Positions 1-64,000 of a stretch of 64,000 nt of DNA are shown here, in pieces. The position numbers and the translations under genes are program-made. Source of the stretch: Candidatus Bathyarchaeota archaeon (GTDB lineage Archaea > Thermoproteota > Bathyarchaeia > Bathyarchaeales > Bathyarchaeaceae); the NCBI GenBank assembly GCA_963697165.1, contig CAVOMX010000025.1, positions 96,001 to 160,000 on the forward strand. Direction: 5' to 3'. Under the pieces are notes generated by a model. The model searched no databases and was not told the origin of the DNA. It saw only the letters and a list, made by a program, of their open reading frames with translations. Numbering within the stretch: position 1 is the stretch's first letter; each line of letters starts with the position of its first letter.

Positions 1-35
1 TCTAGGTCAACTAGCATTACGAGTCTGGCTTGCAT
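1..35 (-). CDS. Possible N-terminus of Y-family DNA polymerase IV (runs off window)
   Basis: Minus strand from ATG at 35 reads MQARLVMLVDL, like the DinB/Dbh start (IxxVDxDxF). Only 11 codons are visible. Confidence 0.35.
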   Translation of the reverse strand, partial: MQARLVMLVDL

Positions 36-254
36 GATAATAGCAGCCTCACACACCAAAGCAACAAATGATTACACATCTAGACTTTGACGGTTGGTAC
101 TTAATAAAATACCCTACAATCAAAAATCACCCAAAACTATCGACTGTATTTCATTTTGTCTGGTAGCACTGTTTTAATTGCAATTCATGCCTTTTTTGTG
201 TTGGCTTTTTCAAAGTGAACAGGTTAATATTGCTGGTTGTTTCTATTTATGGTC

Positions 255-659
255 ATGAATGCTTGTATTCTATACTTTTCCCTAACAGGTAACACTAAGA
301 AATTTGCAGAAAACATATCTGATTCCTTAAAGATTCCAACAGTCTATGACATAGCCACCACAGAACCCTCAGTTGTTAACGACTATGACGCGATAATTCT
401 TGGAACGCCAGTTCATGGATTTAGTCCCTCAAAAGAATCTTTGTCGTTTATAGAAAGCCTGCCTGACGGCGAGGGCAAACGGGCAATTCTGTTCTGTACC
501 TATCGCCTATGGAAGGGAAGAACATTTAGCAAATTGAAGAAAGAACTGAAAAAGAAGGGCTACAGCACGGTTCTGTGTACCTCAGCAAAAGGGAAAGAAT
601 TCACGGAAGAGGACTTTTCAGATTCTGTATGCAATATAGCAGAGGTACTAAAAGAATAG
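255..659 (+). CDS. Flavodoxin family protein
   Basis: YFSLTGNT phosphate loop, YDAIILGTP and LFCT. Start moved to ATG 255. Confidence 0.85.
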   Translation: MNACILYFSLTGNTKKFAENISDSLKIPTVYDIATTEPSVVNDYDAIILGTPVHGFSPSKESLSFIESLPDGEGKRAILFCTYRLWKGRTFSKLKKELKKKGYSTVLCTSAKGKEFTEEDFSDSVCNIAEVLKE

Positions 660-682
660 GCGACCCGTTTTGCGGGTAACAG

Positions 683-2881
683 CTATTTTTTGTTTAAAGT
701 TTCTTCTGTGTCAACTAAGGATTCTTTCAGATAGTCTTCCAGAGTCTCGCCGGGTATTACTTCGATGCTATAATCTCGTGGATCTATTGAGTGCTTGTAG
801 TTTTTGGCTGGAACAATAACCTTCTTGAAGCCCCACATCTCCGCGGCTTTAATCTTCTCATGTAATCCGCCAACCGCTGTAACTGGAACAATATCACTTA
901 CGCTGACATTGATTTCTCCGGTCACAGCAACATCTTGCCTGATGGGTTTTCCCTCCAGCAGCGAACAGAGGAGAATGGTCATGGTTACGCCTGCGCTTGG
1001 TCCATCCACGCTGTATGCTTGAGCAAAGTCTATGTGCGTAAAGAATTCTTGGGCAATGTCCACGCCATACTTCTGCAGGATGACACTTCTTACTTTCGCT
1101 ACGCTGTCCACGATGAACTGTTCTTGTCCGTCCTTTGCTATGCCTGTGACTTTGTAATATCCTTGCAGCGACTTGTCATATTTTTTGTCTCGTTTTTCTA
1201 GGAAACCTTTGACTGCAAGGACGTTGCCTGTCATCTCTCCGCTAAACGCGTCTTTGACTACTGCAACTCCGTAAATCTGTCCCATCTTCGCTCCTTCTGG
1301 GCTGATCTCCAGAAGCTCTCCTCTTTCGCTCATCTGATGCTCAAGAATCTGTTTCTGGATTGTCTTACAGTGCTTGTCGATGGCTTCTTTAACATGCCTC
1401 TTTTCAACAAACTCCAAGCCCTCGATCATCGCCAACGTGGCAGCTGTCTTGACGAAAGAAATCATGGGACGAAACTTAGTTGTTAACGCATTCTTTTTAT
1501 TGCTTCTCCTTCGTCCTTCGTCAACTATTTCTTCGCATGCTTCTCTGCTGAAAGGAAGCAGCCTGAACCGCGAAACCTCTTGGGCAATAAACTGGACGTA
1601 CTTGCGGCGGTTTTCGACAGTGTTTTGCATGTCATTATTCATCCGTACTACTTTGCCGTAACCGTATATCCTGTCCATAAGCGCTGGGTGAACCTGTCCG
1701 ATACTGTCAAAGTTTCCTGCGCCAACCAAGAAGCACATGCAGGGCACGGGCTCTGTAGCCACTGCCATGGCGGCTGTTCCTCCTGCTCCGCTTAAACGGC
1801 TTCGCATGGTTACGGGCAGTTGTCCATCTTCTAGGACTGTCAGCAGCGTGATTGCTTCGTCTGGCTGCATGTTTTTGATTTCGTCAATGTATAGGATGCC
1901 GAGGTGGGCTCGGTGGACGTCTCCAGCGCTTACCCTTTGATGCTCTGGAGTGCCAAGTCCTCCTGTTTGTAGGGGGTCCCATGCGATGCTTCCGAACAGT
2001 TGGGCTGAGCCGTGTCCTGTTGCATCAAGGAATGGGGCAACATTTTTGGAATTATCCACTATGAATTTTGGAACACTCGTTGCTTTTGCTCCACCTATTC
2101 CTTTGGCGTTTCCGAGTACCCCGAAGCGTCCTAGTACATTTACTAGAATCAGGAACATGAGCATCATTCCGGCTGGCAGAAAAGTTATGCTTCCAATAGA
2201 CACGAAGCTGTCTATCATGTATTTGCTGAAGTCGCCGTTGTTGACTGTTTGAAGCGGTTCTCCAAATCCGGTCATGGCGTTTGTGTCCCAAGCAACTTTC
2301 TCTTGCCACAGATAATAGAAGCCAGCAAACATGAAGATGGAGGCAACAATTATCATTAGATAGATTATAGCTTTGATTCCGAGACGCTGAAGAAACAGTT
2401 TCTTGGCTTCTTTCAGTTTTTGTTTAAGTATAATCCTTTTTCCTTCACCAGCGGGATGACAAGAGATTTTTGGTTCACTGGGGTTTATGTTGTTTTGCCA
2501 GCATATTACATCTTGAAGCTTAATGTCCTCTTTCTTGTAAAGGTCTGTCATGTGGACAGAGAGGGCTCTTCCGATCAGGGATTTTCCTGTTCCGGGGTCT
2601 CCCAGCAAAAGCAGGTATGGTCCGGGGGGGGCGGTTTTGGTGATTTGGGGTTTCTCTTTGTCTGGGTCCTTCCATGCCTCATACCATTTTTCTTCTTTGA
2701 GGTTCTTGAGTTTGTGGACCCATTCTTCTAGACAGAGGTAGCACTCTTTTAGTGCTCGTTCTTGTCCTATGACCCACTCGAGAAGGTTGTCGGAAACTTG
2801 GTAGTCCTTAGTGGATTCGAAGTTTTTCCAGTCCCAGTTCTTGCCGCGGATAATCTCTTCATCTTCTCCGAAGTAGCCCAA
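683..2881 (-). CDS. lonB: Membrane-anchored ATP-dependent Lon protease (LonB architecture)
   Basis: Walker A GDPGTGKS, two TM segments inside the AAA+ domain, Walker B LYIDE, catalytic DGPSAG and TGEI...VGGLHEKIKAA (Ser-Lys dyad). Confidence 0.93.
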   Translation of the reverse strand: MGYFGEDEEIIRGKNWDWKNFESTKDYQVSDNLLEWVIGQERALKECYLCLEEWVHKLKNLKEEKWYEAWKDPDKEKPQITKTAPPGPYLLLLGDPGTGKSLIGRALSVHMTDLYKKEDIKLQDVICWQNNINPSEPKISCHPAGEGKRIILKQKLKEAKKLFLQRLGIKAIIYLMIIVASIFMFAGFYYLWQEKVAWDTNAMTGFGEPLQTVNNGDFSKYMIDSFVSIGSITFLPAGMMLMFLILVNVLGRFGVLGNAKGIGGAKATSVPKFIVDNSKNVAPFLDATGHGSAQLFGSIAWDPLQTGGLGTPEHQRVSAGDVHRAHLGILYIDEIKNMQPDEAITLLTVLEDGQLPVTMRSRLSGAGGTAAMAVATEPVPCMCFLVGAGNFDSIGQVHPALMDRIYGYGKVVRMNNDMQNTVENRRKYVQFIAQEVSRFRLLPFSREACEEIVDEGRRRSNKKNALTTKFRPMISFVKTAATLAMIEGLEFVEKRHVKEAIDKHCKTIQKQILEHQMSERGELLEISPEGAKMGQIYGVAVVKDAFSGEMTGNVLAVKGFLEKRDKKYDKSLQGYYKVTGIAKDGQEQFIVDSVAKVRSVILQKYGVDIAQEFFTHIDFAQAYSVDGPSAGVTMTILLCSLLEGKPIRQDVAVTGEINVSVSDIVPVTAVGGLHEKIKAAEMWGFKKVIVPAKNYKHSIDPRDYSIEVIPGETLEDYLKESLVDTEETLNKK

Positions 2882-3207
2882 ATTTTTCCCTCATGAACTT
2901 TTTCTGCTAATCATTTTGTAGGGTTTGCACAGGCTTTCATTGAGAGCATATGCTGTCCTGAAACAATGAGGTCGTTGTAGACGAAGATAAAACCCTATTA
3001 CGAAACCGAATATATTACGGAAAGAGAGTGTATACGCATTTTTCTTGGAATTTTTGAAGAATGAGTGGATAATTTTTTTGGTTTTTTCGATTTATTGTGT
3101 TGTATCCTTTCTGGAATTCTAAAATTCTTGGTATATATTGACCCAGAAGATTTTATTAGCGAGTAGCTTTGGAAATGTTAGTCACAGGTTATTGTAGGGG
3201 AAACAGG

Positions 3208-4008
3208 ATGAAGGATAGTATTGCGGTTATTGGTGCGGGGGTAATAGGCGGATCTGTAGTTAAGAGTCTTTTGAAGAGCGGATACGAAGGCAAAATTACG
3301 GTCTCTGAAATACAGCAGGAAAAAGCTAGGGAACTAGAGCAGTTGGGCGTAACCTTGACCAGCGATAACAGGAAAGCAGCAAGAAAAGCTGATGTTGTTT
3401 TCTTGTGTGTGAAGCCGAATGTTTTGAAGACTGTTTTGAAGGAGATAAGTAAAGAGGTTGAGGAAAAGCTTGTGATTTCTACGGCTGCAGCGGTTACTGT
3501 TAATTTTTGTAAGCGTGTGGTGCCTAAGGCTCATTTTGTGCGGATTATGCCTAATGTTGCGATTCTAGTTCAGGAGTCTTTTACTGCATACTCTTGCGAC
3601 GATGACGTGACCAAGGAGGACAAGGAGAAGGTCAAGGAGATTCTTGGCGTGATGGGAATAGCCATGGAAATTGAAGAGCAGTATATGGATGCTGTTACTG
3701 CAGTTAGTGGGAGCGGTCCCGGCTACATTTCGGTTATAATTGAAGCTATCGTATATGCGGGCTTGAAGGTTGGTTTGCCAAGAGATTTGGCTTTGATTAG
3801 TGCGGCTCAGGCTGTTCTTGGAACCGCGAAGCTTGTGTTGGAGACGGGGCAGACTCCTGCTCAGATACGCGATAATGTCACGACTCCGGGGGGAACCACT
3901 ATCGAAGCCATTTATGAGGTTGAAGGTAGCGATGTTAGGCAGGCTTTGATGAGGGCGGTTGAGGCAGCAACCAAGAAGAGCGAGAAGATTAGGAGGCAGT
4001 GGGAATAA
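3208..4008 (+). CDS. proC: Pyrroline-5-carboxylate reductase
   Basis: IGAGVIG Rossmann motif, RIMPN, TAVSGSGP and VTTPGGTT. Confidence 0.95.
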   Translation: MKDSIAVIGAGVIGGSVVKSLLKSGYEGKITVSEIQQEKARELEQLGVTLTSDNRKAARKADVVFLCVKPNVLKTVLKEISKEVEEKLVISTAAAVTVNFCKRVVPKAHFVRIMPNVAILVQESFTAYSCDDDVTKEDKEKVKEILGVMGIAMEIEEQYMDAVTAVSGSGPGYISVIIEAIVYAGLKVGLPRDLALISAAQAVLGTAKLVLETGQTPAQIRDNVTTPGGTTIEAIYEVEGSDVRQALMRAVEAATKKSEKIRRQWE

Positions 4009-4060
4009 AACAGTTAAGTTGACCAAAACGTTAATCCAATAATTTAACGAGTGTATAGTT

Positions 4061-4586
4061 ATGCCAGAAGAGAAGATTGTTGTCCTCATGGGGTCTCCAA
4101 GAGATCTACAGTTTGCAGCCAAAATCAAGAGTTTTCTGAAAAAGGAAAAATTTCCAGTCAGTTGCGTTTACAATGTTGCTTCTGCTCATAGGACTCCAGA
4201 AAAACTGTTGAATGACTTGCAAAGGAAATGAGAAAAGCAAAAGCAGTATCGTCTATGTTACGGTTGCTGGTTTGTCGGATGCTCTTTCAGGAGTTGTTGC
4301 AGGTTACACCCGTTTTCCTGTTATTGCTTGTCCTCCGGATTCTGAAGAACATGGAGGCATTAAGGTTTTTTCTTCGACTGCGATGCCTAATGGGATCCCT
4401 GTTGCCTATGTTGCTAAGCCAGAAAACGCTGCTCTAGCTGCTATCAGAATTTTTGCCTTAACTAACCCTGAACTAAAAGAACAATTGGACAAGTTTAAGC
4501 AAAAAATGGCAAAAGCAGTCTACGATGGAGCAGAAGAAGTAAAGAAAATAACCGAAAAAAAAGACGTTAATAGACTAGCAGTCTAA
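4061..4586 (+). CDS. purE: AIR carboxylase PurE (class II-like), one apparent frameshift near 4225
   Basis: From ATG 4061 reads MPEEKIVVLMGSPRD...VASAHRTPE, then continues in the 4212..4586 frame with VAGLSDALSGVVAG...PVIACPP...NAALAA. Confidence 0.9.
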
Positions 4587-4632
4587 GAAAAAGTTTGTTT
4601 TCAAAAATCAGCTGTTATTAGTCTCCTAATAT
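4587..4632 (-). repeat. 46-bp dispersed intergenic repeat, copy 1
   Basis: Reverse complement ATATTAGGAGACTAATAACAGCTGATTTTTGAAAACAAACTTTTTC is 40/46 identical (ungapped) to 42791-42836. Confidence 0.8.
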
Positions 4633-4725
4633 GACGGCGTATTCTTCAGAACTGGTTATGTTTAGTTGTTGTGGACCAGCGTAACTTATAAGAAAACCTC
4701 GCCAATGAAAAAGGTGTGGAACGCT

Positions 4726-5802
4726 ATGTCTAAGAAGCTTACTTACTCTGAGGCGGGCGTGGACAGGGAAACGAGGGTAAAATCTAAAGAAGCTCTGTCT
4801 ATGTTGAAGCAGACCTACACTTTGGGCAAATACGGAAAAGTCGTTGAGCTGCCTTACGGTAACATCTTCCTTGCAGGCGACCGCTACCTAGACCTTGTAA
4901 TAGAGGGGGTTGGAACCAAAGTTCTCCTGGCGCAGCTAGCCGACAAGTACGACACCATCGGAGTGGACGGGGTTGCAATGGCAGTCAACGACGTGATACG
5001 CTCAGGCGCTACTCCTTTGGCTTTGGTTGACAACTTTCATGCCCACGTCTCCGACCCAGATTTGGTTAGAGAGTGGTTGAAGGGTATAGTGAAGGGCGCA
5101 GAAGAGTCGAATTGTCCAGTTCCCGGAGGCGAAATCGGAGACGTAGCATCCATCATAAAGGGTTTAACCGAAGGAAAAGGCTTCGACTTGATTGTCGCCA
5201 GTGTAGGTGACGTTTTAGAAGAGAATATTATCACTGGAACAGCCATCAAGGCGGGGGATGTTGTTGTGGGCATACGAAGTTCGGGTGTTCACAGCAACGG
5301 AATCTCGTTGGTAAGAAAAGTTCTGTTCAAGGAGTGGGGTGGCAAATACGAGCCCTTCGATGTTCCAGACGGCTTCGACAGGGAAGTCGTTTACGAGGCA
5401 TTGGAGCCTACAAAAATTTATGTTAAATCTTTCCTGAACACCACAAAACAGGTCAAAGTGAAAGGTGCAATTCACATTACAGGAGATGCCTACGTCAAGT
5501 TTGACCGATTTATGAAGTATTCCAAAGGAATCGGCTTCGAGTTCGATAACTTCAAACCACAACCAATCTTTGGGCTGATTCAAGAGACCGCGCCTGAGGT
5601 TGCCGGCGTAATAACCGATGAGGAGATGTTAAAAACATTCAATATGGGCTGGGGCTTCGCCATTGTAGTAGACAAGAACGAAGAAGACGAGGCAATATCA
5701 GTAATCGAGAAAAGCGGAGCAGAAGCCGAAAGTGTCGGAAAGGTAACGGATTCGGGAAGAATTGTTGCAAGATACAAAGACAAAAAGCTGGAGCTACGGT
5801 AA
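4726..5802 (+). CDS. purM: Phosphoribosylaminoimidazole (AIR) synthetase
   Basis: TYSEAGVD, EGVGTK, AMAVND, GGE, SSGVHSNG, HITG and TFNMGWG. Confidence 0.95.
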   Translation: MSKKLTYSEAGVDRETRVKSKEALSMLKQTYTLGKYGKVVELPYGNIFLAGDRYLDLVIEGVGTKVLLAQLADKYDTIGVDGVAMAVNDVIRSGATPLALVDNFHAHVSDPDLVREWLKGIVKGAEESNCPVPGGEIGDVASIIKGLTEGKGFDLIVASVGDVLEENIITGTAIKAGDVVVGIRSSGVHSNGISLVRKVLFKEWGGKYEPFDVPDGFDREVVYEALEPTKIYVKSFLNTTKQVKVKGAIHITGDAYVKFDRFMKYSKGIGFEFDNFKPQPIFGLIQETAPEVAGVITDEEMLKTFNMGWGFAIVVDKNEEDEAISVIEKSGAEAESVGKVTDSGRIVARYKDKKLELR

Positions 5803-5872
5803 AGGGTTTAACTTTTCATTTAAATTTTTAAATAGATAAGATTTAAATTTTGATTTTTTACTAACAATCACA

Positions 5873-6121
5873 ATGTATCGCGCAAGAATCGAAGTCAGCC
5901 TCAAACCGGGGCACTCAGACCCAGAAGGAGAAATGACAGTCCAATCCCTAAAGGAACTAAAGTTCTCCGCCAAAAAAGTCAACGTAAGCAAAGTTTACAC
6001 AATAGTTTTTGAAGCCGAAAACAAACAGAAAGCCGAACAGGCAGTAGAAGAGATGTGCAGAAAACTCCTTGCTAACCCAACAAAAGACAACTACAGCTTC
6101 AAAATAGAGGAAGAAAAATGA
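5873..6121 (+). CDS. purS: FGAM synthase subunit PurS
   Basis: LKPGHSDPEG and KLLANP motifs; immediately upstream of purL. Confidence 0.95.
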   Translation: MYRARIEVSLKPGHSDPEGEMTVQSLKELKFSAKKVNVSKVYTIVFEAENKQKAEQAVEEMCRKLLANPTKDNYSFKIEEEK

Positions 6122-8493
6122 GCCGCTACGTCAAAAAAGACGTGCCCTTCGAACTCGTAGAAATAAACCTGAAAAACGCTGACGACAAGCAACTCGCCAA
6201 AATCAGCAGCGAAATGGGAATCGGCTTAAACCATAGCGAAATGAGGCTGGTACAAAATTACTTCTCACGCAAAAACCGTAACCCAACAGACGTGGAACTA
6301 CAGACCATCGGACAAACATGGTCTGAGCACTGTTACCACAAAACCTTCAAAGGAGACATAAAAACGCCAGAAGGCGAAATCCGTAGCCTATTCAAAACCT
6401 ACATCGCCAAAGCAACAGAAGAACTAGACCCCGAATGGTGCATATCCGTGTTCGAGGACAACGCGGGAATAATCGAGTTTGACAAAAACTATGCAATCGC
6501 AGCAAAGGTTGAAACCCACAACCACCCCTCCGCCATAGAGCCTTTTGGAGGAGCTGCCACAGGAACAGGCGGTGTAATACGCGACATACTCGCAGTTTGG
6601 GCTGACCCCATAGCATGCACAGATGTGCTCTGTTTTGGTCCACTAGATTATGATTACAATAAGCTTCCTCCCGGAACAAAACACCCAAAATACGTTTACA
6701 GAGGCGTAGTTGCGGGGATAGGCAGCTACGGAAACAACATGGGAATCCCAACAGTCAACGGGGCCATAAACTTTGACGAAAGCTACGTCGGCAACGTAGT
6801 AGTCTACTGTGGTTGTGTTGGGATTCTTCCAAAAGTCAAGTTTGTGAAAGACACCAGAGCAGGAGACATAGCACTTCTTGTTGGCGGAGAAACCGGAAGA
6901 GACGGAATCCACGGCGTCACCTTCGCCTCGGCAGAACTAACCAAAGAATCCGAGGAAATTTCACGTCCCGCAGTTCAAATCGCAAACCCCATAGAGGAAG
7001 AACGAGTCAAACGAGCCATAGTTAAGTTGCGAGATGAGGGTTTAGCCTCAGCCATAACAGACATAGGCGGAGGCGGAATCTCGTGTGGAACAGGAGAAAT
7101 GGCTGAACGCTCAAACCTTGGAATTCACGTTTACCTAGAAAAGATTCCCCTAAAGTATCAGGGCTTGACGCCATGGGAAATCTACGTCTCCGAATCACAA
7201 GAACGGATGCTCATCTCTGTTCCAGAAAAGAACTTGGAGAAAGCCTGGAAATTTTTGAAACCGAAAACGTCAAGGCAACATCCATAGGCAAATTCACAAC
7301 GGACGGAATCCTACAAGTAACATACAGGGGACAAACCAGTCGCGGAACTGGACATCGACTTCGTTTTTGATCCCCCAAAATTTGTGGGAACCACAGAATG
7401 GCAGCCACTCAAACTGGAAAGGCCAACATTTCCAGAGCCAACAGACCTAACCAAAGAACTCTTTGGGCTGCTTTCTTTGCCGAACATCGCAAGCAAAGAA
7501 TCGGTGATAAGAACCTACGACCACGAAGTTAAAGGAAACACGGCACTAAAGCCCCTACAAGGCAAGTATGGCGGACCAAATGACGCTGCAGTCCTAAAAC
7601 CCTTACCAGATTCGTGGAAGGGAGTAGTCATCTCCAGCGGAATGAACACCAACTACGGCAAAATCGACACATACTGGATGGCAGCCTCAGGAATAGACGA
7701 GGCAATAAGAAACAATGTTGCCGTGGGCGGAAGAAGAATCGCACTTCTTGACAACTTCACTTGGGGAAACCCACAAAAGCCCGACAGACTCGGCTCGCTA
7801 GTACGCGCATGCAAGGCGTGCTACGATTTTGCCAAGGGCTTCCAGACGCCATTTATTTCAGGAAAAGACAGTCTCTACAACGAATCGCCAATGGGGCCAG
7901 TAACGCCAACGCTGCTAATAACAGCAATCGGAGTAACCCCGGACATACGAAAAACGGTATCCATGGAGCTAAAACAGCCCGGAAACATCATTTACATGGT
8001 CGGCAAGACCTACGCCGAGCTGGGAGGTAGCCACTACTACCAAAACAGAGGCTTCCTAGGAAACTCTGTTCCAAAAGTGAGAATAGAACAGGCAAAGAAA
8101 ACAATGGATCGGATTACAGAAGCCATCGACAAAGGCTACTTACGGTCATGCCACGACCTTTCAGAAGGAGGATTAGCAGTTGCCTCTGCGGAGATGGCTT
8201 TCAGCAGCGGATACGGAATAGAACTGGACCTCAGGAAGGTTCCCAGAACCAAAGAATTAACTGCAGAAACGATTTTGTTCTCTTCTCGGAATCAAACAGC
8301 AGATTCCTAGTTGAAGTAACAGAAAAACACAGAGACAGACTTCGAAGCCCTAATGAAAGACACAGATTGCGCTGAGATTGGCAAAGTCAAGAAGGACGCT
8401 TATCTTTCTGTTACTGGCTTGGATGGCAAACAGAAGATTCACGCCGATTTAGAGGAATTGAGGAGACGCTGGAAAAGCGTCCTAGGAGCATAA
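6118..8493 (+). CDS. purL: FGAM synthase subunit PurL, split by several apparent frameshifts (about 7250-7380 and 8255-8340)
   Basis: TWSEHCYHK, KVETHNHPSAIEPFGGAATG, SESQERM, YDHEV, ISGKDSLYN, CHDLSEGGL and FSESNSRFLVEV spread over consecutive frames. Confidence 0.93.
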
Positions 8494-8498
8494 GTTGC

Positions 8499-9317
8499 AT
8501 GAAGGCAGAAGAGATTCGCGTCTGCGTCATGAGGGTCGGCGGAACAAACTGCGACGCCGAAACCAAAAGAGCCTTTGATGAACTGGGCGCTAGGGCAGAT
8601 GTGCTTCACCTCAACGAGATAGTGAAGAACCGAAATCTTCTAGATTATAATGCGCTTGTTTTTCCGGGCGGATTCTCGTATGGCGACTACGTAAGGGCTG
8701 GAGCCATCTGGGCTACCGGAACACTAACAAAACTTCGCAAAGACCTGAAACAGTTCGTTGAGGAAGAGAGACCAATCTTGGGAATCTGCAACGGCTTTCA
8801 GGTTCTAGTTGAAGCAGGACTATTGCCCGCCTTCGAGGGAATCAGCGAGTACCCCGAGGCAACTTTGGCAACCAATATTCCGATTGGGTACCGCTGCAAG
8901 TGGATTTACCTTAAGCACAAAAATTCTGGAAACTGCCTCTTCACAAAAAACATTCCAAGAGACAAAGTATTGCACATACCTGTGGCTCACGGAGAAGGAC
9001 GTTTCCTGTTTGCAAAAGAAAACGAAACACGTTACCTAGAGAAGCTGTATGATAACGATCAACTCGTATTCAGATACTGCAACAAAGAAGGCGACTATCC
9101 AAATGGAGAGTTTCCCATCAACCCCAACGGAGCATTCCACGACATCGCAGGCATCTGCAATCCCGCAGGAACAGTTTTTGGTTTAATGCCACATCCTGAA
9201 AGAGCATTTTATGGTTGGCAGTTGCCTGACTGGACAAAAACAGAGTCTGCGCCAATGTATGGGGACGGAAAACTGGTTTTTGAGTCGATGATGGATTACC
9301 TGAAGAGGCGCTTCTAG
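8499..9317 (+). CDS. purQ: FGAM synthase glutaminase subunit
   Basis: GTNCD, PGGFSYGD, GICNGFQ, AHGEG and MPHPER. Confidence 0.96.
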   Translation: MKAEEIRVCVMRVGGTNCDAETKRAFDELGARADVLHLNEIVKNRNLLDYNALVFPGGFSYGDYVRAGAIWATGTLTKLRKDLKQFVEEERPILGICNGFQVLVEAGLLPAFEGISEYPEATLATNIPIGYRCKWIYLKHKNSGNCLFTKNIPRDKVLHIPVAHGEGRFLFAKENETRYLEKLYDNDQLVFRYCNKEGDYPNGEFPINPNGAFHDIAGICNPAGTVFGLMPHPERAFYGWQLPDWTKTESAPMYGDGKLVFESMMDYLKRRF

Positions 9318-10217
9318 AGGTCTTTTAGGTCTGCTAACTGTGGTAGTCCGGTTCTGGCGCCCATCTTTGCGACGCATCGGGAAGCAACAAAGTTTCCCAG
9401 CCTTCCACACTCAAACAAATCTTTTCTTCTTGGTAAGTCCGTAGATGAAGCCTGCACAGAAAGCGTCGCCAGCGCCAGTCGTATCCACCGCCTCCACATT
9501 GTAAGCTTCAATCAGGTGGCTCTCTTTCCCGTCCGAGACGTAGCAGCCCCTTTTGCCAAGCTTAACCGCAACTAACTCAGCACCCAACTCTAGGAACTTC
9601 TTAGCTCCTTCTCTGTAGTCCTGCCCAGTAAGCAGTTTAACTTCATTCTCGTTGGGAAACACTGCATAGCTTCTTCTGATTAGTGGCTTTAGCGCCGCCA
9701 AACCTTTTCTTGCATAGAGTGCTCCGGGGTCAAAACAGGTTTTCACGTCAGAAAGCTTGGTTATGAGCCTTTTTTGTGCGTTGAAGGGCTTTTCTGCAAC
9801 AAACGATGACAGATGCAGAAACTGTGTGCCAGAAACATAATCGATGTTGATGTCGTTGAAGTCCAACTGGTCGTTAACTCCCGGATCAACATACAATGCT
9901 CGGTCTCCCTTCGGGTCGATGTATCCCATGACCGTGCCGCTTCTGCCGTTCTCTGAGACAGTTATGCCGTTGACGTCAACGCCTTCCTGTCTAAACTCAT
10001 CCAACAGAAACTTTCCTTCACGGTCAGCGGCAACCTTCCCTATATAGCCAGTTTTCAGTTCCAGCCTAGCTAAGCCCACAACAGTGTTGGCTGCCGAGCC
10101 TCCAGCGGATTCCTTGAAGTCCGTGACGAAACCCTCTTCCTCTTCTTTGGCTATCATGTTAACCTTGAAGAGCTTGTCCAAGTTGAGGGCGCCGAACCCA
10201 ACAACATCAAAAGTCAT
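9314..10217 (-). CDS. PfkB/ribokinase-family nucleoside kinase (EhaT-like); frameshift near 9420 joins the C-terminal 9314..9511 frame
   Basis: GGSAAN, FDPG, PNENE, VKLGKRG, DTTGAGDAFCAG and the C-terminal GNFVASRCV..GAR. Confidence 0.9.
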
Positions 10218-11119
10218 CAAAACAGCCCCCGCAGGCGTATTTTGTGTCTGCCCAGTTTTCCGCCATAATTACCCGCAGAAACTTTTACTACTCCATCCAC
10301 TTTTGCGGCGGCTTGTATGCCAGCCTTCATTGCAGCTTTCACTGCTTGCATTGAGGTGCCGTTTATTACAATCTCGGGAATATACTTCACGTTTTCTGGA
10401 ACCTTCGATTCTGCTCCCAACTTTTCCTTCAATGACGAACAGTATAGATGATTTGTGGTAGGACCAATCAACGGAAACTTGGTTTCAGGCTTTGAACCCG
10501 CAGAACAAACATCAAAGGGCGTTATGACGCCCGGAACCTCATGTATGGCATCTAACGCTTTTTGTCCCGCATCCATGACTGCCTTTTTGGTTTTGCACAT
10601 GAACCAGAAGTTGGCGCCCATCACACCTTTAGCGTAACCCAGCTCCGTTTCTATCAAAAAGTCAGAAACCATCAAAGGAACAACAATCAAGTTTCGCCCA
10701 TACCGCTGTTCTATCCACTCAAAACCGTCCCCACAGTGACCAACCCGCTCCATCATCCCAATCTTTCCATCAGCCTTAACCAAAGCATCAAAAACTGCAG
10801 TGAACGGCTTCACCAAAATGTCCTGCCGTATCCTAAAAGACAACTCAGTCTCAAACTTTTTCATAGACAAGTCCAGCGGCTTATTTTCGTCGATTCCTCC
10901 CCAAAACTGCAAAACAACGCCTTCCCGTCCGTCTGGCGTTTCTTTTCGGGTTAACCATTTTTCGATGCCGCCTTCGATTCTGCCGATAACTATTGCTGGC
11001 GTGGCTGTTGCATGCAGCGCTGCCCGTTCTAACACTTCTTTGTGGTCAGCGGTGACGATGACTCTGGAAAGTATTCCGTCGAAAGCTTCTGCGTATGTGT
11101 CTTCGATTTCAGCCGTCAT
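10217..11119 (-). CDS. Formylmethanofuran:H4MPT formyltransferase paralog (Ftr-like, EhaS-like)
   Basis: [47 protein letters not shown] and [10 protein letters not shown]. Diverges from canonical Ftr (GHCGDG, CSAGSK). Confidence 0.88.
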
Positions 11120-11137
11120 AGAGTCCCCCTTCTTATG

Positions 11138-12244
11138 TTATCCTAACTTTCCTATAGCCTCTCCCCTCACGGTCTTCCTGAAAACGCGGCTTTCTCTCAT
11201 CAACCGCTCCATAGTATCGGCGGTTACTTGTTCAACCTGAGGAAAACCTTCAGGAAACAACAGAGCCATCCGCTCACCTAATTCGGGAACAGTACAGTAT
11301 TTCTCAAGCCCAGAGGAGCCCCAATCATTAACCAGCCTAAGCGCTCCCTCTTTACCCAGTCTATTGAATACTTCCGCAAGAACAGAGGTTACTGTCGTGT
11401 CGCCTGAGAGCACCGCAACATCTGATTCCCGCACAGAATAATCGTTGCCGTTAAAGGAGACGGCTAATCCACCGTTCTTTCTTACTAGCTTTAATGCTGG
11501 GGCGTCTGTTATGCTGTCGCCAACATACATTACCCTGTCAAGACTGCAATTCAGCTTCGTAACGATATCCTGCACGGCTCGTGCCTTTTCTGTTCCTCCA
11601 ACAGGATTAACCTCACGTAGCATCCTGCCCGACTCCATCGTGGGGATTTCCTTCCAGAATATTTCATCCAGCATCTCCAACGTTTCTTGGTCTCTCTGCG
11701 AAAACTTGTTTAATGAACTTGCGTTTTTGGGAATTTGAATCATGGGCAACTCCGCTATCTCCTTTCCTAACTCCTTTAGCCTCTTCGTCTCTTCGGCGGG
11801 TATGCCGTATTTGTCCATGTTCAGGCGCGTGCAGTAGGTGTTCTCGAATGGGAAACCCGTCACTGTGCACAGGGCAAAGATATACTGCTCGTAGCTGGTG
11901 CTGACTATAAACGAGGGCATAAGTTTCCTGACGAAAGTGAGCGTGTTTTGGGCTCCATGAACCAGCAGAACGTTTCTGGCAGAAAAATCCTTTATTTTTT
12001 GGTCTGTGGCACCGTAAGCCTTCAGGAAGGGAAGAATCAGCCGCAGGGTGTCTCCAGCCTTGTAGTCTGGCTTTTTGACAACATCAGAGAGAACATCATC
12101 ATATTTGCTTACAAGAGCAAAGAAGCGGTCTCCGTCCGGAACAAAACTGCTTGTCAACTCATAGGCGTTGTCGTTCTTTGAGATGGGTCCCTCACAGTCG
12201 GATACGAAAACATGCGGATTCGTTTGGGACACTTCTGCTGACAT
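11138..12244 (-). CDS. HAD-superfamily phosphohydrolase (COG4030/EhaR-like)
   Basis: Motif I variant DCEGP(ISKNDN), motif II IVSTSY, motif III K (GGTEKA), motif IV YVGDSITD and SFNGN. Confidence 0.85.
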   Translation of the reverse strand: MSAEVSQTNPHVFVSDCEGPISKNDNAYELTSSFVPDGDRFFALVSKYDDVLSDVVKKPDYKAGDTLRLILPFLKAYGATDQKIKDFSARNVLLVHGAQNTLTFVRKLMPSFIVSTSYEQYIFALCTVTGFPFENTYCTRLNMDKYGIPAEETKRLKELGKEIAELPMIQIPKNASSLNKFSQRDQETLEMLDEIFWKEIPTMESGRMLREVNPVGGTEKARAVQDIVTKLNCSLDRVMYVGDSITDAPALKLVRKNGGLAVSFNGNDYSVRESDVAVLSGDTTVTSVLAEVFNRLGKEGALRLVNDWGSSGLEKYCTVPELGERMALLFPEGFPQVEQVTADTMERLMRESRVFRKTVRGEAIGKLG

Positions 12245-13647
12245 CAGCGCCCCCTCAATTCTTCCATATGCTTCACGCTTTTATCGATATGCACCTTCAC
12301 TGCGATGTCGTTTCGGTTCCAGAGTGCCCCGCCTTTAATCGCAACTATGCCCTCAAGAGACTTTTCTCTTGCCTCATTGATGTCGTCGCCTATGCCCACA
12401 ACGGCGACTGTGCGAGAGCCAAGGGCAAAGTTTTCTCCATCCCGAAGTTCCATTGACCCCGGATACACCCGGATGCTGTTCTTTTTGAGAAGCTTATCTG
12501 CTCCACTCAAATCCACGGCAGTATCAATCTCGGTCTTGTTTATGCGGTCGGGAAACTTTGTTGCGTAGCCGCCGTAGTCTGGCGGAACCTTATAGGTCAC
12601 AACTGTTGCCTGCTTCCTGAAGTTGACTTTTCTGAGGCTTCCATCTATCATGTCGTAGCATACATCAATGAAATCGTCTTCTAGGATGGGCAGCAGATTC
12701 ATTATTTCTGGGTCTCCAGGTCTGCTGTTGACCTCCAAAATTTTGGGTCCCTTGCTTGTGTGAATAAAGGCGGCGTAGAAGGGGACTCCCTGCAGTTCGG
12801 GGTTGCTGCCTTTTCCTTTCAGTTCTTCAAATACTCTGTTTACGAGCTCGATTTCTTTTGCACGGTCCATCGAATTCATGAATGGCAGTATGTTTCCAGC
12901 ATTTTTGTAGGCGCCCATGCCTCCGGTGTTGGGTCCTTTATCGTCGTCGAAGGCTCGTTTGTAGTCTCTGGTTTCGGGCAGGGGAACCAAACGTTTTCCG
13001 TCACAGAAGGCTTGGAAGCTGGATTCTTCGCCCAAAACCTTCTCTTCGATTATGACTGGACCATGTTCATAATTTGAGATGAAATGCTCAAAAACCTCTT
13101 CGGGCGTGTTGAAGTGGTCTCCCCATACTCCGACTCCCTTTCCTGCAGTTGCCTTGTCGGGTTTCACTGCTACTTGGTTGTCGAGTTCTTTTAGCCAAGC
13201 ATACACATTCTTCTTAACCTGTGTTGTGCTGCTGTAGTCTTTGGGGTCGAAAACCTTGAATTGTGGATTAACTTCGGGTGCAACCTTCTGGAATAGTTGG
13301 CGTTGAGCTATTTTGCTTGCTTCGATAGCGTATCTTTTGGTTGGGCAAATTATCGGTATTTTTGTTTCTTTTTCGATGACATCTCGCACGCCCGCAATAA
13401 TCGGTTTTTCTGGACCAACAATACCGAAGTCTATGCTGTCTCTATATTTTTTGGCGAACTTTGCGATTTCCGTCAGGTTGAAGTCTGAGATAACAGTGTG
13501 CTTCTCGGCATGTTTCACGTTGAAGGGGTTATTCTGTTTATCAACAACGTAGAATTTTGGGGTATATTCTTCGCTGCGGACAAAAGCGTCTATCATGGCG
13601 GCTGCTCTTGAGCCATACGAAACTACGAGGATGCCAACTTTCTCCAT
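12244..13647 (-). CDS. purD: Phosphoribosylamine-glycine ligase
   Basis: VGPEKP, IEASK, GKGV, IEEK..GEE, DYKRAFDDDKGPNTGGMG and EVNSRPGDPE. Confidence 0.95.
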   Translation of the reverse strand: MEKVGILVVSYGSRAAAMIDAFVRSEEYTPKFYVVDKQNNPFNVKHAEKHTVISDFNLTEIAKFAKKYRDSIDFGIVGPEKPIIAGVRDVIEKETKIPIICPTKRYAIEASKIAQRQLFQKVAPEVNPQFKVFDPKDYSSTTQVKKNVYAWLKELDNQVAVKPDKATAGKGVGVWGDHFNTPEEVFEHFISNYEHGPVIIEEKVLGEESSFQAFCDGKRLVPLPETRDYKRAFDDDKGPNTGGMGAYKNAGNILPFMNSMDRAKEIELVNRVFEELKGKGSNPELQGVPFYAAFIHTSKGPKILEVNSRPGDPEIMNLLPILEDDFIDVCYDMIDGSLRKVNFRKQATVVTYKVPPDYGGYATKFPDRINKTEIDTAVDLSGADKLLKKNSIRVYPGSMELRDGENFALGSRTVAVVGIGDDINEAREKSLEGIVAIKGGALWNRNDIAVKVHIDKSVKHMEELRGR

Positions 13648-13685
13648 CAGGGCTCACCATAACATGTCTGAATACAAACGTATGG

Positions 13686-15173
13686 TTAGTTTATGGAATT
13701 TTCGTATATTCTTCCTTTTTCGTTGTATCCGTTCTCGAATCTTTCCTTCATTTCGTCAGCCAACTTCTGGGCCATTGGCGTGGGATACTTGCCTGTGATG
13801 CAACCCAAACACAGGTCCTCTTTGTCTAAGCCCGTGGCTCTGACGAGCCCATCAACTGACTGGTAATTCACTGCGTCCGCGCCCACTATCTCGGCTATCT
13901 CCTCTGCATCATGCTGTGAACCTATCAGTTCCCTGTAGGTTGCCATGTCTACTCCATAGAAGCATGGACCAATAATTCTGGGGAACGTAATGAAAAGATA
14001 GACCTTGTTTGCGCCCATTTTGCGCAGCTTGTTAACCACAACTTTGGTGGTGTCGCCTCTGACTATGCTGTCATCCACCACAGCAACATTTTTTCCCGCC
14101 AGCTTATGGTCAACAATATTGATTTTCCTGTCTATCGTGCTGTATCGTTGATCTGAGAGCAGAATAAAGGCACGTTCAGCCACGTATCTGTGTCGTCTAG
14201 AGGCTCTTTCCCATCGTATGCCTGTTAACTCGTGGTACCCATAGGCCGCATCGTTGCCTGTTTCGGGCATCGACATAATCATGTCCACTTTGCTTGTGGT
14301 TTCGGGGTATTCCCACGCAAAGTTTCTTCCAAACGCTTCTCGGACCTCATAGACGTACCTGTTTCCCAGCATCGAGTCTGGCCTTGCAAAGTAGGCAAAC
14401 TCGAAGGCACAAAGTGCCTTTCTTTCTCCAGTGCACAATTGTTTTCTTGTGAAGCCATCTTTTGAGGAGACCACAAGCTCTCCGGGGTTCACCTCGAAAC
14501 TGAAGTCTAAACTGTTAATGTCTAGCCCCACGGATTCTGAGGATACCGCACAGGTTGTCCCGTTTTTGCTGCAGCCACAGCAGAGGGGTCTTATTCCTTG
14601 GGGGTCTCTGAATGCGAACAGTTCTCCTTTGTCTGTTAGTCCAGCCACAGAGAATGCGCCTTCGATTTCTTTCATGCACCGTTTTACGGAGGAGGCTAGG
14701 TCGCCGTCTTTTCCTTGTCTTAATAGTTTTCTTGAGATCAGTTCTGCGTCGTAGTTGAATCGGAAGTTCGGGTATTCTTCTCTTATCTCTTTTACTATGT
14801 CAGGAGTGTTGACGACGTTGCCGTTGAAGGCGATTGCTATCTGTTTTTCTCCTCGTTTCTCCAGTATTGGCTGGGTGCTTTTTACAAGTGATTCGTGATC
14901 TGTTCCGCCAGATGTGGAGTATCTGACGTGTCCTAATCCAACGGATCCGGGCAGTTCTGTTAGCCACTTTTCGATGTCTTCCTTTTGTATTTTCGGAACA
15001 AGATCTAGACCTTTTTTGCTGTGGAATGTTCCGTCAAAGGTGAGGAAGCCGTGGGATTGGTGTCCGCGATGGTTTTGGGCTCGTAGTCCCCAGTAGACGT
15101 ATGGGAACACTGACTTTTGTGTAAAGTCTTGTGCTGCGAAAACCCCGCATGCTTCTTTTAACTGTTCGAGCAT
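13686..15173 (-). CDS. purF: Amidophosphoribosyltransferase
   Basis: Propeptide followed by EACGVF (N-terminal Cys), GHVRYST, CAFEFAYFARPDS, VDDSIVRGDT, PCFYGVD and CLGC. Confidence 0.96.
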   Translation of the reverse strand: MLEQLKEACGVFAAQDFTQKSVFPYVYWGLRAQNHRGHQSHGFLTFDGTFHSKKGLDLVPKIQKEDIEKWLTELPGSVGLGHVRYSTSGGTDHESLVKSTQPILEKRGEKQIAIAFNGNVVNTPDIVKEIREEYPNFRFNYDAELISRKLLRQGKDGDLASSVKRCMKEIEGAFSVAGLTDKGELFAFRDPQGIRPLCCGCSKNGTTCAVSSESVGLDINSLDFSFEVNPGELVVSSKDGFTRKQLCTGERKALCAFEFAYFARPDSMLGNRYVYEVREAFGRNFAWEYPETTSKVDMIMSMPETGNDAAYGYHELTGIRWERASRRHRYVAERAFILLSDQRYSTIDRKINIVDHKLAGKNVAVVDDSIVRGDTTKVVVNKLRKMGANKVYLFITFPRIIGPCFYGVDMATYRELIGSQHDAEEIAEIVGADAVNYQSVDGLVRATGLDKEDLCLGCITGKYPTPMAQKLADEMKERFENGYNEKGRIYENSIN

Positions 15174-15387
15174 ATTTTCCACTATTGAGGTGTCCTATTT
15201 ATCAAGCTTTACTACAATTTTAAGGCAAAATGGGATGGGCATTAAGTTGTTGTTCTTTTTGTGTTGGGGAATTGTTTGCATCGGAGATGGGGCGATTTGG
15301 TAAGATTTTGTTGTTGCGGTTTTGTTGCCCGTATTATCGTAAGGTATATATGAATTATCGCGATTAGCCTTTCGTCAAGGTGTTTTC

Positions 15388-16599
15388 ATGCGGAACATAC
15401 TTGTTAACGGTTCGAAACAGGCGCCTCTTGAGAAGCAACCCATCGAGATTGTTGAACGCAAGGGTGTCGGTCATCCTGACTCTATGTGTGATGCCATAAT
15501 GGATCAGGTTTCAGTGGAACTAAGCAAAGCGTACCTGAAGGAGTTCGGGACGATTTTGCATCATAATACTGACAAGTCGCTGCTGGTTGCCGGCGATGTT
15601 GAGTGCAAGTTTGAAGGCGGAGTTGTAAATGAGCCTATGCTTCTTATTTTCGGCGACAGGGCAACCTTTGAAGCTGACGGAAAAACTATTCCTGTTAACG
15701 AAATTGCTATCCAAACGGCTAAGGATTGGTTGAAGGAGAATCTTCGGTTTGTTGATCCTGAAAAGCACATGAAGTATCAAGTGGAGATTAGGCATGGTTC
15801 TCAGGGACTAACTGACATCTTCAAGAGAGAAACCTGCATGTTTGGCGCTAACGACACTTCTGCTGCTGTGGGCTATGCGCCATTAACTCGTACAGAGAAT
15901 ATGGTTCTAACGACTGAACGTTACGTGAACTCTAAAGAATTCAAGAAACGGTTTCCTGCAAGCGGCGAAGACGTAAAAGTCATGGGCTACAAGAATGGAA
16001 ATGTCCTGAATCTGACTATTGGTATGGCTTTTGTTGACCGCTTTGTTACTGACGTTAAAGATTACATGCGCAAAAAAGCTGAAATTCACGCGGATGTGCA
16101 GGAGTGGATTGACAAGAAGAGCACATTTGACAAGGTCAACGTTTTTATTAACACTTTGGATGTTGAAGACCGTGGCGTAGACGGCATCTTTTTGACTGTC
16201 CTGGGTACATGCGCTGATGGCGCTGATTCTGGTCAGGTAGGAAGAGGAAACAAAGTCAACGGTGTTATTTCGTTGAATCGGCCTATCGGCACAGAAGCGG
16301 CTGCGGGAAAGAATCCAGTCAGCCACGTCGGAAAAATCTACAACGCATTAACACACCAAATTGCAAGAAAGATATGCGACGAAGTTCCTGAAGTTGCAGA
16401 AACTTGTGTTTGGCTTCTTAGTCAGATTGGTGTACCGATTGATCAGCCCGCTATCGCCGCTGCGCAGGTAGTCATGAACAACGGAGCCACTCTCGACAAC
16501 AAAGTGCAGGCTAGAATAACAGAAGTAATCGACGCTGAACTGGCAAACATAGAGGACTTCTGCAAACAATTAACCTACGGAAAAATCTCAGTCTGGTAG
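15388..16599 (+). CDS. mat: Archaeal S-adenosylmethionine synthetase
   Basis: EIVERKGVGHPD, ANDTS, GEDVKVMG, GQVGRGN and AGKNPVSHVGKIYN. Confidence 0.96.
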   Translation: MRNILVNGSKQAPLEKQPIEIVERKGVGHPDSMCDAIMDQVSVELSKAYLKEFGTILHHNTDKSLLVAGDVECKFEGGVVNEPMLLIFGDRATFEADGKTIPVNEIAIQTAKDWLKENLRFVDPEKHMKYQVEIRHGSQGLTDIFKRETCMFGANDTSAAVGYAPLTRTENMVLTTERYVNSKEFKKRFPASGEDVKVMGYKNGNVLNLTIGMAFVDRFVTDVKDYMRKKAEIHADVQEWIDKKSTFDKVNVFINTLDVEDRGVDGIFLTVLGTCADGADSGQVGRGNKVNGVISLNRPIGTEAAAGKNPVSHVGKIYNALTHQIARKICDEVPEVAETCVWLLSQIGVPIDQPAIAAAQVVMNNGATLDNKVQARITEVIDAELANIEDFCKQLTYGKISVW

Positions 16600-16873
16600 T
16601 TTTTTGCTAATTCTGTAAGGTGGCGATGTTTTTTGCCTAGTCTCGATTGTTTAGAAGAGGATTTTCTCGTACTAAAACCTCCGAAATGAAAGAATAATTA
16701 CTAGTACATAGTGCGCTAATAAATTCTACCAATGCAAGCCCGTTTTGTTAGGAACTTATAACATGTATTTTAACTGTAGATTTCTGTTACGTATTATTGG
16801 TTTGTTGTTCTAAACTAGATAACAAGTCATATATATTATTACTTGAGACATAAAACTTAAGGTGAGATGAATT

Positions 16874-17527
16874 TTGCCAAGCCCAGGTCAAGAACTATCA
16901 AGCATCGATTTCGAATCAATGATCGGCGGTCCATTAGTAGCAGTTATCAATGCACAAGCCCAAGCAGCAATGTCAACAGTCAATTTCATAAAAGAAGTAG
17001 GCTTTAAAAAACCAAGTACCGAAGAAAACGCAGGTGGAGACACCACTACTGAAGAGCCAATCTATGTTACCTTCAAATATCCAAAAGAGCTTAGTCCATA
17101 CGTCCCTGCTATACCCGGAGATCCATTAGCAACACCACCCATACCTCCAACAGATGCAATACCCGCAGAATATGAAACACAAGAACTTCAAGTGCCCATC
17201 TTGACACTTCTTCCTATTCCATTCATACGGATAGAAGAAACAACAATAGACTTCAACGCAAAAATAAATTCTGTTGAATACAGAAAAACCAACACAAGCC
17301 TCAAAGTTGACGCTTCACTAGAAGCAAAAGCAGGCTGGCTATGGGGCTCAGCCAAACTAAAAGTATCAACATCATTCCAACGAACAACCCAACAAGGTAA
17401 CTCAGTCAATAGAACCTACTCATTAGCAATACATGTAAAAGCAGTTCAAGATGAAATGCCCGCAGGAATGGAAAAAATGCTAGGCATCCTTGAAAGTGCC
17501 ATAACCTCGACTCCAGCAAGCTCATAA
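16874..17527 (+). CDS. DUF2589-family protein
   Basis: DFESMIGGPLVAVINAQAQAA..TVNFIKEVGF, VPILTLLPIPFIRIEE..IDFNAKI and YSLAIHVKAVQDEMPAGMEKML match the recalled DUF2589 pattern; GGTGA RBS upstream. Confidence 0.75.
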   Translation: MPSPGQELSSIDFESMIGGPLVAVINAQAQAAMSTVNFIKEVGFKKPSTEENAGGDTTTEEPIYVTFKYPKELSPYVPAIPGDPLATPPIPPTDAIPAEYETQELQVPILTLLPIPFIRIEETTIDFNAKINSVEYRKTNTSLKVDASLEAKAGWLWGSAKLKVSTSFQRTTQQGNSVNRTYSLAIHVKAVQDEMPAGMEKMLGILESAITSTPASS

Positions 17528-17586
17528 CCTAATTCAAAGATGAACAAATAACACTCCACCTTTTTTTGTTATAATGGAGGAAAAAA

Positions 17587-18273
17587 ATGCCCAATCTTGG
17601 AGATTTTATCGGCCATCTATTAGCTGAATTCACAATCGCAAGAATGCAAGCTGACGTAGAATCAGTAAGAGTAGCCGAACTCTATTCAAACCATCCACTA
17701 TTAAAAAACATGCCAATTCCTCATTTTCGTTTACCTTCAGTAGAATTGGATATACCAGTTGCAATTAAAGAAATTCAAGAACAACCAAACATGACACCCC
17801 GAGGGGCACCGACCCTTGAAGAAACAAGAAAAGCATTTGCCAACACACTCGCAAAAACACTAAGTGAAGAAAAAATACGTCTAACACCAGAACAAAATAA
17901 AAAACTAACAACAGCGCTAAATAGAACAATTAGGTCCTTAACTCAACCACCCGAAGTAGCCGTTGACATCAATAGAATTGCGAATGAACTAGCTAACACT
18001 GCATCCAAAACACTAGCAGGACCAACTGGACCAGTAGACACAAAGATACAAGAGAAATTAGAAACAAAACTAAAAGAATATGCACGAATAGAATTTATTA
18101 ACCTTCGTAAACCACCCTCACGATTACAAGTTTTAGTCACCACTTCAGAAATCCGTGAAGCAGGACCAAGCGAGGTTATTACTAAAATACACTTGAAGCT
18201 CACCGAAGAAGCCTTTGAATGGACATCATATGAATCAGATGGAAAGAAGCAAGATCGACTAATTATCGAGTAG
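17587..18273 (+). CDS. Hypothetical protein, possibly a distant DUF2589-like partner
   Basis: GGAGG RBS. N-terminal helix LGDFIGHLLAEFTIARMQAD, then PIPHFRLPSVELDIPV echoes PIPFIRIEETTIDF of the preceding gene. Confidence 0.7.
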   Translation: MPNLGDFIGHLLAEFTIARMQADVESVRVAELYSNHPLLKNMPIPHFRLPSVELDIPVAIKEIQEQPNMTPRGAPTLEETRKAFANTLAKTLSEEKIRLTPEQNKKLTTALNRTIRSLTQPPEVAVDINRIANELANTASKTLAGPTGPVDTKIQEKLETKLKEYARIEFINLRKPPSRLQVLVTTSEIREAGPSEVITKIHLKLTEEAFEWTSYESDGKKQDRLIIE

Positions 18274-18280
18274 ATATAAA

Positions 18281-18850
18281 ATGTTGCGCATTCTAAATCT
18301 GGAAGAAATCCAGAAAATGCTTTTGCGCACCTCAGATTTAATTGACCTAAACGTACAATATAATCTCAACTTCATTCTCGATGTAAAAGACTGGTTATCA
18401 GAACTTGAGAAAATCCTCAAGAACAACAACATGCCAATATCCGCTAATATCGCTTCAATGCGCGGATTAATAATCTCTACTGAACGTGGAAATATACCAA
18501 TAGGCATCGAATTTAAAGGTCGAGCAACTAGTCGAAAAATTCGAGAAGCAACTTCAAGCAAAATAATTCATCAGGCAGTTGATCTAATTTCGAACGCTAT
18601 TCAGAAGGATGTAGAACGAGTCAAGGAAGCAGAACGCATAACAAGGCAACTAGTTGCAATAGCAAAAAGTAAGGGTTATATCAAGAAAATTCTAAGCCAA
18701 GACAATTATACAGAACAACTGAAAGCATTCTGGCAAAAAATGGCTAATGACCAAGTTTTATCACAGGGGATAATTAGTGTGGAAGGGCTTGTTGGTCCAC
18801 AGGATGCGCTTGTTATTTTAGATCGTACAATAACCGCGGATTTAAGTTAG
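18281..18850 (+). CDS. Hypothetical all-alpha protein
   Basis: 189-aa ORF 7 nt after the previous stop; same AT-rich composition. Confidence 0.65.
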   Translation: MLRILNLEEIQKMLLRTSDLIDLNVQYNLNFILDVKDWLSELEKILKNNNMPISANIASMRGLIISTERGNIPIGIEFKGRATSRKIREATSSKIIHQAVDLISNAIQKDVERVKEAERITRQLVAIAKSKGYIKKILSQDNYTEQLKAFWQKMANDQVLSQGIISVEGLVGPQDALVILDRTITADLS

Positions 18851-18898
18851 AGATTCATGTCCAATTACGCTTATATGTGCAATTTACAGCAATCAGAA

Positions 18899-19198
18899 TT
18901 AATCCAATAAAGATATTTTCCCTCTGTGCTGAATATTTTGGTCAGCAAATCCGGTGTTACTTTTTTTGTTTTTTGTTGTTTCTTCCGCTTTTTTGAGTGC
19001 TTCAGGTAGCTTCTCGACTTGTGTTCCTCCGCCTTGTGCTAAGTCTAGTCTTCCGCTGTCTTCGCCTCCGAGGACGTTTGAGGCGTCTTTGGCGATTATG
19101 CTAGAGTTAATTCCTTGTCTTCTTGCCTGTTTTCCAGCCATTACCACGATTCTTGCGGTTTTCTGGTTAGAACCATAAAAAACCGTAACAAAAGAGAA
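18899..19198 (-). pseudogene. Relic C-Ala (DHHA1) domain of a full-length alanyl-tRNA synthetase
   Basis: Frame reads SFVTVFYGSNQKTARIVVMAGKQA..GINSSIIAKDASNVLGGEDSGRLDLAQGGG..EKLPEAL, a degenerate GGGGxG..AQGGG motif. No convincing start; lies just downstream of alaS. Confidence 0.75.
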
Positions 19199-19221
19199 AC
19201 AAACAGAAAAAGCCTGAAGAA

Positions 19222-21030
19222 TTATTGTTGGAGCTTTGCCTCTTCTGGGTTCTTTTTAAGTACCGCTCGTATTCTTCTGACGCCGGATGCGATGCCTTTT
19301 TCTTTTGTTATTTTGAAAAACCCTAATTCAATTGTGTTACCTACATGAGGTCCACCGCAAATCTCTGTCGCGAAATTGCCGATTTTATAAACTGATACAG
19401 TATTACCGTATTTGTCATCAAACACTGCTTGCGCACCACATGTTTTTGCTTCTTCAACAGTCATTTCTTCTCTAACCACTATCAAAGCTTTCTTAATTTG
19501 TTCGTTAACCAATTTTTCAATTGCATCTAGTTCTTTAGCATTCAGAGGTCTATCGAAATTAAAGTCAAAACGCAACCGCTCTGGAGTAATATTCGATCCT
19601 CTTTGAACAATATCCCTATTTTTTAAGACCACCCGCAAGGCTTCATTTAGCAGATGCGTTGCTGTATGAAGTTTTTTAGTTTCATTAGATGCGTCACTCA
19701 AACCGCCTTTGAACAGCTTGGCTGCGCTTGCAGATGAAACTTTTTGATGGCTTTCATATTCAGTCCTGAACTCCTCCTCGTCAACTTCAATACCAATCTC
19801 TGCAGCAAGTTCTTTTGTCAACTCAATAGGAAACCCGAAGCTCTGAAACAACAAGAATGCATGTTTTCCGTCGATTCTTGAACCATTTTTTGCTATTTGG
19901 TTGAATTTTCTCAAACCTTTTTCGAGAGTTTTCTTAAACTTGGCTTCTTCTTTACTCAGCTCGTCAAATATGCTAGTTTGTTTCTTTCTAAGCTGGGGAT
20001 ACTCGGACTCATTAAGCGTTATGACAATCTCAGCAATATCGTTCAAGAAATCTTTTTCAATTCCAATTAATCGCCCAAATCTTATTGCACGCCTGATTAA
20101 CCGACGTAAAACATACCCTCGATCGACATTGCTTGGCTTAACTCCTCGTTCGTCACCCAAAAAAAATGTTGAAGCACGAATATGATCAGTGATAATTCGG
20201 ATAGATCGTTCTTGAACAGGAGTTGGCAAACTAATTGAAGCAAGCTCCTCCACTTTCTGTGCTATTGGCCGAATTGTGGCAATCCCAAACACGTTTTTCT
20301 TCCCTTCAAGCATTGCGGCAGTATGCTCAACACCCATTCCAGTATCAACGTTCTTCTGTTTTAAGAGCTCATAACAACCTGAAACAGTTTTGTTATACTC
20401 CATAAAAACGTCGTTCCAGAGCTCAAAATATTTACCACATGAACAACCAGGTCTACAGGATGGACCGCAGGCAGGTTTTCCAGTATCATAGAACATTTCA
20501 GTACAAGGTCCACAAGGTCCTGTGTTACCAACTGGACCCCACCAATTATCTTCCTTTGACAAAAAAAAGATGTGATCATCGGGAACACCTAAAACGCTCC
20601 ATGACTCATAACTCTCAGTGTCTCTTGGAGCATTTTTGTCTCCCGCAAACACGGTCACAAACAACCGTTTTTTGTCCAAGTTAAGCCACCTCTTGTTTGT
20701 GAGAAACTCGTAGCTTAAGTTGATGGCTTGTTTTTTGAAATAATCACCTAGAGACCAGTTACCCAACATTTCAAAAAAAGTTAAGTGTGAATCATCTCCA
20801 ACACATTCGATGTCCCCAGTCCTAAAACATTTTTGAACATTCACAAGTTTCTTTCCAAGCGGATGAGACTGCCCCAAAAAGTAGGGTACAAGGGGATGCA
20901 TACCCGCCGGAGTGAAAAGAACTGTTGGATCATATTCTGGAATAAGAGGAGAATTTGGAATTAAATGATGCTGGTTTTCACTAAAGAACTTCAAATACAG
21001 TTTTTTTAGCTTTTTAGAATCTATGACCAT
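19222..21030 (-). CDS. alaS: Alanyl-tRNA synthetase, short bacterial-like form without C-Ala
   Basis: DPTVLFTPAGMHPL, QKCFRTGDI, FFEMLGNWS, GPCGPCTE, VDTGMG, DHIR, editing HTATH and CGGPH; ends after GVRRIRA. Confidence 0.95.
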   Translation of the reverse strand: MVIDSKKLKKLYLKFFSENQHHLIPNSPLIPEYDPTVLFTPAGMHPLVPYFLGQSHPLGKKLVNVQKCFRTGDIECVGDDSHLTFFEMLGNWSLGDYFKKQAINLSYEFLTNKRWLNLDKKRLFVTVFAGDKNAPRDTESYESWSVLGVPDDHIFFLSKEDNWWGPVGNTGPCGPCTEMFYDTGKPACGPSCRPGCSCGKYFELWNDVFMEYNKTVSGCYELLKQKNVDTGMGVEHTAAMLEGKKNVFGIATIRPIAQKVEELASISLPTPVQERSIRIITDHIRASTFFLGDERGVKPSNVDRGYVLRRLIRRAIRFGRLIGIEKDFLNDIAEIVITLNESEYPQLRKKQTSIFDELSKEEAKFKKTLEKGLRKFNQIAKNGSRIDGKHAFLLFQSFGFPIELTKELAAEIGIEVDEEEFRTEYESHQKVSSASAAKLFKGGLSDASNETKKLHTATHLLNEALRVVLKNRDIVQRGSNITPERLRFDFNFDRPLNAKELDAIEKLVNEQIKKALIVVREEMTVEEAKTCGAQAVFDDKYGNTVSVYKIGNFATEICGGPHVGNTIELGFFKITKEKGIASGVRRIRAVLKKNPEEAKLQQ

Positions 21031-21330
21031 AAATAGGGGTTTGGTCAAAACTGCTTAATATCCATACCGTAACTATTCAATCAACTAAATTGGAATGTAG
21101 TCTTTCTGTAAGACTTGAAAAGGCACTTAGTTATTGAGGGAGTTCTAAAGGCATTGATTCTCCCTTTTTTAGTTCTGAAATCAAAAGAGCTTAAAAGAGA
21201 TAAAAATTTCTCACTTTAGGTCAACAAAAAAATCAAAATGTAAACTTGCAAAAGCTAAGAAAACAAAAAGATAAAAAAACAAAATAGAGGGAAAGCCTCC
21301 CACCGTTCAAGAAAACGGAAAATGAACCGT

Positions 21331-21636
21331 TTATCCGAACAGGGAACCTAAACCTTCCATTGCTGCTTCTTCTTTCTTGGTCTCGTCTTCTTCAGGCTCT
21401 TCTTCTGCCTTTTCTTCCTTAGCTGCTGTAGCTGCAGGCGCTGGTGCTGCCGCCATCATTGCAGGAGCAGATTTGATGGCTTCATCGATATCAACTTCGG
21501 CAATGGACGCCACTAAAGCTTTAACTCGAGAGGCATCGGCGCTTACGCCGGCCACCGTGAGAACTTCAGATACGTTCTTTTCGTTTATTTCTTTTCCAGC
21601 TTTGTGCAGGAGCATCGCAGCATATACGTATTCCAT
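21331..21636 (-). CDS. rpl12: 50S ribosomal protein P1/L12
   Basis: [11 protein letters not shown], Ala/Glu-rich hinge and GLGSLFG end. Confidence 0.97.
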
Positions 21637-21688
21637 ATTCATTTCCCTCCATCTTTTCCATCATACTTACTTTTCAACTTTTCTGAAC

Positions 21689-22568
21689 CTAACTTGATGA
21701 CGCACTCTTTTTCTCTGTGTCATCCAATTTTTCGCTTAGTCCTAGCATTTCCATGTTAGCCTTTCTTATAAGATCGGCTATAGTATCCTTGTTGGCTATA
21801 CCCGCCTTCAAAGCTAAACTGTAGGCTTCCTGATGAGCACGCCTGAGAAGGAAACCAATGTTCTCTGGAAGAGTAATAGCCGCCTCCAAAGACAAATTGA
21901 AAGCAAACTGGTGAGCCTCCTACCACGCTTCGCCGAAACGCATCAATATCCAGCTTCAAATCTTCTTCGGTCAGAATCAGTCCATTGTCGTAAACAACTT
22001 TTAAGCTAAGACCTGCCTCAACAGGCTTTATTCCAAGCTTCGAAAGCAAACTTGCAAGCTGAGCGTTTATAGGTTCGCCTTCTTTAACCACCATAGTGGC
22101 TTTAGACACCCAGACGCTTCCAGATTCTATTCGGGTGCGCAAACCTACAGCAGTAAATTGGCTAATGATAGGACCGGGGGGCAATCCAGTGTTTCCGGCA
22201 GGAACTATAACATCAAAGGCGGCTACGTCTCCTGCTTTAGCTGTTGCCTTAACACGGCTCTTTTCTAGAAGAATAACAAGTTTGTAAGGGTTCAAGCTAG
22301 TAAAAAGGAAAAGGTTAGGACCATTCAAGTATTCTTCAAACTTTTCAAGCCCAACTTTGTCTTTGGTTTCGGAGACAGCACGGGTTATGAGAGAGTTCTT
22401 AATAACACGAAGATAAGCGCTTTTTTCAAGCTTTTGTCGCAGCTTTTGAAGTTGGGCGGACCTGACCTTTTCTAGGCTGGCGATTGCAACCGTATTATAT
22501 TGAGATAAGATGTCCTTTATTTCTTTAACTTCGTCAGCCTTTAACAGAGTTGATTGACGGACCACCAT
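21689..22568 (-). CDS. rplP0: 50S ribosomal protein uL10/P0, frameshift near 21920
   Basis: KNSL, AKAGDVA..DVIVPAGNTGLPPGP and LGIKP; the C-terminal helices are in the 21689..21895 frame. Confidence 0.93.
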
Positions 22569-22577
22569 AACTTTTCC

Positions 22578-23228
22578 CTACAAAGCCACCTTAATTGAAG
22601 AACCCATAGAGGTTTTCAGGTAAACCGACCTGAAGTTTTTGATTCCTCTCTTGAGTTTAACTTCTATTCGCCTAACAATAGCCTGAACGTTTTCAGCGAT
22701 CTCCTCATCTGTCATAGATTCGTTTCCAATTCGGCACTGAATAACGGGCTGTCCACGCATTCTCACAAACACGATACTCTGATGTTTCTTAATCTGCTCC
22801 TCTATGTTAGCATTTGGAGCAACTGGAGTAGGCATCTTGCCTCTAGGTCCAAGAGAAGCACCAAGACTCTTACCCACAAGGGGCATCAAAGGAGCCTCGG
22901 CTATGAACATATCATACTTTTTGGCGATGTCTTTCTGCTTCTTCTTGTCCGCAACTAAACTTTCAAGTTCATTTTTTTCGATGACCAAGCTAGCACCTGC
23001 ATTTTTTGCTCTCATCGCCATCTCGCCCGTGGCGACGACGCAGACTTTGAGTTCCTTTCCAACAGAATGTGGTAACTCGATACGTTCCTGAATTCTGCCT
23101 TCAGGCTTCTTCATGTCAATGTTCTGCAGGTTTATAGCGAGGTCTATAGACTGAGAAAACTTACGTTCGCTAGCCTTGCTTCTAACCTCTTTAACTGCAG
23201 CAAGGACGTTTTTCAGGTTCAATGGCAT
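22578..23228 (-). CDS. rpl1: 50S ribosomal protein uL1
   Basis: RKFSQSIDLAINL, LGPRGKMP and KTSMG. Confidence 0.97.
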   Translation of the reverse strand: MPLNLKNVLAAVKEVRSKASERKFSQSIDLAINLQNIDMKKPEGRIQERIELPHSVGKELKVCVVATGEMAMRAKNAGASLVIEKNELESLVADKKKQKDIAKKYDMFIAEAPLMPLVGKSLGASLGPRGKMPTPVAPNANIEEQIKKHQSIVFVRMRGQPVIQCRIGNESMTDEEIAENVQAIVRRIEVKLKRGIKNFRSVYLKTSMGSSIKVAL

Positions 23229-23290
23229 CTTAAGAGCCTCGCGCCAATGACGTACAAGAGCCAATTATAAAAATCTTGTTACTATTAAAA

Positions 23291-23776
23291 TTATTGAGTT
23301 AGTAAGGCATCGTGCTTTCCATCGTTAAGTTCCTTTTGAACTTCGCGTGGGTCTTTGCCTTCCACTGTTACACCCATGCTAACGCCGGTCCCCAAAACCT
23401 CACTAACCGCTGCCTTAAGGCCCCTAGCCAAGACATCGTTGCTCTTGACTTTAGCAATACGTATGATTTGCTCCAAAGAGAGGTCGCCAATCTTTTCAGT
23501 GTTAGGAACTCCTGAACCCTTCGTAACTCCCAACTCGCTAACAAGCAACGCCGAAGTCGTAGGTGTACCTACAGTCACCTCAAACTCCTTATTATCGGTG
23601 TCAACACTGATCTTCACGGGCACCTTCATGCCAGAGTAGTCTTTTGTTATCTCGTTGATTTTGTTTACAATAGCTAGAACATTTACTCCCAAAGGACCAA
23701 GTGCGGGTCCAAGAGGAGGACCAGCGGTAGCTTGCCCGCCGTTAACTAATGCATCAACAATCTTCTTTTCTCCCAT
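23291..23776 (-). CDS. rpl11: 50S ribosomal protein uL11
   Basis: GGQATAGPPLGPALGPLGVN and SMGVTVEG. Confidence 0.97.
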   Translation of the reverse strand: MGEKKIVDALVNGGQATAGPPLGPALGPLGVNVLAIVNKINEITKDYSGMKVPVKISVDTDNKEFEVTVGTPTTSALLVSELGVTKGSGVPNTEKIGDLSLEQIIRIAKVKSNDVLARGLKAAVSEVLGTGVSMGVTVEGKDPREVQKELNDGKHDALLTQ

Positions 23777-23779
23777 TGT

Positions 23780-24256
23780 TTATTCTTCCTTTTTAGATTT
23801 CTCGACAAGTTTCACATAGTCCGCGTGAACTGTGATCGGTAATGTGAATGTTGCCTCCAACAATTCAAGAGTTACATCTTCTTTTGCTTTATCAACCCTC
23901 GTGATTTTGGCTCTCATTCCCTTGAATGGTCCTCCAACAACCTCGACGAGGTCACCATCGTCCAATTCTTCGATCACCGGCTTTACAACGATGTATCGTT
24001 CTATTTCCGGAAAAGTCACAACGCCAGGAACCCGGGATCTTATATGTTTAACTCCGGTTATGGCCTTCTCTACTGAGTGGGGTCCATCAGCTTCGATGAA
24101 AACGTAGCCCTTCAAAAGTTCAGGCACAAGCACGGTCTGTATCTGAAGTTCACCCATTTTCACTCTGGCTTCGATAAGGTTTGCCACATTTTTTTCTTGC
24201 CCTGCAGTTGTTCGTACAGCGAATATTGATGTTGAAATTTTCTTTTCCTCGCTCAT
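23780..24256 (-). CDS. spt5: Transcription elongation factor Spt5
   Basis: NGN domain (RTTAGQE, KGYVFIEA) plus KOW motif (GGPFKG). Confidence 0.97.
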   Translation of the reverse strand: MSEEKKISTSIFAVRTTAGQEKNVANLIEARVKMGELQIQTVLVPELLKGYVFIEADGPHSVEKAITGVKHIRSRVPGVVTFPEIERYIVVKPVIEELDDGDLVEVVGGPFKGMRAKITRVDKAKEDVTLELLEATFTLPITVHADYVKLVEKSKKEE

Positions 24257-24262
24257 CAGTTA

Positions 24263-24439
24263 TCAACCCAGTAGCGTACTGACTCCAACGAAAATGATTT
24301 TGATTAGGAAGCCGATTCCTCCGATTGCGATAATTCCTAGAAAGCATATTTTTAGCGATAGCCAGAGCTCGGTTCTGCCTGGTTTTGTCGCAAGTTTCAG
24401 CAATCTAGATGCTGACTTAAAGAATGATCTTAGTCCCAA
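24263..24439 (-). CDS. secE: Protein translocase SecE/Sec61-gamma
   Basis: RLLKLATKP..E..LSLKICFLGIIAIGGIGF; canonical position before spt5. Start uncertain. Confidence 0.9.
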   Translation of the reverse strand: MGLRSFFKSASRLLKLATKPGRTELWLSLKICFLGIIAIGGIGFLIKIIFVGVSTLLG

Positions 24440-24591
24440 CGTTCCTCGCACTTTCCAAATTAAATTCTAATATGTAAAGTTATCCCTGAGGGTAACCTGT
24501 TTCTAACATAGTTTTTGGGGTTTTCACAGGTTTTAAGTGGTTTGCACAGCACAAAAGATGTTAAAAGGCGAAAAAGCCGTAATATTAAGCG

Positions 24592-24987
24592 GTGAGTAAA
24601 ATGTCAAAAGAAGATGAGATGCTTAACGAGCTTAAGCAGATACGTGAACTGTTGGCAGTTAAACCTGCTCCGCCACCACCGCCACCTACAGGACTTTGGA
24701 ATGAATTCAAGAGTTTCATAGAAAATTACAAGGTCATGGGGCTTGCTGTTGCTTTCATTTTGGGTTTGTATCTTGGTCAGTTAGTGCAATCGATGGTTAC
24801 AGACTTGATAATGCCTGTCATTGGCTTAGCGTTGCCCGAATTAGATAACCTGTCAACTCTGAAAATTCCAGTTAACAATCAGGAGTTCGGAGTTGGAGGC
24901 TTTCTGGTGGCTTTGATCACTTTCATCATCGTAGCCTTCGTCATCTTCATATTGGTGAAAGTCACTAAAAAATGGGGAATTAAATAG
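24592..24987 (+). CDS. mscL: Large-conductance mechanosensitive channel family protein
   Basis: EFKSFI...VMGLAVAFILG, SMVTDLIMP and G.FL.ALITFIIVAFVIF; polyproline N-terminal linker. Confidence 0.88.
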   Translation: MSKMSKEDEMLNELKQIRELLAVKPAPPPPPPTGLWNEFKSFIENYKVMGLAVAFILGLYLGQLVQSMVTDLIMPVIGLALPELDNLSTLKIPVNNQEFGVGGFLVALITFIIVAFVIFILVKVTKKWGIK

Positions 24988-25094
24988 AAATTCCCCTCAC
25001 ACATTTTTTTGAATACTGTTTATAGTATTTCGCAGATTTGGTATTAACTTAGCATACGAGATCATCTTACCATTAATTCAGCGAAAGATAGTTT

Positions 25095-25910
25095 TTAGAC
25101 CCTTTCTGGGTCTACGTCAAGTTTCTCCAGCGCTGCGATTATCTCGGGTTTGTGTTCGCCCTTGATTCCCTTCCAATCAAGAACCACAGAATCCACTTGT
25201 TCTACGGTTCTTTCAATACATTGCCGTATTATTTCAGTGTCAACTTCATTAAGAGCATATTTTGGAATCATGTGACCAAACGCCCGCTGATTGTTTAGAG
25301 CCATCTTCGTAAACTTTTTGTTATAGTGTGGTCCACCGATTCCCAACGCCACAGAACAGCTAGTGCAGTCAGAAACAGCAGCCACAGCCGCATCTGCAAC
25401 AACCTCGGCAGCCTTAGTGTCTTTCCACTGTTTCGGTGTGCTGCCCAGTTCCGCGAACATGGTTGGCGCATCCAAGGATGGCCCATGGTGAGTGCATTCG
25501 TAGGAAACTTCGTAGTTGAGGCTTCTTTCATTTGCCAGTTTTGCCATCTCTAAGAGGGTGTTCTTCATGGCGCCCGCGGGAGAGATGGAGACCGTTCCGG
25601 GTTTGCCCCCGAATTTTGCTTCTGACAGGTTTCCGGGGGTATGCACAGACAGTGTTGGGATGCCTTTGGCGCTACTGTGTCTAGACAGGAAGATAAACAG
25701 CTGGGGGCTGAAGAGGTCACCTAAGAACTGGGTTTCCACTATCTCTGTGTTGACGAAAAGCAGTTTAGTTTCCTTTTTGTGAAGCGTTTTTATGTACACC
25801 GGGTTTTTTTGGAAGGTTTCTGAGAGTTTTTCAAGGTTATAATTGTCTACCAATTGTTTGGCGATGTTCATTCCGGCTGTGTCTTTTGTTGAGGCAATGA
25901 AAAGTATCAA
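25095..25910 (-). CDS. dtdA: D-aminoacyl-tRNA deacylase (archaeal DTD2)
   Basis: FLSRHSS, SVHTPGN, ECTHHGPS, ELGS, GGPHY and GHMIPKY; TTG start at 25910. Confidence 0.93.
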   Translation of the reverse strand: MILFIASTKDTAGMNIAKQLVDNYNLEKLSETFQKNPVYIKTLHKKETKLLFVNTEIVETQFLGDLFSPQLFIFLSRHSSAKGIPTLSVHTPGNLSEAKFGGKPGTVSISPAGAMKNTLLEMAKLANERSLNYEVSYECTHHGPSLDAPTMFAELGSTPKQWKDTKAAEVVADAAVAAVSDCTSCSVALGIGGPHYNKKFTKMALNNQRAFGHMIPKYALNEVDTEIIRQCIERTVEQVDSVVLDWKGIKGEHKPEIIAALEKLDVDPERV

Positions 25911-26139
25911 TGTTTGTGTCGTCCCTGAACGGTTATTGTGGATTATTAGAAGATTAAAGTTTTCATTTACGGGAAAGATTTTGTGGGCAAGCATTTACTG
26001 ACAGCAGAAGGACATACAATCGATTACTTTTACATCATAATTGTCTAGAAGTTAAGTATAGAGAAAGGTATCATGCCCGTTTATATGAAGGTCGTAATTC
26101 ATTTTATAAAACGTGCACATAGGAGAGGGTTGGTAGATA

Positions 26140-26451
26140 TTGAAGAAGATAAGGATAAAGCGTTATCCCCCTCGAAACTTTCCGGAAAAGTCTCTGTGGG
26201 AGATAATAGCTGTTCCGCCAAAGTCTGAGCAAGACATCGAGTTTACGATGCTCTACAAAGCTAACCCCAAACATCCGGCTGTCATAGAGGAGATGACAGA
26301 GGTTGTGGAGCTTGAAGTTAACGAGAAAGCCTTCAATGAATTGATGTGGATATTCAAAAAATATGAAGTACCATGTAAACCAATCGACGAAGGAGTAGAA
26401 GTTAAACACATCGCAAGCAAATCCAAGTTCGTCAACGACAAGAACCGTTAA
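26140..26451 (+). CDS. Hypothetical protein
   Basis: 103-aa ORF filling the gap between dtdA and polB; GGAG upstream. Confidence 0.6.
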   Translation: MKKIRIKRYPPRNFPEKSLWEIIAVPPKSEQDIEFTMLYKANPKHPAVIEEMTEVVELEVNEKAFNELMWIFKKYEVPCKPIDEGVEVKHIASKSKFVNDKNR

Positions 26452-26479
26452 AAGCCCAGTTGTTTGGAAACAAACTTTT

Positions 26480-29155
26480 TTACATGAAGCGCTCAAGCTT
26501 CGTTAAGCCGATTATTTCATCGAAGTCAAGCCCTAAAGCATCGAGAATCTGATCAAAAGTTGAATGCAAGTACGCAACGTACTTGTCCACGTCTATCTCG
26601 CTGTTTGAGGCTATTTGCACGGGCTTAACGCGGGGATCCTTTAAAACTTTAACGAAGCTTATCAGGTCTCCAGCCTTCATGTCGTAGCCAATCTTCTTTA
26701 GAAGAAGAGCAGCTTTCACATGCTGAGGAGTAGTTTTGGTGTAAGCTTCCGGCGGTTTGCCGAGGACCATATGGAAAGCCAGTTCTTCTGGAGTTTCTCC
26801 CCAGCGCCGTTGCTTTAGCCGCAAGTAACGGTCTCTAATAATTTTTTTAATTTCTTTTTTGGCTTCCTCGAATTCTGCGGGTGACTGCACCTGCTCTAGC
26901 CGCTCTTCCAGAGCGTAAAAAGCCTTTTTGATGTAGATGGGAATGTGTCGTTTCTTTCCGGTCATTCCCTTGACGTCAACGCCGCCACCCTTTAGGATTC
27001 CAAGATAGTTCTTTTTGCGAGAGCTGAAGACTGCATATCGATAGAACTTTTCTACTTCCAGTTCCATTCCCATTGTTGTCTTAGACCACTCCGCCATGAT
27101 TTCTATCTGCTCGGGAGAGGGGTTCTTCAAAAAGAGGCTGTCTGTGTCCCCGTAAAGAACTTCAATACCTAATGATTTGGCTTTCTCTATAGTTTGTGTT
27201 ATAACGTGGCGTCCGATTGCGGCTGTAGCCTCAGCAACTGGCGGACAGTACAAACTAAAGGCTGGTGAGCCGAAAACTCCGTAGCTCGCGTTCAGAATGA
27301 CTTTGAGGGCGCTTGGGATTACATTGTACCAGCTTCGCAGGTCCTTGGGCAAAGTTTTGTCTTTCGATTTAGATTTGTACCATTTGACTCTGAGATCTCT
27401 TAGGGAGCCTATCAGCAGGCTTTCAAGAGCCTTATTTTTGGTGCATATCCAATTTGACGTTTCAGGAACCTTGTTTGATTTGCACTCTTCATGATTACAG
27501 AGGAGGGTCTGATAGCCCAGATTGTAAACCTTAATTATGGAAGGATACAGGCTGGCAAAGTCCATCACAGCCACGCTGAAGTGGACTCCGGGCACGGGAT
27601 CAACAACTATTGCTCCCTTGTACTTCTTTCCCTTAATGATAGCCTGAGTACTTGTTCCACCTTTGAGAGCAAGTATGTCCTCGGCGTTTGGAATTAAAAA
27701 GTTTCGTTGCCGATGCTCATGATACAGAAAGTTACGTATCCACCTAGAAACTCCCTGTCGGCTCACGTCCTCTATTGGCATCCTCGATATTCGTGAGAGG
27801 GCTAAAATGAGTTTCATGACCAAGTTGTCGTTGAAGGTTGTTAGGTCTAGGGTGATTTCGGAGTCGCGTAGGTTGTATTCGGCAAGTTCAGTGTAGCTTA
27901 GTTCTGATAATGGTTTTTCGAATTCTATTTTTGGGAGCTCTAGCAGTGCGGTGCCGACTTCGTTTAGGGTTATGTCCCTGTATTTGTTGCCGAAGGCGTA
28001 GATTTGTATTGACCTGTTAAAGAAGAACTTGTAGAGGTCAATATGAACTGCGTGGCTGATGTAGCATACTCTTCGTCCAACTTCTATTGGAATCTGGTTT
28101 CGTTCAAAATTGAAGTGATTTCTAGCTCTGTTATACAGGTAGGGCAGGTCGAAGTCGTCTCCATTAAAGGTTAAAACAAAGGGATACTCACGAAGAGCAT
28201 CAAAGAGTTTTTGAAGCAGCACCTTTTCAGAATCAAAATATTTGACAACCGCGTCGGAGGGCAGTTTCTTGTCGCCTTTCTCTATACCATCCCGCTTTAA
28301 AACAAAAAGTTGTTTTTTTCTGTCTGAACCAAACAGCGCCACACAAACAACAGGGTGAGCAGCCTCTTGAGGGTCAGGAACACGCGTTGCAATGGGCGAG
28401 CTGACTTCAATGTCGAGGGCGACTCTACGAAGTTCTGGAGCAGGAGATTCTAGTAGACGCGCCCACGTTTCCACGCTTTCCAGAAACTCTTTTCCCACGT
28501 CAGGAAAGAGACCGAGAATTTTTTCTACTGTGCCTTCGATTGATTTCTGCTTTACGGGAATTAGTTTTCCTTTCTGAATTTTGTACAGCATACCCGGAGC
28601 TAGATTGTTGTCGTAGATGTAGGATTGGTAATACCTGATGTAGGATTCCCAGACCGTGGGGGGCTCTTGTATGCCAGTTAATTTTTGGTAATCTTCAGGG
28701 ATTATGTCTCGCATGCAGCCGCTTTGGCGACCGCCTATAGCCAGCGGGTCCTTAGCCACAACCTTTGTCACCGTCACCTGCTTGTCCAGAAGAGGATCAA
28801 ACTTTTCCACAATTTCGAAGTGGTCAAAGCCAGAATGGCCTGTTACGCGGCTAAGTTTCTCAAGTTTCTGAGGAGGAAGACTGGTGAGACAGTAGGGCTT
28901 GTGTCCGGTGTTGTCGTCCCAGAAGTAGATTTTTTGGGACACAGGCTCATACAGTTTGAGGGTGGCGAGCTGTTTTTTGCCGTCATATGAAACAGACACA
29001 ATGTATGAGGGCGGCAGGTCTTGGGGAAAATCAGGATAAACAACAGCTTTCTGCTTTGATGGATCCTTCTTTTCAGCGGGGGCAATCTCTGTCGACTTGG
29101 TTTCTTTCTTTTTAAGAGTGTTACCGAATAAATCTAGAGAACTCTGCGCAGCCAT
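26480..29155 (-). CDS. polB1: Family B DNA polymerase (PolB1-type)
   Basis: Exonuclease motifs DIE, FNGDDFD and YNLRD; polymerase motifs DFASLYPS, KVILNASYG and YGDTDS; N-terminal DNTGHKPY typical of TACK PolB1. Confidence 0.95.
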   Translation of the reverse strand: MAAQSSLDLFGNTLKKKETKSTEIAPAEKKDPSKQKAVVYPDFPQDLPPSYIVSVSYDGKKQLATLKLYEPVSQKIYFWDDNTGHKPYCLTSLPPQKLEKLSRVTGHSGFDHFEIVEKFDPLLDKQVTVTKVVAKDPLAIGGRQSGCMRDIIPEDYQKLTGIQEPPTVWESYIRYYQSYIYDNNLAPGMLYKIQKGKLIPVKQKSIEGTVEKILGLFPDVGKEFLESVETWARLLESPAPELRRVALDIEVSSPIATRVPDPQEAAHPVVCVALFGSDRKKQLFVLKRDGIEKGDKKLPSDAVVKYFDSEKVLLQKLFDALREYPFVLTFNGDDFDLPYLYNRARNHFNFERNQIPIEVGRRVCYISHAVHIDLYKFFFNRSIQIYAFGNKYRDITLNEVGTALLELPKIEFEKPLSELSYTELAEYNLRDSEITLDLTTFNDNLVMKLILALSRISRMPIEDVSRQGVSRWIRNFLYHEHRQRNFLIPNAEDILALKGGTSTQAIIKGKKYKGAIVVDPVPGVHFSVAVMDFASLYPSIIKVYNLGYQTLLCNHEECKSNKVPETSNWICTKNKALESLLIGSLRDLRVKWYKSKSKDKTLPKDLRSWYNVIPSALKVILNASYGVFGSPAFSLYCPPVAEATAAIGRHVITQTIEKAKSLGIEVLYGDTDSLFLKNPSPEQIEIMAEWSKTTMGMELEVEKFYRYAVFSSRKKNYLGILKGGGVDVKGMTGKKRHIPIYIKKAFYALEERLEQVQSPAEFEEAKKEIKKIIRDRYLRLKQRRWGETPEELAFHMVLGKPPEAYTKTTPQHVKAALLLKKIGYDMKAGDLISFVKVLKDPRVKPVQIASNSEIDVDKYVAYLHSTFDQILDALGLDFDEIIGLTKLERFM

Positions 29156-29218
29156 TTTTGTTCGTGTCCTTTAATGGTATATTTATGTGCCCATTAAAAA
29201 AATCTCTGATGCAACTTT

Positions 29219-29404
29219 TCAGGGTCTTACGCATTCAGCTTTGGATCTGAAGGGACGCTTCCGTTTGGGTCTACTATGCTTTGGACAGCGCTTAACGCAA
29301 ACCATTATGCCCTGCTGAATCTCAAAAACGCACCCACAAAGGTCTGTTCGCGTCTCAGCCAACTTACAATCCTCTTTATTGTCTTTAGTTAAGACAGCTT
29401 TCAT
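29219..29404 (-). CDS. Small Cys-rich hypothetical protein
   Basis: CGC...CxxxCxxH pattern; co-oriented with neighbours. Confidence 0.45.
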   Translation of the reverse strand: MKAVLTKDNKEDCKLAETRTDLCGCVFEIQQGIMVCVKRCPKHSRPKRKRPFRSKAECVRP

Positions 29405-29426
29405 ATAAATTGTTTCAAGCCCACAG

Positions 29427-30140
29427 TTACTTCGAGGGATTCAGTTTTATCAGTTCTGGAATCGCTCCAGCTTTGCCCACAACGCCACGGTACAGGATGA
29501 AGACACCTTTAACGCCATCTATACTTAAGGCTCTGTCAATTCCCCGCCTAATCACGCTTTGAACATCATCTCCAGTTATCAGGTTCGCCACAGCCGTAGC
29601 AGCAGCATCAGCAATCCCAGCATCAACAGCAAAGATGGTCACCGCTTCTGCGTCGCCGAAACTGAAAGCGTGACTAAACAAACCAGAACTAGTTGCTAAT
29701 CCCACGGGGAACTGCTTTAACCTGAAGCCCATCTCTTTTGAGAGCGGCTCGTCGCCCGCAGCGAATGCAATATCGATTGGCTGGTCTGAAACAGCATAGA
29801 CTTCTCCTCCGTTTTCTACTACTGCAACCTTGCAGCCAGAATTTATCATCTCGTGCACTGCTAGGTCAGCTAAGACTCCAGCAACAGCAGCCATCGGTCC
29901 AACATCTGCCTTCTCTGAAGCTTCAGCCATCAACCGTGTCACTTCTGGGGCATTGTCTACGGCTACGGGTTCAAGAGAAAAAAGAAATCGTGGATGTTTT
30001 TTGATGTATTCTTCAAGCAGCGTCAGGTTATATTTTATCGATGATATTGCAATTTCGATTGCTTCTTCTTTGTCTGATATTATGGTGCAGTTTGATTCTT
30101 TGTGACGAAAAGCCCGTTTGAATAGTTTTTCTTTTGTCAT
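29427..30140 (-). CDS. UPF0280 / COG2122 ApbE-like protein (sulfide assimilation)
   Basis: VGPMAAVAG, ENGGE, ATSSG...FSFGDAEAV and ADAAATA. Confidence 0.9.
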   Translation of the reverse strand: MTKEKLFKRAFRHKESNCTIISDKEEAIEIAISSIKYNLTLLEEYIKKHPRFLFSLEPVAVDNAPEVTRLMAEASEKADVGPMAAVAGVLADLAVHEMINSGCKVAVVENGGEVYAVSDQPIDIAFAAGDEPLSKEMGFRLKQFPVGLATSSGLFSHAFSFGDAEAVTIFAVDAGIADAAATAVANLITGDDVQSVIRRGIDRALSIDGVKGVFILYRGVVGKAGAIPELIKLNPSK

Positions 30141-30550
30141 TTTCGATTGTTACGGTGCTGCTCAACAAGCGTTATGGCTCGGGCTGGACAAGCATCAACA
30201 CATAATCCGCAGGGACTGCCGATACAGGTTTTATCGTCGAAAACAACAGAATAGCCCTTATCATATGAGATGGCATCCACTGGACATAGAGCATAGCATG
30301 CGCCACAGTCAAAGCATTTGTCACTGTCCACTTCGATGAGCTTCGGAAACTTTACAACTACGCCCTTTTTCCTGAAGGCTTTAACGACCTTGTCGACGTG
30401 AACAGCAGGCACTTCCACTAGAATGTCTCCGCCAAGAGAATTGACGGTAGCAGTCACTATCCTCATGGGTATTCCAAGCTCAAGAATCACCTGCGAAGTT
30501 ACTGGCTCAGCAACGTTTTCCTCAGAGAATCTTAACAGAATTCTATCCAT
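30137..30550 (-). CDS. NIL domain plus 2x[4Fe-4S] ferredoxin (homocysteine-synthesis partner)
   Basis: N-terminal NIL-like region; CFDCGACYALCP and CIGSPCGLCVDACP. Confidence 0.9.
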   Translation of the reverse strand: MDRILLRFSEENVAEPVTSQVILELGIPMRIVTATVNSLGGDILVEVPAVHVDKVVKAFRKKGVVVKFPKLIEVDSDKCFDCGACYALCPVDAISYDKGYSVVFDDKTCIGSPCGLCVDACPARAITLVEQHRNNRK

Positions 30551-30555
30551 CTATT

Positions 30556-32064
30556 TCACCTTCCTCTCAACTTAGCTATATCCTCAGACGTTATGAGACC
30601 CACAATATTCTTTTCATGATCCACAACAGGCAACGCAGAAATGTGATGCTGTGCCATCTTCCTTGAAGCAGCCTCCAACGACTCCTCTGGTCTTGTGGTA
30701 AACACCTTCTTTGTGATAATGTCAACCAATTCAGTTTTTCCTTCAGCAACAGCTCGGGTAACGTCCCAAGAAGTCACCAGACCCTTAATCGCTCCACTGT
30801 TATCCGTTACAACAACATGGTTAACTGACTCGCTTATTATCCGCTGCGCAACCGCCTTAATACCCTCATCAACCCTGCAGGTAACAGCCTTATGAGCCAC
30901 ACTATTAACGAATATTATCGCGTCACTCTGCCTCATTGGTTTACAAACCGAATCGGTTTGCAGACTCTCAGCGGGAGCAGACAAATAGAATGTCGCATTT
31001 TCAATCCATGACTTCAGCGTCTCCGCTATCTTTCTTGCCGTCTTCAAGCTAGAAAGAGAACTGACCTTGATTTTCCTGTCGTTGATTGTCATTTCACCTG
31101 ACTTCAATGTGGCGTAACTGACTTTGCCAAGCTTTGGTCTCCCTCTGCGGGCAACCCCATAATCGACAATGTCAGTGAAGATTTCTTCATCCCGAAGTGA
31201 AGTCTTCTTAGCCAAACCCTCATTCAGTATGGGAATTGGAACGCCGATACCAACATAGAGGCTTGTGCCATACTTGGTAAAAGCACCCCCCCGAATAAAC
31301 TCGGAGGTCATCTGTTTACAGTCTCCACGAACCATCATCGTACCAAAACGATTACTGGGATCATGCTGCGTGCCTTCTCCAATAACGTAACCTTGCCCAC
31401 CACCCAAGAAAATGCGAGTCCCAACTCCGATGGTCTCATAATCTGGATCATTCATTAGAGGATTCAAGCCACCAGCCCCAGAATAGGTGGCATTTCTAAA
31501 TCGTGGCAAAAGCTTACCCATATACGTGTAAATCATCTCATCGCGGCTGTTAGTGGCGCAGACATAACGCTGGTAACAGTTACGGAAATTCAGCAGATAG
31601 AACTGATTCAAATCATCTTTTGTGATTGTGGTATCCAGTTTGGTTCTGGGATAACAGTCTGTCCCGTATGCTGTGGCTCTCACTTCAACTTCTTTGCCAG
31701 CAATCAAATCTTCTATAACATGTCCGCCTCCATACTCGTAAGGCTGAGTCTCGGACATCATTGTGGCTCCAATGTACAAGTCAACCGCCGCGCCTGGGTG
31801 GCTGACTTCAACATCGTTTAGCCATGCCCTCTGAATTTTGATGGGCGGATCTGAGTGACCAAGATTAATTATTGCGCCTGAAGAACACATCGCCCCGAAG
31901 GTTCCTGTTGTAACAACATCAACTTCTTTATAGGCGACTTCCACGCCGCTGCTTTCCACAAGCTTCTTCATCGCTTCAGCAGTCAAAACCTGAACGTCGC
32001 CAGATCTGATTTTCTGGTTAATCTCGGCAATTGACCGTCCGTTACTTCTTTTCGAGATCGCCAT
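30556..32064 (-). CDS. DUF39-CBS L-aspartate semialdehyde sulfurtransferase (homocysteine biosynthesis)
   Basis: VDVVTTGTFGAMCSSGA, YGGGHVIEDL, GTDCYPR, NPLMNDP and GTQH, plus a C-terminal CBS pair. Confidence 0.92.
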   Translation of the reverse strand: MAISKRSNGRSIAEINQKIRSGDVQVLTAEAMKKLVESSGVEVAYKEVDVVTTGTFGAMCSSGAIINLGHSDPPIKIQRAWLNDVEVSHPGAAVDLYIGATMMSETQPYEYGGGHVIEDLIAGKEVEVRATAYGTDCYPRTKLDTTITKDDLNQFYLLNFRNCYQRYVCATNSRDEMIYTYMGKLLPRFRNATYSGAGGLNPLMNDPDYETIGVGTRIFLGGGQGYVIGEGTQHDPSNRFGTMMVRGDCKQMTSEFIRGGAFTKYGTSLYVGIGVPIPILNEGLAKKTSLRDEEIFTDIVDYGVARRGRPKLGKVSYATLKSGEMTINDRKIKVSSLSSLKTARKIAETLKSWIENATFYLSAPAESLQTDSVCKPMRQSDAIIFVNSVAHKAVTCRVDEGIKAVAQRIISESVNHVVVTDNSGAIKGLVTSWDVTRAVAEGKTELVDIITKKVFTTRPEESLEAASRKMAQHHISALPVVDHEKNIVGLITSEDIAKLRGR

Positions 32065-32165
32065 TTTCCTTTACTCCATTATCCCCGCTTAAGGTATGAA
32101 CCATATCAACAGTCATTATCATTTTAATATTTTACTGAAAAAATTATTCCAAAAAGAATTTAAAT

Positions 32166-32744
32166 ATGCCCAACAAAATTTATGATATGTTACCTTCCAT
32201 CGACGAAGTCGCCAAAAAACGAAGAATCGCGGGACTAACACAACAAAAGCTCGCAAAATTAGCGGGCGTAAGCCAGTCGCTTATCGCAAAACTGGAATCC
32301 CAAAAAATCGATCCTTCCTACACTAAAGTCAAAGCAATATTTGATGCACTTGAGAAACTGCAGACAGAAACAGAGGTGCGAGCTGAAGATGTTCTGCAAA
32401 ACAAGGTTATTGGAATTCAAAAGAGCGAGCCAGTTTCGAAGGCGGTTCAGAAAATGGCAGAATATGGATATTCTCAGCTTCCAGTTTTTGACGAAGAACA
32501 TGCTGTCGGAAGCATCTCAGAAAAAACGATTATAGGAAAAGTTTCGGCAGGCAAAGACCTGAACCAAATATCTAAACTTTCTGTGGGCGATTTGATGGAG
32601 GAGACGTTTCCGCAGGTTGGAGAGGATGCCCCGTTACCACTGATTTCAAGCCTCCTACAAGTTTACTCAGCGGTTCTTATTTCGACGAAGGGAAAGGTTG
32701 TTGGAATAGTCACCAAAGCAGATTTATTGAAGATGCTCCTCTAA
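32166..32744 (+). CDS. XRE-HTH plus CBS transcriptional regulator (COG3620-like)
   Basis: GLTQQKLAKLAGVSQSLIAKLE..IDP; YSQLPV and GIVTKADLL CBS motifs. Confidence 0.92.
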   Translation: MPNKIYDMLPSIDEVAKKRRIAGLTQQKLAKLAGVSQSLIAKLESQKIDPSYTKVKAIFDALEKLQTETEVRAEDVLQNKVIGIQKSEPVSKAVQKMAEYGYSQLPVFDEEHAVGSISEKTIIGKVSAGKDLNQISKLSVGDLMEETFPQVGEDAPLPLISSLLQVYSAVLISTKGKVVGIVTKADLLKMLL

Positions 32745-32757
32745 TCCTACCAAAACA

Positions 32758-33504
32758 ATGGGGCTCATTTCTATGAGCGTTGCAGTTGAAGCAAAAAACC
32801 TTGTGAAAGATTTTGGGTCAGTCAGAGCCCTTGATGGCTTAAACTTCAGCATAAAGAAGGGAGAAATCTTCGGGCTCATTGGACTCAACGGCGCAGGAAA
32901 AACAACTGCACTTAGAATAACATCCACATTACTATTGCCTACTTCAGGAACCGTAACCGTTTTCGGTCATGATGTTGTTGAAGAGGCTTCAGAGATACGA
33001 AACCTCATCAGTTATCTTCCCGAAGAAGCTGGAGCATACAAAAACCTTTCAGGAATAGAATATTTGCGGTTCATGGCAAGCTTTAGAGAAGATAATAAAG
33101 GCGCAGTTAATGACTTGGTTGACGTGGCTTCTGAAATTTCTGGACTAGGAGAGCGCCTCAAGGACAAAGTGAAAGGATACAGCAAAGGAATGAAACGTCG
33201 GCTTCTAGTTGCGAGGGCGCTCATGACAAAGCCTAAACTGGCGATATTAGATGAGCCAAACAGCGGCTTGGATGTACTTCATTCGGTTCACGTTAGAACA
33301 ATCATAAAACGTTACGCGAAAGAGCATGATGTAACTGTGCTTCTTTCGAGCCACAACATGCTGGAAGTTGAGTATCTCTGTGATAGGGTAGCGATAATAA
33401 ACAAAGGCAAGGTCGTCGTTGAAGGCTCTCCGGAAGAGCTTAAAACAAAATACAAGGCGGTTAACCTCGAAGAAGTGTTTGGGGAGGTAGTTGGCTTTGT
33501 TTAA
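32758..33504 (+). CDS. ABC transporter ATP-binding protein (NatA-like)
   Basis: GLNGAGKT, YSKGM, ILDEP and SSH. Confidence 0.93.
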   Translation: MGLISMSVAVEAKNLVKDFGSVRALDGLNFSIKKGEIFGLIGLNGAGKTTALRITSTLLLPTSGTVTVFGHDVVEEASEIRNLISYLPEEAGAYKNLSGIEYLRFMASFREDNKGAVNDLVDVASEISGLGERLKDKVKGYSKGMKRRLLVARALMTKPKLAILDEPNSGLDVLHSVHVRTIIKRYAKEHDVTVLLSSHNMLEVEYLCDRVAIINKGKVVVEGSPEELKTKYKAVNLEEVFGEVVGFV

Positions 33505-34792
33505 GGGATTATTCAACATTATAGTAAAAGAGGTTAAGGAGCTGGTCAGAGACCCCAAAATTCTCCTTCCAATGATAATTATTCCGCTCATAATGTTCCC
33601 GATTATGGGTTTTGCGATTCAAACATCCATGGAAGCAGCAGAGGGAAGCATGGAAGAAATTTCGGTAGCAGTGATGAACCTTGATGGAGGACCAGTTGCT
33701 GAAACAATGATGAGTAATCTTACGCAGTGGAATGCTAAAATTGTTCAGATTGACTATGCTGATTTCATTAAAGCCTTCAATGATGTTCAGGAATCAAACC
33801 TCACTGCGCTCATAGTCATCCCTTCAGGCTTCAGTCAGAACATAACTGAAGGAAAAACAGCAGAACTGGAAGTTTACACACCATTCAGGGGAGGGGGCAT
33901 AACAGAGTCCACAAGCTCCTCTGCAGTTAGTGGTCTCTTGAGGTTCTTTGAAAGCAATATTGTTAACCAAAGAATTGAAGAGGTCTCCAAGAACCCAGAA
34001 ACATTTCTGAATCCTATAGCACTCTCTGAAAAGTCGATAATCAAAGGAAAAGGCGTAGACATCAACCCCAGTGTCCTCTTTGGCTTAGTGATTTCGCAGT
34101 CCACAATCATGCCAGTGGGAATAATGATGTTGCTTATCTTCGCCATGCAGCTCGCAGCAACAGCTGTGGCGTCAGAGAAAGAGGAGAAAACCCTTGAAAC
34201 ACTTCTAACATTGCCCATTAACCGCTTCATGATCCTAGCGGGAAAATTAACAGGATCAATCCTTGTTGCTATTGTCGGCGCCATAGCCTATCTTATCGGC
34301 TTCAGTTTCTACATTGACTCCTTCACCGGCATGATACCAACTGAAGTGGGATTAGACTTGGCAAGCATTGGATTAGCACCCACTCTACTGTCATATGTGC
34401 TTCTTGGAATCTCCCTATTCATGGCACTGCTCTCAGCATTAGCATTGGCAATTTCGATTTCTGTCTTCGCAGAGGACGTGAGGGGCGCCCAAGCCCTAGT
34501 TGGTCCACTCTCTATATTACTGATCTTTCCACTAATCTTCACAATGTTTACAGACATTACAACCTTGCCATTCCCACTATCAACCATACTTCTTGCGATA
34601 CCATTCACGCATCCATTACTGGCAGCAAACGTAGCCTTCACAGGAAACTACTTACTAGCCATCGGGGGAATCATCTACATGGCAATTTTCACAGTCGGAG
34701 TTCTTTACGTGGCAGCTAGACTTTTCGGCACAGAAAAAATCTTAACAGCAAAACTGAAGTTCAGAAAATTCAATCTAAGAAAAAGGGATTAA
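33491..34792 (+). CDS. ABC-2 type permease (NatB-like)
   Basis: KEVKELVRD, SEKEEKTLETLLTLP..R..ILAGK and multiple TM segments. Confidence 0.9.
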   Translation: MALFKGLFNIIVKEVKELVRDPKILLPMIIIPLIMFPIMGFAIQTSMEAAEGSMEEISVAVMNLDGGPVAETMMSNLTQWNAKIVQIDYADFIKAFNDVQESNLTALIVIPSGFSQNITEGKTAELEVYTPFRGGGITESTSSSAVSGLLRFFESNIVNQRIEEVSKNPETFLNPIALSEKSIIKGKGVDINPSVLFGLVISQSTIMPVGIMMLLIFAMQLAATAVASEKEEKTLETLLTLPINRFMILAGKLTGSILVAIVGAIAYLIGFSFYIDSFTGMIPTEVGLDLASIGLAPTLLSYVLLGISLFMALLSALALAISISVFAEDVRGAQALVGPLSILLIFPLIFTMFTDITTLPFPLSTILLAIPFTHPLLAANVAFTGNYLLAIGGIIYMAIFTVGVLYVAARLFGTEKILTAKLKFRKFNLRKRD

Positions 34793-34818
34793 CAGTTCCC
34801 TATTCTTTTTGTTTTTGT

Positions 34819-37800
34819 TTACCAGAACTTGCGCGGCAGACTGTCCATGTATTCGTTTAGGGAACGGATGTCAAACTTGTTGCCTTCCCGTTGTTCCAGC
34901 ATTTTGGTGAGAGCTGACGCCAACTGAAGATTCGTTACTACGGGTATGTTGAATTCGATAGCTAATCTGCGGATGGTGTACTCGTCCTTTAGGATTTCAG
35001 AGAAGGTTGCCAGATGGTTTGGCATGGGTATGTTGATTACCAAATCAATTTTGCCTTCCTGAAGATAATCGACGATGTTTGGTTTCTGTCCCACTTCTCT
35101 CACTTTGCACAAAACCGAAATGTTGTTTACGCCTGCTTCTCGTAACGCCTCAGCAGTATGATGGGTCGAATAGATTTTGAAGCCCATCTTCCTAAGAGCC
35201 CGTCCAATGGGCACAACCTGTTTTTTCAGTTCTTTTCCGCCAACAGTTATCAGCACCGACCCGCCTTCGGGCGGCATCTTGAACTCGGCAGACTGCAGCG
35301 CCTTAGATAGGGCATCTCCAAAGTTTTCTCCTAAGCACGCTACTTCGCCAGTGCTTAGCATCTCAACTCCCAGAACAGGGTCTGCTCCGCTTAAACGCAT
35401 GAAACTGAACTGTGGAACCTTGACGCCAACGTGACTGATTTCGGGTAAATCAACGAATCCGGAATCACTGAATTTTTTTCCCAGCATTGCTAGGGTGGCA
35501 AGTTCTATCATGTTGACTCCGCGGGTTTTGCTGACATACGGCATAGACCGTGAAGCCCTGAGATTGCATTCGATAACGTAGGTGACTCCATTCTTTACTA
35601 GATACTGGATGTTGTATGGTCCCCTGATTTTGAGGGCTTCAACTATCTTATGAGTGTAATCCTGAACAGTTCGAAGTACATCGCTGTCCAGAGTCAACGA
35701 TGGAATTCCCATGGTAGCATCCCCGCTGTGAACACCAGCGTTCTCAACATGCTCAATAATGGCTCCGATAATGTTGTGTTCACCGTCGTAGACGCCGTCA
35801 ACTTCAACCTCTTTTGCGTTCTCGATAAACTTCGAGATTACGGCAGGATGCTCCCTTGAAACTTTGGCAGCTAACTTGAGGTAATCTTCCAGTTCATCTG
35901 CGGTGAAGGCAACCCTCATAGCCGAGCCTGAAAGCACATAGCTTGGGCGAATAAGAACAGGATAGCCAACCTGAGAAGCAAACTTTTTGAGGTCTCGGGT
36001 TGTTGACAGGTCTCGCCATTCTGGCTGAGGAATCTCAAGCTCATCAAGCAGAGCACTGAATTTGGTTCTGTCTTCTGCTTGGTCGATGCTTTCTCCTGAT
36101 GTGCCAAGCAGGTTTACTCCGGCGTTGGAGAGTTTTAGGGCTAAGTTGTTTGGAATTTGTCCGCCCACGCTGGCTATTACTCCGAGAGGATTCTCCTTGT
36201 CATAAATGTCCAAGATTCGTTCTATGGTTAGTTCTTCGAAGTAGAGCTTGTCAGACATGTCATAGTCTGTCGAAACCGTTTCAGGGTTATAGTTGACCAT
36301 TATAGCCTCTTCGATACCATTCTTTTTGAGCGCCCAGATAGTGTTTACTCCGCACCAGTCAAACTCAACGCTGGAACCAATCCTGAAAACGCCTGCTCCA
36401 AGAACTATAACCTTCTTGCTGCTCGAAGAAAATTTGATGTCATCCTCGTCTCCGCCATACGTCAAATACAAGTAGTTTGTTTTGGCTGGCCACTCAGCAG
36501 CAAGAGTATCAATCTGTTTAATCGCAGGAACAATATTCGCTTCTTTTCGTAACTTCCGTATTGTAAATTCGTCTGTGTCGCGGCATATGGCAATCTGCAT
36601 GTCAGAAAAGCCGATACGCTTTGCTTCACGGATGGTGTCTAGGAATTCGCTGTCCGTATGTTTTATTGTGGACAGTTTATCTTGCATGTCGATTACGTTT
36701 TGGATTTTGTGCAAGAAGAACGGGTCAACACCACTCAGCTTGTAGATTTCCTCGATGGACATTCCCTGTTTTAGAGCTTTAATTATCATGAAGAGCCGCT
36801 GGTCTGTAGGTTTAGCTAAAACATCCTTTATTGTCTCTATTGGTTCAGGTTCGTCTTCCTCGGCGTTGCATACCAAACCCAGCTTGCCAATGTCCAGCAT
36901 ACGAACAGCCTTCTGCAGCGCCTCCTCGAAACATCGTCCGATTCCCATAACCTCGCCAACAGACTTCATCTGGGGACCAATATGCCTGTCCACGTTCCTG
37001 AACTTCTGCAGGTCCCAACGAGGATACTTGACTACAAGGTAGTCGAGAGCAGGTTCAAAGCAGGCTGTGGTTACACCAGTTACCTTGTTCAGCAACTCGG
37101 GCAGCGTATAACCAATACACAGTTTAGCTGCGATATACGCAATGGGGTAACCTGTTGCTTTGCTTGCCAAAGCTGAGCTTCTTGACAGCCTAGCGTTCAC
37201 TTCTATGGCGCGGATTTCCTCTGACTTGTTGTCCAGCGCCCACTGGATGTTGCATTCGCCGATTACTCCTAGACTTCGTATCGCATTTATTGAAACTGAA
37301 CGAAGAATGTGGTATTCCCTGTTAGACAGAGTCTGGGATGGGGCGATGACTATGGAGTCGCCTGTGTGGATGCCCATGGGATCAAAATTTTCCATATTAC
37401 AAACAATTATACAGTTGTCATCGTAATCTCGCATAACCTCATACTCGACTTCTTTCCAGTGCCCCAAATACTCCTCGATGAGTACCTGAGAGATCATGCT
37501 CTGACCCAAAGCGCGGCAGACAATCTTCTTCAATTCTGTCTCGTTGTGGGCTACTCCTGAGCCCTTACCGCCCAACGCATAAGCCAAACGGATAATAACA
37601 GGATAACCGATTTCCCTGCCCACATGAATGGCTTCTTCCAGAGAAAGGGCAGATTTGCTCTTGGGAATCGGAACACCAGCCTTCATCATAGACTGCCTAA
37701 ACAATTCCCTATCTTCAGTATCCTCTATGGTCTTGATTGGAGTACCCAAAACCTTAACGTCATATTTCTCGAGAATGCCCTTCTTAGCAAGTTGGACGCC

Positions 37801-38094
37801 GCAGTTTAGGGCTGTCTGTCCCCCAAAGCTCAACATAATCGAATCCGGGCGTTCTTTTGCGATGACTTCCTCTACGAACTCGGGCGTTACTGGTAGAAGG
37901 TAGACTTTTCCTGCTAGGCGTGGGTCGGTTTGGATTGTGGCTATGTTTGGGTTAACGAGAACTGTTTCTATTCCTTCCTCACGAAGAGCCTTTAGGCACT
38001 GGCTTCCAGAATAATCGAATTCTGCGGCTTCCCCAATTTTTATGGCGCCGCTACCCAAGACTAGAACTTTTTTTATCCATTCGAACTTGGGCAC
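34819..38094 (-). CDS. carB: Carbamoyl-phosphate synthase large subunit
   Basis: GSGAIKIGEAAEFDYSG, duplicated ATP-grasp domains (IHTGDS, VHSGDA) and a C-terminal MGS domain. Confidence 0.98.
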   Translation of the reverse strand: MPKFEWIKKVLVLGSGAIKIGEAAEFDYSGSQCLKALREEGIETVLVNPNIATIQTDPRLAGKVYLLPVTPEFVEEVIAKERPDSIMLSFGGQTALNCGVQLAKKGILEKYDVKVLGTPIKTIEDTEDRELFRQSMMKAGVPIPKSKSALSLEEAIHVGREIGYPVIIRLAYALGGKGSGVAHNETELKKIVCRALGQSMISQVLIEEYLGHWKEVEYEVMRDYDDNCIIVCNMENFDPMGIHTGDSIVIAPSQTLSNREYHILRSVSINAIRSLGVIGECNIQWALDNKSEEIRAIEVNARLSRSSALASKATGYPIAYIAAKLCIGYTLPELLNKVTGVTTACFEPALDYLVVKYPRWDLQKFRNVDRHIGPQMKSVGEVMGIGRCFEEALQKAVRMLDIGKLGLVCNAEEDEPEPIETIKDVLAKPTDQRLFMIIKALKQGMSIEEIYKLSGVDPFFLHKIQNVIDMQDKLSTIKHTDSEFLDTIREAKRIGFSDMQIAICRDTDEFTIRKLRKEANIVPAIKQIDTLAAEWPAKTNYLYLTYGGDEDDIKFSSSSKKVIVLGAGVFRIGSSVEFDWCGVNTIWALKKNGIEEAIMVNYNPETVSTDYDMSDKLYFEELTIERILDIYDKENPLGVIASVGGQIPNNLALKLSNAGVNLLGTSGESIDQAEDRTKFSALLDELEIPQPEWRDLSTTRDLKKFASQVGYPVLIRPSYVLSGSAMRVAFTADELEDYLKLAAKVSREHPAVISKFIENAKEVEVDGVYDGEHNIIGAIIEHVENAGVHSGDATMGIPSLTLDSDVLRTVQDYTHKIVEALKIRGPYNIQYLVKNGVTYVIECNLRASRSMPYVSKTRGVNMIELATLAMLGKKFSDSGFVDLPEISHVGVKVPQFSFMRLSGADPVLGVEMLSTGEVACLGENFGDALSKALQSAEFKMPPEGGSVLITVGGKELKKQVVPIGRALRKMGFKIYSTHHTAEALREAGVNNISVLCKVREVGQKPNIVDYLQEGKIDLVINIPMPNHLATFSEILKDEYTIRRLAIEFNIPVVTNLQLASALTKMLEQREGNKFDIRSLNEYMDSLPRKFW

Positions 38095-39240
38095 CTATTT
38101 CGCCTCCACAAGTTTTCTGAATCGATCAAACAGAAATTCTGTGTCGTAGGGTCCGGGCGATGCTTCAGGATGCCACTGTAGGGCAAAGGCGGGTTTGGTT
38201 TTGTGTTTTACACCTTCAACTGTTTTGTCGTTGGCGTTCATGAACCACGCTTCCAAGCCAGTGCCGGCTAGGGAGTCCCTTTCTGCTGTGTAGCCGTGAT
38301 TCTGGGTGGTGATGTAGCATCTTCCTGTTTCTAGGTCTAGGGCGGGCTGATTCTGGGATCGGTGACCATACTTTAGCTTGTAGGTATCACCGCCAAGAGC
38401 CAAGGCGAGAATCTGTGTTCCAAGGCACACGCCCATCATCGGCATATTTTCATCCATCAGTTCCCGGACGGTTTCGATTGTTTTCACGCACTGCTTCGGG
38501 TCGCCGGGACCATTGCTTATCATCACGCCGTCTGGATTGTAGTCCAAAATCTGTTCTGCCGAAAAGTTGTAGGGAACCCGCATTACGTCGAAGCCTCTTC
38601 GTAGAAGGTTGCGTAGGATGCCGTATTTGACTCCGCAGTCGATTAGAACTGCTAGTTTGTTTCCTCCAGACGGGTAAAGAATTGGCTCTTTTACTGTTAC
38701 CTGTTTTACGAGGTCTGTGGAGTTGGGATCCTGAACCGTCTTTATTTCCTTCACAAGCTTGGGCAGGTCAGGTTCCTCATCCGCCTCACATACTTTTAGG
38801 ATTCCCAGCATTACACCTTTGACTCTGAGTTTTTTCGTGAGTTTTCGGGTGTCGATTCCGTATATGCCGGGTACTTCTTCGTCTTTTAGCCACTGGTCCA
38901 GTGTCCGTGTAGATGCCCAATGGAAAGGATTCTTGCATAGCTCGTGGACGACAAAGCCCGTTACTTTGATGTCGTCGGATTCGAAGTATTTGAAAACTCC
39001 ATTCTCTTTGTCGTATGGTGGAACTCCGTAGTTCCCAACCAGAGGATACGTGAAGGTCAGGATTTGTCCATTGTAGGATGGGTCAGTTAATGATTCGGGG
39101 TATCCAACCATGGAAGTTGAAAATACGATTTCGCCAGAAACCTTCTTTGGTGCACCGAAGCCGTAGCCAACAAAAGTAGAGCCATCTTCCAAAACGAGAA
39201 CAGCTTTACCAGGTTTCTGGACGTTAGTTTTTGTGTTCAC
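38095..39240 (-). CDS. carA: Carbamoyl-phosphate synthase small subunit
   Basis: LTDPSY, SNGPGDP, GVCLG, QNHG and QWHPEASPGP. Confidence 0.97.
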   Translation of the reverse strand: MNTKTNVQKPGKAVLVLEDGSTFVGYGFGAPKKVSGEIVFSTSMVGYPESLTDPSYNGQILTFTYPLVGNYGVPPYDKENGVFKYFESDDIKVTGFVVHELCKNPFHWASTRTLDQWLKDEEVPGIYGIDTRKLTKKLRVKGVMLGILKVCEADEEPDLPKLVKEIKTVQDPNSTDLVKQVTVKEPILYPSGGNKLAVLIDCGVKYGILRNLLRRGFDVMRVPYNFSAEQILDYNPDGVMISNGPGDPKQCVKTIETVRELMDENMPMMGVCLGTQILALALGGDTYKLKYGHRSQNQPALDLETGRCYITTQNHGYTAERDSLAGTGLEAWFMNANDKTVEGVKHKTKPAFALQWHPEASPGPYDTEFLFDRFRKLVEAK

Positions 39241-39254
39241 AGTTATGACCTACA

Positions 39255-40750
39255 CTACTTTTCAAGCATCATTTTTCGGGTGGAGTAACGCTGAACCACA
39301 GACTTTAGCTGCATGTCAGCTTCCTCTAGCCTGCTTTTCTGTTCTTTGAGGCTGGTTTTTGACTGGCTTGTCAACTGTATACGGTTTTTGAGCATTCGTT
39401 TAACTTCTGCTGGAGCTGGACCGCCCATGGCTTTGTGACTTTCAACACATTTTTGGGGGTCGATTGAGTCTTTGATGTCCGCCAGTTTAACGGCTAGAAC
39501 GATTCCCGCAGAATCTTTAGCGGTTTCATTTAACAGTTCAGGTGTCAAGTCAGAAAGCGCCAGCTTCTGGTCCAGCAAGGTTTTGACGACGACACCAACT
39601 ATCTTGTGTGAAGTCCTGAAGGGAACATTATACTTCTTTACAAGCAGGTTAGCCAGTTCCGTCGTGGTTGAGTAATTGAGTATCTGCTTGCTGAAGACGT
39701 TCTTGTTTATGTTCAAGTTTTTAGCTAGCTCAGAAAGCATATTCACTGACGCTGAGACGGTTTCGAGTGACTCCCACAGTTTAGGAGTAAGCTCCTGCAG
39801 GTCAAGATTGTAACCCGAGGGCAAAGCCTTCATTGTTGTTGCTGATGCTACAAAGTTGCCGAGAACCTGACTCATCCGCGCCCTGATGACCTCTAGAACA
39901 TCTGGATTCTTTTTCTGGGGCATTATGCTGCTTGTAAACGCGAAGCTTTCTGGAAGATCAATTATTCCAAAGTCAGGGGAGCTCCAGACAATCAGGTCTT
40001 CAGCCATTCTGCTAACGTCAATAGCGAGTAATGTGAGGTCAGCAAGGGTTTCTAGAACAAAATCGCGGCTGCCGACCGCATCTATGGAGTTCTCTAGCAC
40101 TTTGCTAAAGCCCAGCAGTTCGGCGGTGCGGTCGCGGTTTATTGGGAAGCTTGTGGTTGCTATAGCTCCTGCGCCCATGGGGCACATGTTAACTCGGGGA
40201 AAAGTCTCTTCTAACCGTTTCAGGCTCCGCTCCAGCGCATCCACGTAGGAAACTAGAATGTGAGCGAATGTTACGGGCTGTGCAGGATGCAGATGCGTAT
40301 AAGACGGAACCACCGTTTCGGTGTGTTTTTCAGCCAGCTCCACTAGAGAGTCCTGCAGCTTTACTACGACATTCATCAGTTCTAGGATGCTTATTCGAAG
40401 TGCCATCCTTATTGCTGTTGACACTTGATCGTTTCGACTTTTTGCTATGTGCAGGTTTCCGCCATATGTCTAAGCCAACTTTTTTGTTGATTTCCTCTTC
40501 GACTGCTAGGTGAACGTCTTCAAGTGACTGGTCTAGTGCCATTTTGGGGTCTAGTTCTAACTAGGGCTTGGAGTAGCTGGGCACCGATTTTAGAATCAAT
40601 TATTTTCTGCTCAATAAGCATGGTTACGTGGGCTTGGTTGATTTTGATTACTTCTTCCAGTAGCTTTTGGTCGCTTTTTATGGATGCAGTAAATTCAACG
40701 GCATCTTTTCGTGCAGAGCCTATTCTTCCTCCACGCAACAGCTTAGACAA
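39255..40750 (-). CDS. argH: Argininosuccinate lyase, split by frameshifts near 40460 and 40545
   Basis: LRGGR start, EDVH, YTHLHPAQP and SSIMPQKKNPD across three frames. Confidence 0.93.
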
Positions 40751-40807
40751 CTTTTTTCACACCTAACAGTTCTATATGGAACAGACAGCCGAAACCGTCC
40801 AGTTCCG

Positions 40808-42020
40808 TTAACATTTCTTTTCGTTTTTCACCTTCTCTTTGAGTATGTTAGCTACCTTGGTGGGCAGTCCCCACAGTTCAATGAAGCCCTCAGCATACGC
40901 TTGATTGAACGATGTTTCTACCTCGTAGGTTGCCAAGTTCTTGTCATACAAAGACATTGGTGAGGAGCGTCCCACAACCCAGCAGTGTCCCTTATACAGC
41001 TTCATTTTCACTTCTCCGCAGACGCGCTCCTGAGTCTTGTCAATGAAGGCTTCCAGAGCCTCCCGCAGCGGGTCTATCCACAAGCCAGTGTAAACGAGCC
41101 ATGTCCACTTTTCGTCTATCTGTTTCTTGAACTCTAGTTCGTGGCGCGTCAGAATCATCTTCTCTAGGTCTTTGTGGGCTTCAATCATCACCTCGGCGGC
41201 TGGAGACTCGTAGATTTCCCTTGATTTGATTCCAACCAGCCTGTCCTCGATGTGGTCAACGCGCCCAATTCCATGCTTCCCAGCAATCTCGTTGAGTTTT
41301 TCGATCAACGCTACGGGCTTCATCTTTTTTCCGTTCAGGGCAACTGGACAGCCAGCCTCAAACTGGATTGTGACATATTCTGGTTTGTCTGGGGCCTCTT
41401 CGGGAGAAATTGTCAGTTCATAGATTTCTTCTAGCGGTTCCTGTTCCGCATTCTCTAGGGGTCCGCATTCTATTGAGCGTCCCCACAGGTTCTGGTCTAT
41501 GCTGTAAGGGTCAGATAGGTGAGGAATGGATATGCCTTTTTCTTTGGCGTACTTGATTTCTGCTTCTCTGCAGAGTCCCCACTCCCTAACTGGAGCCATA
41601 ACCTTGAGGTTTGGGGCAAGAGCCTTGACTGTAACGTCGAAGCGCACCTGATCGTTGCCTTTTCCTGTGCAACCGTGGGCGACGGCTATTGCTTTTTCCT
41701 GTTGTGCGATTTCGACCAGCTTTTTTGCGATTAACGGGCGCCCTAGGGCTGTTGCCATTGGATATTTTCCTTCGTAGAGTGCGTTTGCTTTTATGGCTGG
41801 AAAGACATAGTTTTGTGACGAATTCTTCTGTGCCGTCTATTGAGTAGTGTTTTTTGGCGCCTAGGGTGTGGGCTTTGTCTGCGACCCTTTTTAGGTCGGT
41901 TTGTTGCCCCAGCTCCATTGTGAATGTTATGATGTCCACGTCGTATTCTTCCTGTAACCATTTTATGAGAACAGACGTGTCTAGTCCGCCAGAATAGGCT
42001 AATATTATCGTGTCTTTCAT
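40808..42020 (-). CDS. argG: Argininosuccinate synthase, frameshift near 41815
   Basis: LAYSGGLDTS, then AHGCTGKGNDQVRF, YSIDQNLWGRSIE and GIKSREIYE. Confidence 0.95.
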
Positions 42021-42100
42021 TGTGTTTCCCAGTTCGAGGTTGATAATTCGGGAAATGCTTATATAGATTTTGGTCAATATCATAGTAAATTGTACAGAAG

Positions 42101-42116
42101 TGACCAAAAATGGTCA
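42101..42116. promoter_or_regulatory. Perfect palindrome TGACCA-N4-TGGTCA over the start codon of the ACT gene; extra TGGTCA half-site at 42071-42076
   Basis: Read directly in the 89-bp divergent argG/ACT intergenic region. Confidence 0.5.
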
Positions 42117-42775
42117 ATTCCATCGCGAAAACCGTCCAAAACCTCATCGATGATGACCTCTCCCTACAGGATGCCCTGCAAAGAGACTACGGAAACTACA
42201 GCGCAATAGCCAGAATGCTCCTGCCCAAAATCAAAGAATCAGTAAACAGCGAAGTTAACCTCGAAAGCGTAATAACCTCGGTTAAACGCGCCAAAACAAA
42301 CTACACAATCCTGCAAGGAAAAATAACACGAGTCGTCGCTGGAAGCGACTTAAACATCAGAACAGACATGGCAAAAGTTTCTGTCGAAAAAACAAAAGAG
42401 AACCTGGAGAAGATAAGAAAAACGTTAGCAACGTTCTCGGGTGACTTTCTTCAAGTCATAGAAGGAAACACTGTCGTCACACTAATCTCTGATTTAAATT
42501 CTTTCAACAAAATCAGCTCCATCTTCACCAAAAAGGATGTGATAGACCAGAAACAGAACCTGTCAACAGTCATCATCCGAAGCCCAGACGAGATAACATC
42601 CACGCCCGGATGTGTACAAGCATTCTACAACGCAGTCTCACGACGTCACATCAACATAGAGGAGACAATGAGCTGCTACACAGAAACAATAATCGTGCTA
42701 GCCATGGAAGACGTAAGCAAAGCCTTCGCGGCACTCACAGACATCATAACAGAAGCGAGAAGAAAAACAGCCTAA
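42110..42775 (+). CDS. ACT-domain protein with N-terminal helical/HTH region (putative amino-acid-responsive regulator)
   Basis: NYSAIAR N-terminal motif and C-terminal ACT (TPG...INIEETMSCYTE); divergent from argG. Confidence 0.8.
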   Translation: MVNSIAKTVQNLIDDDLSLQDALQRDYGNYSAIARMLLPKIKESVNSEVNLESVITSVKRAKTNYTILQGKITRVVAGSDLNIRTDMAKVSVEKTKENLEKIRKTLATFSGDFLQVIEGNTVVTLISDLNSFNKISSIFTKKDVIDQKQNLSTVIIRSPDEITSTPGCVQAFYNAVSRRHINIEETMSCYTETIIVLAMEDVSKAFAALTDIITEARRKTA

Positions 42776-42790
42776 ACAAAACAGGCAATA

Positions 42791-42836
42791 ATATTAGTAG
42801 ACTAATAACAGATTATTGTTGAAAACAGCCTTTTTC
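42791..42836 (+). repeat. 46-bp dispersed intergenic repeat, copy 2
   Basis: ATATTAGTAGACTAATAACAGATTATTGTTGAAAACAGCCTTTTTC. Confidence 0.8.
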
Positions 42837-42938
42837 TGGAAAAACTAAGCAACAAAAATAATGGGTTATCACTAGGCAACTTGTACATTTAAATCAAAAT
42901 GGCGTGCTTCAAAAAAGCGCGCACAAACTTGGCGCAGT

Positions 42939-43127
42939 TTATTCTTCTTTTGGCTGGAGTGCAACATTGAAGGCAACTGTTTTGCCACCATGCTTCCGCT
43001 CACATTTCACGGTTACAGTTTCCCCATCGTCGCTTATATAGACAACTTTGCCAAAATGGCCCGCTTCCTGATGGAAAACACTGTGTACCGGAATCTCCAT
43101 CCTATCGCCAATCTTAAGTTCTGCCAT
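42939..43127 (-). CDS. Small SH3-like beta-barrel hypothetical protein
   Basis: LKIGDR...GKVVYIS.DG..VTVKC pattern. Confidence 0.6.
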   Translation of the reverse strand: MAELKIGDRMEIPVHSVFHQEAGHFGKVVYISDDGETVTVKCERKHGGKTVAFNVALQPKEE

Positions 43128-43445
43128 TAACAGTTCTTCCCTAAACATCTACGCGGCTCCAAAACAGCAACCACGTTTACCTCAGACACGTAACTTCTTC
43201 TCGATAAGCTGAGCGCAACTATTAAACATTACCTGAACACACACCCAAACACCGAAACAGAGGTTTTCCCCCAAAAAACAACAGTAAAGAAGACAAAAAC
43301 TAAAGTGATTACAAAATTTATGAAAGCAACATTGTTTCGGGGAAGTGAACAAAAAAGCGCCACAAAAAATGTTACACATTCAACAAGCAATGTGCAAAGA
43401 GCTTATCTACGGGTGTTAACTATTTGGTGAGTGAAGGAAAAACTG

Positions 43446-43592
43446 ATGCCAAGAGACCCAGTATGCGGCGTGATTCTGACCGAAAAGACAGCCAAATATA
43501 AAATAACACACGATGGAGAAACATACTTCTTCTGCAGCGTAAAATGCAAAAAGAAATTCAAAAGAAACAGAAGCAAATTCGCCGACAAATAA
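43446..43592 (+). CDS. YHS/TRASH domain metal-binding protein (48 aa, below the ORF-track cutoff)
   Basis: Translated by hand: MPRDPVCGVILTEKTAKYKITHDGETYFFCSVKCKKKF..., with DPVCG and YFFCSxxC. Confidence 0.9.
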   Translation: MPRDPVCGVILTEKTAKYKITHDGETYFFCSVKCKKKFKRNRSKFADK

Positions 43593-43604
43593 AAAATCGG
43601 CTTT

Positions 43605-43850
43605 TTAAAGTGCATAATCACGAATTTTAATTATGTGTTCTTCTATAAACCGCAACAATTGATAACCAAACAGTATAGCGGCAACATACGGAGCCCACAA
43701 AATCACTGGCCAATTTCCAGGAATGTAATGCCACAAATCAGACTGGGTTGCAAACACTTCCATAAGAACCAGTGAAAAAAGCCCAGCAATAGCCAAGTAA
43801 AATTGTTCTTTAACATTATTTGTTTTGCCATTGCGTTTTCTGTTAAGCAT
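43605..43850 (-). CDS. Small membrane protein, start uncertain
   Basis: Two hydrophobic segments; the frame stays open and hydrophobic upstream to about 43940. Confidence 0.4.
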   Translation of the reverse strand: MLNRKRNGKTNNVKEQFYLAIAGLFSLVLMEVFATQSDLWHYIPGNWPVILWAPYVAAILFGYQLLRFIEEHIIKIRDYAL

Positions 43851-44093
43851 TAGAACCGCCCATGCACCTATGAATGCAAAGAAGAGAATGAACCAATTTT
43901 GGTTAAAGTCAAATAGTGAGTTGCATACCCCAAAAACAAGGTTACTCTATAAAAACCTTATTTATTTTCCCCAAAAAACTCGAATCAACAAAAAAACAAA
44001 CCCAAATACAATCAACAGGGCACACCGCCAAAAGAACCAAACCATGAGAATCCTTATGTAAAACCTGACGCATCAAAGAATTCGTGAAAAAAA

Positions 44094-44171
44094 GGGGCCG
44101 TCGGCTAGCATGGTCTAGGCTCTGAGCCTCGGACGTTCGGGACCCCGGTTCAAATCCGGGCGGCCCCACCA
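44094..44171 (+). tRNA. tRNA-Pro(CGG), CCA encoded
   Basis: Acceptor GGGGCCG/CGGCCCC-A-CCA, anticodon loop CT-CGG-AC and T arm CCCGG-TTCAAAT-CCGGG. Confidence 0.9.
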
Positions 44172-44224
44172 AAAGCTACGCTAAAAGGGATAAACAAAAA
44201 AATGTACCTAAAAACTAGGCTAAT

Positions 44225-45602
44225 TTATTTCTTTTCTCGCTTAGCAATCTCTTTGGCAACTATAACTCCAGAAGCAGACGCTTGAATGAGTCCTCGGCTT
44301 ACTCCAGCTCCGTCACCGATAGTAAACATGTTCTCGATTCTTTGTTTCCAGTTGATCAGTCAACTCGAGCCTTGAGGAATAGAACTTAACTTCTATTCCA
44401 TAAAGCAACGTGTCGTTCGAGTTTACTCCTGGAGCCACCTTATCCAACGCCTCAAGCATCTCTTTGATGTCAGACAAATAGCGGTAGGGCAAAACGAAGC
44501 TGAGGTCTCCTGGCGTGGCATTCTTGAGGGTTGGAACACACAGGCTCCGTTTTATCCGCTCCTCTGTTGAGCGGCGTCCAGCCTTTAGGTCGCCTAGCCT
44601 CTGAATGATTACGCCTCCGCTGAGCAGGTTTGAGAGTCGTGCAATATATTTTCCGTAGGCTATGGGTTCTCTGAATGGTTCTGTGAAAGCTGTGCTGACC
44701 AAGATTGCAAAGTTGGTGTTTTTTGTTTTCCGTTCAGCATAGCTCTGTCCGTTCACTGTTAAGATGCCATCATAGGATTCGGTGATAACTTCTCCGAGAG
44801 GCGAAACACAGAAGGTCCGCACCTGATCATCAAACGATTTAGAGTGATAAATCAGCTTGGGCTCATACAAGGTCTTAGTTAGTTCCTCCATGACAGCAGC
44901 TTGAAGCTCCACCCTGACGCCGATGTCCACAGGATTGTTCAAAGTTTTCAGACCAAGAACCTCTGCCTCAGTTTTCAACCACTCGGCGCCGATTCTTCCA
45001 GGCGCCACAATCACATATTTTCCATAGAACTTTTCGCCCTTTGTTGTCTCAACACCTTCAACCTTGCCGTCTTTAACCAAAAGGCTCTTAACGTCTGTTC
45101 GGGTCCGAATGTCAACCCTACCTTCAAGATGACTACGCATCTTACGAAGAGTCTCAGCACATTTTTCAGTGCCCATATGCCGAACTTTCTGGGAAACAAG
45201 CTTCAACCCAGCAAGAGAAGCTTTTCGTTCGAGTTCATCAAACTTTTCTGGACCCACACCATAAAGATGCTTAGTAGCCCCAAACTTCAGATAAACGTCA
45301 TCAACATAATGGAGCAACTCCCAAAGTTGCTCTTCGGTGCAGTATTCGTTAAGCCATCCACCAACTTCTGTTGACAAAGTAAGCTTTCCATCACTAAAAG
45401 CGCCAGCGCCGCCCCAACCAGCCAACAGGGAGCACGGGTCACAGTTCACGCAGCCCAAGCCTCTACTGGCAGGACATTTGCGCCGATCAATAGCTGAACC
45501 TTTATCCAAAAGCAAAATACTGAGGTTTGTTTTGTCAGCTAACTCAAGAGCAGAAAATATTCCAGCCGGACCAGCGCCCACAATTATGACGTCGAAATTC
45601 AT
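44225..45602 (-). CDS. FAD-dependent oxidoreductase (COG2509-like), frameshift near 44340
   Basis: GAGPAG, CP..C..C.PC, GGAGAFSDGKL and EVKFYS; C-terminal GDGAGVSRGLIQASASG in a shifted frame. Confidence 0.88.
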
Positions 45603-45770
45603 CAAGGGTTCCTCCGGAATTCCAAAACTACATAGAATAGGTGCAATATATGTGTTGGCTGGAAAGCAACAAACTAAACAATAAGCCAATGTTAGAAGCA
45701 GAAGATAAACGGTTCAGTTTAGCTATTTTGGCTTTAGCAAATTTTTGCAGATACAAAAAACTGTGGATAC

Positions 45771-46130
45771 TCATTTTGTTTCTTCCTCTTTTTTAAGAGT
45801 CTTATCCATCAGTTTCCGAAGAATAGGAACAGCTTCCTGTTCGGTAACGGATTTTGTGAAAACTGAAACTAAACTGATCTTGTTCGTTTTTTGGGCAAGA
45901 AGTTCAGCTAATAGGCGGGCAATTGTCATATTTCTGTCTCCAAGCAACACTGAGGAGAGAGGTGAACCAACCAAGTTCTTTGGTTGCGGCATAGCCACAG
46001 CCAATGTGCCCAGCTTGTCTTCGCCTTCACTCAAAAACAGTTGGTTCGCATTTTTTGTTTCTATGTAAACGGCAAAAAATGACGTGCCCTGTTCATTATG
46101 CTCTTCTTTGATGATTTTTGCTCGTGACAA
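45771..46130 (-). CDS. Proteasome assembly chaperone 4 (PAC4/PSMG4)-like protein
   Basis: LGTLAVAM, SSVLLGD and LAELLAQKTNKISLVS parallel the recalled eukaryotic PAC4 motifs LxNLAVAM, STSLLGD and LAQRLARKTNKQVFVS. Confidence 0.7.
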   Translation of the reverse strand: MSRAKIIKEEHNEQGTSFFAVYIETKNANQLFLSEGEDKLGTLAVAMPQPKNLVGSPLSSVLLGDRNMTIARLLAELLAQKTNKISLVSVFTKSVTEQEAVPILRKLMDKTLKKEEETK

Positions 46131-46206
46131 CCCCGATTCTCCATGCCATTAATAGCAGGGTCAAGCGTCTATTTAGTATTTTCAAACAAATAGGCAACTA
46201 AAAGGT

Positions 46207-47496
46207 TTACAGAGTTGTGGAGTACACTGTGCTTAAGCTGGTCTCCCTGAAGTTTTTGTTCAGTTTTATCTGCCCGAAACACAGCGTAGACACTTTCTTG
46301 CTCACAGGAGTGTAGACTTTCAGAACTTTTCGTTTGTAATCAACTTCATGCAGGATACCAATTCCCAAAAAATGGTCTTCCTCATCTTTTAGCCCCACAA
46401 GCAAGCCCTGCTCGTCTCCTTTACGTATCACTTTAACCCGTTTTCCGAAGTGCTCCTCAACAGATTTAATGTTGCGTCTCATTAACTGTTTTCACTCTCC
46501 TTTAACACAACAAGGAGAACAGTAATATGTTTCTTCAGCGTAAACTGGTCTTGTTCCCAACAGATTACACAAGGTTTCCAAACGGTTACGAGTCAATGGA
46601 ACGCCAGACCCCAAAAGAGAATCTTCAACTTTAATCCAACTAATAGAAAAAGATTGAATCTTTGCTCCTTTCATGTACTTCTTGTAACTAAGCTCCCGCA
46701 AAAGCTTCCTTTTTTCTCTACTTCTTGGCTGAATCAGACTGTGGAGAATCAATAACAAGAACCTTGACGCCATGCAATGCGTCTAAAATGGGTGTTTAAC
46801 TCGTTTTCCTGTTGCATTCCCACGACAACGCTGGGAGCAACCTTTTCTGCTAATCGAACTTTGTATGCGACTGCCTCTTCGCCTTCGATCCAGCCGTCAG
46901 TGTTTATGACAAGAAAATCCACTGCCCGCCTCCATCACTCTAGCCTCCAGAGAAGTCAAGCCCTCAACGACCTTACTTATTGCTCCGCTTGGACTCGTCG
47001 ACCCCACAAAAACCGCGTCCTGAGCATCAATCTCGAAGAGGTCCTTCACAGGCTCAGCTACGAAATTGAATCCCACAGTTGAGGGCGGACCCACATCAGA
47101 CTGACCCAAATCAGCGTCGATAACGCTTGTCCTCAGCTTCTCTTTCACAGCCGCATTCACAAGAAAAGTGCAGAAGCTTGTCTTGCCTGAGTCTACGCCG
47201 CCTACAACCATGACAGTCACAGGTTTATCTAGGGACAAAAGCTCCTTCGCAGCTTCATCCCACGAAGAAGGAACGGTTCCATCTTCAACTTCGTTTATGG
47301 AAGCCCCTTGCCCAAGCATAACTTCAAGAGTAGCCGTTTTTTTGATCCACAGGGGCAACCGTTTTCCTTGCCTGACCACAAGATTCTCTTCGATTTGAAG
47401 AGGTGCACCCAGAACGTTTACATTTCCGGAGAGAAGGCTCACGGAAGCGGGTCCGTCAACAAGTAAAGTCTTTCCTTCATCGATAACATGCTTCAT
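46207..47496 (-). CDS. Clp1/Grc3-family polynucleotide 5'-OH kinase, split by several frameshifts
   Basis: GGVDSGKTS, DADLGQSDVGPP and FVGSTSP; downstream fragments RSREKRKLLRE and GLLVGL...FLGIG. Confidence 0.85.
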
Positions 47497-48125
47497 GGAA
47501 GATTCCTTCTCGAAAATACTCGACCTTTTCTTCCCGCAATTTTTATGGCAGAAATAGCGTCCCTTAACACTCTGCGGTTCACAGACTTGTTCGCGAGCTG
47601 ACTTGTACCAGCCTCACGGACCACCTCAACCAAAACATCTTCTGGCAGACCAGCTTCCAATAAATCGAGTAATGTTGTGGTGTATTCGGGAGTTCCATCT
47701 CCCACCCTCACCACGCTAACCTCGGCTGGAAACCGTTTCAGGCTGTCTACAATGAGGTGAGCCGCATCTTCTATGTTTGACGCTGTCAGGGTTTCTAGGA
47801 CCTTGTTGTCGCCTAGAATGGCTATGCCGCAGGTTTTGCCGGGGTCTACTCCGACAACAATTCTTTCGTAGCCCTGTTTTCCCTGAATAATCAAAACTGC
47901 CTCATCTACTACAGATTCAGGGTTTGATTCCTGCTCAAAAAGTAGAATGTTTGGGTGTGAAATCTGGCTGCTCTCCGCTTCTGTGGTTAGGACAACTTTG
48001 ATATTAACTGGAACAGGATCCCATGGTTTCAGGCTCAAGAAGGGCAACCTCTTTCTCTGCAGTTCGTTCACAAGTTCGTAATAGGCTCTTCCATTAACGG
48101 TTGCAACAGCTATTCTCGTTTTCAT
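47493..48125 (-). CDS. Hypothetical protein with C-terminal RNase H-like (YqgF/RuvC-like) fold
   Basis: VVGVDPGKTCGIA, VRVGDG, VREAGTS and RDAISA; stop overlaps the Clp1 start. Confidence 0.7.
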   Translation of the reverse strand: MKTRIAVATVNGRAYYELVNELQRKRLPFLSLKPWDPVPVNIKVVLTTEAESSQISHPNILLFEQESNPESVVDEAVLIIQGKQGYERIVVGVDPGKTCGIAILGDNKVLETLTASNIEDAAHLIVDSLKRFPAEVSVVRVGDGTPEYTTTLLDLLEAGLPEDVLVEVVREAGTSQLANKSVNRRVLRDAISAIKIAGRKGRVFSRRNLP

Positions 48126-48326
48126 TTGATTACACGTTCCATGTTCCACACAAGAAACAACTGATTAGAAAATGGAGAGATGTCTTCATGCATAACTTTG
48201 AACCCTGCGTGACTCTTCCTGTCTTTTTTCCGCTTAAATATCTTACGAATAATTATTCAATAAAAACAGACAGCAGAGAGAAGGCTTATAATTCCTGAGG
48301 ATTACTTCGATTCTTGTGTTAGCGAA

Positions 48327-49019
48327 TTGCATAAGCTCATTCCAACGGGTTGTATCTCGCTTGACAAATTGTTAGGAGGAGGATTCCCTGCCGAAAGCGT
48401 CTCCCTCATCTATGGAGAAGCGGAAACAGGCAAAACTTCTCTTGCTGTTCAATGCGCAGTTAATTGCGCACGCAGAGGCATCAAGTCACTCTTCATAGAC
48501 ACTGATGGAACTTTCTCCTATGAACGACTGTCACAGATAGCAGAGTACGATTACCAAAAAATTTCACCACTCATGATCATAATGAGACCAACAACATTTC
48601 AAGACCAATCCAAATCAATAGATCACCTTGAAAAGGTTATAAACAAAAAATTTGGGTTAATCATCGTCGACACAGTCACATCACTATATCGAGTAGAACT
48701 TGACGGCACAAAAGAAACATACGCCGCGAACCGCGAGTTGAACAGACAGTTGGCGGTTTTGATGCAGATAGCCAAAACATGTGGAGTAGCAGTTCTCATT
48801 GTCAGTCAGGTGAGAAGTGTTCCTCTTGGAGAAACGGTTGAAATGAAACCTGTGGCAACGCGTGTTCTGAACTACTGGTCAGACATCATACTCGACATGA
48901 GGCAGACAAGTCAAACGCGGGTCATAAAGGTCCTGCGCGAGAAGCATCCGAAAATCAAGGGAAAAGGAGCCATTTACGTTAAGATAGAGAGAACAGGAAT
49001 AAGCGATTACATGCACTAG
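48327..49019 (+). CDS. RadB-like RecA-family ATPase
   Basis: IPTG..LDKLLGGG, GEAETGKT, LIIVD and C-terminal EKHP; lacks the RadA N-terminal HhH domain. Confidence 0.85.
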   Translation: MHKLIPTGCISLDKLLGGGFPAESVSLIYGEAETGKTSLAVQCAVNCARRGIKSLFIDTDGTFSYERLSQIAEYDYQKISPLMIIMRPTTFQDQSKSIDHLEKVINKKFGLIIVDTVTSLYRVELDGTKETYAANRELNRQLAVLMQIAKTCGVAVLIVSQVRSVPLGETVEMKPVATRVLNYWSDIILDMRQTSQTRVIKVLREKHPKIKGKGAIYVKIERTGISDYMH

Positions 49020-49047
49020 AGTTATTTTCTTCACTAATGAATAAGGA

Positions 49048-49593
49048 TTGAAAAACATGACAATAACAGTAATCGACGTCGCCGCAGCCATGTGGTTTAT
49101 TTTCCCAGCGTACTGTGCCAACGCAGCCCCTGTCATCTTCGGCGGAGGCAAATCCATGGATTTCGGCAAAAAATTTGTGGACGGCAAACCATTCCTTGGA
49201 TCCCACAAAACATTCAGAGGATTCTTGGCGGGCATTATCGTGGGAACGTTAGTTGGAGCAGCGCAAACAGTCATCTTTGAACAGTTTCTATTTCAATACA
49301 GCCCCCAGTTTGAATACAGCATACTGCTTGGATTTGTGCTGTCTCTAGGAGCTTTAACAGGCGACTTGATAGAATCATTCATTAAAAGGCGGCTAAACCG
49401 TTCTCCCGGAAGCTCGCTTCCAGTAGCGGATCAGATAGACTTCATACTGGGAGCATTCCTCTTTTCCATCCCAGTTTCGTCCCCCTCTTTGGTTTCGGCT
49501 CTGATAATTCTCTTGATAACAATCCCGATACACCTGTTAACAAACCTAGGCGCTGCTCTTTTGAACATGAAAAACAAAGGAAAAAGCAGGTGA
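49048..49593 (+). CDS. carS: CDP-archaeol synthase
   Basis: PAYCANAAP, D.GK...DG, KT.RG, GDLIESFIKRR and DQIDF. Confidence 0.93.
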   Translation: MKNMTITVIDVAAAMWFIFPAYCANAAPVIFGGGKSMDFGKKFVDGKPFLGSHKTFRGFLAGIIVGTLVGAAQTVIFEQFLFQYSPQFEYSILLGFVLSLGALTGDLIESFIKRRLNRSPGSSLPVADQIDFILGAFLFSIPVSSPSLVSALIILLITIPIHLLTNLGAALLNMKNKGKSR

Positions 49594-49628
49594 ACCTGCG
49601 CCGCTTTGGCTTGTAGCCCATCTGGAGT

Positions 49629-50051
49629 CTAGCCTAAGCTGGCTAACAGATTTTGTTCAAGTAAAAGATAGGCTAACAGAAGTAGAGCACAGCCAACCAG
49701 AAGGAACCTGTATGCTTGGCGGGGGTTATACGCGTACTTTGTGCTTCTATATGCCACAAGAAAGCCCACGACTCCCATAGCATAGAAAATCATGATGATT
49801 ATGCTCTCCAAGAGCAACTGCTCAGAAATCCCATAAGGATAGAAACTGATTATTCTTCCAGTAGAACCGACGATTGCTACGATGGGCTGGATCAGCAGGT
49901 CGTAGACTCCGCCTGCAAACAGGAATAGTGAAGCAGCAACAACCGCGGTGGCAACAACAAATAAGGAAGGTTTAGCAGTTAGTATTCTCTCGTAAGTTTT
50001 CTGCAACGAAAAGGCAAGAGATGAAAGTTGTTTACTAAAACTTTTAGCCAT
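49629..50051 (-). CDS. OST3/OST6/OSTC(DC2)-like oligosaccharyltransferase accessory membrane subunit
   Basis: Three TM helices; FLFAGGVYDLLIQP...EQLLLES..G..GF parallels recalled OSTC FLITGGIIYDVIVEP...QYIMEG..GG.GF. Confidence 0.7.
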   Translation of the reverse strand: MAKSFSKQLSSLAFSLQKTYERILTAKPSLFVVATAVVAASLFLFAGGVYDLLIQPIVAIVGSTGRIISFYPYGISEQLLLESIIIMIFYAMGVVGFLVAYRSTKYAYNPRQAYRFLLVGCALLLLAYLLLEQNLLASLG

Positions 50052-50054
50052 AGT

Positions 50055-50267
50055 TTATCCATCCTTGTTCATCAATAGATGCTCTGCAAGTTCTTTTGCC
50101 CAAGCGCCTGTGTATGAATTCTCCACAACAGCTTTTAAATATTCCTTCCAAGAGACGCCCGCAGTCCTTTGCCAAGTTTCAAATTTCTGAACAACAGCAC
50201 CGTAAGCTCTTTCGTGGAACTCGCAATATTTCTCTACAGCGTCTCTGCCACAAACAATGCACTTCAC
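50055..50267 (-). CDS. Small Zn-binding hypothetical protein coupled to topA
   Basis: CIVC...CEFH; start overlaps the topA stop. Confidence 0.75.
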   Translation of the reverse strand: MKCIVCGRDAVEKYCEFHERAYGAVVQKFETWQRTAGVSWKEYLKAVVENSYTGAWAKELAEHLLMNKDG

Positions 50268-52403
50268 GGTTTTTTCCTCCGCTTATCCTTAAGAGAGCAA
50301 TCGAGATTGAAGCACATGTTCCAGGGGTTCTTGCCTCTGAGCCACACCAGAACAGTTGGCCAGCCACACGCTTTACAGTTGCTTTTGGCGGGTTTAATGG
50401 TTCCACGTTGAGGAAGAGGAAAAGACGTTTTACATATACCTTTGAAGTAGTTGGTGCAGCCAATGAAGCGCTTTCTAGTCGTCCGCGAATAGATAATCAT
50501 AAGTTCGCCTGTGCCACAATTTGGGCATCTTCCCACAGTTCGTTCCTGTATTTCCGCTCTCGTAGTGGCTTTACTCAAGGCTTCGCCGATACTTTCTTCG
50601 TTTTCTTTGAATTGTTCCAGCTGGGACTTCAGCTGCTCAACAACTTCTGCGATAACAGTTTCCCGCCTCATTTTACCGTTTTGGATTTGTTCCATTTTAC
50701 CCTCAAGGTCTTGAGTGAGCATCGCCGAGACTAGAACCGAAGCGTACCTGCCGAGAACATCGATGATATCGAAGCCCAGCTCAGTCACCACAATTCTCTC
50801 ATCCATGATGTATTCGCGGTTGTAAAGAGTCTGAATGATATCTGCTCGGGTTGCCTTAGTTCCGATTCCAAGCTCTTCCATCTTATTAAGGAGACTACTT
50901 GGATTGTAACGAGGCGGGGGGCAGGTGAATTTGTCTTCCCGTATGACCCGCCGCAGTCGAACAGTAGCCCCTTCTTTGAGTGGAGGCAAAAGCACCTCCT
51001 CGGCACGAACGTAGGGCTTGTAGTATTCCATCCACCCTTCCTTCACAAGCCGTCTTCCCCTCAAAAAGAAGTTGTGATTGTTTACTTCTAGGCGCGCCTT
51101 TATACTCTCTTTGAGTGCATCCTCCCCGAAAACAGCCATGAACCGTCGGACAATAAGGTCCCAAATCCTCTTCTCTGGCGCGCCCAAGGGCTTTTCTGGT
51201 AGGTTTCCTGTTGGATAAACCGCAGGATGGGCGGAGTCGTCTTTGGCGCCCTCTCGTGGCTTGAGTTCTTCGTTTTCTAGAAGTTTTGAGGCTAACTTTT
51301 TGTAACCAAATTGTCTTTTGAGGGAGCTGAGAATCTTTCTGTAGTCTATTATGAGAGGCAGTTTCTGGCTGCTTGTCCTTGGATATGAGATTAAGGCGTC
51401 AAGATATAGGCGCTGAGCGATTACTAAGGTGCGTCGTGGAGTGTAACCGAAGAGGCTGTAGGCTTCCCGCTGTAGTGTGCCCACATCGAAGGGCACAGGA
51501 GGTTTCTGGTGAACCGTTCTTACGTTAATCTTGGCGACTTCTCCAGTTTTGTCTGCACAGGCTCGCAGAACAGCATCAGCTTCCGCGCTTGTTTCAATTC
51601 GTTTTCTTTCATATTCTGCCTCAACGACAGAGTTTAGGATTTCAGCCTCAGCAATTATTTCCCAGTATGGGGTGGGCACAAAGCTGCGGATTGCCTTCTC
51701 TCTTGAAGCCAGAAACTGGAGGGTGGGTCCCTGCACTCTTCCCGTGCTTAAGGTTGAGTATCTGCCGCTCCAGCGGCGCGCAGCTAAAGTTAAAGCCCGT
51801 GAAAGGTTTATGCCGTATAGCCAATCCACTTCATGTCTGGTTCTTCCAGCTTCTATGAGCTTAAAATCTAGGTGACGGAAGAGGCTCTTCGTATGCTTTT
51901 TCTAACTCGCTCTTCATGAGAGTAGAAAATCGCATCCTTTTTGCTGAAGCGTCCTTGTTGCCGCAGGCATACTTCAGTATGCAGTATCCGATGAGGCTGC
52001 CTTCAATGTCGTAGTCGCAAGCTGACATAAACTCGTCAGCATCATGGGACAGCTCCGAAAAGGTTTCAACCCAATTACTTATCGTCTTTGATCCTCGCTC
52101 TGCTAGGTGCCGCGGTGTCCACCTGAAATTGAAGACAGGATAATAGTTTCGTTTTCCTCTTTCTTGGACGATAGTGTAGAGATGTCCGATGGCGGGAATA
52201 ACAACAAGCTGTCTGTCTCTTTGGGCAACGAAGTAGGTTACACCATTTTTTTTAAGATGCTTTGGCTTGCCTTGCCGGTCAAGGGCATATGCGATTCTTT
52301 TTGCTGCATCCGGTTTTTCGGTGACTATCAGGGTATATTTTTCACATTTTTGTGTAACTATCGAGTCTGTACCAGAATTATCCTTTGCTGATTCTGGCGA
52401 CAT
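50264..52403 (-). CDS. topA: Type IA DNA topoisomerase with C-terminal Zn ribbons, frameshift near 51880
   Basis: TOPRIM (EKP, GHL, DYDIEG), GRVQGPTL, catalytic ISYPRT, GIGTKATR and CPNC/CKAC. Confidence 0.95.
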
Positions 52404-52545
52404 TGTACCTAATCAGTGGTTGAAATTAGAGATACTATATTAAAACTTTCTAGTTGGTAATTGGTCAGTATTGTAGTACCCTAGAGAATTTACTCTAGTA
52501 ATATCATTCTTCTGCTTTCAACATAATATGACTGCTAAAACCGTA

Positions 52546-52860
52546 TTAGTTGGTACTTTCCTTTTCTTTTAGATTGCGTGCTTCTAATATCTCAAGTTCA
52601 TACTTCTTTTGTGCTTTAGCCCCAAAACTTTCCCTCATTTGTCTTGCCCATATACAGAGAAAAATGAAACTAATAATTCAGAAGACTATTAAGATAATAT
52701 CCGACAGTGTAAAATTCGAATTTATAAAAATTAAAAGTCCTACAGGTTAACAGAAGATATTTTGGTTTCTAATGGTACAACAGAAAGGAAAGAAGAGAGT
52801 ATACACACAAAACCTAACGAGAAGAAAGGAAGATAGTTGGGTAATTGTCTTGACCATTTT
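52546..52860 (-). pseudogene. Possible decayed membrane-protein gene
   Basis: Hydrophobic frame LLIFINSNFTLSDIILIVF*IISFIFLCIWARQ...KESTN* with internal stops. Confidence 0.3.
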
Positions 52861-53700
52861 GGATTTTTATCTGCTATTATTCTTCTTTTCTTTAGATTTG
52901 TTTCTCAGTTAAAGTCTTCATCTTTACTTTCAATACACATAGAAATGTAGGTTCCTGTACTAAGTAATACTGTCTTGTAGACTTTGAATCTTGTAACCTA
53001 CTGTGAGAATTATTGTTATAGGTAATAAAAAGAGATAAGGTCGATAAAGTGTAGTATCCTGTATTGCATAGCCTAAGAGTGTTGCAGTTACCAATATCGT
53101 ATAAAGAGTCAAGTTATCAATTCTTATCTAAATTCAAATATTGTTTTTCTAACACTCTTGTACTCTTCAATAAGATGGTCATTAGACAATCTGAAACCCC
53201 CTGTATTTGGTATGATAAACAAAATAGGATATTTGTTCTTTAAGTATTTGTTCTTAGTAAAATCTCTACTTAGCGGTAGTTTGTACAGCAATAGAAAAGT
53301 AGTTTGTTCACTTCTTAGAAATCAGGTGGTTTTATATAATATCCTCCTAAAACTGCACATTCACAATTCTCGTTAAGCAAACATATAGACAAAATGTAGA
53401 CACAATCGTTCATACCCCATCTACCCCCAATATAGGCTTTATAGAGTAAATAAAACAGGTTTTTAATGCGTAAAACTGGATTTTATAAAATAAACTAAAT
53501 TAAGCGTAAAATAGAGTTAAGATATTACCTGTACATAGACGAATATTGGTTAAGGTCTCCTGGTGACCTTAAGCTATATAATATAATTAATAAAAACTTT
53601 AACCTATTAACAAAATGTACAGATCTGATATACAGTGGTAGAGCCTGTTCACTGTGTAATGTGCTACAAGTAGTTTAGTTTATCCTTGTTTGTATCTTTG

Positions 53701-53734
53701 CTCAGGTGCTACTTAGGTGCTTACTCAGGTGCTT
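53701..53734 (+). repeat. Three tandem copies of CT(C/T)AGGTGCT(T)A
   Basis: CTCAGGTGCTA CTTAGGTGCTTA CTCAGGTGCTT. Confidence 0.7.
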
Positions 53735-54031
53735 GGTATTATCCAAAAATAGTGTTAATAGAGTACATGAACAACATTATAATACTATATATCATCTGTG
53801 TTTAATTGTCCCATCATTTTCATCCTTCTCTCCCATCTCTCAGAAGTCTAATCAACACCAGTCTTAACTCTACAATTAGCAGACTAGTTTAACACTGATA
53901 GGAACAATCTTTGAATGGAATGGGAAATCAAACACTGACAATTACAGAACCAAACCACATTCAAAGACTTCCTAACATAACGTAATTATTAATAACAAAG
54001 CTTTAATGTATATTCCATCGTATTATAATTG

Positions 54032-54215
54032 CTGAGTCATCAAGGGGATCATTCAAAACATACCCTTAGCTCAACCGTTTTGGAATGTAAACTGTACATT
54101 GTTTTGTAAGACTGATATGAATTGGTTTTTAGCAAAGTTTAAATTCAAATATTTCATCTCTGAGGAAGAGCAGTACCCCAATCTGAACTGGTTCTATCTC
54201 CCCCTGATGACTCAG
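54032..54215. repeat. 184-bp element bounded by 17-bp inverted repeats
   Basis: CTGAGTCATCAAGGGGA (54032-54048) versus TCCCCCTGATGACTCAG (54199-54215), 16/17 complementary; AT-rich core. Confidence 0.8.
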
Positions 54216-54657
54216 TTTATTATGATTGGGATACTGCTTTCTTTCTCACCTAAATAAGAAAAATCGATTATCATTTGTACCAAGTTGGATGTTACCAAAG
54301 TATAATTTCAGTTCGGTGATAATTCACATCAAATTCTGGGAACAACACATTTGGGATGAAAGGTCGGAACGAGGAATATTTTTTTGGTACCTTACAGTTC
54401 CCTATTATTTGATTGTGTTTAGTGAACTGCTATACAGTAGTTTTCCATCAACACTTTCAGTCCATGCTTCTATCAGGCACTCAGAATTCTATATATACGT
54501 TGCGAGATATATTTGCAGTTCACCAAAAAGGGAGCCGTTTGAGGTTACGCATGCGCGCGTAGCCAATAGAAAAGTGTTTCTCGCGGCTTCCGCAATTCGT
54601 CATAATACATAAATAGTTTGTGACGGTTGTATTTGCTTCTATAACGGCTGTGATACA

Positions 54658-54840
54658 TTGCCTCAGCAGGTAGTTTGCGAAAAATGCGGTTTTATTCTAT
54701 ATGAGGGCACAGATTTGAAACCCCCAGATGAGATAATCCAAACTCACGAGGGAAAATGCCCTAAATGCGGCAAAAAAATTTCTTTTATGCCAAAAAAGGT
54801 TGACGTTAAATCCGCCGGGGACACATACAGAAAACGTTGA
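54658..54840 (+). CDS. Small Zn-ribbon protein
   Basis: CEKCG...CPKCG. Confidence 0.8.
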   Translation: MPQQVVCEKCGFILYEGTDLKPPDEIIQTHEGKCPKCGKKISFMPKKVDVKSAGDTYRKR

Positions 54841-54946
54841 TGGTTTTGAGTCCTACAGAAGTTCATCTGCAGGGATGCTCATTTTTTTGAAGGAAAGAAA
54901 TTAATTTCTCCAAGTATGATACCAAGATTTGAACGGGTAATGGAAA

Positions 54947-55072
54947 ATGGTGAAGTGGGCATGTATGAAGTGTGGACATAAATGGAGCGACGAAAACAAA
55001 ATCGAGCCTAGGCAGTGCCCCATGTGTGGATGCGGCATCATCTACGTTCCGAGAGTCATCAAACAGAAGTAG
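54947..55072 (+). CDS. Small Rpo12/RPB12-like Zn-ribbon protein (needs one indel correction near 55020)
   Basis: MVKWACMKCGHKW...RQCP, then in a shifted frame MCGCGIIYVPRVIKQK*. Confidence 0.45.
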   Translation: MVKWACMKCGHKWSDENKIEPRQCPMCGCGIIYVPRVIKQK

Positions 55073-55183
55073 GTCAAACAGGAAATTGGCCGGGTATCTG
55101 GACATTCCAAATGATGCTTTTTGTATCTAAGTTGCTGTCCGTTACTTTTGTTTGAGTGTAGATTAAAAAGTTAAAATATTTCT

Positions 55184-57493
55184 TTGTTCAAAAGAAGGGA
55201 GTTAATAAGTGTGGAATACCACAAGAAAAATATAGGTTCATTGCTTTCATTGACGAGAGAAGGGTTTGCGGTGAAGATTGGAAAAATATTTAGTAAAGAA
55301 AATGCAGTTAACGCCTTAACGAACATTGGAGCTCTTCGCTTCCGGATGTCTCATTCTTCTCTATTGCACATATCGCTACTGCTCGTTATTCTTGTTATAG
55401 CCGCCACGATTAGGCTGCTTCCGCTCCAATGGGGTTTCCAACTCTCAGAATTTGACCCTCACATTCATTACCGTTTAACCAAGTACATAGTTGATAACGG
55501 ATTGTTTTCTTGGACATCATGGACAGACATGATGAGCTGGTACCCGCAAGGATACAACATTTCAGGCGCAATTTATCCGGGGCTGGCAGTAACAGCAGCG
55601 ATCTTTTATCAAATAGCTAATGCGCTGAATCTTGCTCCGGCGCCAATTCTCAGTTCAGAAGTTTATCATCCTCTAACCGCTGACCCTGTTTTCAATTTCT
55701 GTGTATTGTTTCCAGTGATTATGGCGACATTGACCGTTCTGGTTATCTACTTTGTTGGAAGAGACATGGGCGGCAAAGAAGTGGGGCTCTTTTCAGCATT
55801 CTTTTTAGCTCTAAGTTCAGCATATATTAGCCGTACCACCCTTGGTTTCTTTGATGATGAAACCGTCGGAATCTTAGGCATCCTCTTGTTTGTCTTCTTC
55901 TTCCTGAGGTCTATTGACCCTGAAAGATCCATCAAAAGCACAGTTACATATGCAGTTGCCGGAGGATTATCATTAGGTTATCTCTTTTCGTCTTGGGGAG
56001 CAGCACTGTATCCTCTCGGAATTACGTTGGTTTTCGTCTTTGTTCTACTCGTAATAAAACGATATTCAACTCGTCTCTTTATTTCATATAGCACAACATT
56101 TGCCGTTTCACTGTTAATAGCAACAATGGTACCAAAGTTGGGAACATCATTTCTGACACAGCCTACAACCATAGCGGTTGTTGGAATGTTCCTTGTGCTA
56201 TTCATCTACGAAATTTCTCGCCGCATAAAAACCCCTAAAACGAAAACGATTTTTATTATTAGCTTCATAGCCTTGATTGTCACCTTGTTAGTTGCACTTT
56301 CAAGTTTCGGATTAATCGGGTCACTAGGAGAGAAGTTTGTTTCAGTTATATTTCCCAATACACGTATAGGTGAAAGTGCGACACAACAACTTGTGCAGTC
56401 TGTGCAGGAACACAGACCAGCCACTTGGGGATCATTTTACTATGACCTAGGCATAGGAATACTCTTCGTACCTATTGGCTTATTCTTTATAATACAGAAT
56501 CCAACAAACCGCAATATTTTCCTCGCAATATTCGGTTTGACAGCCATCTACTTCGCAGGTTCATTTGCGCGGTTAACTCTGCTTTTGGCACCAGTCGTTA
56601 GCATCTTATGGGCATTAGCTTTGGTTCAGTTGATCAGACCCTTTGTTACAATATTGCGGGAAAACCCAAAAATCCCGAGACGTAAAATGCGTTTCAGACC
56701 TCGCGTGGGAAAGGAATTCAGTGCAGCATTCATCATCCTAATGTTCCTCTTGTTAACGGTTACCTTCGTATTACCAAGCAGCGGTTCAGATTATTCGAGA
56801 GTCATAAACCGCGCATATTCGCCTACAACTATCGCTGCCTCGAGTTTACCACTTAGACCTAACGAAATCGTTAGCGATTGGCTAGATACACTCAATTGGA
56901 TACGAATTAATCTGGACGACAATGCTGTGGTGGGGGCTTGGTGGGATTATGGATACTGGATCACAGCTATCGGCAACAAAACAACTCTTGCGGATAACGG
57001 TACAGTGAATACTACGAAGATAGGCGATATTGGGAGAATGTTCATTTCGAATGAAACTCAAGCCATAGAATGGCTAAAAGAATATGATGTAACGCATGTT
57101 TTGGTTTTTACAAGCTTTGGAACAGACGGACAATCTAACACAATATATGATGCAGGATATGGTGATGAAGGAAAATGGAGATGGATGGCAAAGATTGGCC
57201 AATTAGATGACACCCTATACGGAAACTATACACTTGGAAAAGACTGGATAGACACAAACGAGAATGGTTCAGTAGACACGGATGAAATAGTAGATAATGC
57301 TATGGGAAACAGCACAGTATTGTACAAACTTATGCACTACGCAAGTGACACTCTTGCTTTAGGTTCCTCAAGCATCCAGCTAGAACACTTTGATAAGGCA
57401 TATTTCTCACAGAGCCCAGAAACAATAAAATGGTTCGCAGACGCGAACGGTTACTTCGTAGCGGTAGTATGCGTGTATGAGGTCATCTACTAG
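55184..57493 (+). CDS. aglB: Oligosaccharyltransferase AglB/STT3 (true start may be GTG 55271)
   Basis: EFDP, GFFDDE, SVQEH, WWDYG and ADN motifs with many TM segments. Confidence 0.95.
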   Translation: MFKRRELISVEYHKKNIGSLLSLTREGFAVKIGKIFSKENAVNALTNIGALRFRMSHSSLLHISLLLVILVIAATIRLLPLQWGFQLSEFDPHIHYRLTKYIVDNGLFSWTSWTDMMSWYPQGYNISGAIYPGLAVTAAIFYQIANALNLAPAPILSSEVYHPLTADPVFNFCVLFPVIMATLTVLVIYFVGRDMGGKEVGLFSAFFLALSSAYISRTTLGFFDDETVGILGILLFVFFFLRSIDPERSIKSTVTYAVAGGLSLGYLFSSWGAALYPLGITLVFVFVLLVIKRYSTRLFISYSTTFAVSLLIATMVPKLGTSFLTQPTTIAVVGMFLVLFIYEISRRIKTPKTKTIFIISFIALIVTLLVALSSFGLIGSLGEKFVSVIFPNTRIGESATQQLVQSVQEHRPATWGSFYYDLGIGILFVPIGLFFIIQNPTNRNIFLAIFGLTAIYFAGSFARLTLLLAPVVSILWALALVQLIRPFVTILRENPKIPRRKMRFRPRVGKEFSAAFIILMFLLLTVTFVLPSSGSDYSRVINRAYSPTTIAASSLPLRPNEIVSDWLDTLNWIRINLDDNAVVGAWWDYGYWITAIGNKTTLADNGTVNTTKIGDIGRMFISNETQAIEWLKEYDVTHVLVFTSFGTDGQSNTIYDAGYGDEGKWRWMAKIGQLDDTLYGNYTLGKDWIDTNENGSVDTDEIVDNAMGNSTVLYKLMHYASDTLALGSSSIQLEHFDKAYFSQSPETIKWFADANGYFVAVVCVYEVIY

Positions 57494-57504
57494 TAAGGTA
57501 TACC

Positions 57505-58278
57505 TCAAGAAATGTAGGTGATTCTCTCTTCTTCTACCCTGCGCATTTTTTGCATATACTTAACTCGTCGTTTCTCGATGTCCCGCATTCTACCAAGTAT
57601 CTCTTTAGAACGCTTTATCTCCTCATCCAATCCCTTCAAATCAACAGTGACATCAATAAGGTTCTGCAGAACATCTATAACGCTTTTAGCTGTCTTCGGG
57701 TCAGGTAAGTAGCCGCGAGTTTCACCCAAAAGACAAACAGCGTCCATCTTCCTAAATTTCGCTAACCCCAAAAGCAAACCCGCAGTCCCCACAATAGGAG
57801 TTCCTGCCTCGCTGGATAATGCCTTGGCCTTCAGAGCTTTCTCAAAAAGAACAGAACTTGTTGATACTGCAACCACGTTCGGGGTGCCTTCAACCTCGTT
57901 TCTGTATCCGCCAATTGTAACGATAGTCTTCACTTTTTTCTTTTCAACAAAGTCGAGGATACTATTAGCTACCTCAAACTGGCCCTCAATTGTTTGGGGT
58001 TGACTGTCCCCAACAAGGAAAATGAAATCGTTTTCTCCAGTCTCGTTTTTCCAGAAATAGAATTCCCCACGAAGAAGCCTAGCGCTTCCTTTCTTGTTGA
58101 CAATAACATGATAGGGAAAATGGGGAGAATACAAGACTGCAAATTTTTTGGCTTTTAACTGCTTTACAAGATATTTTGTGGCTATGCTCCCCACCATACC
58201 TAATCCAGGAAAGCCTTCAATCAGAATCGGATTCTTCAACTCAACATTCGCTAGTTCCTTAATTACTGTTGTTTTCAT
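57505..58278 (-). CDS. PAC2-family proteasome assembly chaperone
   Basis: EGFPGLGMVG, GDSQP, TIGG and GET.GYLPDP; conserved position after nop10. Confidence 0.9.
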   Translation of the reverse strand: MKTTVIKELANVELKNPILIEGFPGLGMVGSIATKYLVKQLKAKKFAVLYSPHFPYHVIVNKKGSARLLRGEFYFWKNETGENDFIFLVGDSQPQTIEGQFEVANSILDFVEKKKVKTIVTIGGYRNEVEGTPNVVAVSTSSVLFEKALKAKALSSEAGTPIVGTAGLLLGLAKFRKMDAVCLLGETRGYLPDPKTAKSVIDVLQNLIDVTVDLKGLDEEIKRSKEILGRMRDIEKRRVKYMQKMRRVEEERITYIS

Positions 58279-58441
58279 TCTGCCCTAAACTCCTCATTGC
58301 CTGTCTATACTTTGCGTACCGATCTTCAGGCGAGAACTTAGCAGGATGCGGGATACGCAAGTTACCTCCACAAACGGGGCAGCTTTCCTGATTCAGCGTA
58401 TAATTTTCGCACTTTATACATTTTCTAAGGAGCCAAACCAT
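58259..58441 (-). CDS. nop10: H/ACA RNP protein Nop10
   Basis: LRKC..C..YTL...CPVCGG...PHPAKFSPEDRY..YR. Confidence 0.95.
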   Translation of the reverse strand: MVWLLRKCIKCENYTLNQESCPVCGGNLRIPHPAKFSPEDRYAKYRQAMRSLGQNENNSN

Positions 58442-58615
58442 CAACGCCACCCGTTTATACCATTTTTTGCTTATTATTTTTGGGTATTCACACCTATTGT
58501 GCGAACACACCTATTTACGTTTCCAATAAGCAGAAAGCGCCATCTTTCGACCACTTTCTGCTCAACAGATCCAAGACAGCAAAAGCACCAAGCAACCCAA
58601 CTTCTTACTCTTGGC

Positions 58616-58661
58616 ATAATAGGAAACTAATAATATCTAATTGTTGAAAAAGGCCTTTTTC
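58616..58661 (+). repeat. 46-bp dispersed intergenic repeat, copy 3
   Basis: ATAATAGGAAACTAATAATATCTAATTGTTGAAAAAGGCCTTTTTC, 37/46 identical to copy 2. Overlaps the perfect palindrome TGAAAAAGGCCTTTTTCA (58645-58662). Confidence 0.75.
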
Positions 58662-58698
58662 AGGAAAAGGCTGGACCAAAAAAACCCTATAAAGAAAC

Positions 58699-59490
58699 TT
58701 ACTTCTCTCTGTTGAAGGCGCCCTTTCCCCCACTCTTTGAAATGAAGTCTAACGCTGAGGCAGTGGCTTTCTCCAAGACATTTTCGGCAGTTTTGTAGTC
58801 ATCAGCCGAAACCACAATACGATAGTTGGGAGGCGAAACAAGATACACACTTACATCTGCTCCCTCTGATTCTCCAACCTCTTTAGCATGTTTCAAGGTA
58901 TCTTTGATGATGAGCACCCCTTTCGGTTTCGGGTTCTGAAGCTCCAGAATACCTTTCACATTCACCAAGGATATCTGAATCTTTTCCTTCGCAATCTCCT
59001 CTAGGGTAACAGCAAGATCGTTATCGATTCCGAGCTCAAGCAGAACATCTATGCCATCTTTCGCAGTCTTCTCCAGCCCCTGATGAAGATCCCCAAAAGC
59101 ATTCTCAATCAACGCTCCTGCCTTCTCGTAGGCTTCCTCGAAAGAAATGTTCAATTTTTCAGCGGCGGTACGCAGCAAACTCTCCGCTTTACGATCCTTT
59201 TTCCAAGACAGAAGCTTCTCCTTCTTATCCCGCTTCGTAACCCTTCTACGCGACAGGTCAACTTGACCCTTGGCCGCCTGAACACGCAGAACCTTAAGCA
59301 CAACCTTCTGTCCCTCACGAACATAATCACGGACATTTCGTACCCAGCGAGAAGCAACCTCAGAAACATGCAGGAGACCCTCCTTGTCGTATTCATCTAA
59401 TCTAACGTAAACACCATAAGAGGTAATGTTCACAACAGTAGCAATAACCAGATCGCCTACCTCAGGCCACTCAGGTCTCCTTAAACTCAT
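58699..59490 (-). CDS. eif2a: Translation initiation factor 2 alpha subunit (aIF2-alpha)
   Basis: PEVGDLVIATV, S1 domain (EGLLHVSEV, VDLS.RRV) and PP.YRI. Confidence 0.96.
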   Translation of the reverse strand: MSLRRPEWPEVGDLVIATVVNITSYGVYVRLDEYDKEGLLHVSEVASRWVRNVRDYVREGQKVVLKVLRVQAAKGQVDLSRRRVTKRDKKEKLLSWKKDRKAESLLRTAAEKLNISFEEAYEKAGALIENAFGDLHQGLEKTAKDGIDVLLELGIDNDLAVTLEEIAKEKIQISLVNVKGILELQNPKPKGVLIIKDTLKHAKEVGESEGADVSVYLVSPPNYRIVVSADDYKTAENVLEKATASALDFISKSGGKGAFNREK

Positions 59491-59514
59491 TTTCTTCTAG
59501 TTCCTTCCTCTTTT

Positions 59515-59712
59515 TTACTCAAGTACAGCAGTAATCTCGCCCTTGACGTTTGCCTTTCCGCCAGAAGGCTCCGCTAAAATCGCTCTACACACATTACAGT
59601 GGACAGAACTGGTAGCATGACTGAAAACGAACTGTTCGTTTCCACAGTCAGGACACTTTATTCTATAGAAACTGCTGTTAGGTTTCGGTATAACTTTATC
59701 CCATTCACTCAA
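59515..59712 (-). CDS. rps27e: 30S ribosomal protein eS27
   Basis: KCPDCGNEQ.VFSHA...CNVC...EPSGGKA. Confidence 0.97.
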   Translation of the reverse strand: MSEWDKVIPKPNSSFYRIKCPDCGNEQFVFSHATSSVHCNVCRAILAEPSGGKANVKGEITAVLE

Positions 59713-59729
59713 CTTTTCTTCACCCCACT

Positions 59730-60008
59730 TTAGGTTATAATCAATTTTTTAAGACGAATACCTTTCTTATGTCGCATAAAACCGCAGCTCTTACACTTGA
59801 GCCTCAGCGTCTGCTTTTTAGTCACTTTAGCAAACTTCCTTTGACGAGGAAATTTCTGTCCACCATAGCCCTTCTTTTCCCGCAGTTCATGAGCTCTCTC
59901 TCCCTTGGCTAGGGCTCTCCTCTTCCCCGCCTTATACAAGGAAACAGCGTGAACCTTATGAGACTGACACTTGGGACAATATGTGTTAACTTCTTTTGGA
60001 GTGTTCAT
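59730..60008 (-). CDS. rpl44e: 50S ribosomal protein eL42 (L44e)
   Basis: TYCPKC..H, KGYGGQKFP and KVTKK..LKC..C. Confidence 0.97.
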   Translation of the reverse strand: MNTPKEVNTYCPKCQSHKVHAVSLYKAGKRRALAKGERAHELREKKGYGGQKFPRQRKFAKVTKKQTLRLKCKSCGFMRHKKGIRLKKLIIT

Positions 60009-60087
60009 CGCAATCACAGACTAGTAGGTATAAAACAGCCCCCTTAATTACTATTTATACGTTTCTTCCACGCATTTAGTAGTCTTT

Positions 60088-61272
60088 TCATTTGACCTTT
60101 CTGAACAGTTGTTCTCCTTCAATTTGGCATACATATTCAAAGCCGTTTTCAACGAGTTTCTTTGCATCTTTAGCGGTTGATGCTACCTCACAGATGTAGC
60201 TGTCAGGTCTTAAATCGCTATAGATTTCTTCGTAGAGATCGACGTATCTTTGGGTAGTCATTATACTCTTGTGCCCTAGTACTCTCTTCACGTGTTGCAT
60301 TGACTTTGTTTTGTGGTATTCTCGAAGGGCTTTGCAATGTCGAAAGGTGTGGTAATGAATTTTAGTTAATCTAGGGTTATCATGAAGCCTCGCCAGCTTT
60401 TTCACTCTATTTCTGAAGCATGTTTGTCTAACCTTTTGTGTTAGTCTAGGAAAAACAGTCTTCTCCTTCCTCGGTAAACTTAGTAACTTTTGCATTAGAA
60501 GCTTTGAAACGGTTAAAACGCGTGCATTGCCATTTTTGGAGGCTCTGATACTTACTTTATTGCGTTCATAATCTAAATCGGTCCATTCTAGTCGTTCTGC
60601 TTCGTTAACTCTTGCACCTGTTTCATAGACGAGTAAAGTAAAGACATGGCTTGCTTTGCTGCCGCAATTAATTGCCAGTTTTAGTTCATCTTCTGTGGGA
60701 ATGAAAGCTCTTTTGTGTTCCTGTTTGTACTGAGGCTTTTTCCAAGGAATACCTACGAACTTCAGAAAACTGTCGTATGCATAGCAGACTAGGCATTTGG
60801 TATTTCGACTTTCCAGTTTATTGGCTATCACTAATTTTATTTCTTCTGGATTCATCAAGTCAGCGTCTTTTGCGAGTATTTCCAGGTAATCTATGTATGT
60901 TTTGATTGTGCTATCAGATCGGCCCATTTTCTTCAGATGCCAGGCATAAGATATCAGTTGTCCTTTGATGTTGCTCTCCCGCTGAGCTACTTTTTGTTGG
61001 GTTTCCACTTTGACCAAGTTTTTCGTCCCCTTTGTCTGGGTGACGCAGATTTGGCGATCAAAAAGTAAGCTATAAGGTGTATTTAATGGCAATCTATGGA
61101 CAATTTGAACAGGTTTAGGCTCATTGGATTGATCTAATCGGGTTTCGCTAAACCTTAAGCCGCATTCTCGGCAGAAATAGCGTTGTATTCTTTCGTGCTC
61201 TGTCTGTCTGGTCCCATCCTTCCATGTTTTGGTTGAGCCGCATTCTGGGCAGGTTGGGACCTTTTTTGTCAT
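60088..61272 (-). CDS. Tyrosine recombinase/integrase with N-terminal Zn ribbon
   Basis: CPECGS..WKDG...QRYFCRECG; catalytic R (TGARVNE), K (ASKNG), HxxR (HTFRH), LGH and Y (TQRY). Confidence 0.93.
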   Translation of the reverse strand: MTKKVPTCPECGSTKTWKDGTRQTEHERIQRYFCRECGLRFSETRLDQSNEPKPVQIVHRLPLNTPYSLLFDRQICVTQTKGTKNLVKVETQQKVAQRESNIKGQLISYAWHLKKMGRSDSTIKTYIDYLEILAKDADLMNPEEIKLVIANKLESRNTKCLVCYAYDSFLKFVGIPWKKPQYKQEHKRAFIPTEDELKLAINCGSKASHVFTLLVYETGARVNEAERLEWTDLDYERNKVSIRASKNGNARVLTVSKLLMQKLLSLPRKEKTVFPRLTQKVRQTCFRNRVKKLARLHDNPRLTKIHYHTFRHCKALREYHKTKSMQHVKRVLGHKSIMTTQRYVDLYEEIYSDLRPDSYICEVASTAKDAKKLVENGFEYVCQIEGEQLFRKVK

Positions 61273-61572
61273 TTTATGTTCCTCAGGGTAGAGATATAGG
61301 CGCATCATTTGGCGAGGTTTGGTTTTGAGTTTTAGTCTTATTTCCCATGGAAGTGTTATTCGGCCGTCAGTTGATCCGTCTGTGCAGAGTTTGGCAAAGA
61401 ATTCGTTCTTTGAATTGAGGCCTATTTGCATAATGATTCTATCTTTATTCTCAGAAATTTTCCAGATTCTAGTTTGAGGTGTTGTCTAATTTCTATTGGT
61501 ATTTGGATGCGGTTTTCGCGCTGAAGTAGTGCAAGGAAATGTATTGTGTCATCTTTTTTCAACTTTTGTCAT
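61273..61572 (-). CDS. Tandem AbrB/MazE-like DNA-binding protein (frameshifted; second repeat in frame with the integrase)
   Basis: Repeat 1 FLALLQRENRIQIPIEIRQHLKLESG; repeat 2 FFAKL...DGRITLPWEIRLKLK. Confidence 0.6.
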
Positions 61573-61755
61573 CTCCCCTCATCTTTTGTCAACTTTGTAC
61601 AACTTTGGACACCTTTCCTCAACGGGTGATACAGTTGTTTTAAGCCCTGTTTTTGTAAAGCAAGCTGGAAAATGCTTTGTTTCGATTTTTTGATTTTTTT
61701 TGCATACCGTTCTTCTTCTACTAAAAAGAATTCAGAATCTTGTACATTTCAGAGG

Positions 61756-63544
61756 TCATGTGGTCCATCTCCACCATCCTTCCGGATCCATGGCTAGGTC
61801 TCCTTGGTCAACCAGTTTTTCGAAGAGCTGTTCAGATTCAGGTTCGGTTAGTTTGGGATCGAGTTGTTTGGCTATTTTTTCGAAGTCTTGTTGAGTTCCA
61901 GATGAGAAGAGTTCTCTTAATCTAGATTCGAGTTGAGAAAAGCCTAAATTTTGTAGTTTTTCTTCTACGCCGACAATTTTGGGCTCCTTTAAGGTTTTAG
62001 AGTCCTGTTTAGGTTCCAAAGGCTCTAGAAAATATTCCTCCCTGAAAAGCGTCTCTATGAAATATTTTGTTAGGTCGCAGCTTGAGTTTAAGGGATGTTT
62101 TTCTTTGTCCACTAAATTGTTGCATATGAAGATGTTTTCTTGGGAGGAATAATTTTGGAGGTTTTCTAGCCAGTTTTTGAGGTCTTTTTCGTGAAAGAAG
62201 GGCGTAGATTGTCGGAGCGAATAATATAGACGGCTTTCAGCCTTATTTAATGGATAAACTAGTCGTCGGCGTTTGTCTTCTGGGTCTTGTATGGTGTCTA
62301 CCCAGCCGATGTCTCGTAATAGTTCGATGTATTTGTAGGCGCTTTTTTTGCTGACTTTTTCTGACATTGTTGTCGTTATGTTTTTCGACTAGTTCTTCGT
62401 AGTTGGCGGGTCTTTGGAAGGGAACGATTATTTTGTGGTAGAAAGTTATGATGTGTCCGGGTATGCCTGCTCTGGTTGTTTCTTCGAAGCTTTTTAGCAG
62501 TTCCAATGCTGTTATGTAGTCGTGGATGGTTGCCATCCAGTACTGGTTTTTGTTTAGGATTATGTATGGTCTTTTGAAGATGTTGAGTAGGCAGTTAAGT
62601 TCTATTAAGGCTATGAAGTGTAGGTAGTCTCTCATGTCTCTGGATAAGGATGAATGATAGATTCTGCTTAGTTCGTTAGAGTAAGGGATCACTACGTTGT
62701 TTATTATGGATAGTCTGCCTGTTAGTATGTCCAGGAATTCTTGTAGGTTCTTGAATTCTTGGTCGGTTTTGCTGTCGAATTTCCATGGGTATGCTTTCTT
62801 TTCGCCTATCAGCTGTATGGCTGCTTTGATTTTTTCTTGGTCTAAGTCAGGTGTTACTGTGAAGCCTCGGGTTGCTAGGTCTTCGATGTATTTGGTGTCT
62901 GTTGTGCAGAAGATGCAGGCTGGCCAGCCCTTGAGCACTACGTGCATGGTTCTTAGGGCTCCTCCTCCGGGTTTGTCTGTGAATTTGTAGCTGATTTGTG
63001 GTGCGTCATGGCTAAGGACTGGTCTTAGGCGCATGTATGTTTCTAGATGAGGAGATTCCAAGAAAACTAGTATTTTTCCTTCTAGGTTTACTAGGTAGTA
63101 TGCTTTTCTTAGGCGGTCTCGCCATCGTTTTTGGGCTGCTTCATAGGCTTTTTTGTCGAATTTTTCGTTGTCGTCGTTGTAGTCTTCTTTTTTTGGTTTG
63201 TCTTCGATGGGGTCGATCTCTTCTTTGGTTTCTGCGTCTATGAGGGTTCCGAAGTCGTGAACTAGGGCTGTGGGGGAGAGGCCTCCTAGCATCCAGATGG
63301 TTGATTGGCGAAAGTAGCGGAGGGTTTGGGTTACGTTATAGGTTTTGCCGATGGATGATGGTCCTTTTAGGAAAAGGTTTTGTGGGTTTTGGGAATAGGC
63401 GCTTAATGCTGTTAGGAAGACCATGCGTTTGGTGGCTTGATCCTTTTTCACGGTTTTGTCTAGATGGTTCATGTAAACGTTGAGAAGGTTTGGGTTTGTC
63501 TTTAGCTGAAGTAGAGCTTGGTTTTCTTGGGATTCGTTGATCAT
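61756..63544 (-). CDS. AAA+ (MCM-like/primase-associated) replicative helicase of a mobile element with wHTH C-terminus; frameshift near 62360
   Basis: NLFLKGPSSIGKT (Walker A), SPTAL, KILVFLE, TTD and Arg finger LATR; the C-terminal frame has SAYKYIELLRDIGWV..DPEDKRR. Confidence 0.75.
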
Positions 63545-63556
63545 TAGCGGTTAACC

Positions 63557-63901
63557 TCATTTTTTGAGTTTTTGTCTGTAGATCCGGTCAAGCTTTTCGC
63601 CGTAGAGCCAGTAGCTGTGGATGTAGCCTTCTCCATGATATCGGGTGCTGATTGTGGATTGACTATTCTTAAGAATGGAGATTGCTTTGTTCCAAGCCTC
63701 GGTTTGATTGGCTATTTCTTGGGCGATTTCGTATTCGCCTAAACGGGTGCCTTCTCGTTGCTCGAAATTGAGGGCAAAAAATATGGTTTCTGAGATTGTT
63801 TCGTTTGTTTGTTGGTTGCTGATTTGTTGTTTAAGTTGTTTTGTGGCTGCTTCCACTGATTCTAAATATTTTAGAATTGCTTGTTGTATTTTTTCACTCA
63901 T
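63557..63901 (-). CDS. Hypothetical protein of the mobile element
   Basis: 114-aa ORF co-oriented with and adjacent to the helicase. Confidence 0.65.
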   Translation of the reverse strand: MSEKIQQAILKYLESVEAATKQLKQQISNQQTNETISETIFFALNFEQREGTRLGEYEIAQEIANQTEAWNKAISILKNSQSTISTRYHGEGYIHSYWLYGEKLDRIYRQKLKK

Positions 63902-64000
63902 ATTTTCTTCTGGTTCTTGTGCTGCCGCTACCTGCAGCTGTATATTCGCTACCAGATTCTTCTACAATAACGGCTTGGCCGTCGATCTTGGGGTTGTAGT

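Follow-up and report, generated by a model that had tools for sequence, protein, structure and literature searches.

The locus described here raises the question of how GAR is converted to FGAR, the third step of de novo purine synthesis, in archaea that carry neither PurN nor PurT. An excerpt of a 2011 study presents GAR formylation as the one de novo purine step without a known enzyme in Methanobacteriales, Archaeoglobi and Methanopyrus (PMC3261824), and an excerpt of a 2022 study describes the enzyme as likewise missing in ANME-1 (PMC9012536). Many Bathyarchaeia are also without a recognised GAR formylation enzyme. Judged from sequence, the best candidate for the missing step is a paralog of formylmethanofuran:H4MPT formyltransferase (Ftr2), encoded after purD together with a HAD-superfamily protein and a PfkB kinase; no published assignment of the function of this module was found in the literature.

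Organization of the locus and the gap in purine synthesis

The window, i.e., the whole stretch of 64,000 nucleotides that was analyzed, belongs to a Bathyarchaeia contig from the genome of a sediment archaeon (1.99 Mb, 81% complete). The relevant genes lie on both strands:

13686..15173, minus strand: purF, amidophosphoribosyltransferase, purine step 1 (TIGR01134, 323 bits; GATase_6/7 Pfam matches; ATG at 15173)
12244..13647, minus strand: purD, GAR synthetase, divergent subtype, 467 aa, step 2 (GARS_N/A/C Pfam matches)
11138..12244, minus strand: HAD-superfamily protein of the AF1437 (PDB 1Y8A) family, EhaR equivalent (weak HAD Pfam matches only)
10217..11119, minus strand: Ftr2, paralog of formylmethanofuran:H4MPT formyltransferase, EhaS equivalent (PF01913 and PF02741)
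9314..10217, minus strand: PfkB/ribokinase-family kinase, EhaT equivalent (PF00294, 159 bits)
4212-4586, plus strand: purE (Pfam/NCBIfam matches)
4666-5802, plus strand: purM (Pfam/NCBIfam matches)
5873-6121, plus strand: purS (Pfam/NCBIfam matches)
6118-8310, plus strand: purL (Pfam/NCBIfam matches; two frame breaks at ~7250-7340)
8499-9317, plus strand: purQ (Pfam/NCBIfam matches)
15388..16599, plus strand: archaeal-type methionine adenosyltransferase, divergent neighbour of purF, context only (PF01941, 540 bits)

The order purF, purD, HAD, Ftr2, PfkB on the minus strand, and the families that the initial annotation had named for these five co-oriented genes, were confirmed by Pfam and NCBIfam matches; purF and purD score below their respective cut-offs (323 against 350 bits for TIGR01134, 257 against 288 bits for TIGR00877). 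The sequence also bears out the close spacing it had described: the stop codon of purD shares bases with the start of HAD, as does that of Ftr2 with the kinase ATG (TGATG in both cases), and the 18-nt gap between HAD and Ftr2 includes GAAGGGGGA. The five genes converge, as had been noted, on the purE-purM-purS-purL-purQ operon (4212..9317, plus strand), which covers steps 4-6. The position of the methionine adenosyltransferase gene beside purF is kept in the closest relatives.

Frame breaks in the kinase gene and in purL were absent from the initial annotation. A single surplus base within a run of A breaks the kinase frame at ~9421-9430, 33 codons before the stop, and the conserved C-terminus resumes in the next frame, running to the stop at 9314-9316; purL is broken twice within ~7250-7340. 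Both are probably assembly indels, since purL is intact in the relatives L006 and L019, the frame of relatives is intact at the kinase break site, and three contigs from two other runs of near-identical strains have one letter fewer at 9426-9435.

The window contains neither purN nor purT, as had been claimed, and the same holds for the whole genome (81% complete), in which PurN has no match and PurT only weak ATP-grasp matches. FolD was not found in this genome; FwdA, Mch and the canonical Ftr1 are all present. The five minus-strand proteins have no match to the Formyl_trans_N (PurN) or ATP-grasp PurT families, and the kinship proposed here with PurN and PurT is one of function, not of family. 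PurN, which depends on 10-formyl-THF, and PurT, which depends on formate and ATP, have no sequence or fold relation to Ftr2 and share with it the proposed product, FGAR, and the pathway position; unlike theirs, the proposed donor of Ftr2 is a methanopterin-bound formyl group.

Distribution and genomic context of Ftr2

Genomes of Bathyarchaeia, a second phylum and Methanobacteria were sampled for the module; the genomes counted are mutually related MAGs, and the counts below are thus not independent. The repeated purD/purF linkage that had been expected was found: purD-HAD-Ftr2 occurs in 21 of 24 Bathyarchaeia loci, the remaining three being truncated where their contigs stop. PfkB comes next after Ftr2 in 23/24, and purF is present in 18/24. 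Even in eight deeper-branching loci purD, HAD, Ftr2 and PfkB are still together despite rearrangements. The neighbours in the window and in the 24 loci are pur genes, in agreement with the earlier statement that hydrogenase genes are absent here.

Ftr2 was detected in 57 of 151 Bathyarchaeia genomes. A PurN- or PurT-like gene is absent in 55 of these 57, as against 29 of the 94 genomes without Ftr2; with even sub-threshold matches counted, such a gene occurs in 2/57 and 65/94, respectively. Among the 29 genomes with neither, 22 also lack purD, and the other seven have congeners carrying PurN, PurT or Ftr2. The anticorrelation with PurN/PurT that had been predicted is therefore borne out by profiling, with exceptions. 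The complementary distribution extends to the operon slot itself. The gene order in G034, G028 and G140 is purF-purD-[PurN-like, 281 aa]-HAD-PfkB-FolD, with PurH adjoining this folate variant, and the protein in the slot scores highest against PurN (74 bits, versus 44 for PurU and 31 for Fmt). On sequence grounds, this is an in-situ swap in three lineages, in which a divergent folate-type PurN-like gene together with FolD occupies the Ftr2 slot, and such a replacement lends strong extra support to the view that the slot encodes a GAR formyltransferase.

In the second phylum (61 genomes), Ftr2-like genes lie beside purE and GcvH, upstream of purL-purQ, or beside purS-L-Q. PurN is absent in 21/27 genomes with an Ftr2-like gene versus 5/34 others, a canonical PurN coexists with it in the remaining 6/27, and PurT was found in 0/61. 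Coexistence of an Ftr2-like gene with PurN is also described for ANME-2a/2b in an excerpt of PMC9012536. In 19 of the 27 genomes the Ftr2-like protein is the sole Ftr-family match, Mch is found and FwdA is not, a combination that suggests N5-formyl-H4MPT as the source of the formyl group.

Ftr2 occurs in 130 of 131 Methanobacteria genomes, and the trio HAD-Ftr2-PfkB in 14/14 loci; spot checks found PurN in 0/5 and PurT in 0/6 genomes, in agreement with an excerpt of PMC3261824. The trio corresponds to EhaR-EhaS-EhaT, the last three eha genes of Methanobacteriales, which are orthologues in the same order (52-68% identity for Ftr2, ~45-50% for HAD and PfkB). This identity, which the initial annotation had proposed, is confirmed: the trio of Methanobacterium oryzae comes immediately after EhaL, EhaM, EhaN, EhaO and two polyferredoxins, whereas here it follows purF-purD, with no hydrogenase genes nearby. 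In an excerpt of PMC3087415, EhaS and EhaT are treated as hydrogenase subunits of unknown role.

Sequence features of Ftr2 and its partners

Ftr2 covers both lobes of the family at full length (PF01913, 148 bits, residues 3-149; PF02741, 196 bits, residues 153-298) and is ~40% identical over its full length to the solved Ftr1 enzymes. It passes the NCBIfam subfamily model NF002554 (348 bits, cut-off 297) and falls below the cut-off of the FhcD equivalog TIGR03119 (244 versus 292.6). The same two-lobe fold family comprises Ftr (PDB 1FTR/2FHJ, 1M5H, 1M5S) and bacterial FhcD (6S6Y), from which Ftr2 differs in having 9 inserted residues and in lacking the PGG loop. A rapid tree search, run without bootstraps, places Ftr2 in a 55-row clade whose branch support (SH-aLRT 94) is under the 95 mark, opposite a 48-row clade (SH-aLRT 99) that contains Ftr1 and FhcD-like proteins, including Ftr1 copies of the same genomes. 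Ftr2 thus does not group with biochemically characterised Ftr in this tree; the separate clade, and a canonical Ftr elsewhere in the genome, had both been anticipated. The methanobacterial Ftr2 clade is nested inside the bathyarchaeal one.

The two clades share 39 positions. In the alignment with 1m5s, E249 of Ftr2 pairs with the Glu of YEIVING, a residue conserved to 85% or more in each clade; the catalytic glutamate of M. kandleri Ftr is Glu245. Glu252 is given as the catalytic glutamate of FhcD in an excerpt of PMC6926001. Specific to the Ftr2 clade are R98, C129 and G219-P220, of which R98, an extra arginine, is invariant in 55/55 rows. R98 is a possible phosphate-binding residue and would, in that role, speak for GAR as the direct substrate.

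The HAD protein is a probable phosphatase. Its 25 orthologues all share D16xE18GP, S115-T116, K220 and G242DSITD247; of the four catalytic HAD motifs (DxDx(T/V), S/T, K, GDxxxD), II-IV are thus unchanged throughout, and motif I has the form D16-C-E18-G-P, Glu replacing the second Asp in 25/25. AF2 modeling (pLDDT 94) followed by a Foldseek search identified 1y8a as the best match (E 1e-18, TM 0.78/0.91, 25% identity), ahead of phosphoserine phosphatases, MtnX and 5'-nucleotidase III; this closest structural relative, AF1437 of Archaeoglobus fulgidus, is a structural-genomics HAD without known function. Across 28 orthologues of the kinase, N12, D14, G39-G40-S-A-A-N44 and T247-G-A-G-D251 do not vary, and the NxD motif, the GG motif and the TGAGD anion hole with its catalytic Asp presumably play the same roles as in E. 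coli ribokinase. Its PDB matches include the distant 1tyy/1tz3 (70 bits), the aminoimidazole riboside kinase of Salmonella, a PfkB-family enzyme.

HAD, PfkB and the divergent PurD subtype co-occur. HAD was found in 62 of 151 Bathyarchaeia, namely all 57 with Ftr2 and five with the operonic PurN-like gene, and in 0/89 others, 60 of which have PurN or PurT; HAD and PfkB accompany Ftr2 and are missing from Bathyarchaeia with canonical PurN or PurT. In the second phylum, HAD occurs in 25/29 genomes with an Ftr2-like gene (two of them partial) versus 2/32 without, the two genes being mostly unlinked. The low-scoring PurD subtype is present wherever HAD-PfkB occur.

Proposed route of GAR formylation and its alternatives

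Taken together, these patterns make it likely that Ftr2 performs purine step 3, and we somewhat favour the reading that purD*-HAD-Ftr2-PfkB, with purD* denoting the low-scoring subtype, is a GAR-to-FGAR module of archaea without PurN/PurT. The donor would, on balance, be formyl-H4MPT: N5-formyl-H4MPT made by Mch would give its formyl group through Ftr2 to the glycinamide amine instead of methanofuran, a methanopterin counterpart of FolD plus PurN. HAD (AF1437 family, DxE) and the ribokinase-like PfkB would be obligate partners. In the most likely form of the route, HAD would strip the 5'-phosphate from GAR, Ftr2 would formylate the riboside, and PfkB would restore the phosphate using ATP, supplying FGAR to PurSLQ. 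The order of the genes and the strict co-occurrence of HAD and PfkB agree with passage through the riboside, to which we give slightly less than an even chance. The GAR formylation system of the initial annotation is thus supported in part: the comparative checks agree with its predictions, and its three-enzyme riboside mechanism is a part that we still infer. Only tentatively do we extend this to a composite picture, in which step 3 would be an ATP-spending three-enzyme riboside detour with a co-adapted PurD, an interchangeable slot for Ftr2 or PurN-like plus FolD and, in Methanobacteria, a module wired to Eha, which would top up the drained C1 pool.

If true, a methanopterin-dependent GAR formyltransferase would close the archaeal step-3 gap, and H4MPT-bound formyl groups would indeed feed biosynthesis; against this, a view cited in an excerpt of PMC3261824 holds that formyl-H4MPT, there worded as N10 and not N5, is no functional formyl donor. 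The puzzling EhaR/S/T would be explained, the anaplerotic hydrogenase being coupled to a C1 drain into purines, and thousands of "Ftr", "HAD hydrolase" and "ribokinase" annotations would be corrected, along with models of methanogen and sediment-archaeal metabolism. A swappable formyltransferase slot with travelling partners (PurD subtype, HAD, PfkB) would lend itself to clear enzymological tests.

An unlikely alternative, though the strongest, is that the ribotide GAR is the direct acceptor of the formyl group that Ftr2 takes from formyl-H4MPT, with HAD and PfkB as an accessory nucleotidase and riboside kinase that salvage or buffer dephosphorylated purine intermediates. The invariant R98 would suit it, as would the second-phylum Ftr2-like genes that adjoin purE or purL apart from HAD-PfkB. 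Canonical PurN can also keep HAD-PfkB as operon partners: in G325 and G317, from another phylum, a PurN with the usual SGRGSN loop shares their operon, so that the pair is not tied everywhere to an unusual formyltransferase, which strains the riboside route. A precedent is the Salmonella aminoimidazole riboside kinase, likewise of the ribokinase family, which brings a purine-pathway riboside that has lost its phosphate back into the ribotide pool as a salvage enzyme outside any formyltransferase module. However, a generic salvage pair should not track the type of formyltransferase, whereas every Bathyarchaeia genome with HAD (62/62) carries either Ftr2 or the PurN-like gene of the operon, and the order purD-HAD-formyltransferase-PfkB with its translational coupling suggests one unit.

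It is very improbable that Ftr2 is an ordinary second formylmethanofuran:H4MPT formyltransferase isoenzyme, or a part of Eha, located among pur genes through co-regulation only. The NF002554 score, the shared catalytic Glu and 39 common positions, the place of Ftr2 within the eha operon of Methanobacteria and the standing of EhaS and EhaT as Eha subunits in the cited part of PMC3087415 would all accord with such a role. Against it, no formyl-methanofuran would be made in the 19 genomes where the Ftr2-like protein is the sole Ftr and FwdA was not found; Ftr2 is complementary to PurN/PurT and is replaced in situ by PurN-like plus FolD; and its company, in contrast to that of Ftr, is not C1 genes but pur genes, with purD, purE or purL linkage in two phyla. 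The proposed acceptor differs from that of Ftr, being the glycinamide amine and not methanofuran.

Least probable of all is that the module converts AICAR to FAICAR, or acts on AICA-riboside: AICA-riboside is a substrate of PfkB kinases such as adenosine kinase, and in G288 a PfkB orthologue lies in purH-purN-FolC-like-HAD_2-PfkB, but purD, the gene for step 2, always precedes the module, the folate variant already has PurH alongside a slot protein closest to PurN, and two PurP genes ~5 kb upstream of the window cover AICAR formylation in this genome, in line with the initial assignment to the GAR step.

The purF-to-PfkB cluster and the third purine step

The window belongs to a 1.99-Mb genome in 25 contigs (81% complete), whose nearest public relatives are Bathyarchaeia, Candidatus Bathyarchaeum among them. 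It carries two convergent gene clusters, one of which encodes an AF1437-type HAD protein, a paralog of formylmethanofuran:H4MPT formyltransferase (Ftr2; the canonical enzyme is Ftr1) and a ribokinase-like PfkB kinase.

Genes of the two convergent clusters (window coordinates, strand, gene)
13686-15173, minus: purF
12244-13647, minus: purD
11138-12244, minus: HAD-superfamily gene
10217-11119, minus: Ftr-family gene (Ftr2)
9314-10217, minus: PfkB kinase gene
4212-9317, plus: purE-purM-purS-purL-purQ, converging with the purF-to-PfkB cluster

The tight junctions described in the initial annotation are confirmed by the window sequence: the purD stop and the HAD start overlap as TGATG, an 18-nt spacer that includes GAAGGGGGA precedes the Ftr2 gene, and the kinase ATG overlaps the Ftr stop. 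That annotation overlooked two broken genes. An additional base within an A-run (about 9421-9430) interrupts the kinase frame, with the conserved C-terminus read on in the following frame up to a stop at 9314-9316. At 9426-9435, one letter is missing from three contigs that come from two other public runs; one of these contigs covers the site over 159 nt with a single mismatch. The purL gene has two frame breaks near 7250-7340 and is continuous in relatives. An apparent split purL kept across the lineage was rejected as an artefact of a two-fragment query, since the relatives are continuous and the window itself has two breaks. Several further window genes begin inside their Pfam profiles; broken or profile-internal starts along the contig, often at homopolymer runs, include purE (4212), argH and argG (39255-41758) and PurP (G000:C25:89537-90065, in the same genome). 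Relatives are intact at both sites compared (purL and PfkB), and the breaks look like homopolymer indel errors of the assembly rather than gene decay. RNA-library contigs from run X10 overlap the kinase and Ftr2 genes in part, which does not show transcription.

The trio of HAD, Ftr2 and PfkB had been proposed to replace PurN or PurT at the conversion of GAR to FGAR, the third purine step. Across the whole genome (81% complete), no protein matched the PurN model, the PurT model retrieved weak ATP-grasp matches alone (28-34 bits; carbamoyl-phosphate synthase and one other protein), and no FolD was found. Two PurP genes some 5 kb upstream of the window account for the second purine formylation. 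Also encoded are the formylmethanofuran dehydrogenase subunit FwdA (815 bits) and Mch (361 bits), and contig 6 carries a canonical Ftr. At 81% completeness, it appears to be a methanopterin organism in which GAR to FGAR is the sole unassigned purine step. PMC3261824 reports the absence of purN and purT from Archaeoglobi, four Methanobacteriales (printed as Methanomicrobiales) and Methanopyrus kandleri; PMC9012536 repeats the gap, adds ANME-1 and states that Ftr1 is the only form characterised. For Halobacteriota (Archaeoglobi and ANME-1), Methanopyri and Methanococci, the evidence used here comes from these two papers. A full-text literature search, which covered few subscription journals, yielded no publication that assigns Ftr2, EhaR/S/T, AF1437 or COG4030 a function.

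Elsewhere in the window, the alanine-tRNA ligase gene (19222-21048, minus) encodes a short protein of 608 aa that scores 847 bits to NF002436, a 595-aa model, versus 198 bits to the archaeal TIGR03683, which is unusual for an archaeon. Between this gene and that for SAM synthetase lie a DUF2589 gene and two ORFs of 228 and 189 aa without family match (16874-18850, plus). A stretch of low G+C (0.34 versus about 0.45 elsewhere) with a phage-type integrase gene a few kb away (52001-54000 and 60088-61431) may be an integrated element.

Linkage, phylogeny and distribution of Ftr2

Repeated linkage of the trio to purD and purF, as had been predicted, is evident among 24 bathyarchaeal loci retrieved by protein search. 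The order purD-HAD-Ftr2 occurs in 21, the remaining three being truncated at contig ends; PfkB immediately follows Ftr2 in 23 (the exception is L022), and purF lies upstream in 18. In eight deeper-branching loci of the class, purD, HAD, Ftr2 and PfkB are still found together even where their order is altered; in one genome (G001), PfkB-Ftr2 is divergent from purD-HAD. Upstream ORFs of about 340 aa at two loci (L060 and L061) were considered as diverged HAD genes and rejected, being unrelated on comparison. In Methanobacteria, 130 of 131 sampled genomes carry an Ftr2 orthologue, and all 14 loci inspected contain HAD-Ftr2-PfkB. The suggested identity of the trio with EhaR, EhaS and EhaT is borne out by Methanobacterium oryzae, where EhaL, EhaM, EhaN, EhaO and two polyferredoxins precede it (cf. 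PMC3087415).

Ftr2 shares about 40% identity with the Ftr enzymes of solved structure (1m5s, 1m5h and 1ftr) and with the Ftr1 of its own genome. A tree of 107 family members, 39 of them representatives without organism label (IQ-TREE quick search, SH-aLRT support only), resolves two main clades of 55 and 48 rows (support 94 and 99). The larger takes in every HAD/PfkB-linked Ftr gene (17 bathyarchaeal and 6 methanobacterial), together with 22 genes from a second phylum of 61 genomes and 10 unlabelled representatives; the smaller contains bathyarchaeal and methanobacterial Ftr1 copies along with FhcD-like proteins from planctomycetes. Ftr2 thus falls in a clade of its own, with the canonical gene elsewhere in the genome (contig 6), as anticipated. 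The methanobacterial EhaS group is nested within the bathyarchaeal Ftr2 group (support 95), which suggests that the trio passed laterally between the two lineages, in either direction; Ftr2 identity between them is 52-68%. The catalytic glutamate (E249 in Ftr2) and 38 other positions are common to both clades, whereas R98 (55 of 55 rows), C129 and G219-P220 are confined to Ftr2. Unlike Ftr1, Ftr2 has no PGG loop, and relative to the solved enzymes it has a 9-residue insertion.

Across 151 evenly sampled Bathyarchaeia genomes, matches to the Ftr2 query were bimodal, with orthologues at ≥51% identity and ≥279 bits and Ftr1 copies at ≤42% and ≤200 bits. Ftr2 was found in 57 genomes (once as a fragment), PurN-family genes in 54 (17 above cut-off) and PurT-like genes in 13, all under the curated cut-off. 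The expected anticorrelation is seen: a PurN- or PurT-like match accompanies Ftr2 in 2 of 57 genomes, both matches being sub-threshold (G001, PurT, 175 bits; G149, PurN, 101 bits), versus 65 of the 94 genomes without Ftr2 (Fisher p 4e-17, an overstatement given the kinship of the genomes). Among the 29 genomes with neither Ftr2, PurN nor PurT, purD is also absent in 22; the other seven all have congeners carrying one of the three, and several are less than 80% complete. Among Methanobacteria, spot checks detected neither PurN (0 of 5 genomes) nor PurT (0 of 6).

Exchange of the formyltransferase within the operon

By profile search, the HAD family occurs in 62 of the 151 Bathyarchaeia genomes, namely all 57 with Ftr2 and five others. 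Three of these five (G034, G028 and G140) carry the operon purF-purD-[Formyl_trans_N protein, ~281 aa]-HAD-PfkB-FolD (L118 2244-10093 in G034, where PurH lies alongside on the other strand; further loci L119 and L120/L121); in the remaining two (G002 and G010) the genes are split in two pieces. The protein in the slot matches PurN best (62-77 bits, versus ≤44 for PurU) and retains the Asn-His-Asp catalytic set. Near its N-terminus, the SGRGSN loop of canonical PurN, which binds the GAR phosphate in E. coli PurN, is replaced by SGRD(A/R/E)AA. A folate-type formyltransferase, accompanied by FolD, which makes 10-formyl-THF, thus takes the place of Ftr2 in situ. In our view no other single observation argues as strongly that this slot encodes the GAR formyltransferase, of which Ftr2 would be the methanopterin version.

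In the second phylum, to which the genome of locus L034 belongs, an Ftr2-like gene (48-58% identity, ≥275 bits) is present in 27 of 61 genomes; those entered in the tree all fall within the Ftr2 clade. The Ftr2-like genes of this phylum do not adjoin PfkB. In G309 and G304 the gene is divergent from purE (with GcvH downstream in G309), in G305 it precedes purL-purQ in the same orientation, and in G337, G339 and G336 a HAD homologue follows it. PurT was found in 0 of 61 genomes and PurN in 35; PurN is absent from 21 of the 27 Ftr2-like genomes versus 5 of the 34 others, two of those five holding Ftr2-like fragments. The HAD family occurs in 27 genomes; 25 of these are among the 29 that carry an Ftr2-like gene or a fragment of one, and two are among the other 32. 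At 9 of the 12 loci inspected, the PfkB orthologue neighbours HAD or is found no more than about 1.5 kb downstream of it in the same orientation. Two genomes have an operon purN-HAD-PfkB with canonical PurN (G325, L109 4029-6473; G317, L110 1425-3898), and a third (G288, L111 1476-6552) has purH-purN-FolC-like-HAD_2-PfkB, with the PfkB orthologue last and HAD_2 representing another HAD family. Most HAD loci of this phylum have a type IV prepilin peptidase gene in divergent orientation.

Mch is encoded in all 27 Ftr2-like genomes of the second phylum (a weak match in six) and FwdA in eight. In the remaining 19, FwdA was not found, Mch is present and the Ftr2-like protein is the sole Ftr-family match; these would have a methanopterin C1 branch without formylmethanofuran dehydrogenase, where a role linked to formylmethanofuran is hard to envisage. 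N5-formyl-H4MPT would come from Mch, and Ftr2 would require an acceptor other than methanofuran. This supports N5-formyl-H4MPT as donor and a non-methanofuran amine as acceptor. Thauer's values reportedly place the transfer of a formyl group between N5-formyl-H4MPT and a primary amine near equilibrium (about 4 kJ/mol), so that ATP-driven FGAM synthesis could pull it.

Candidate routes and partner proteins

Ftr2 probably carries out the third purine step; how HAD and PfkB contribute is a matter of lower confidence. The HAD protein has the invariant motifs D16xE18GP, S115-T116, K220 and G242DSITD247 and a conserved C-terminal tail (R356/R360). Its structure model (pLDDT 94) best matches 1y8a, the Archaeoglobus fulgidus protein AF1437, followed by phosphoserine phosphatases, MtnX and cytosolic 5'-nucleotidase III; the DxE form of motif I resembles that of enolase-phosphatase E1. 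The kinase shows N-x-D, GGSAAN and a TGAGD anion hole, as in ribokinase-like enzymes, and is equidistant from ribokinases, nucleoside kinases and 1tyy/1tz3.

Following gene order, HAD would remove the phosphate, Ftr2 would add the formyl group and PfkB would restore the phosphate. We favour this route tentatively, at somewhat less than even chances. It draws on the strict co-occurrence of HAD and PfkB with the module in Bathyarchaeia (all 62 HAD-carrying genomes, none of the 89 others), the parallel between gene order and proposed reaction order, the translational coupling of the genes, the ribose-type kinase motifs and the altered phosphate loop in the PurN-like protein that stands in for Ftr2. 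Points that weigh against it are the operons of G325 and G317, in which canonical PurN accompanies HAD-PfkB, the ATP cost, the danger that an uncharged intermediate escapes, and R98, which is invariant in Ftr2. Direct formylation of GAR by Ftr2, with HAD and PfkB as accessories, is rated less likely than this route. The remaining probability falls to other roles.

The PurD partner also differs with the presence of HAD. Against TIGR00877 (cut-off 288), PurD of nine HAD-carrying genomes and of G101, whose purD is at a contig end, scores 221-258 bits, versus 362-441 bits in seven genomes without HAD (window 12244-13647, L118-L120, L124, L127 and L128 versus L125 and L126; G105, with a 175-bit partial match only, was left out). 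The low-scoring form is longer, about 465-475 aa, and accompanies HAD-PfkB in two phyla with any formyltransferase type, which could reflect co-adaptation or merely shared ancestry.
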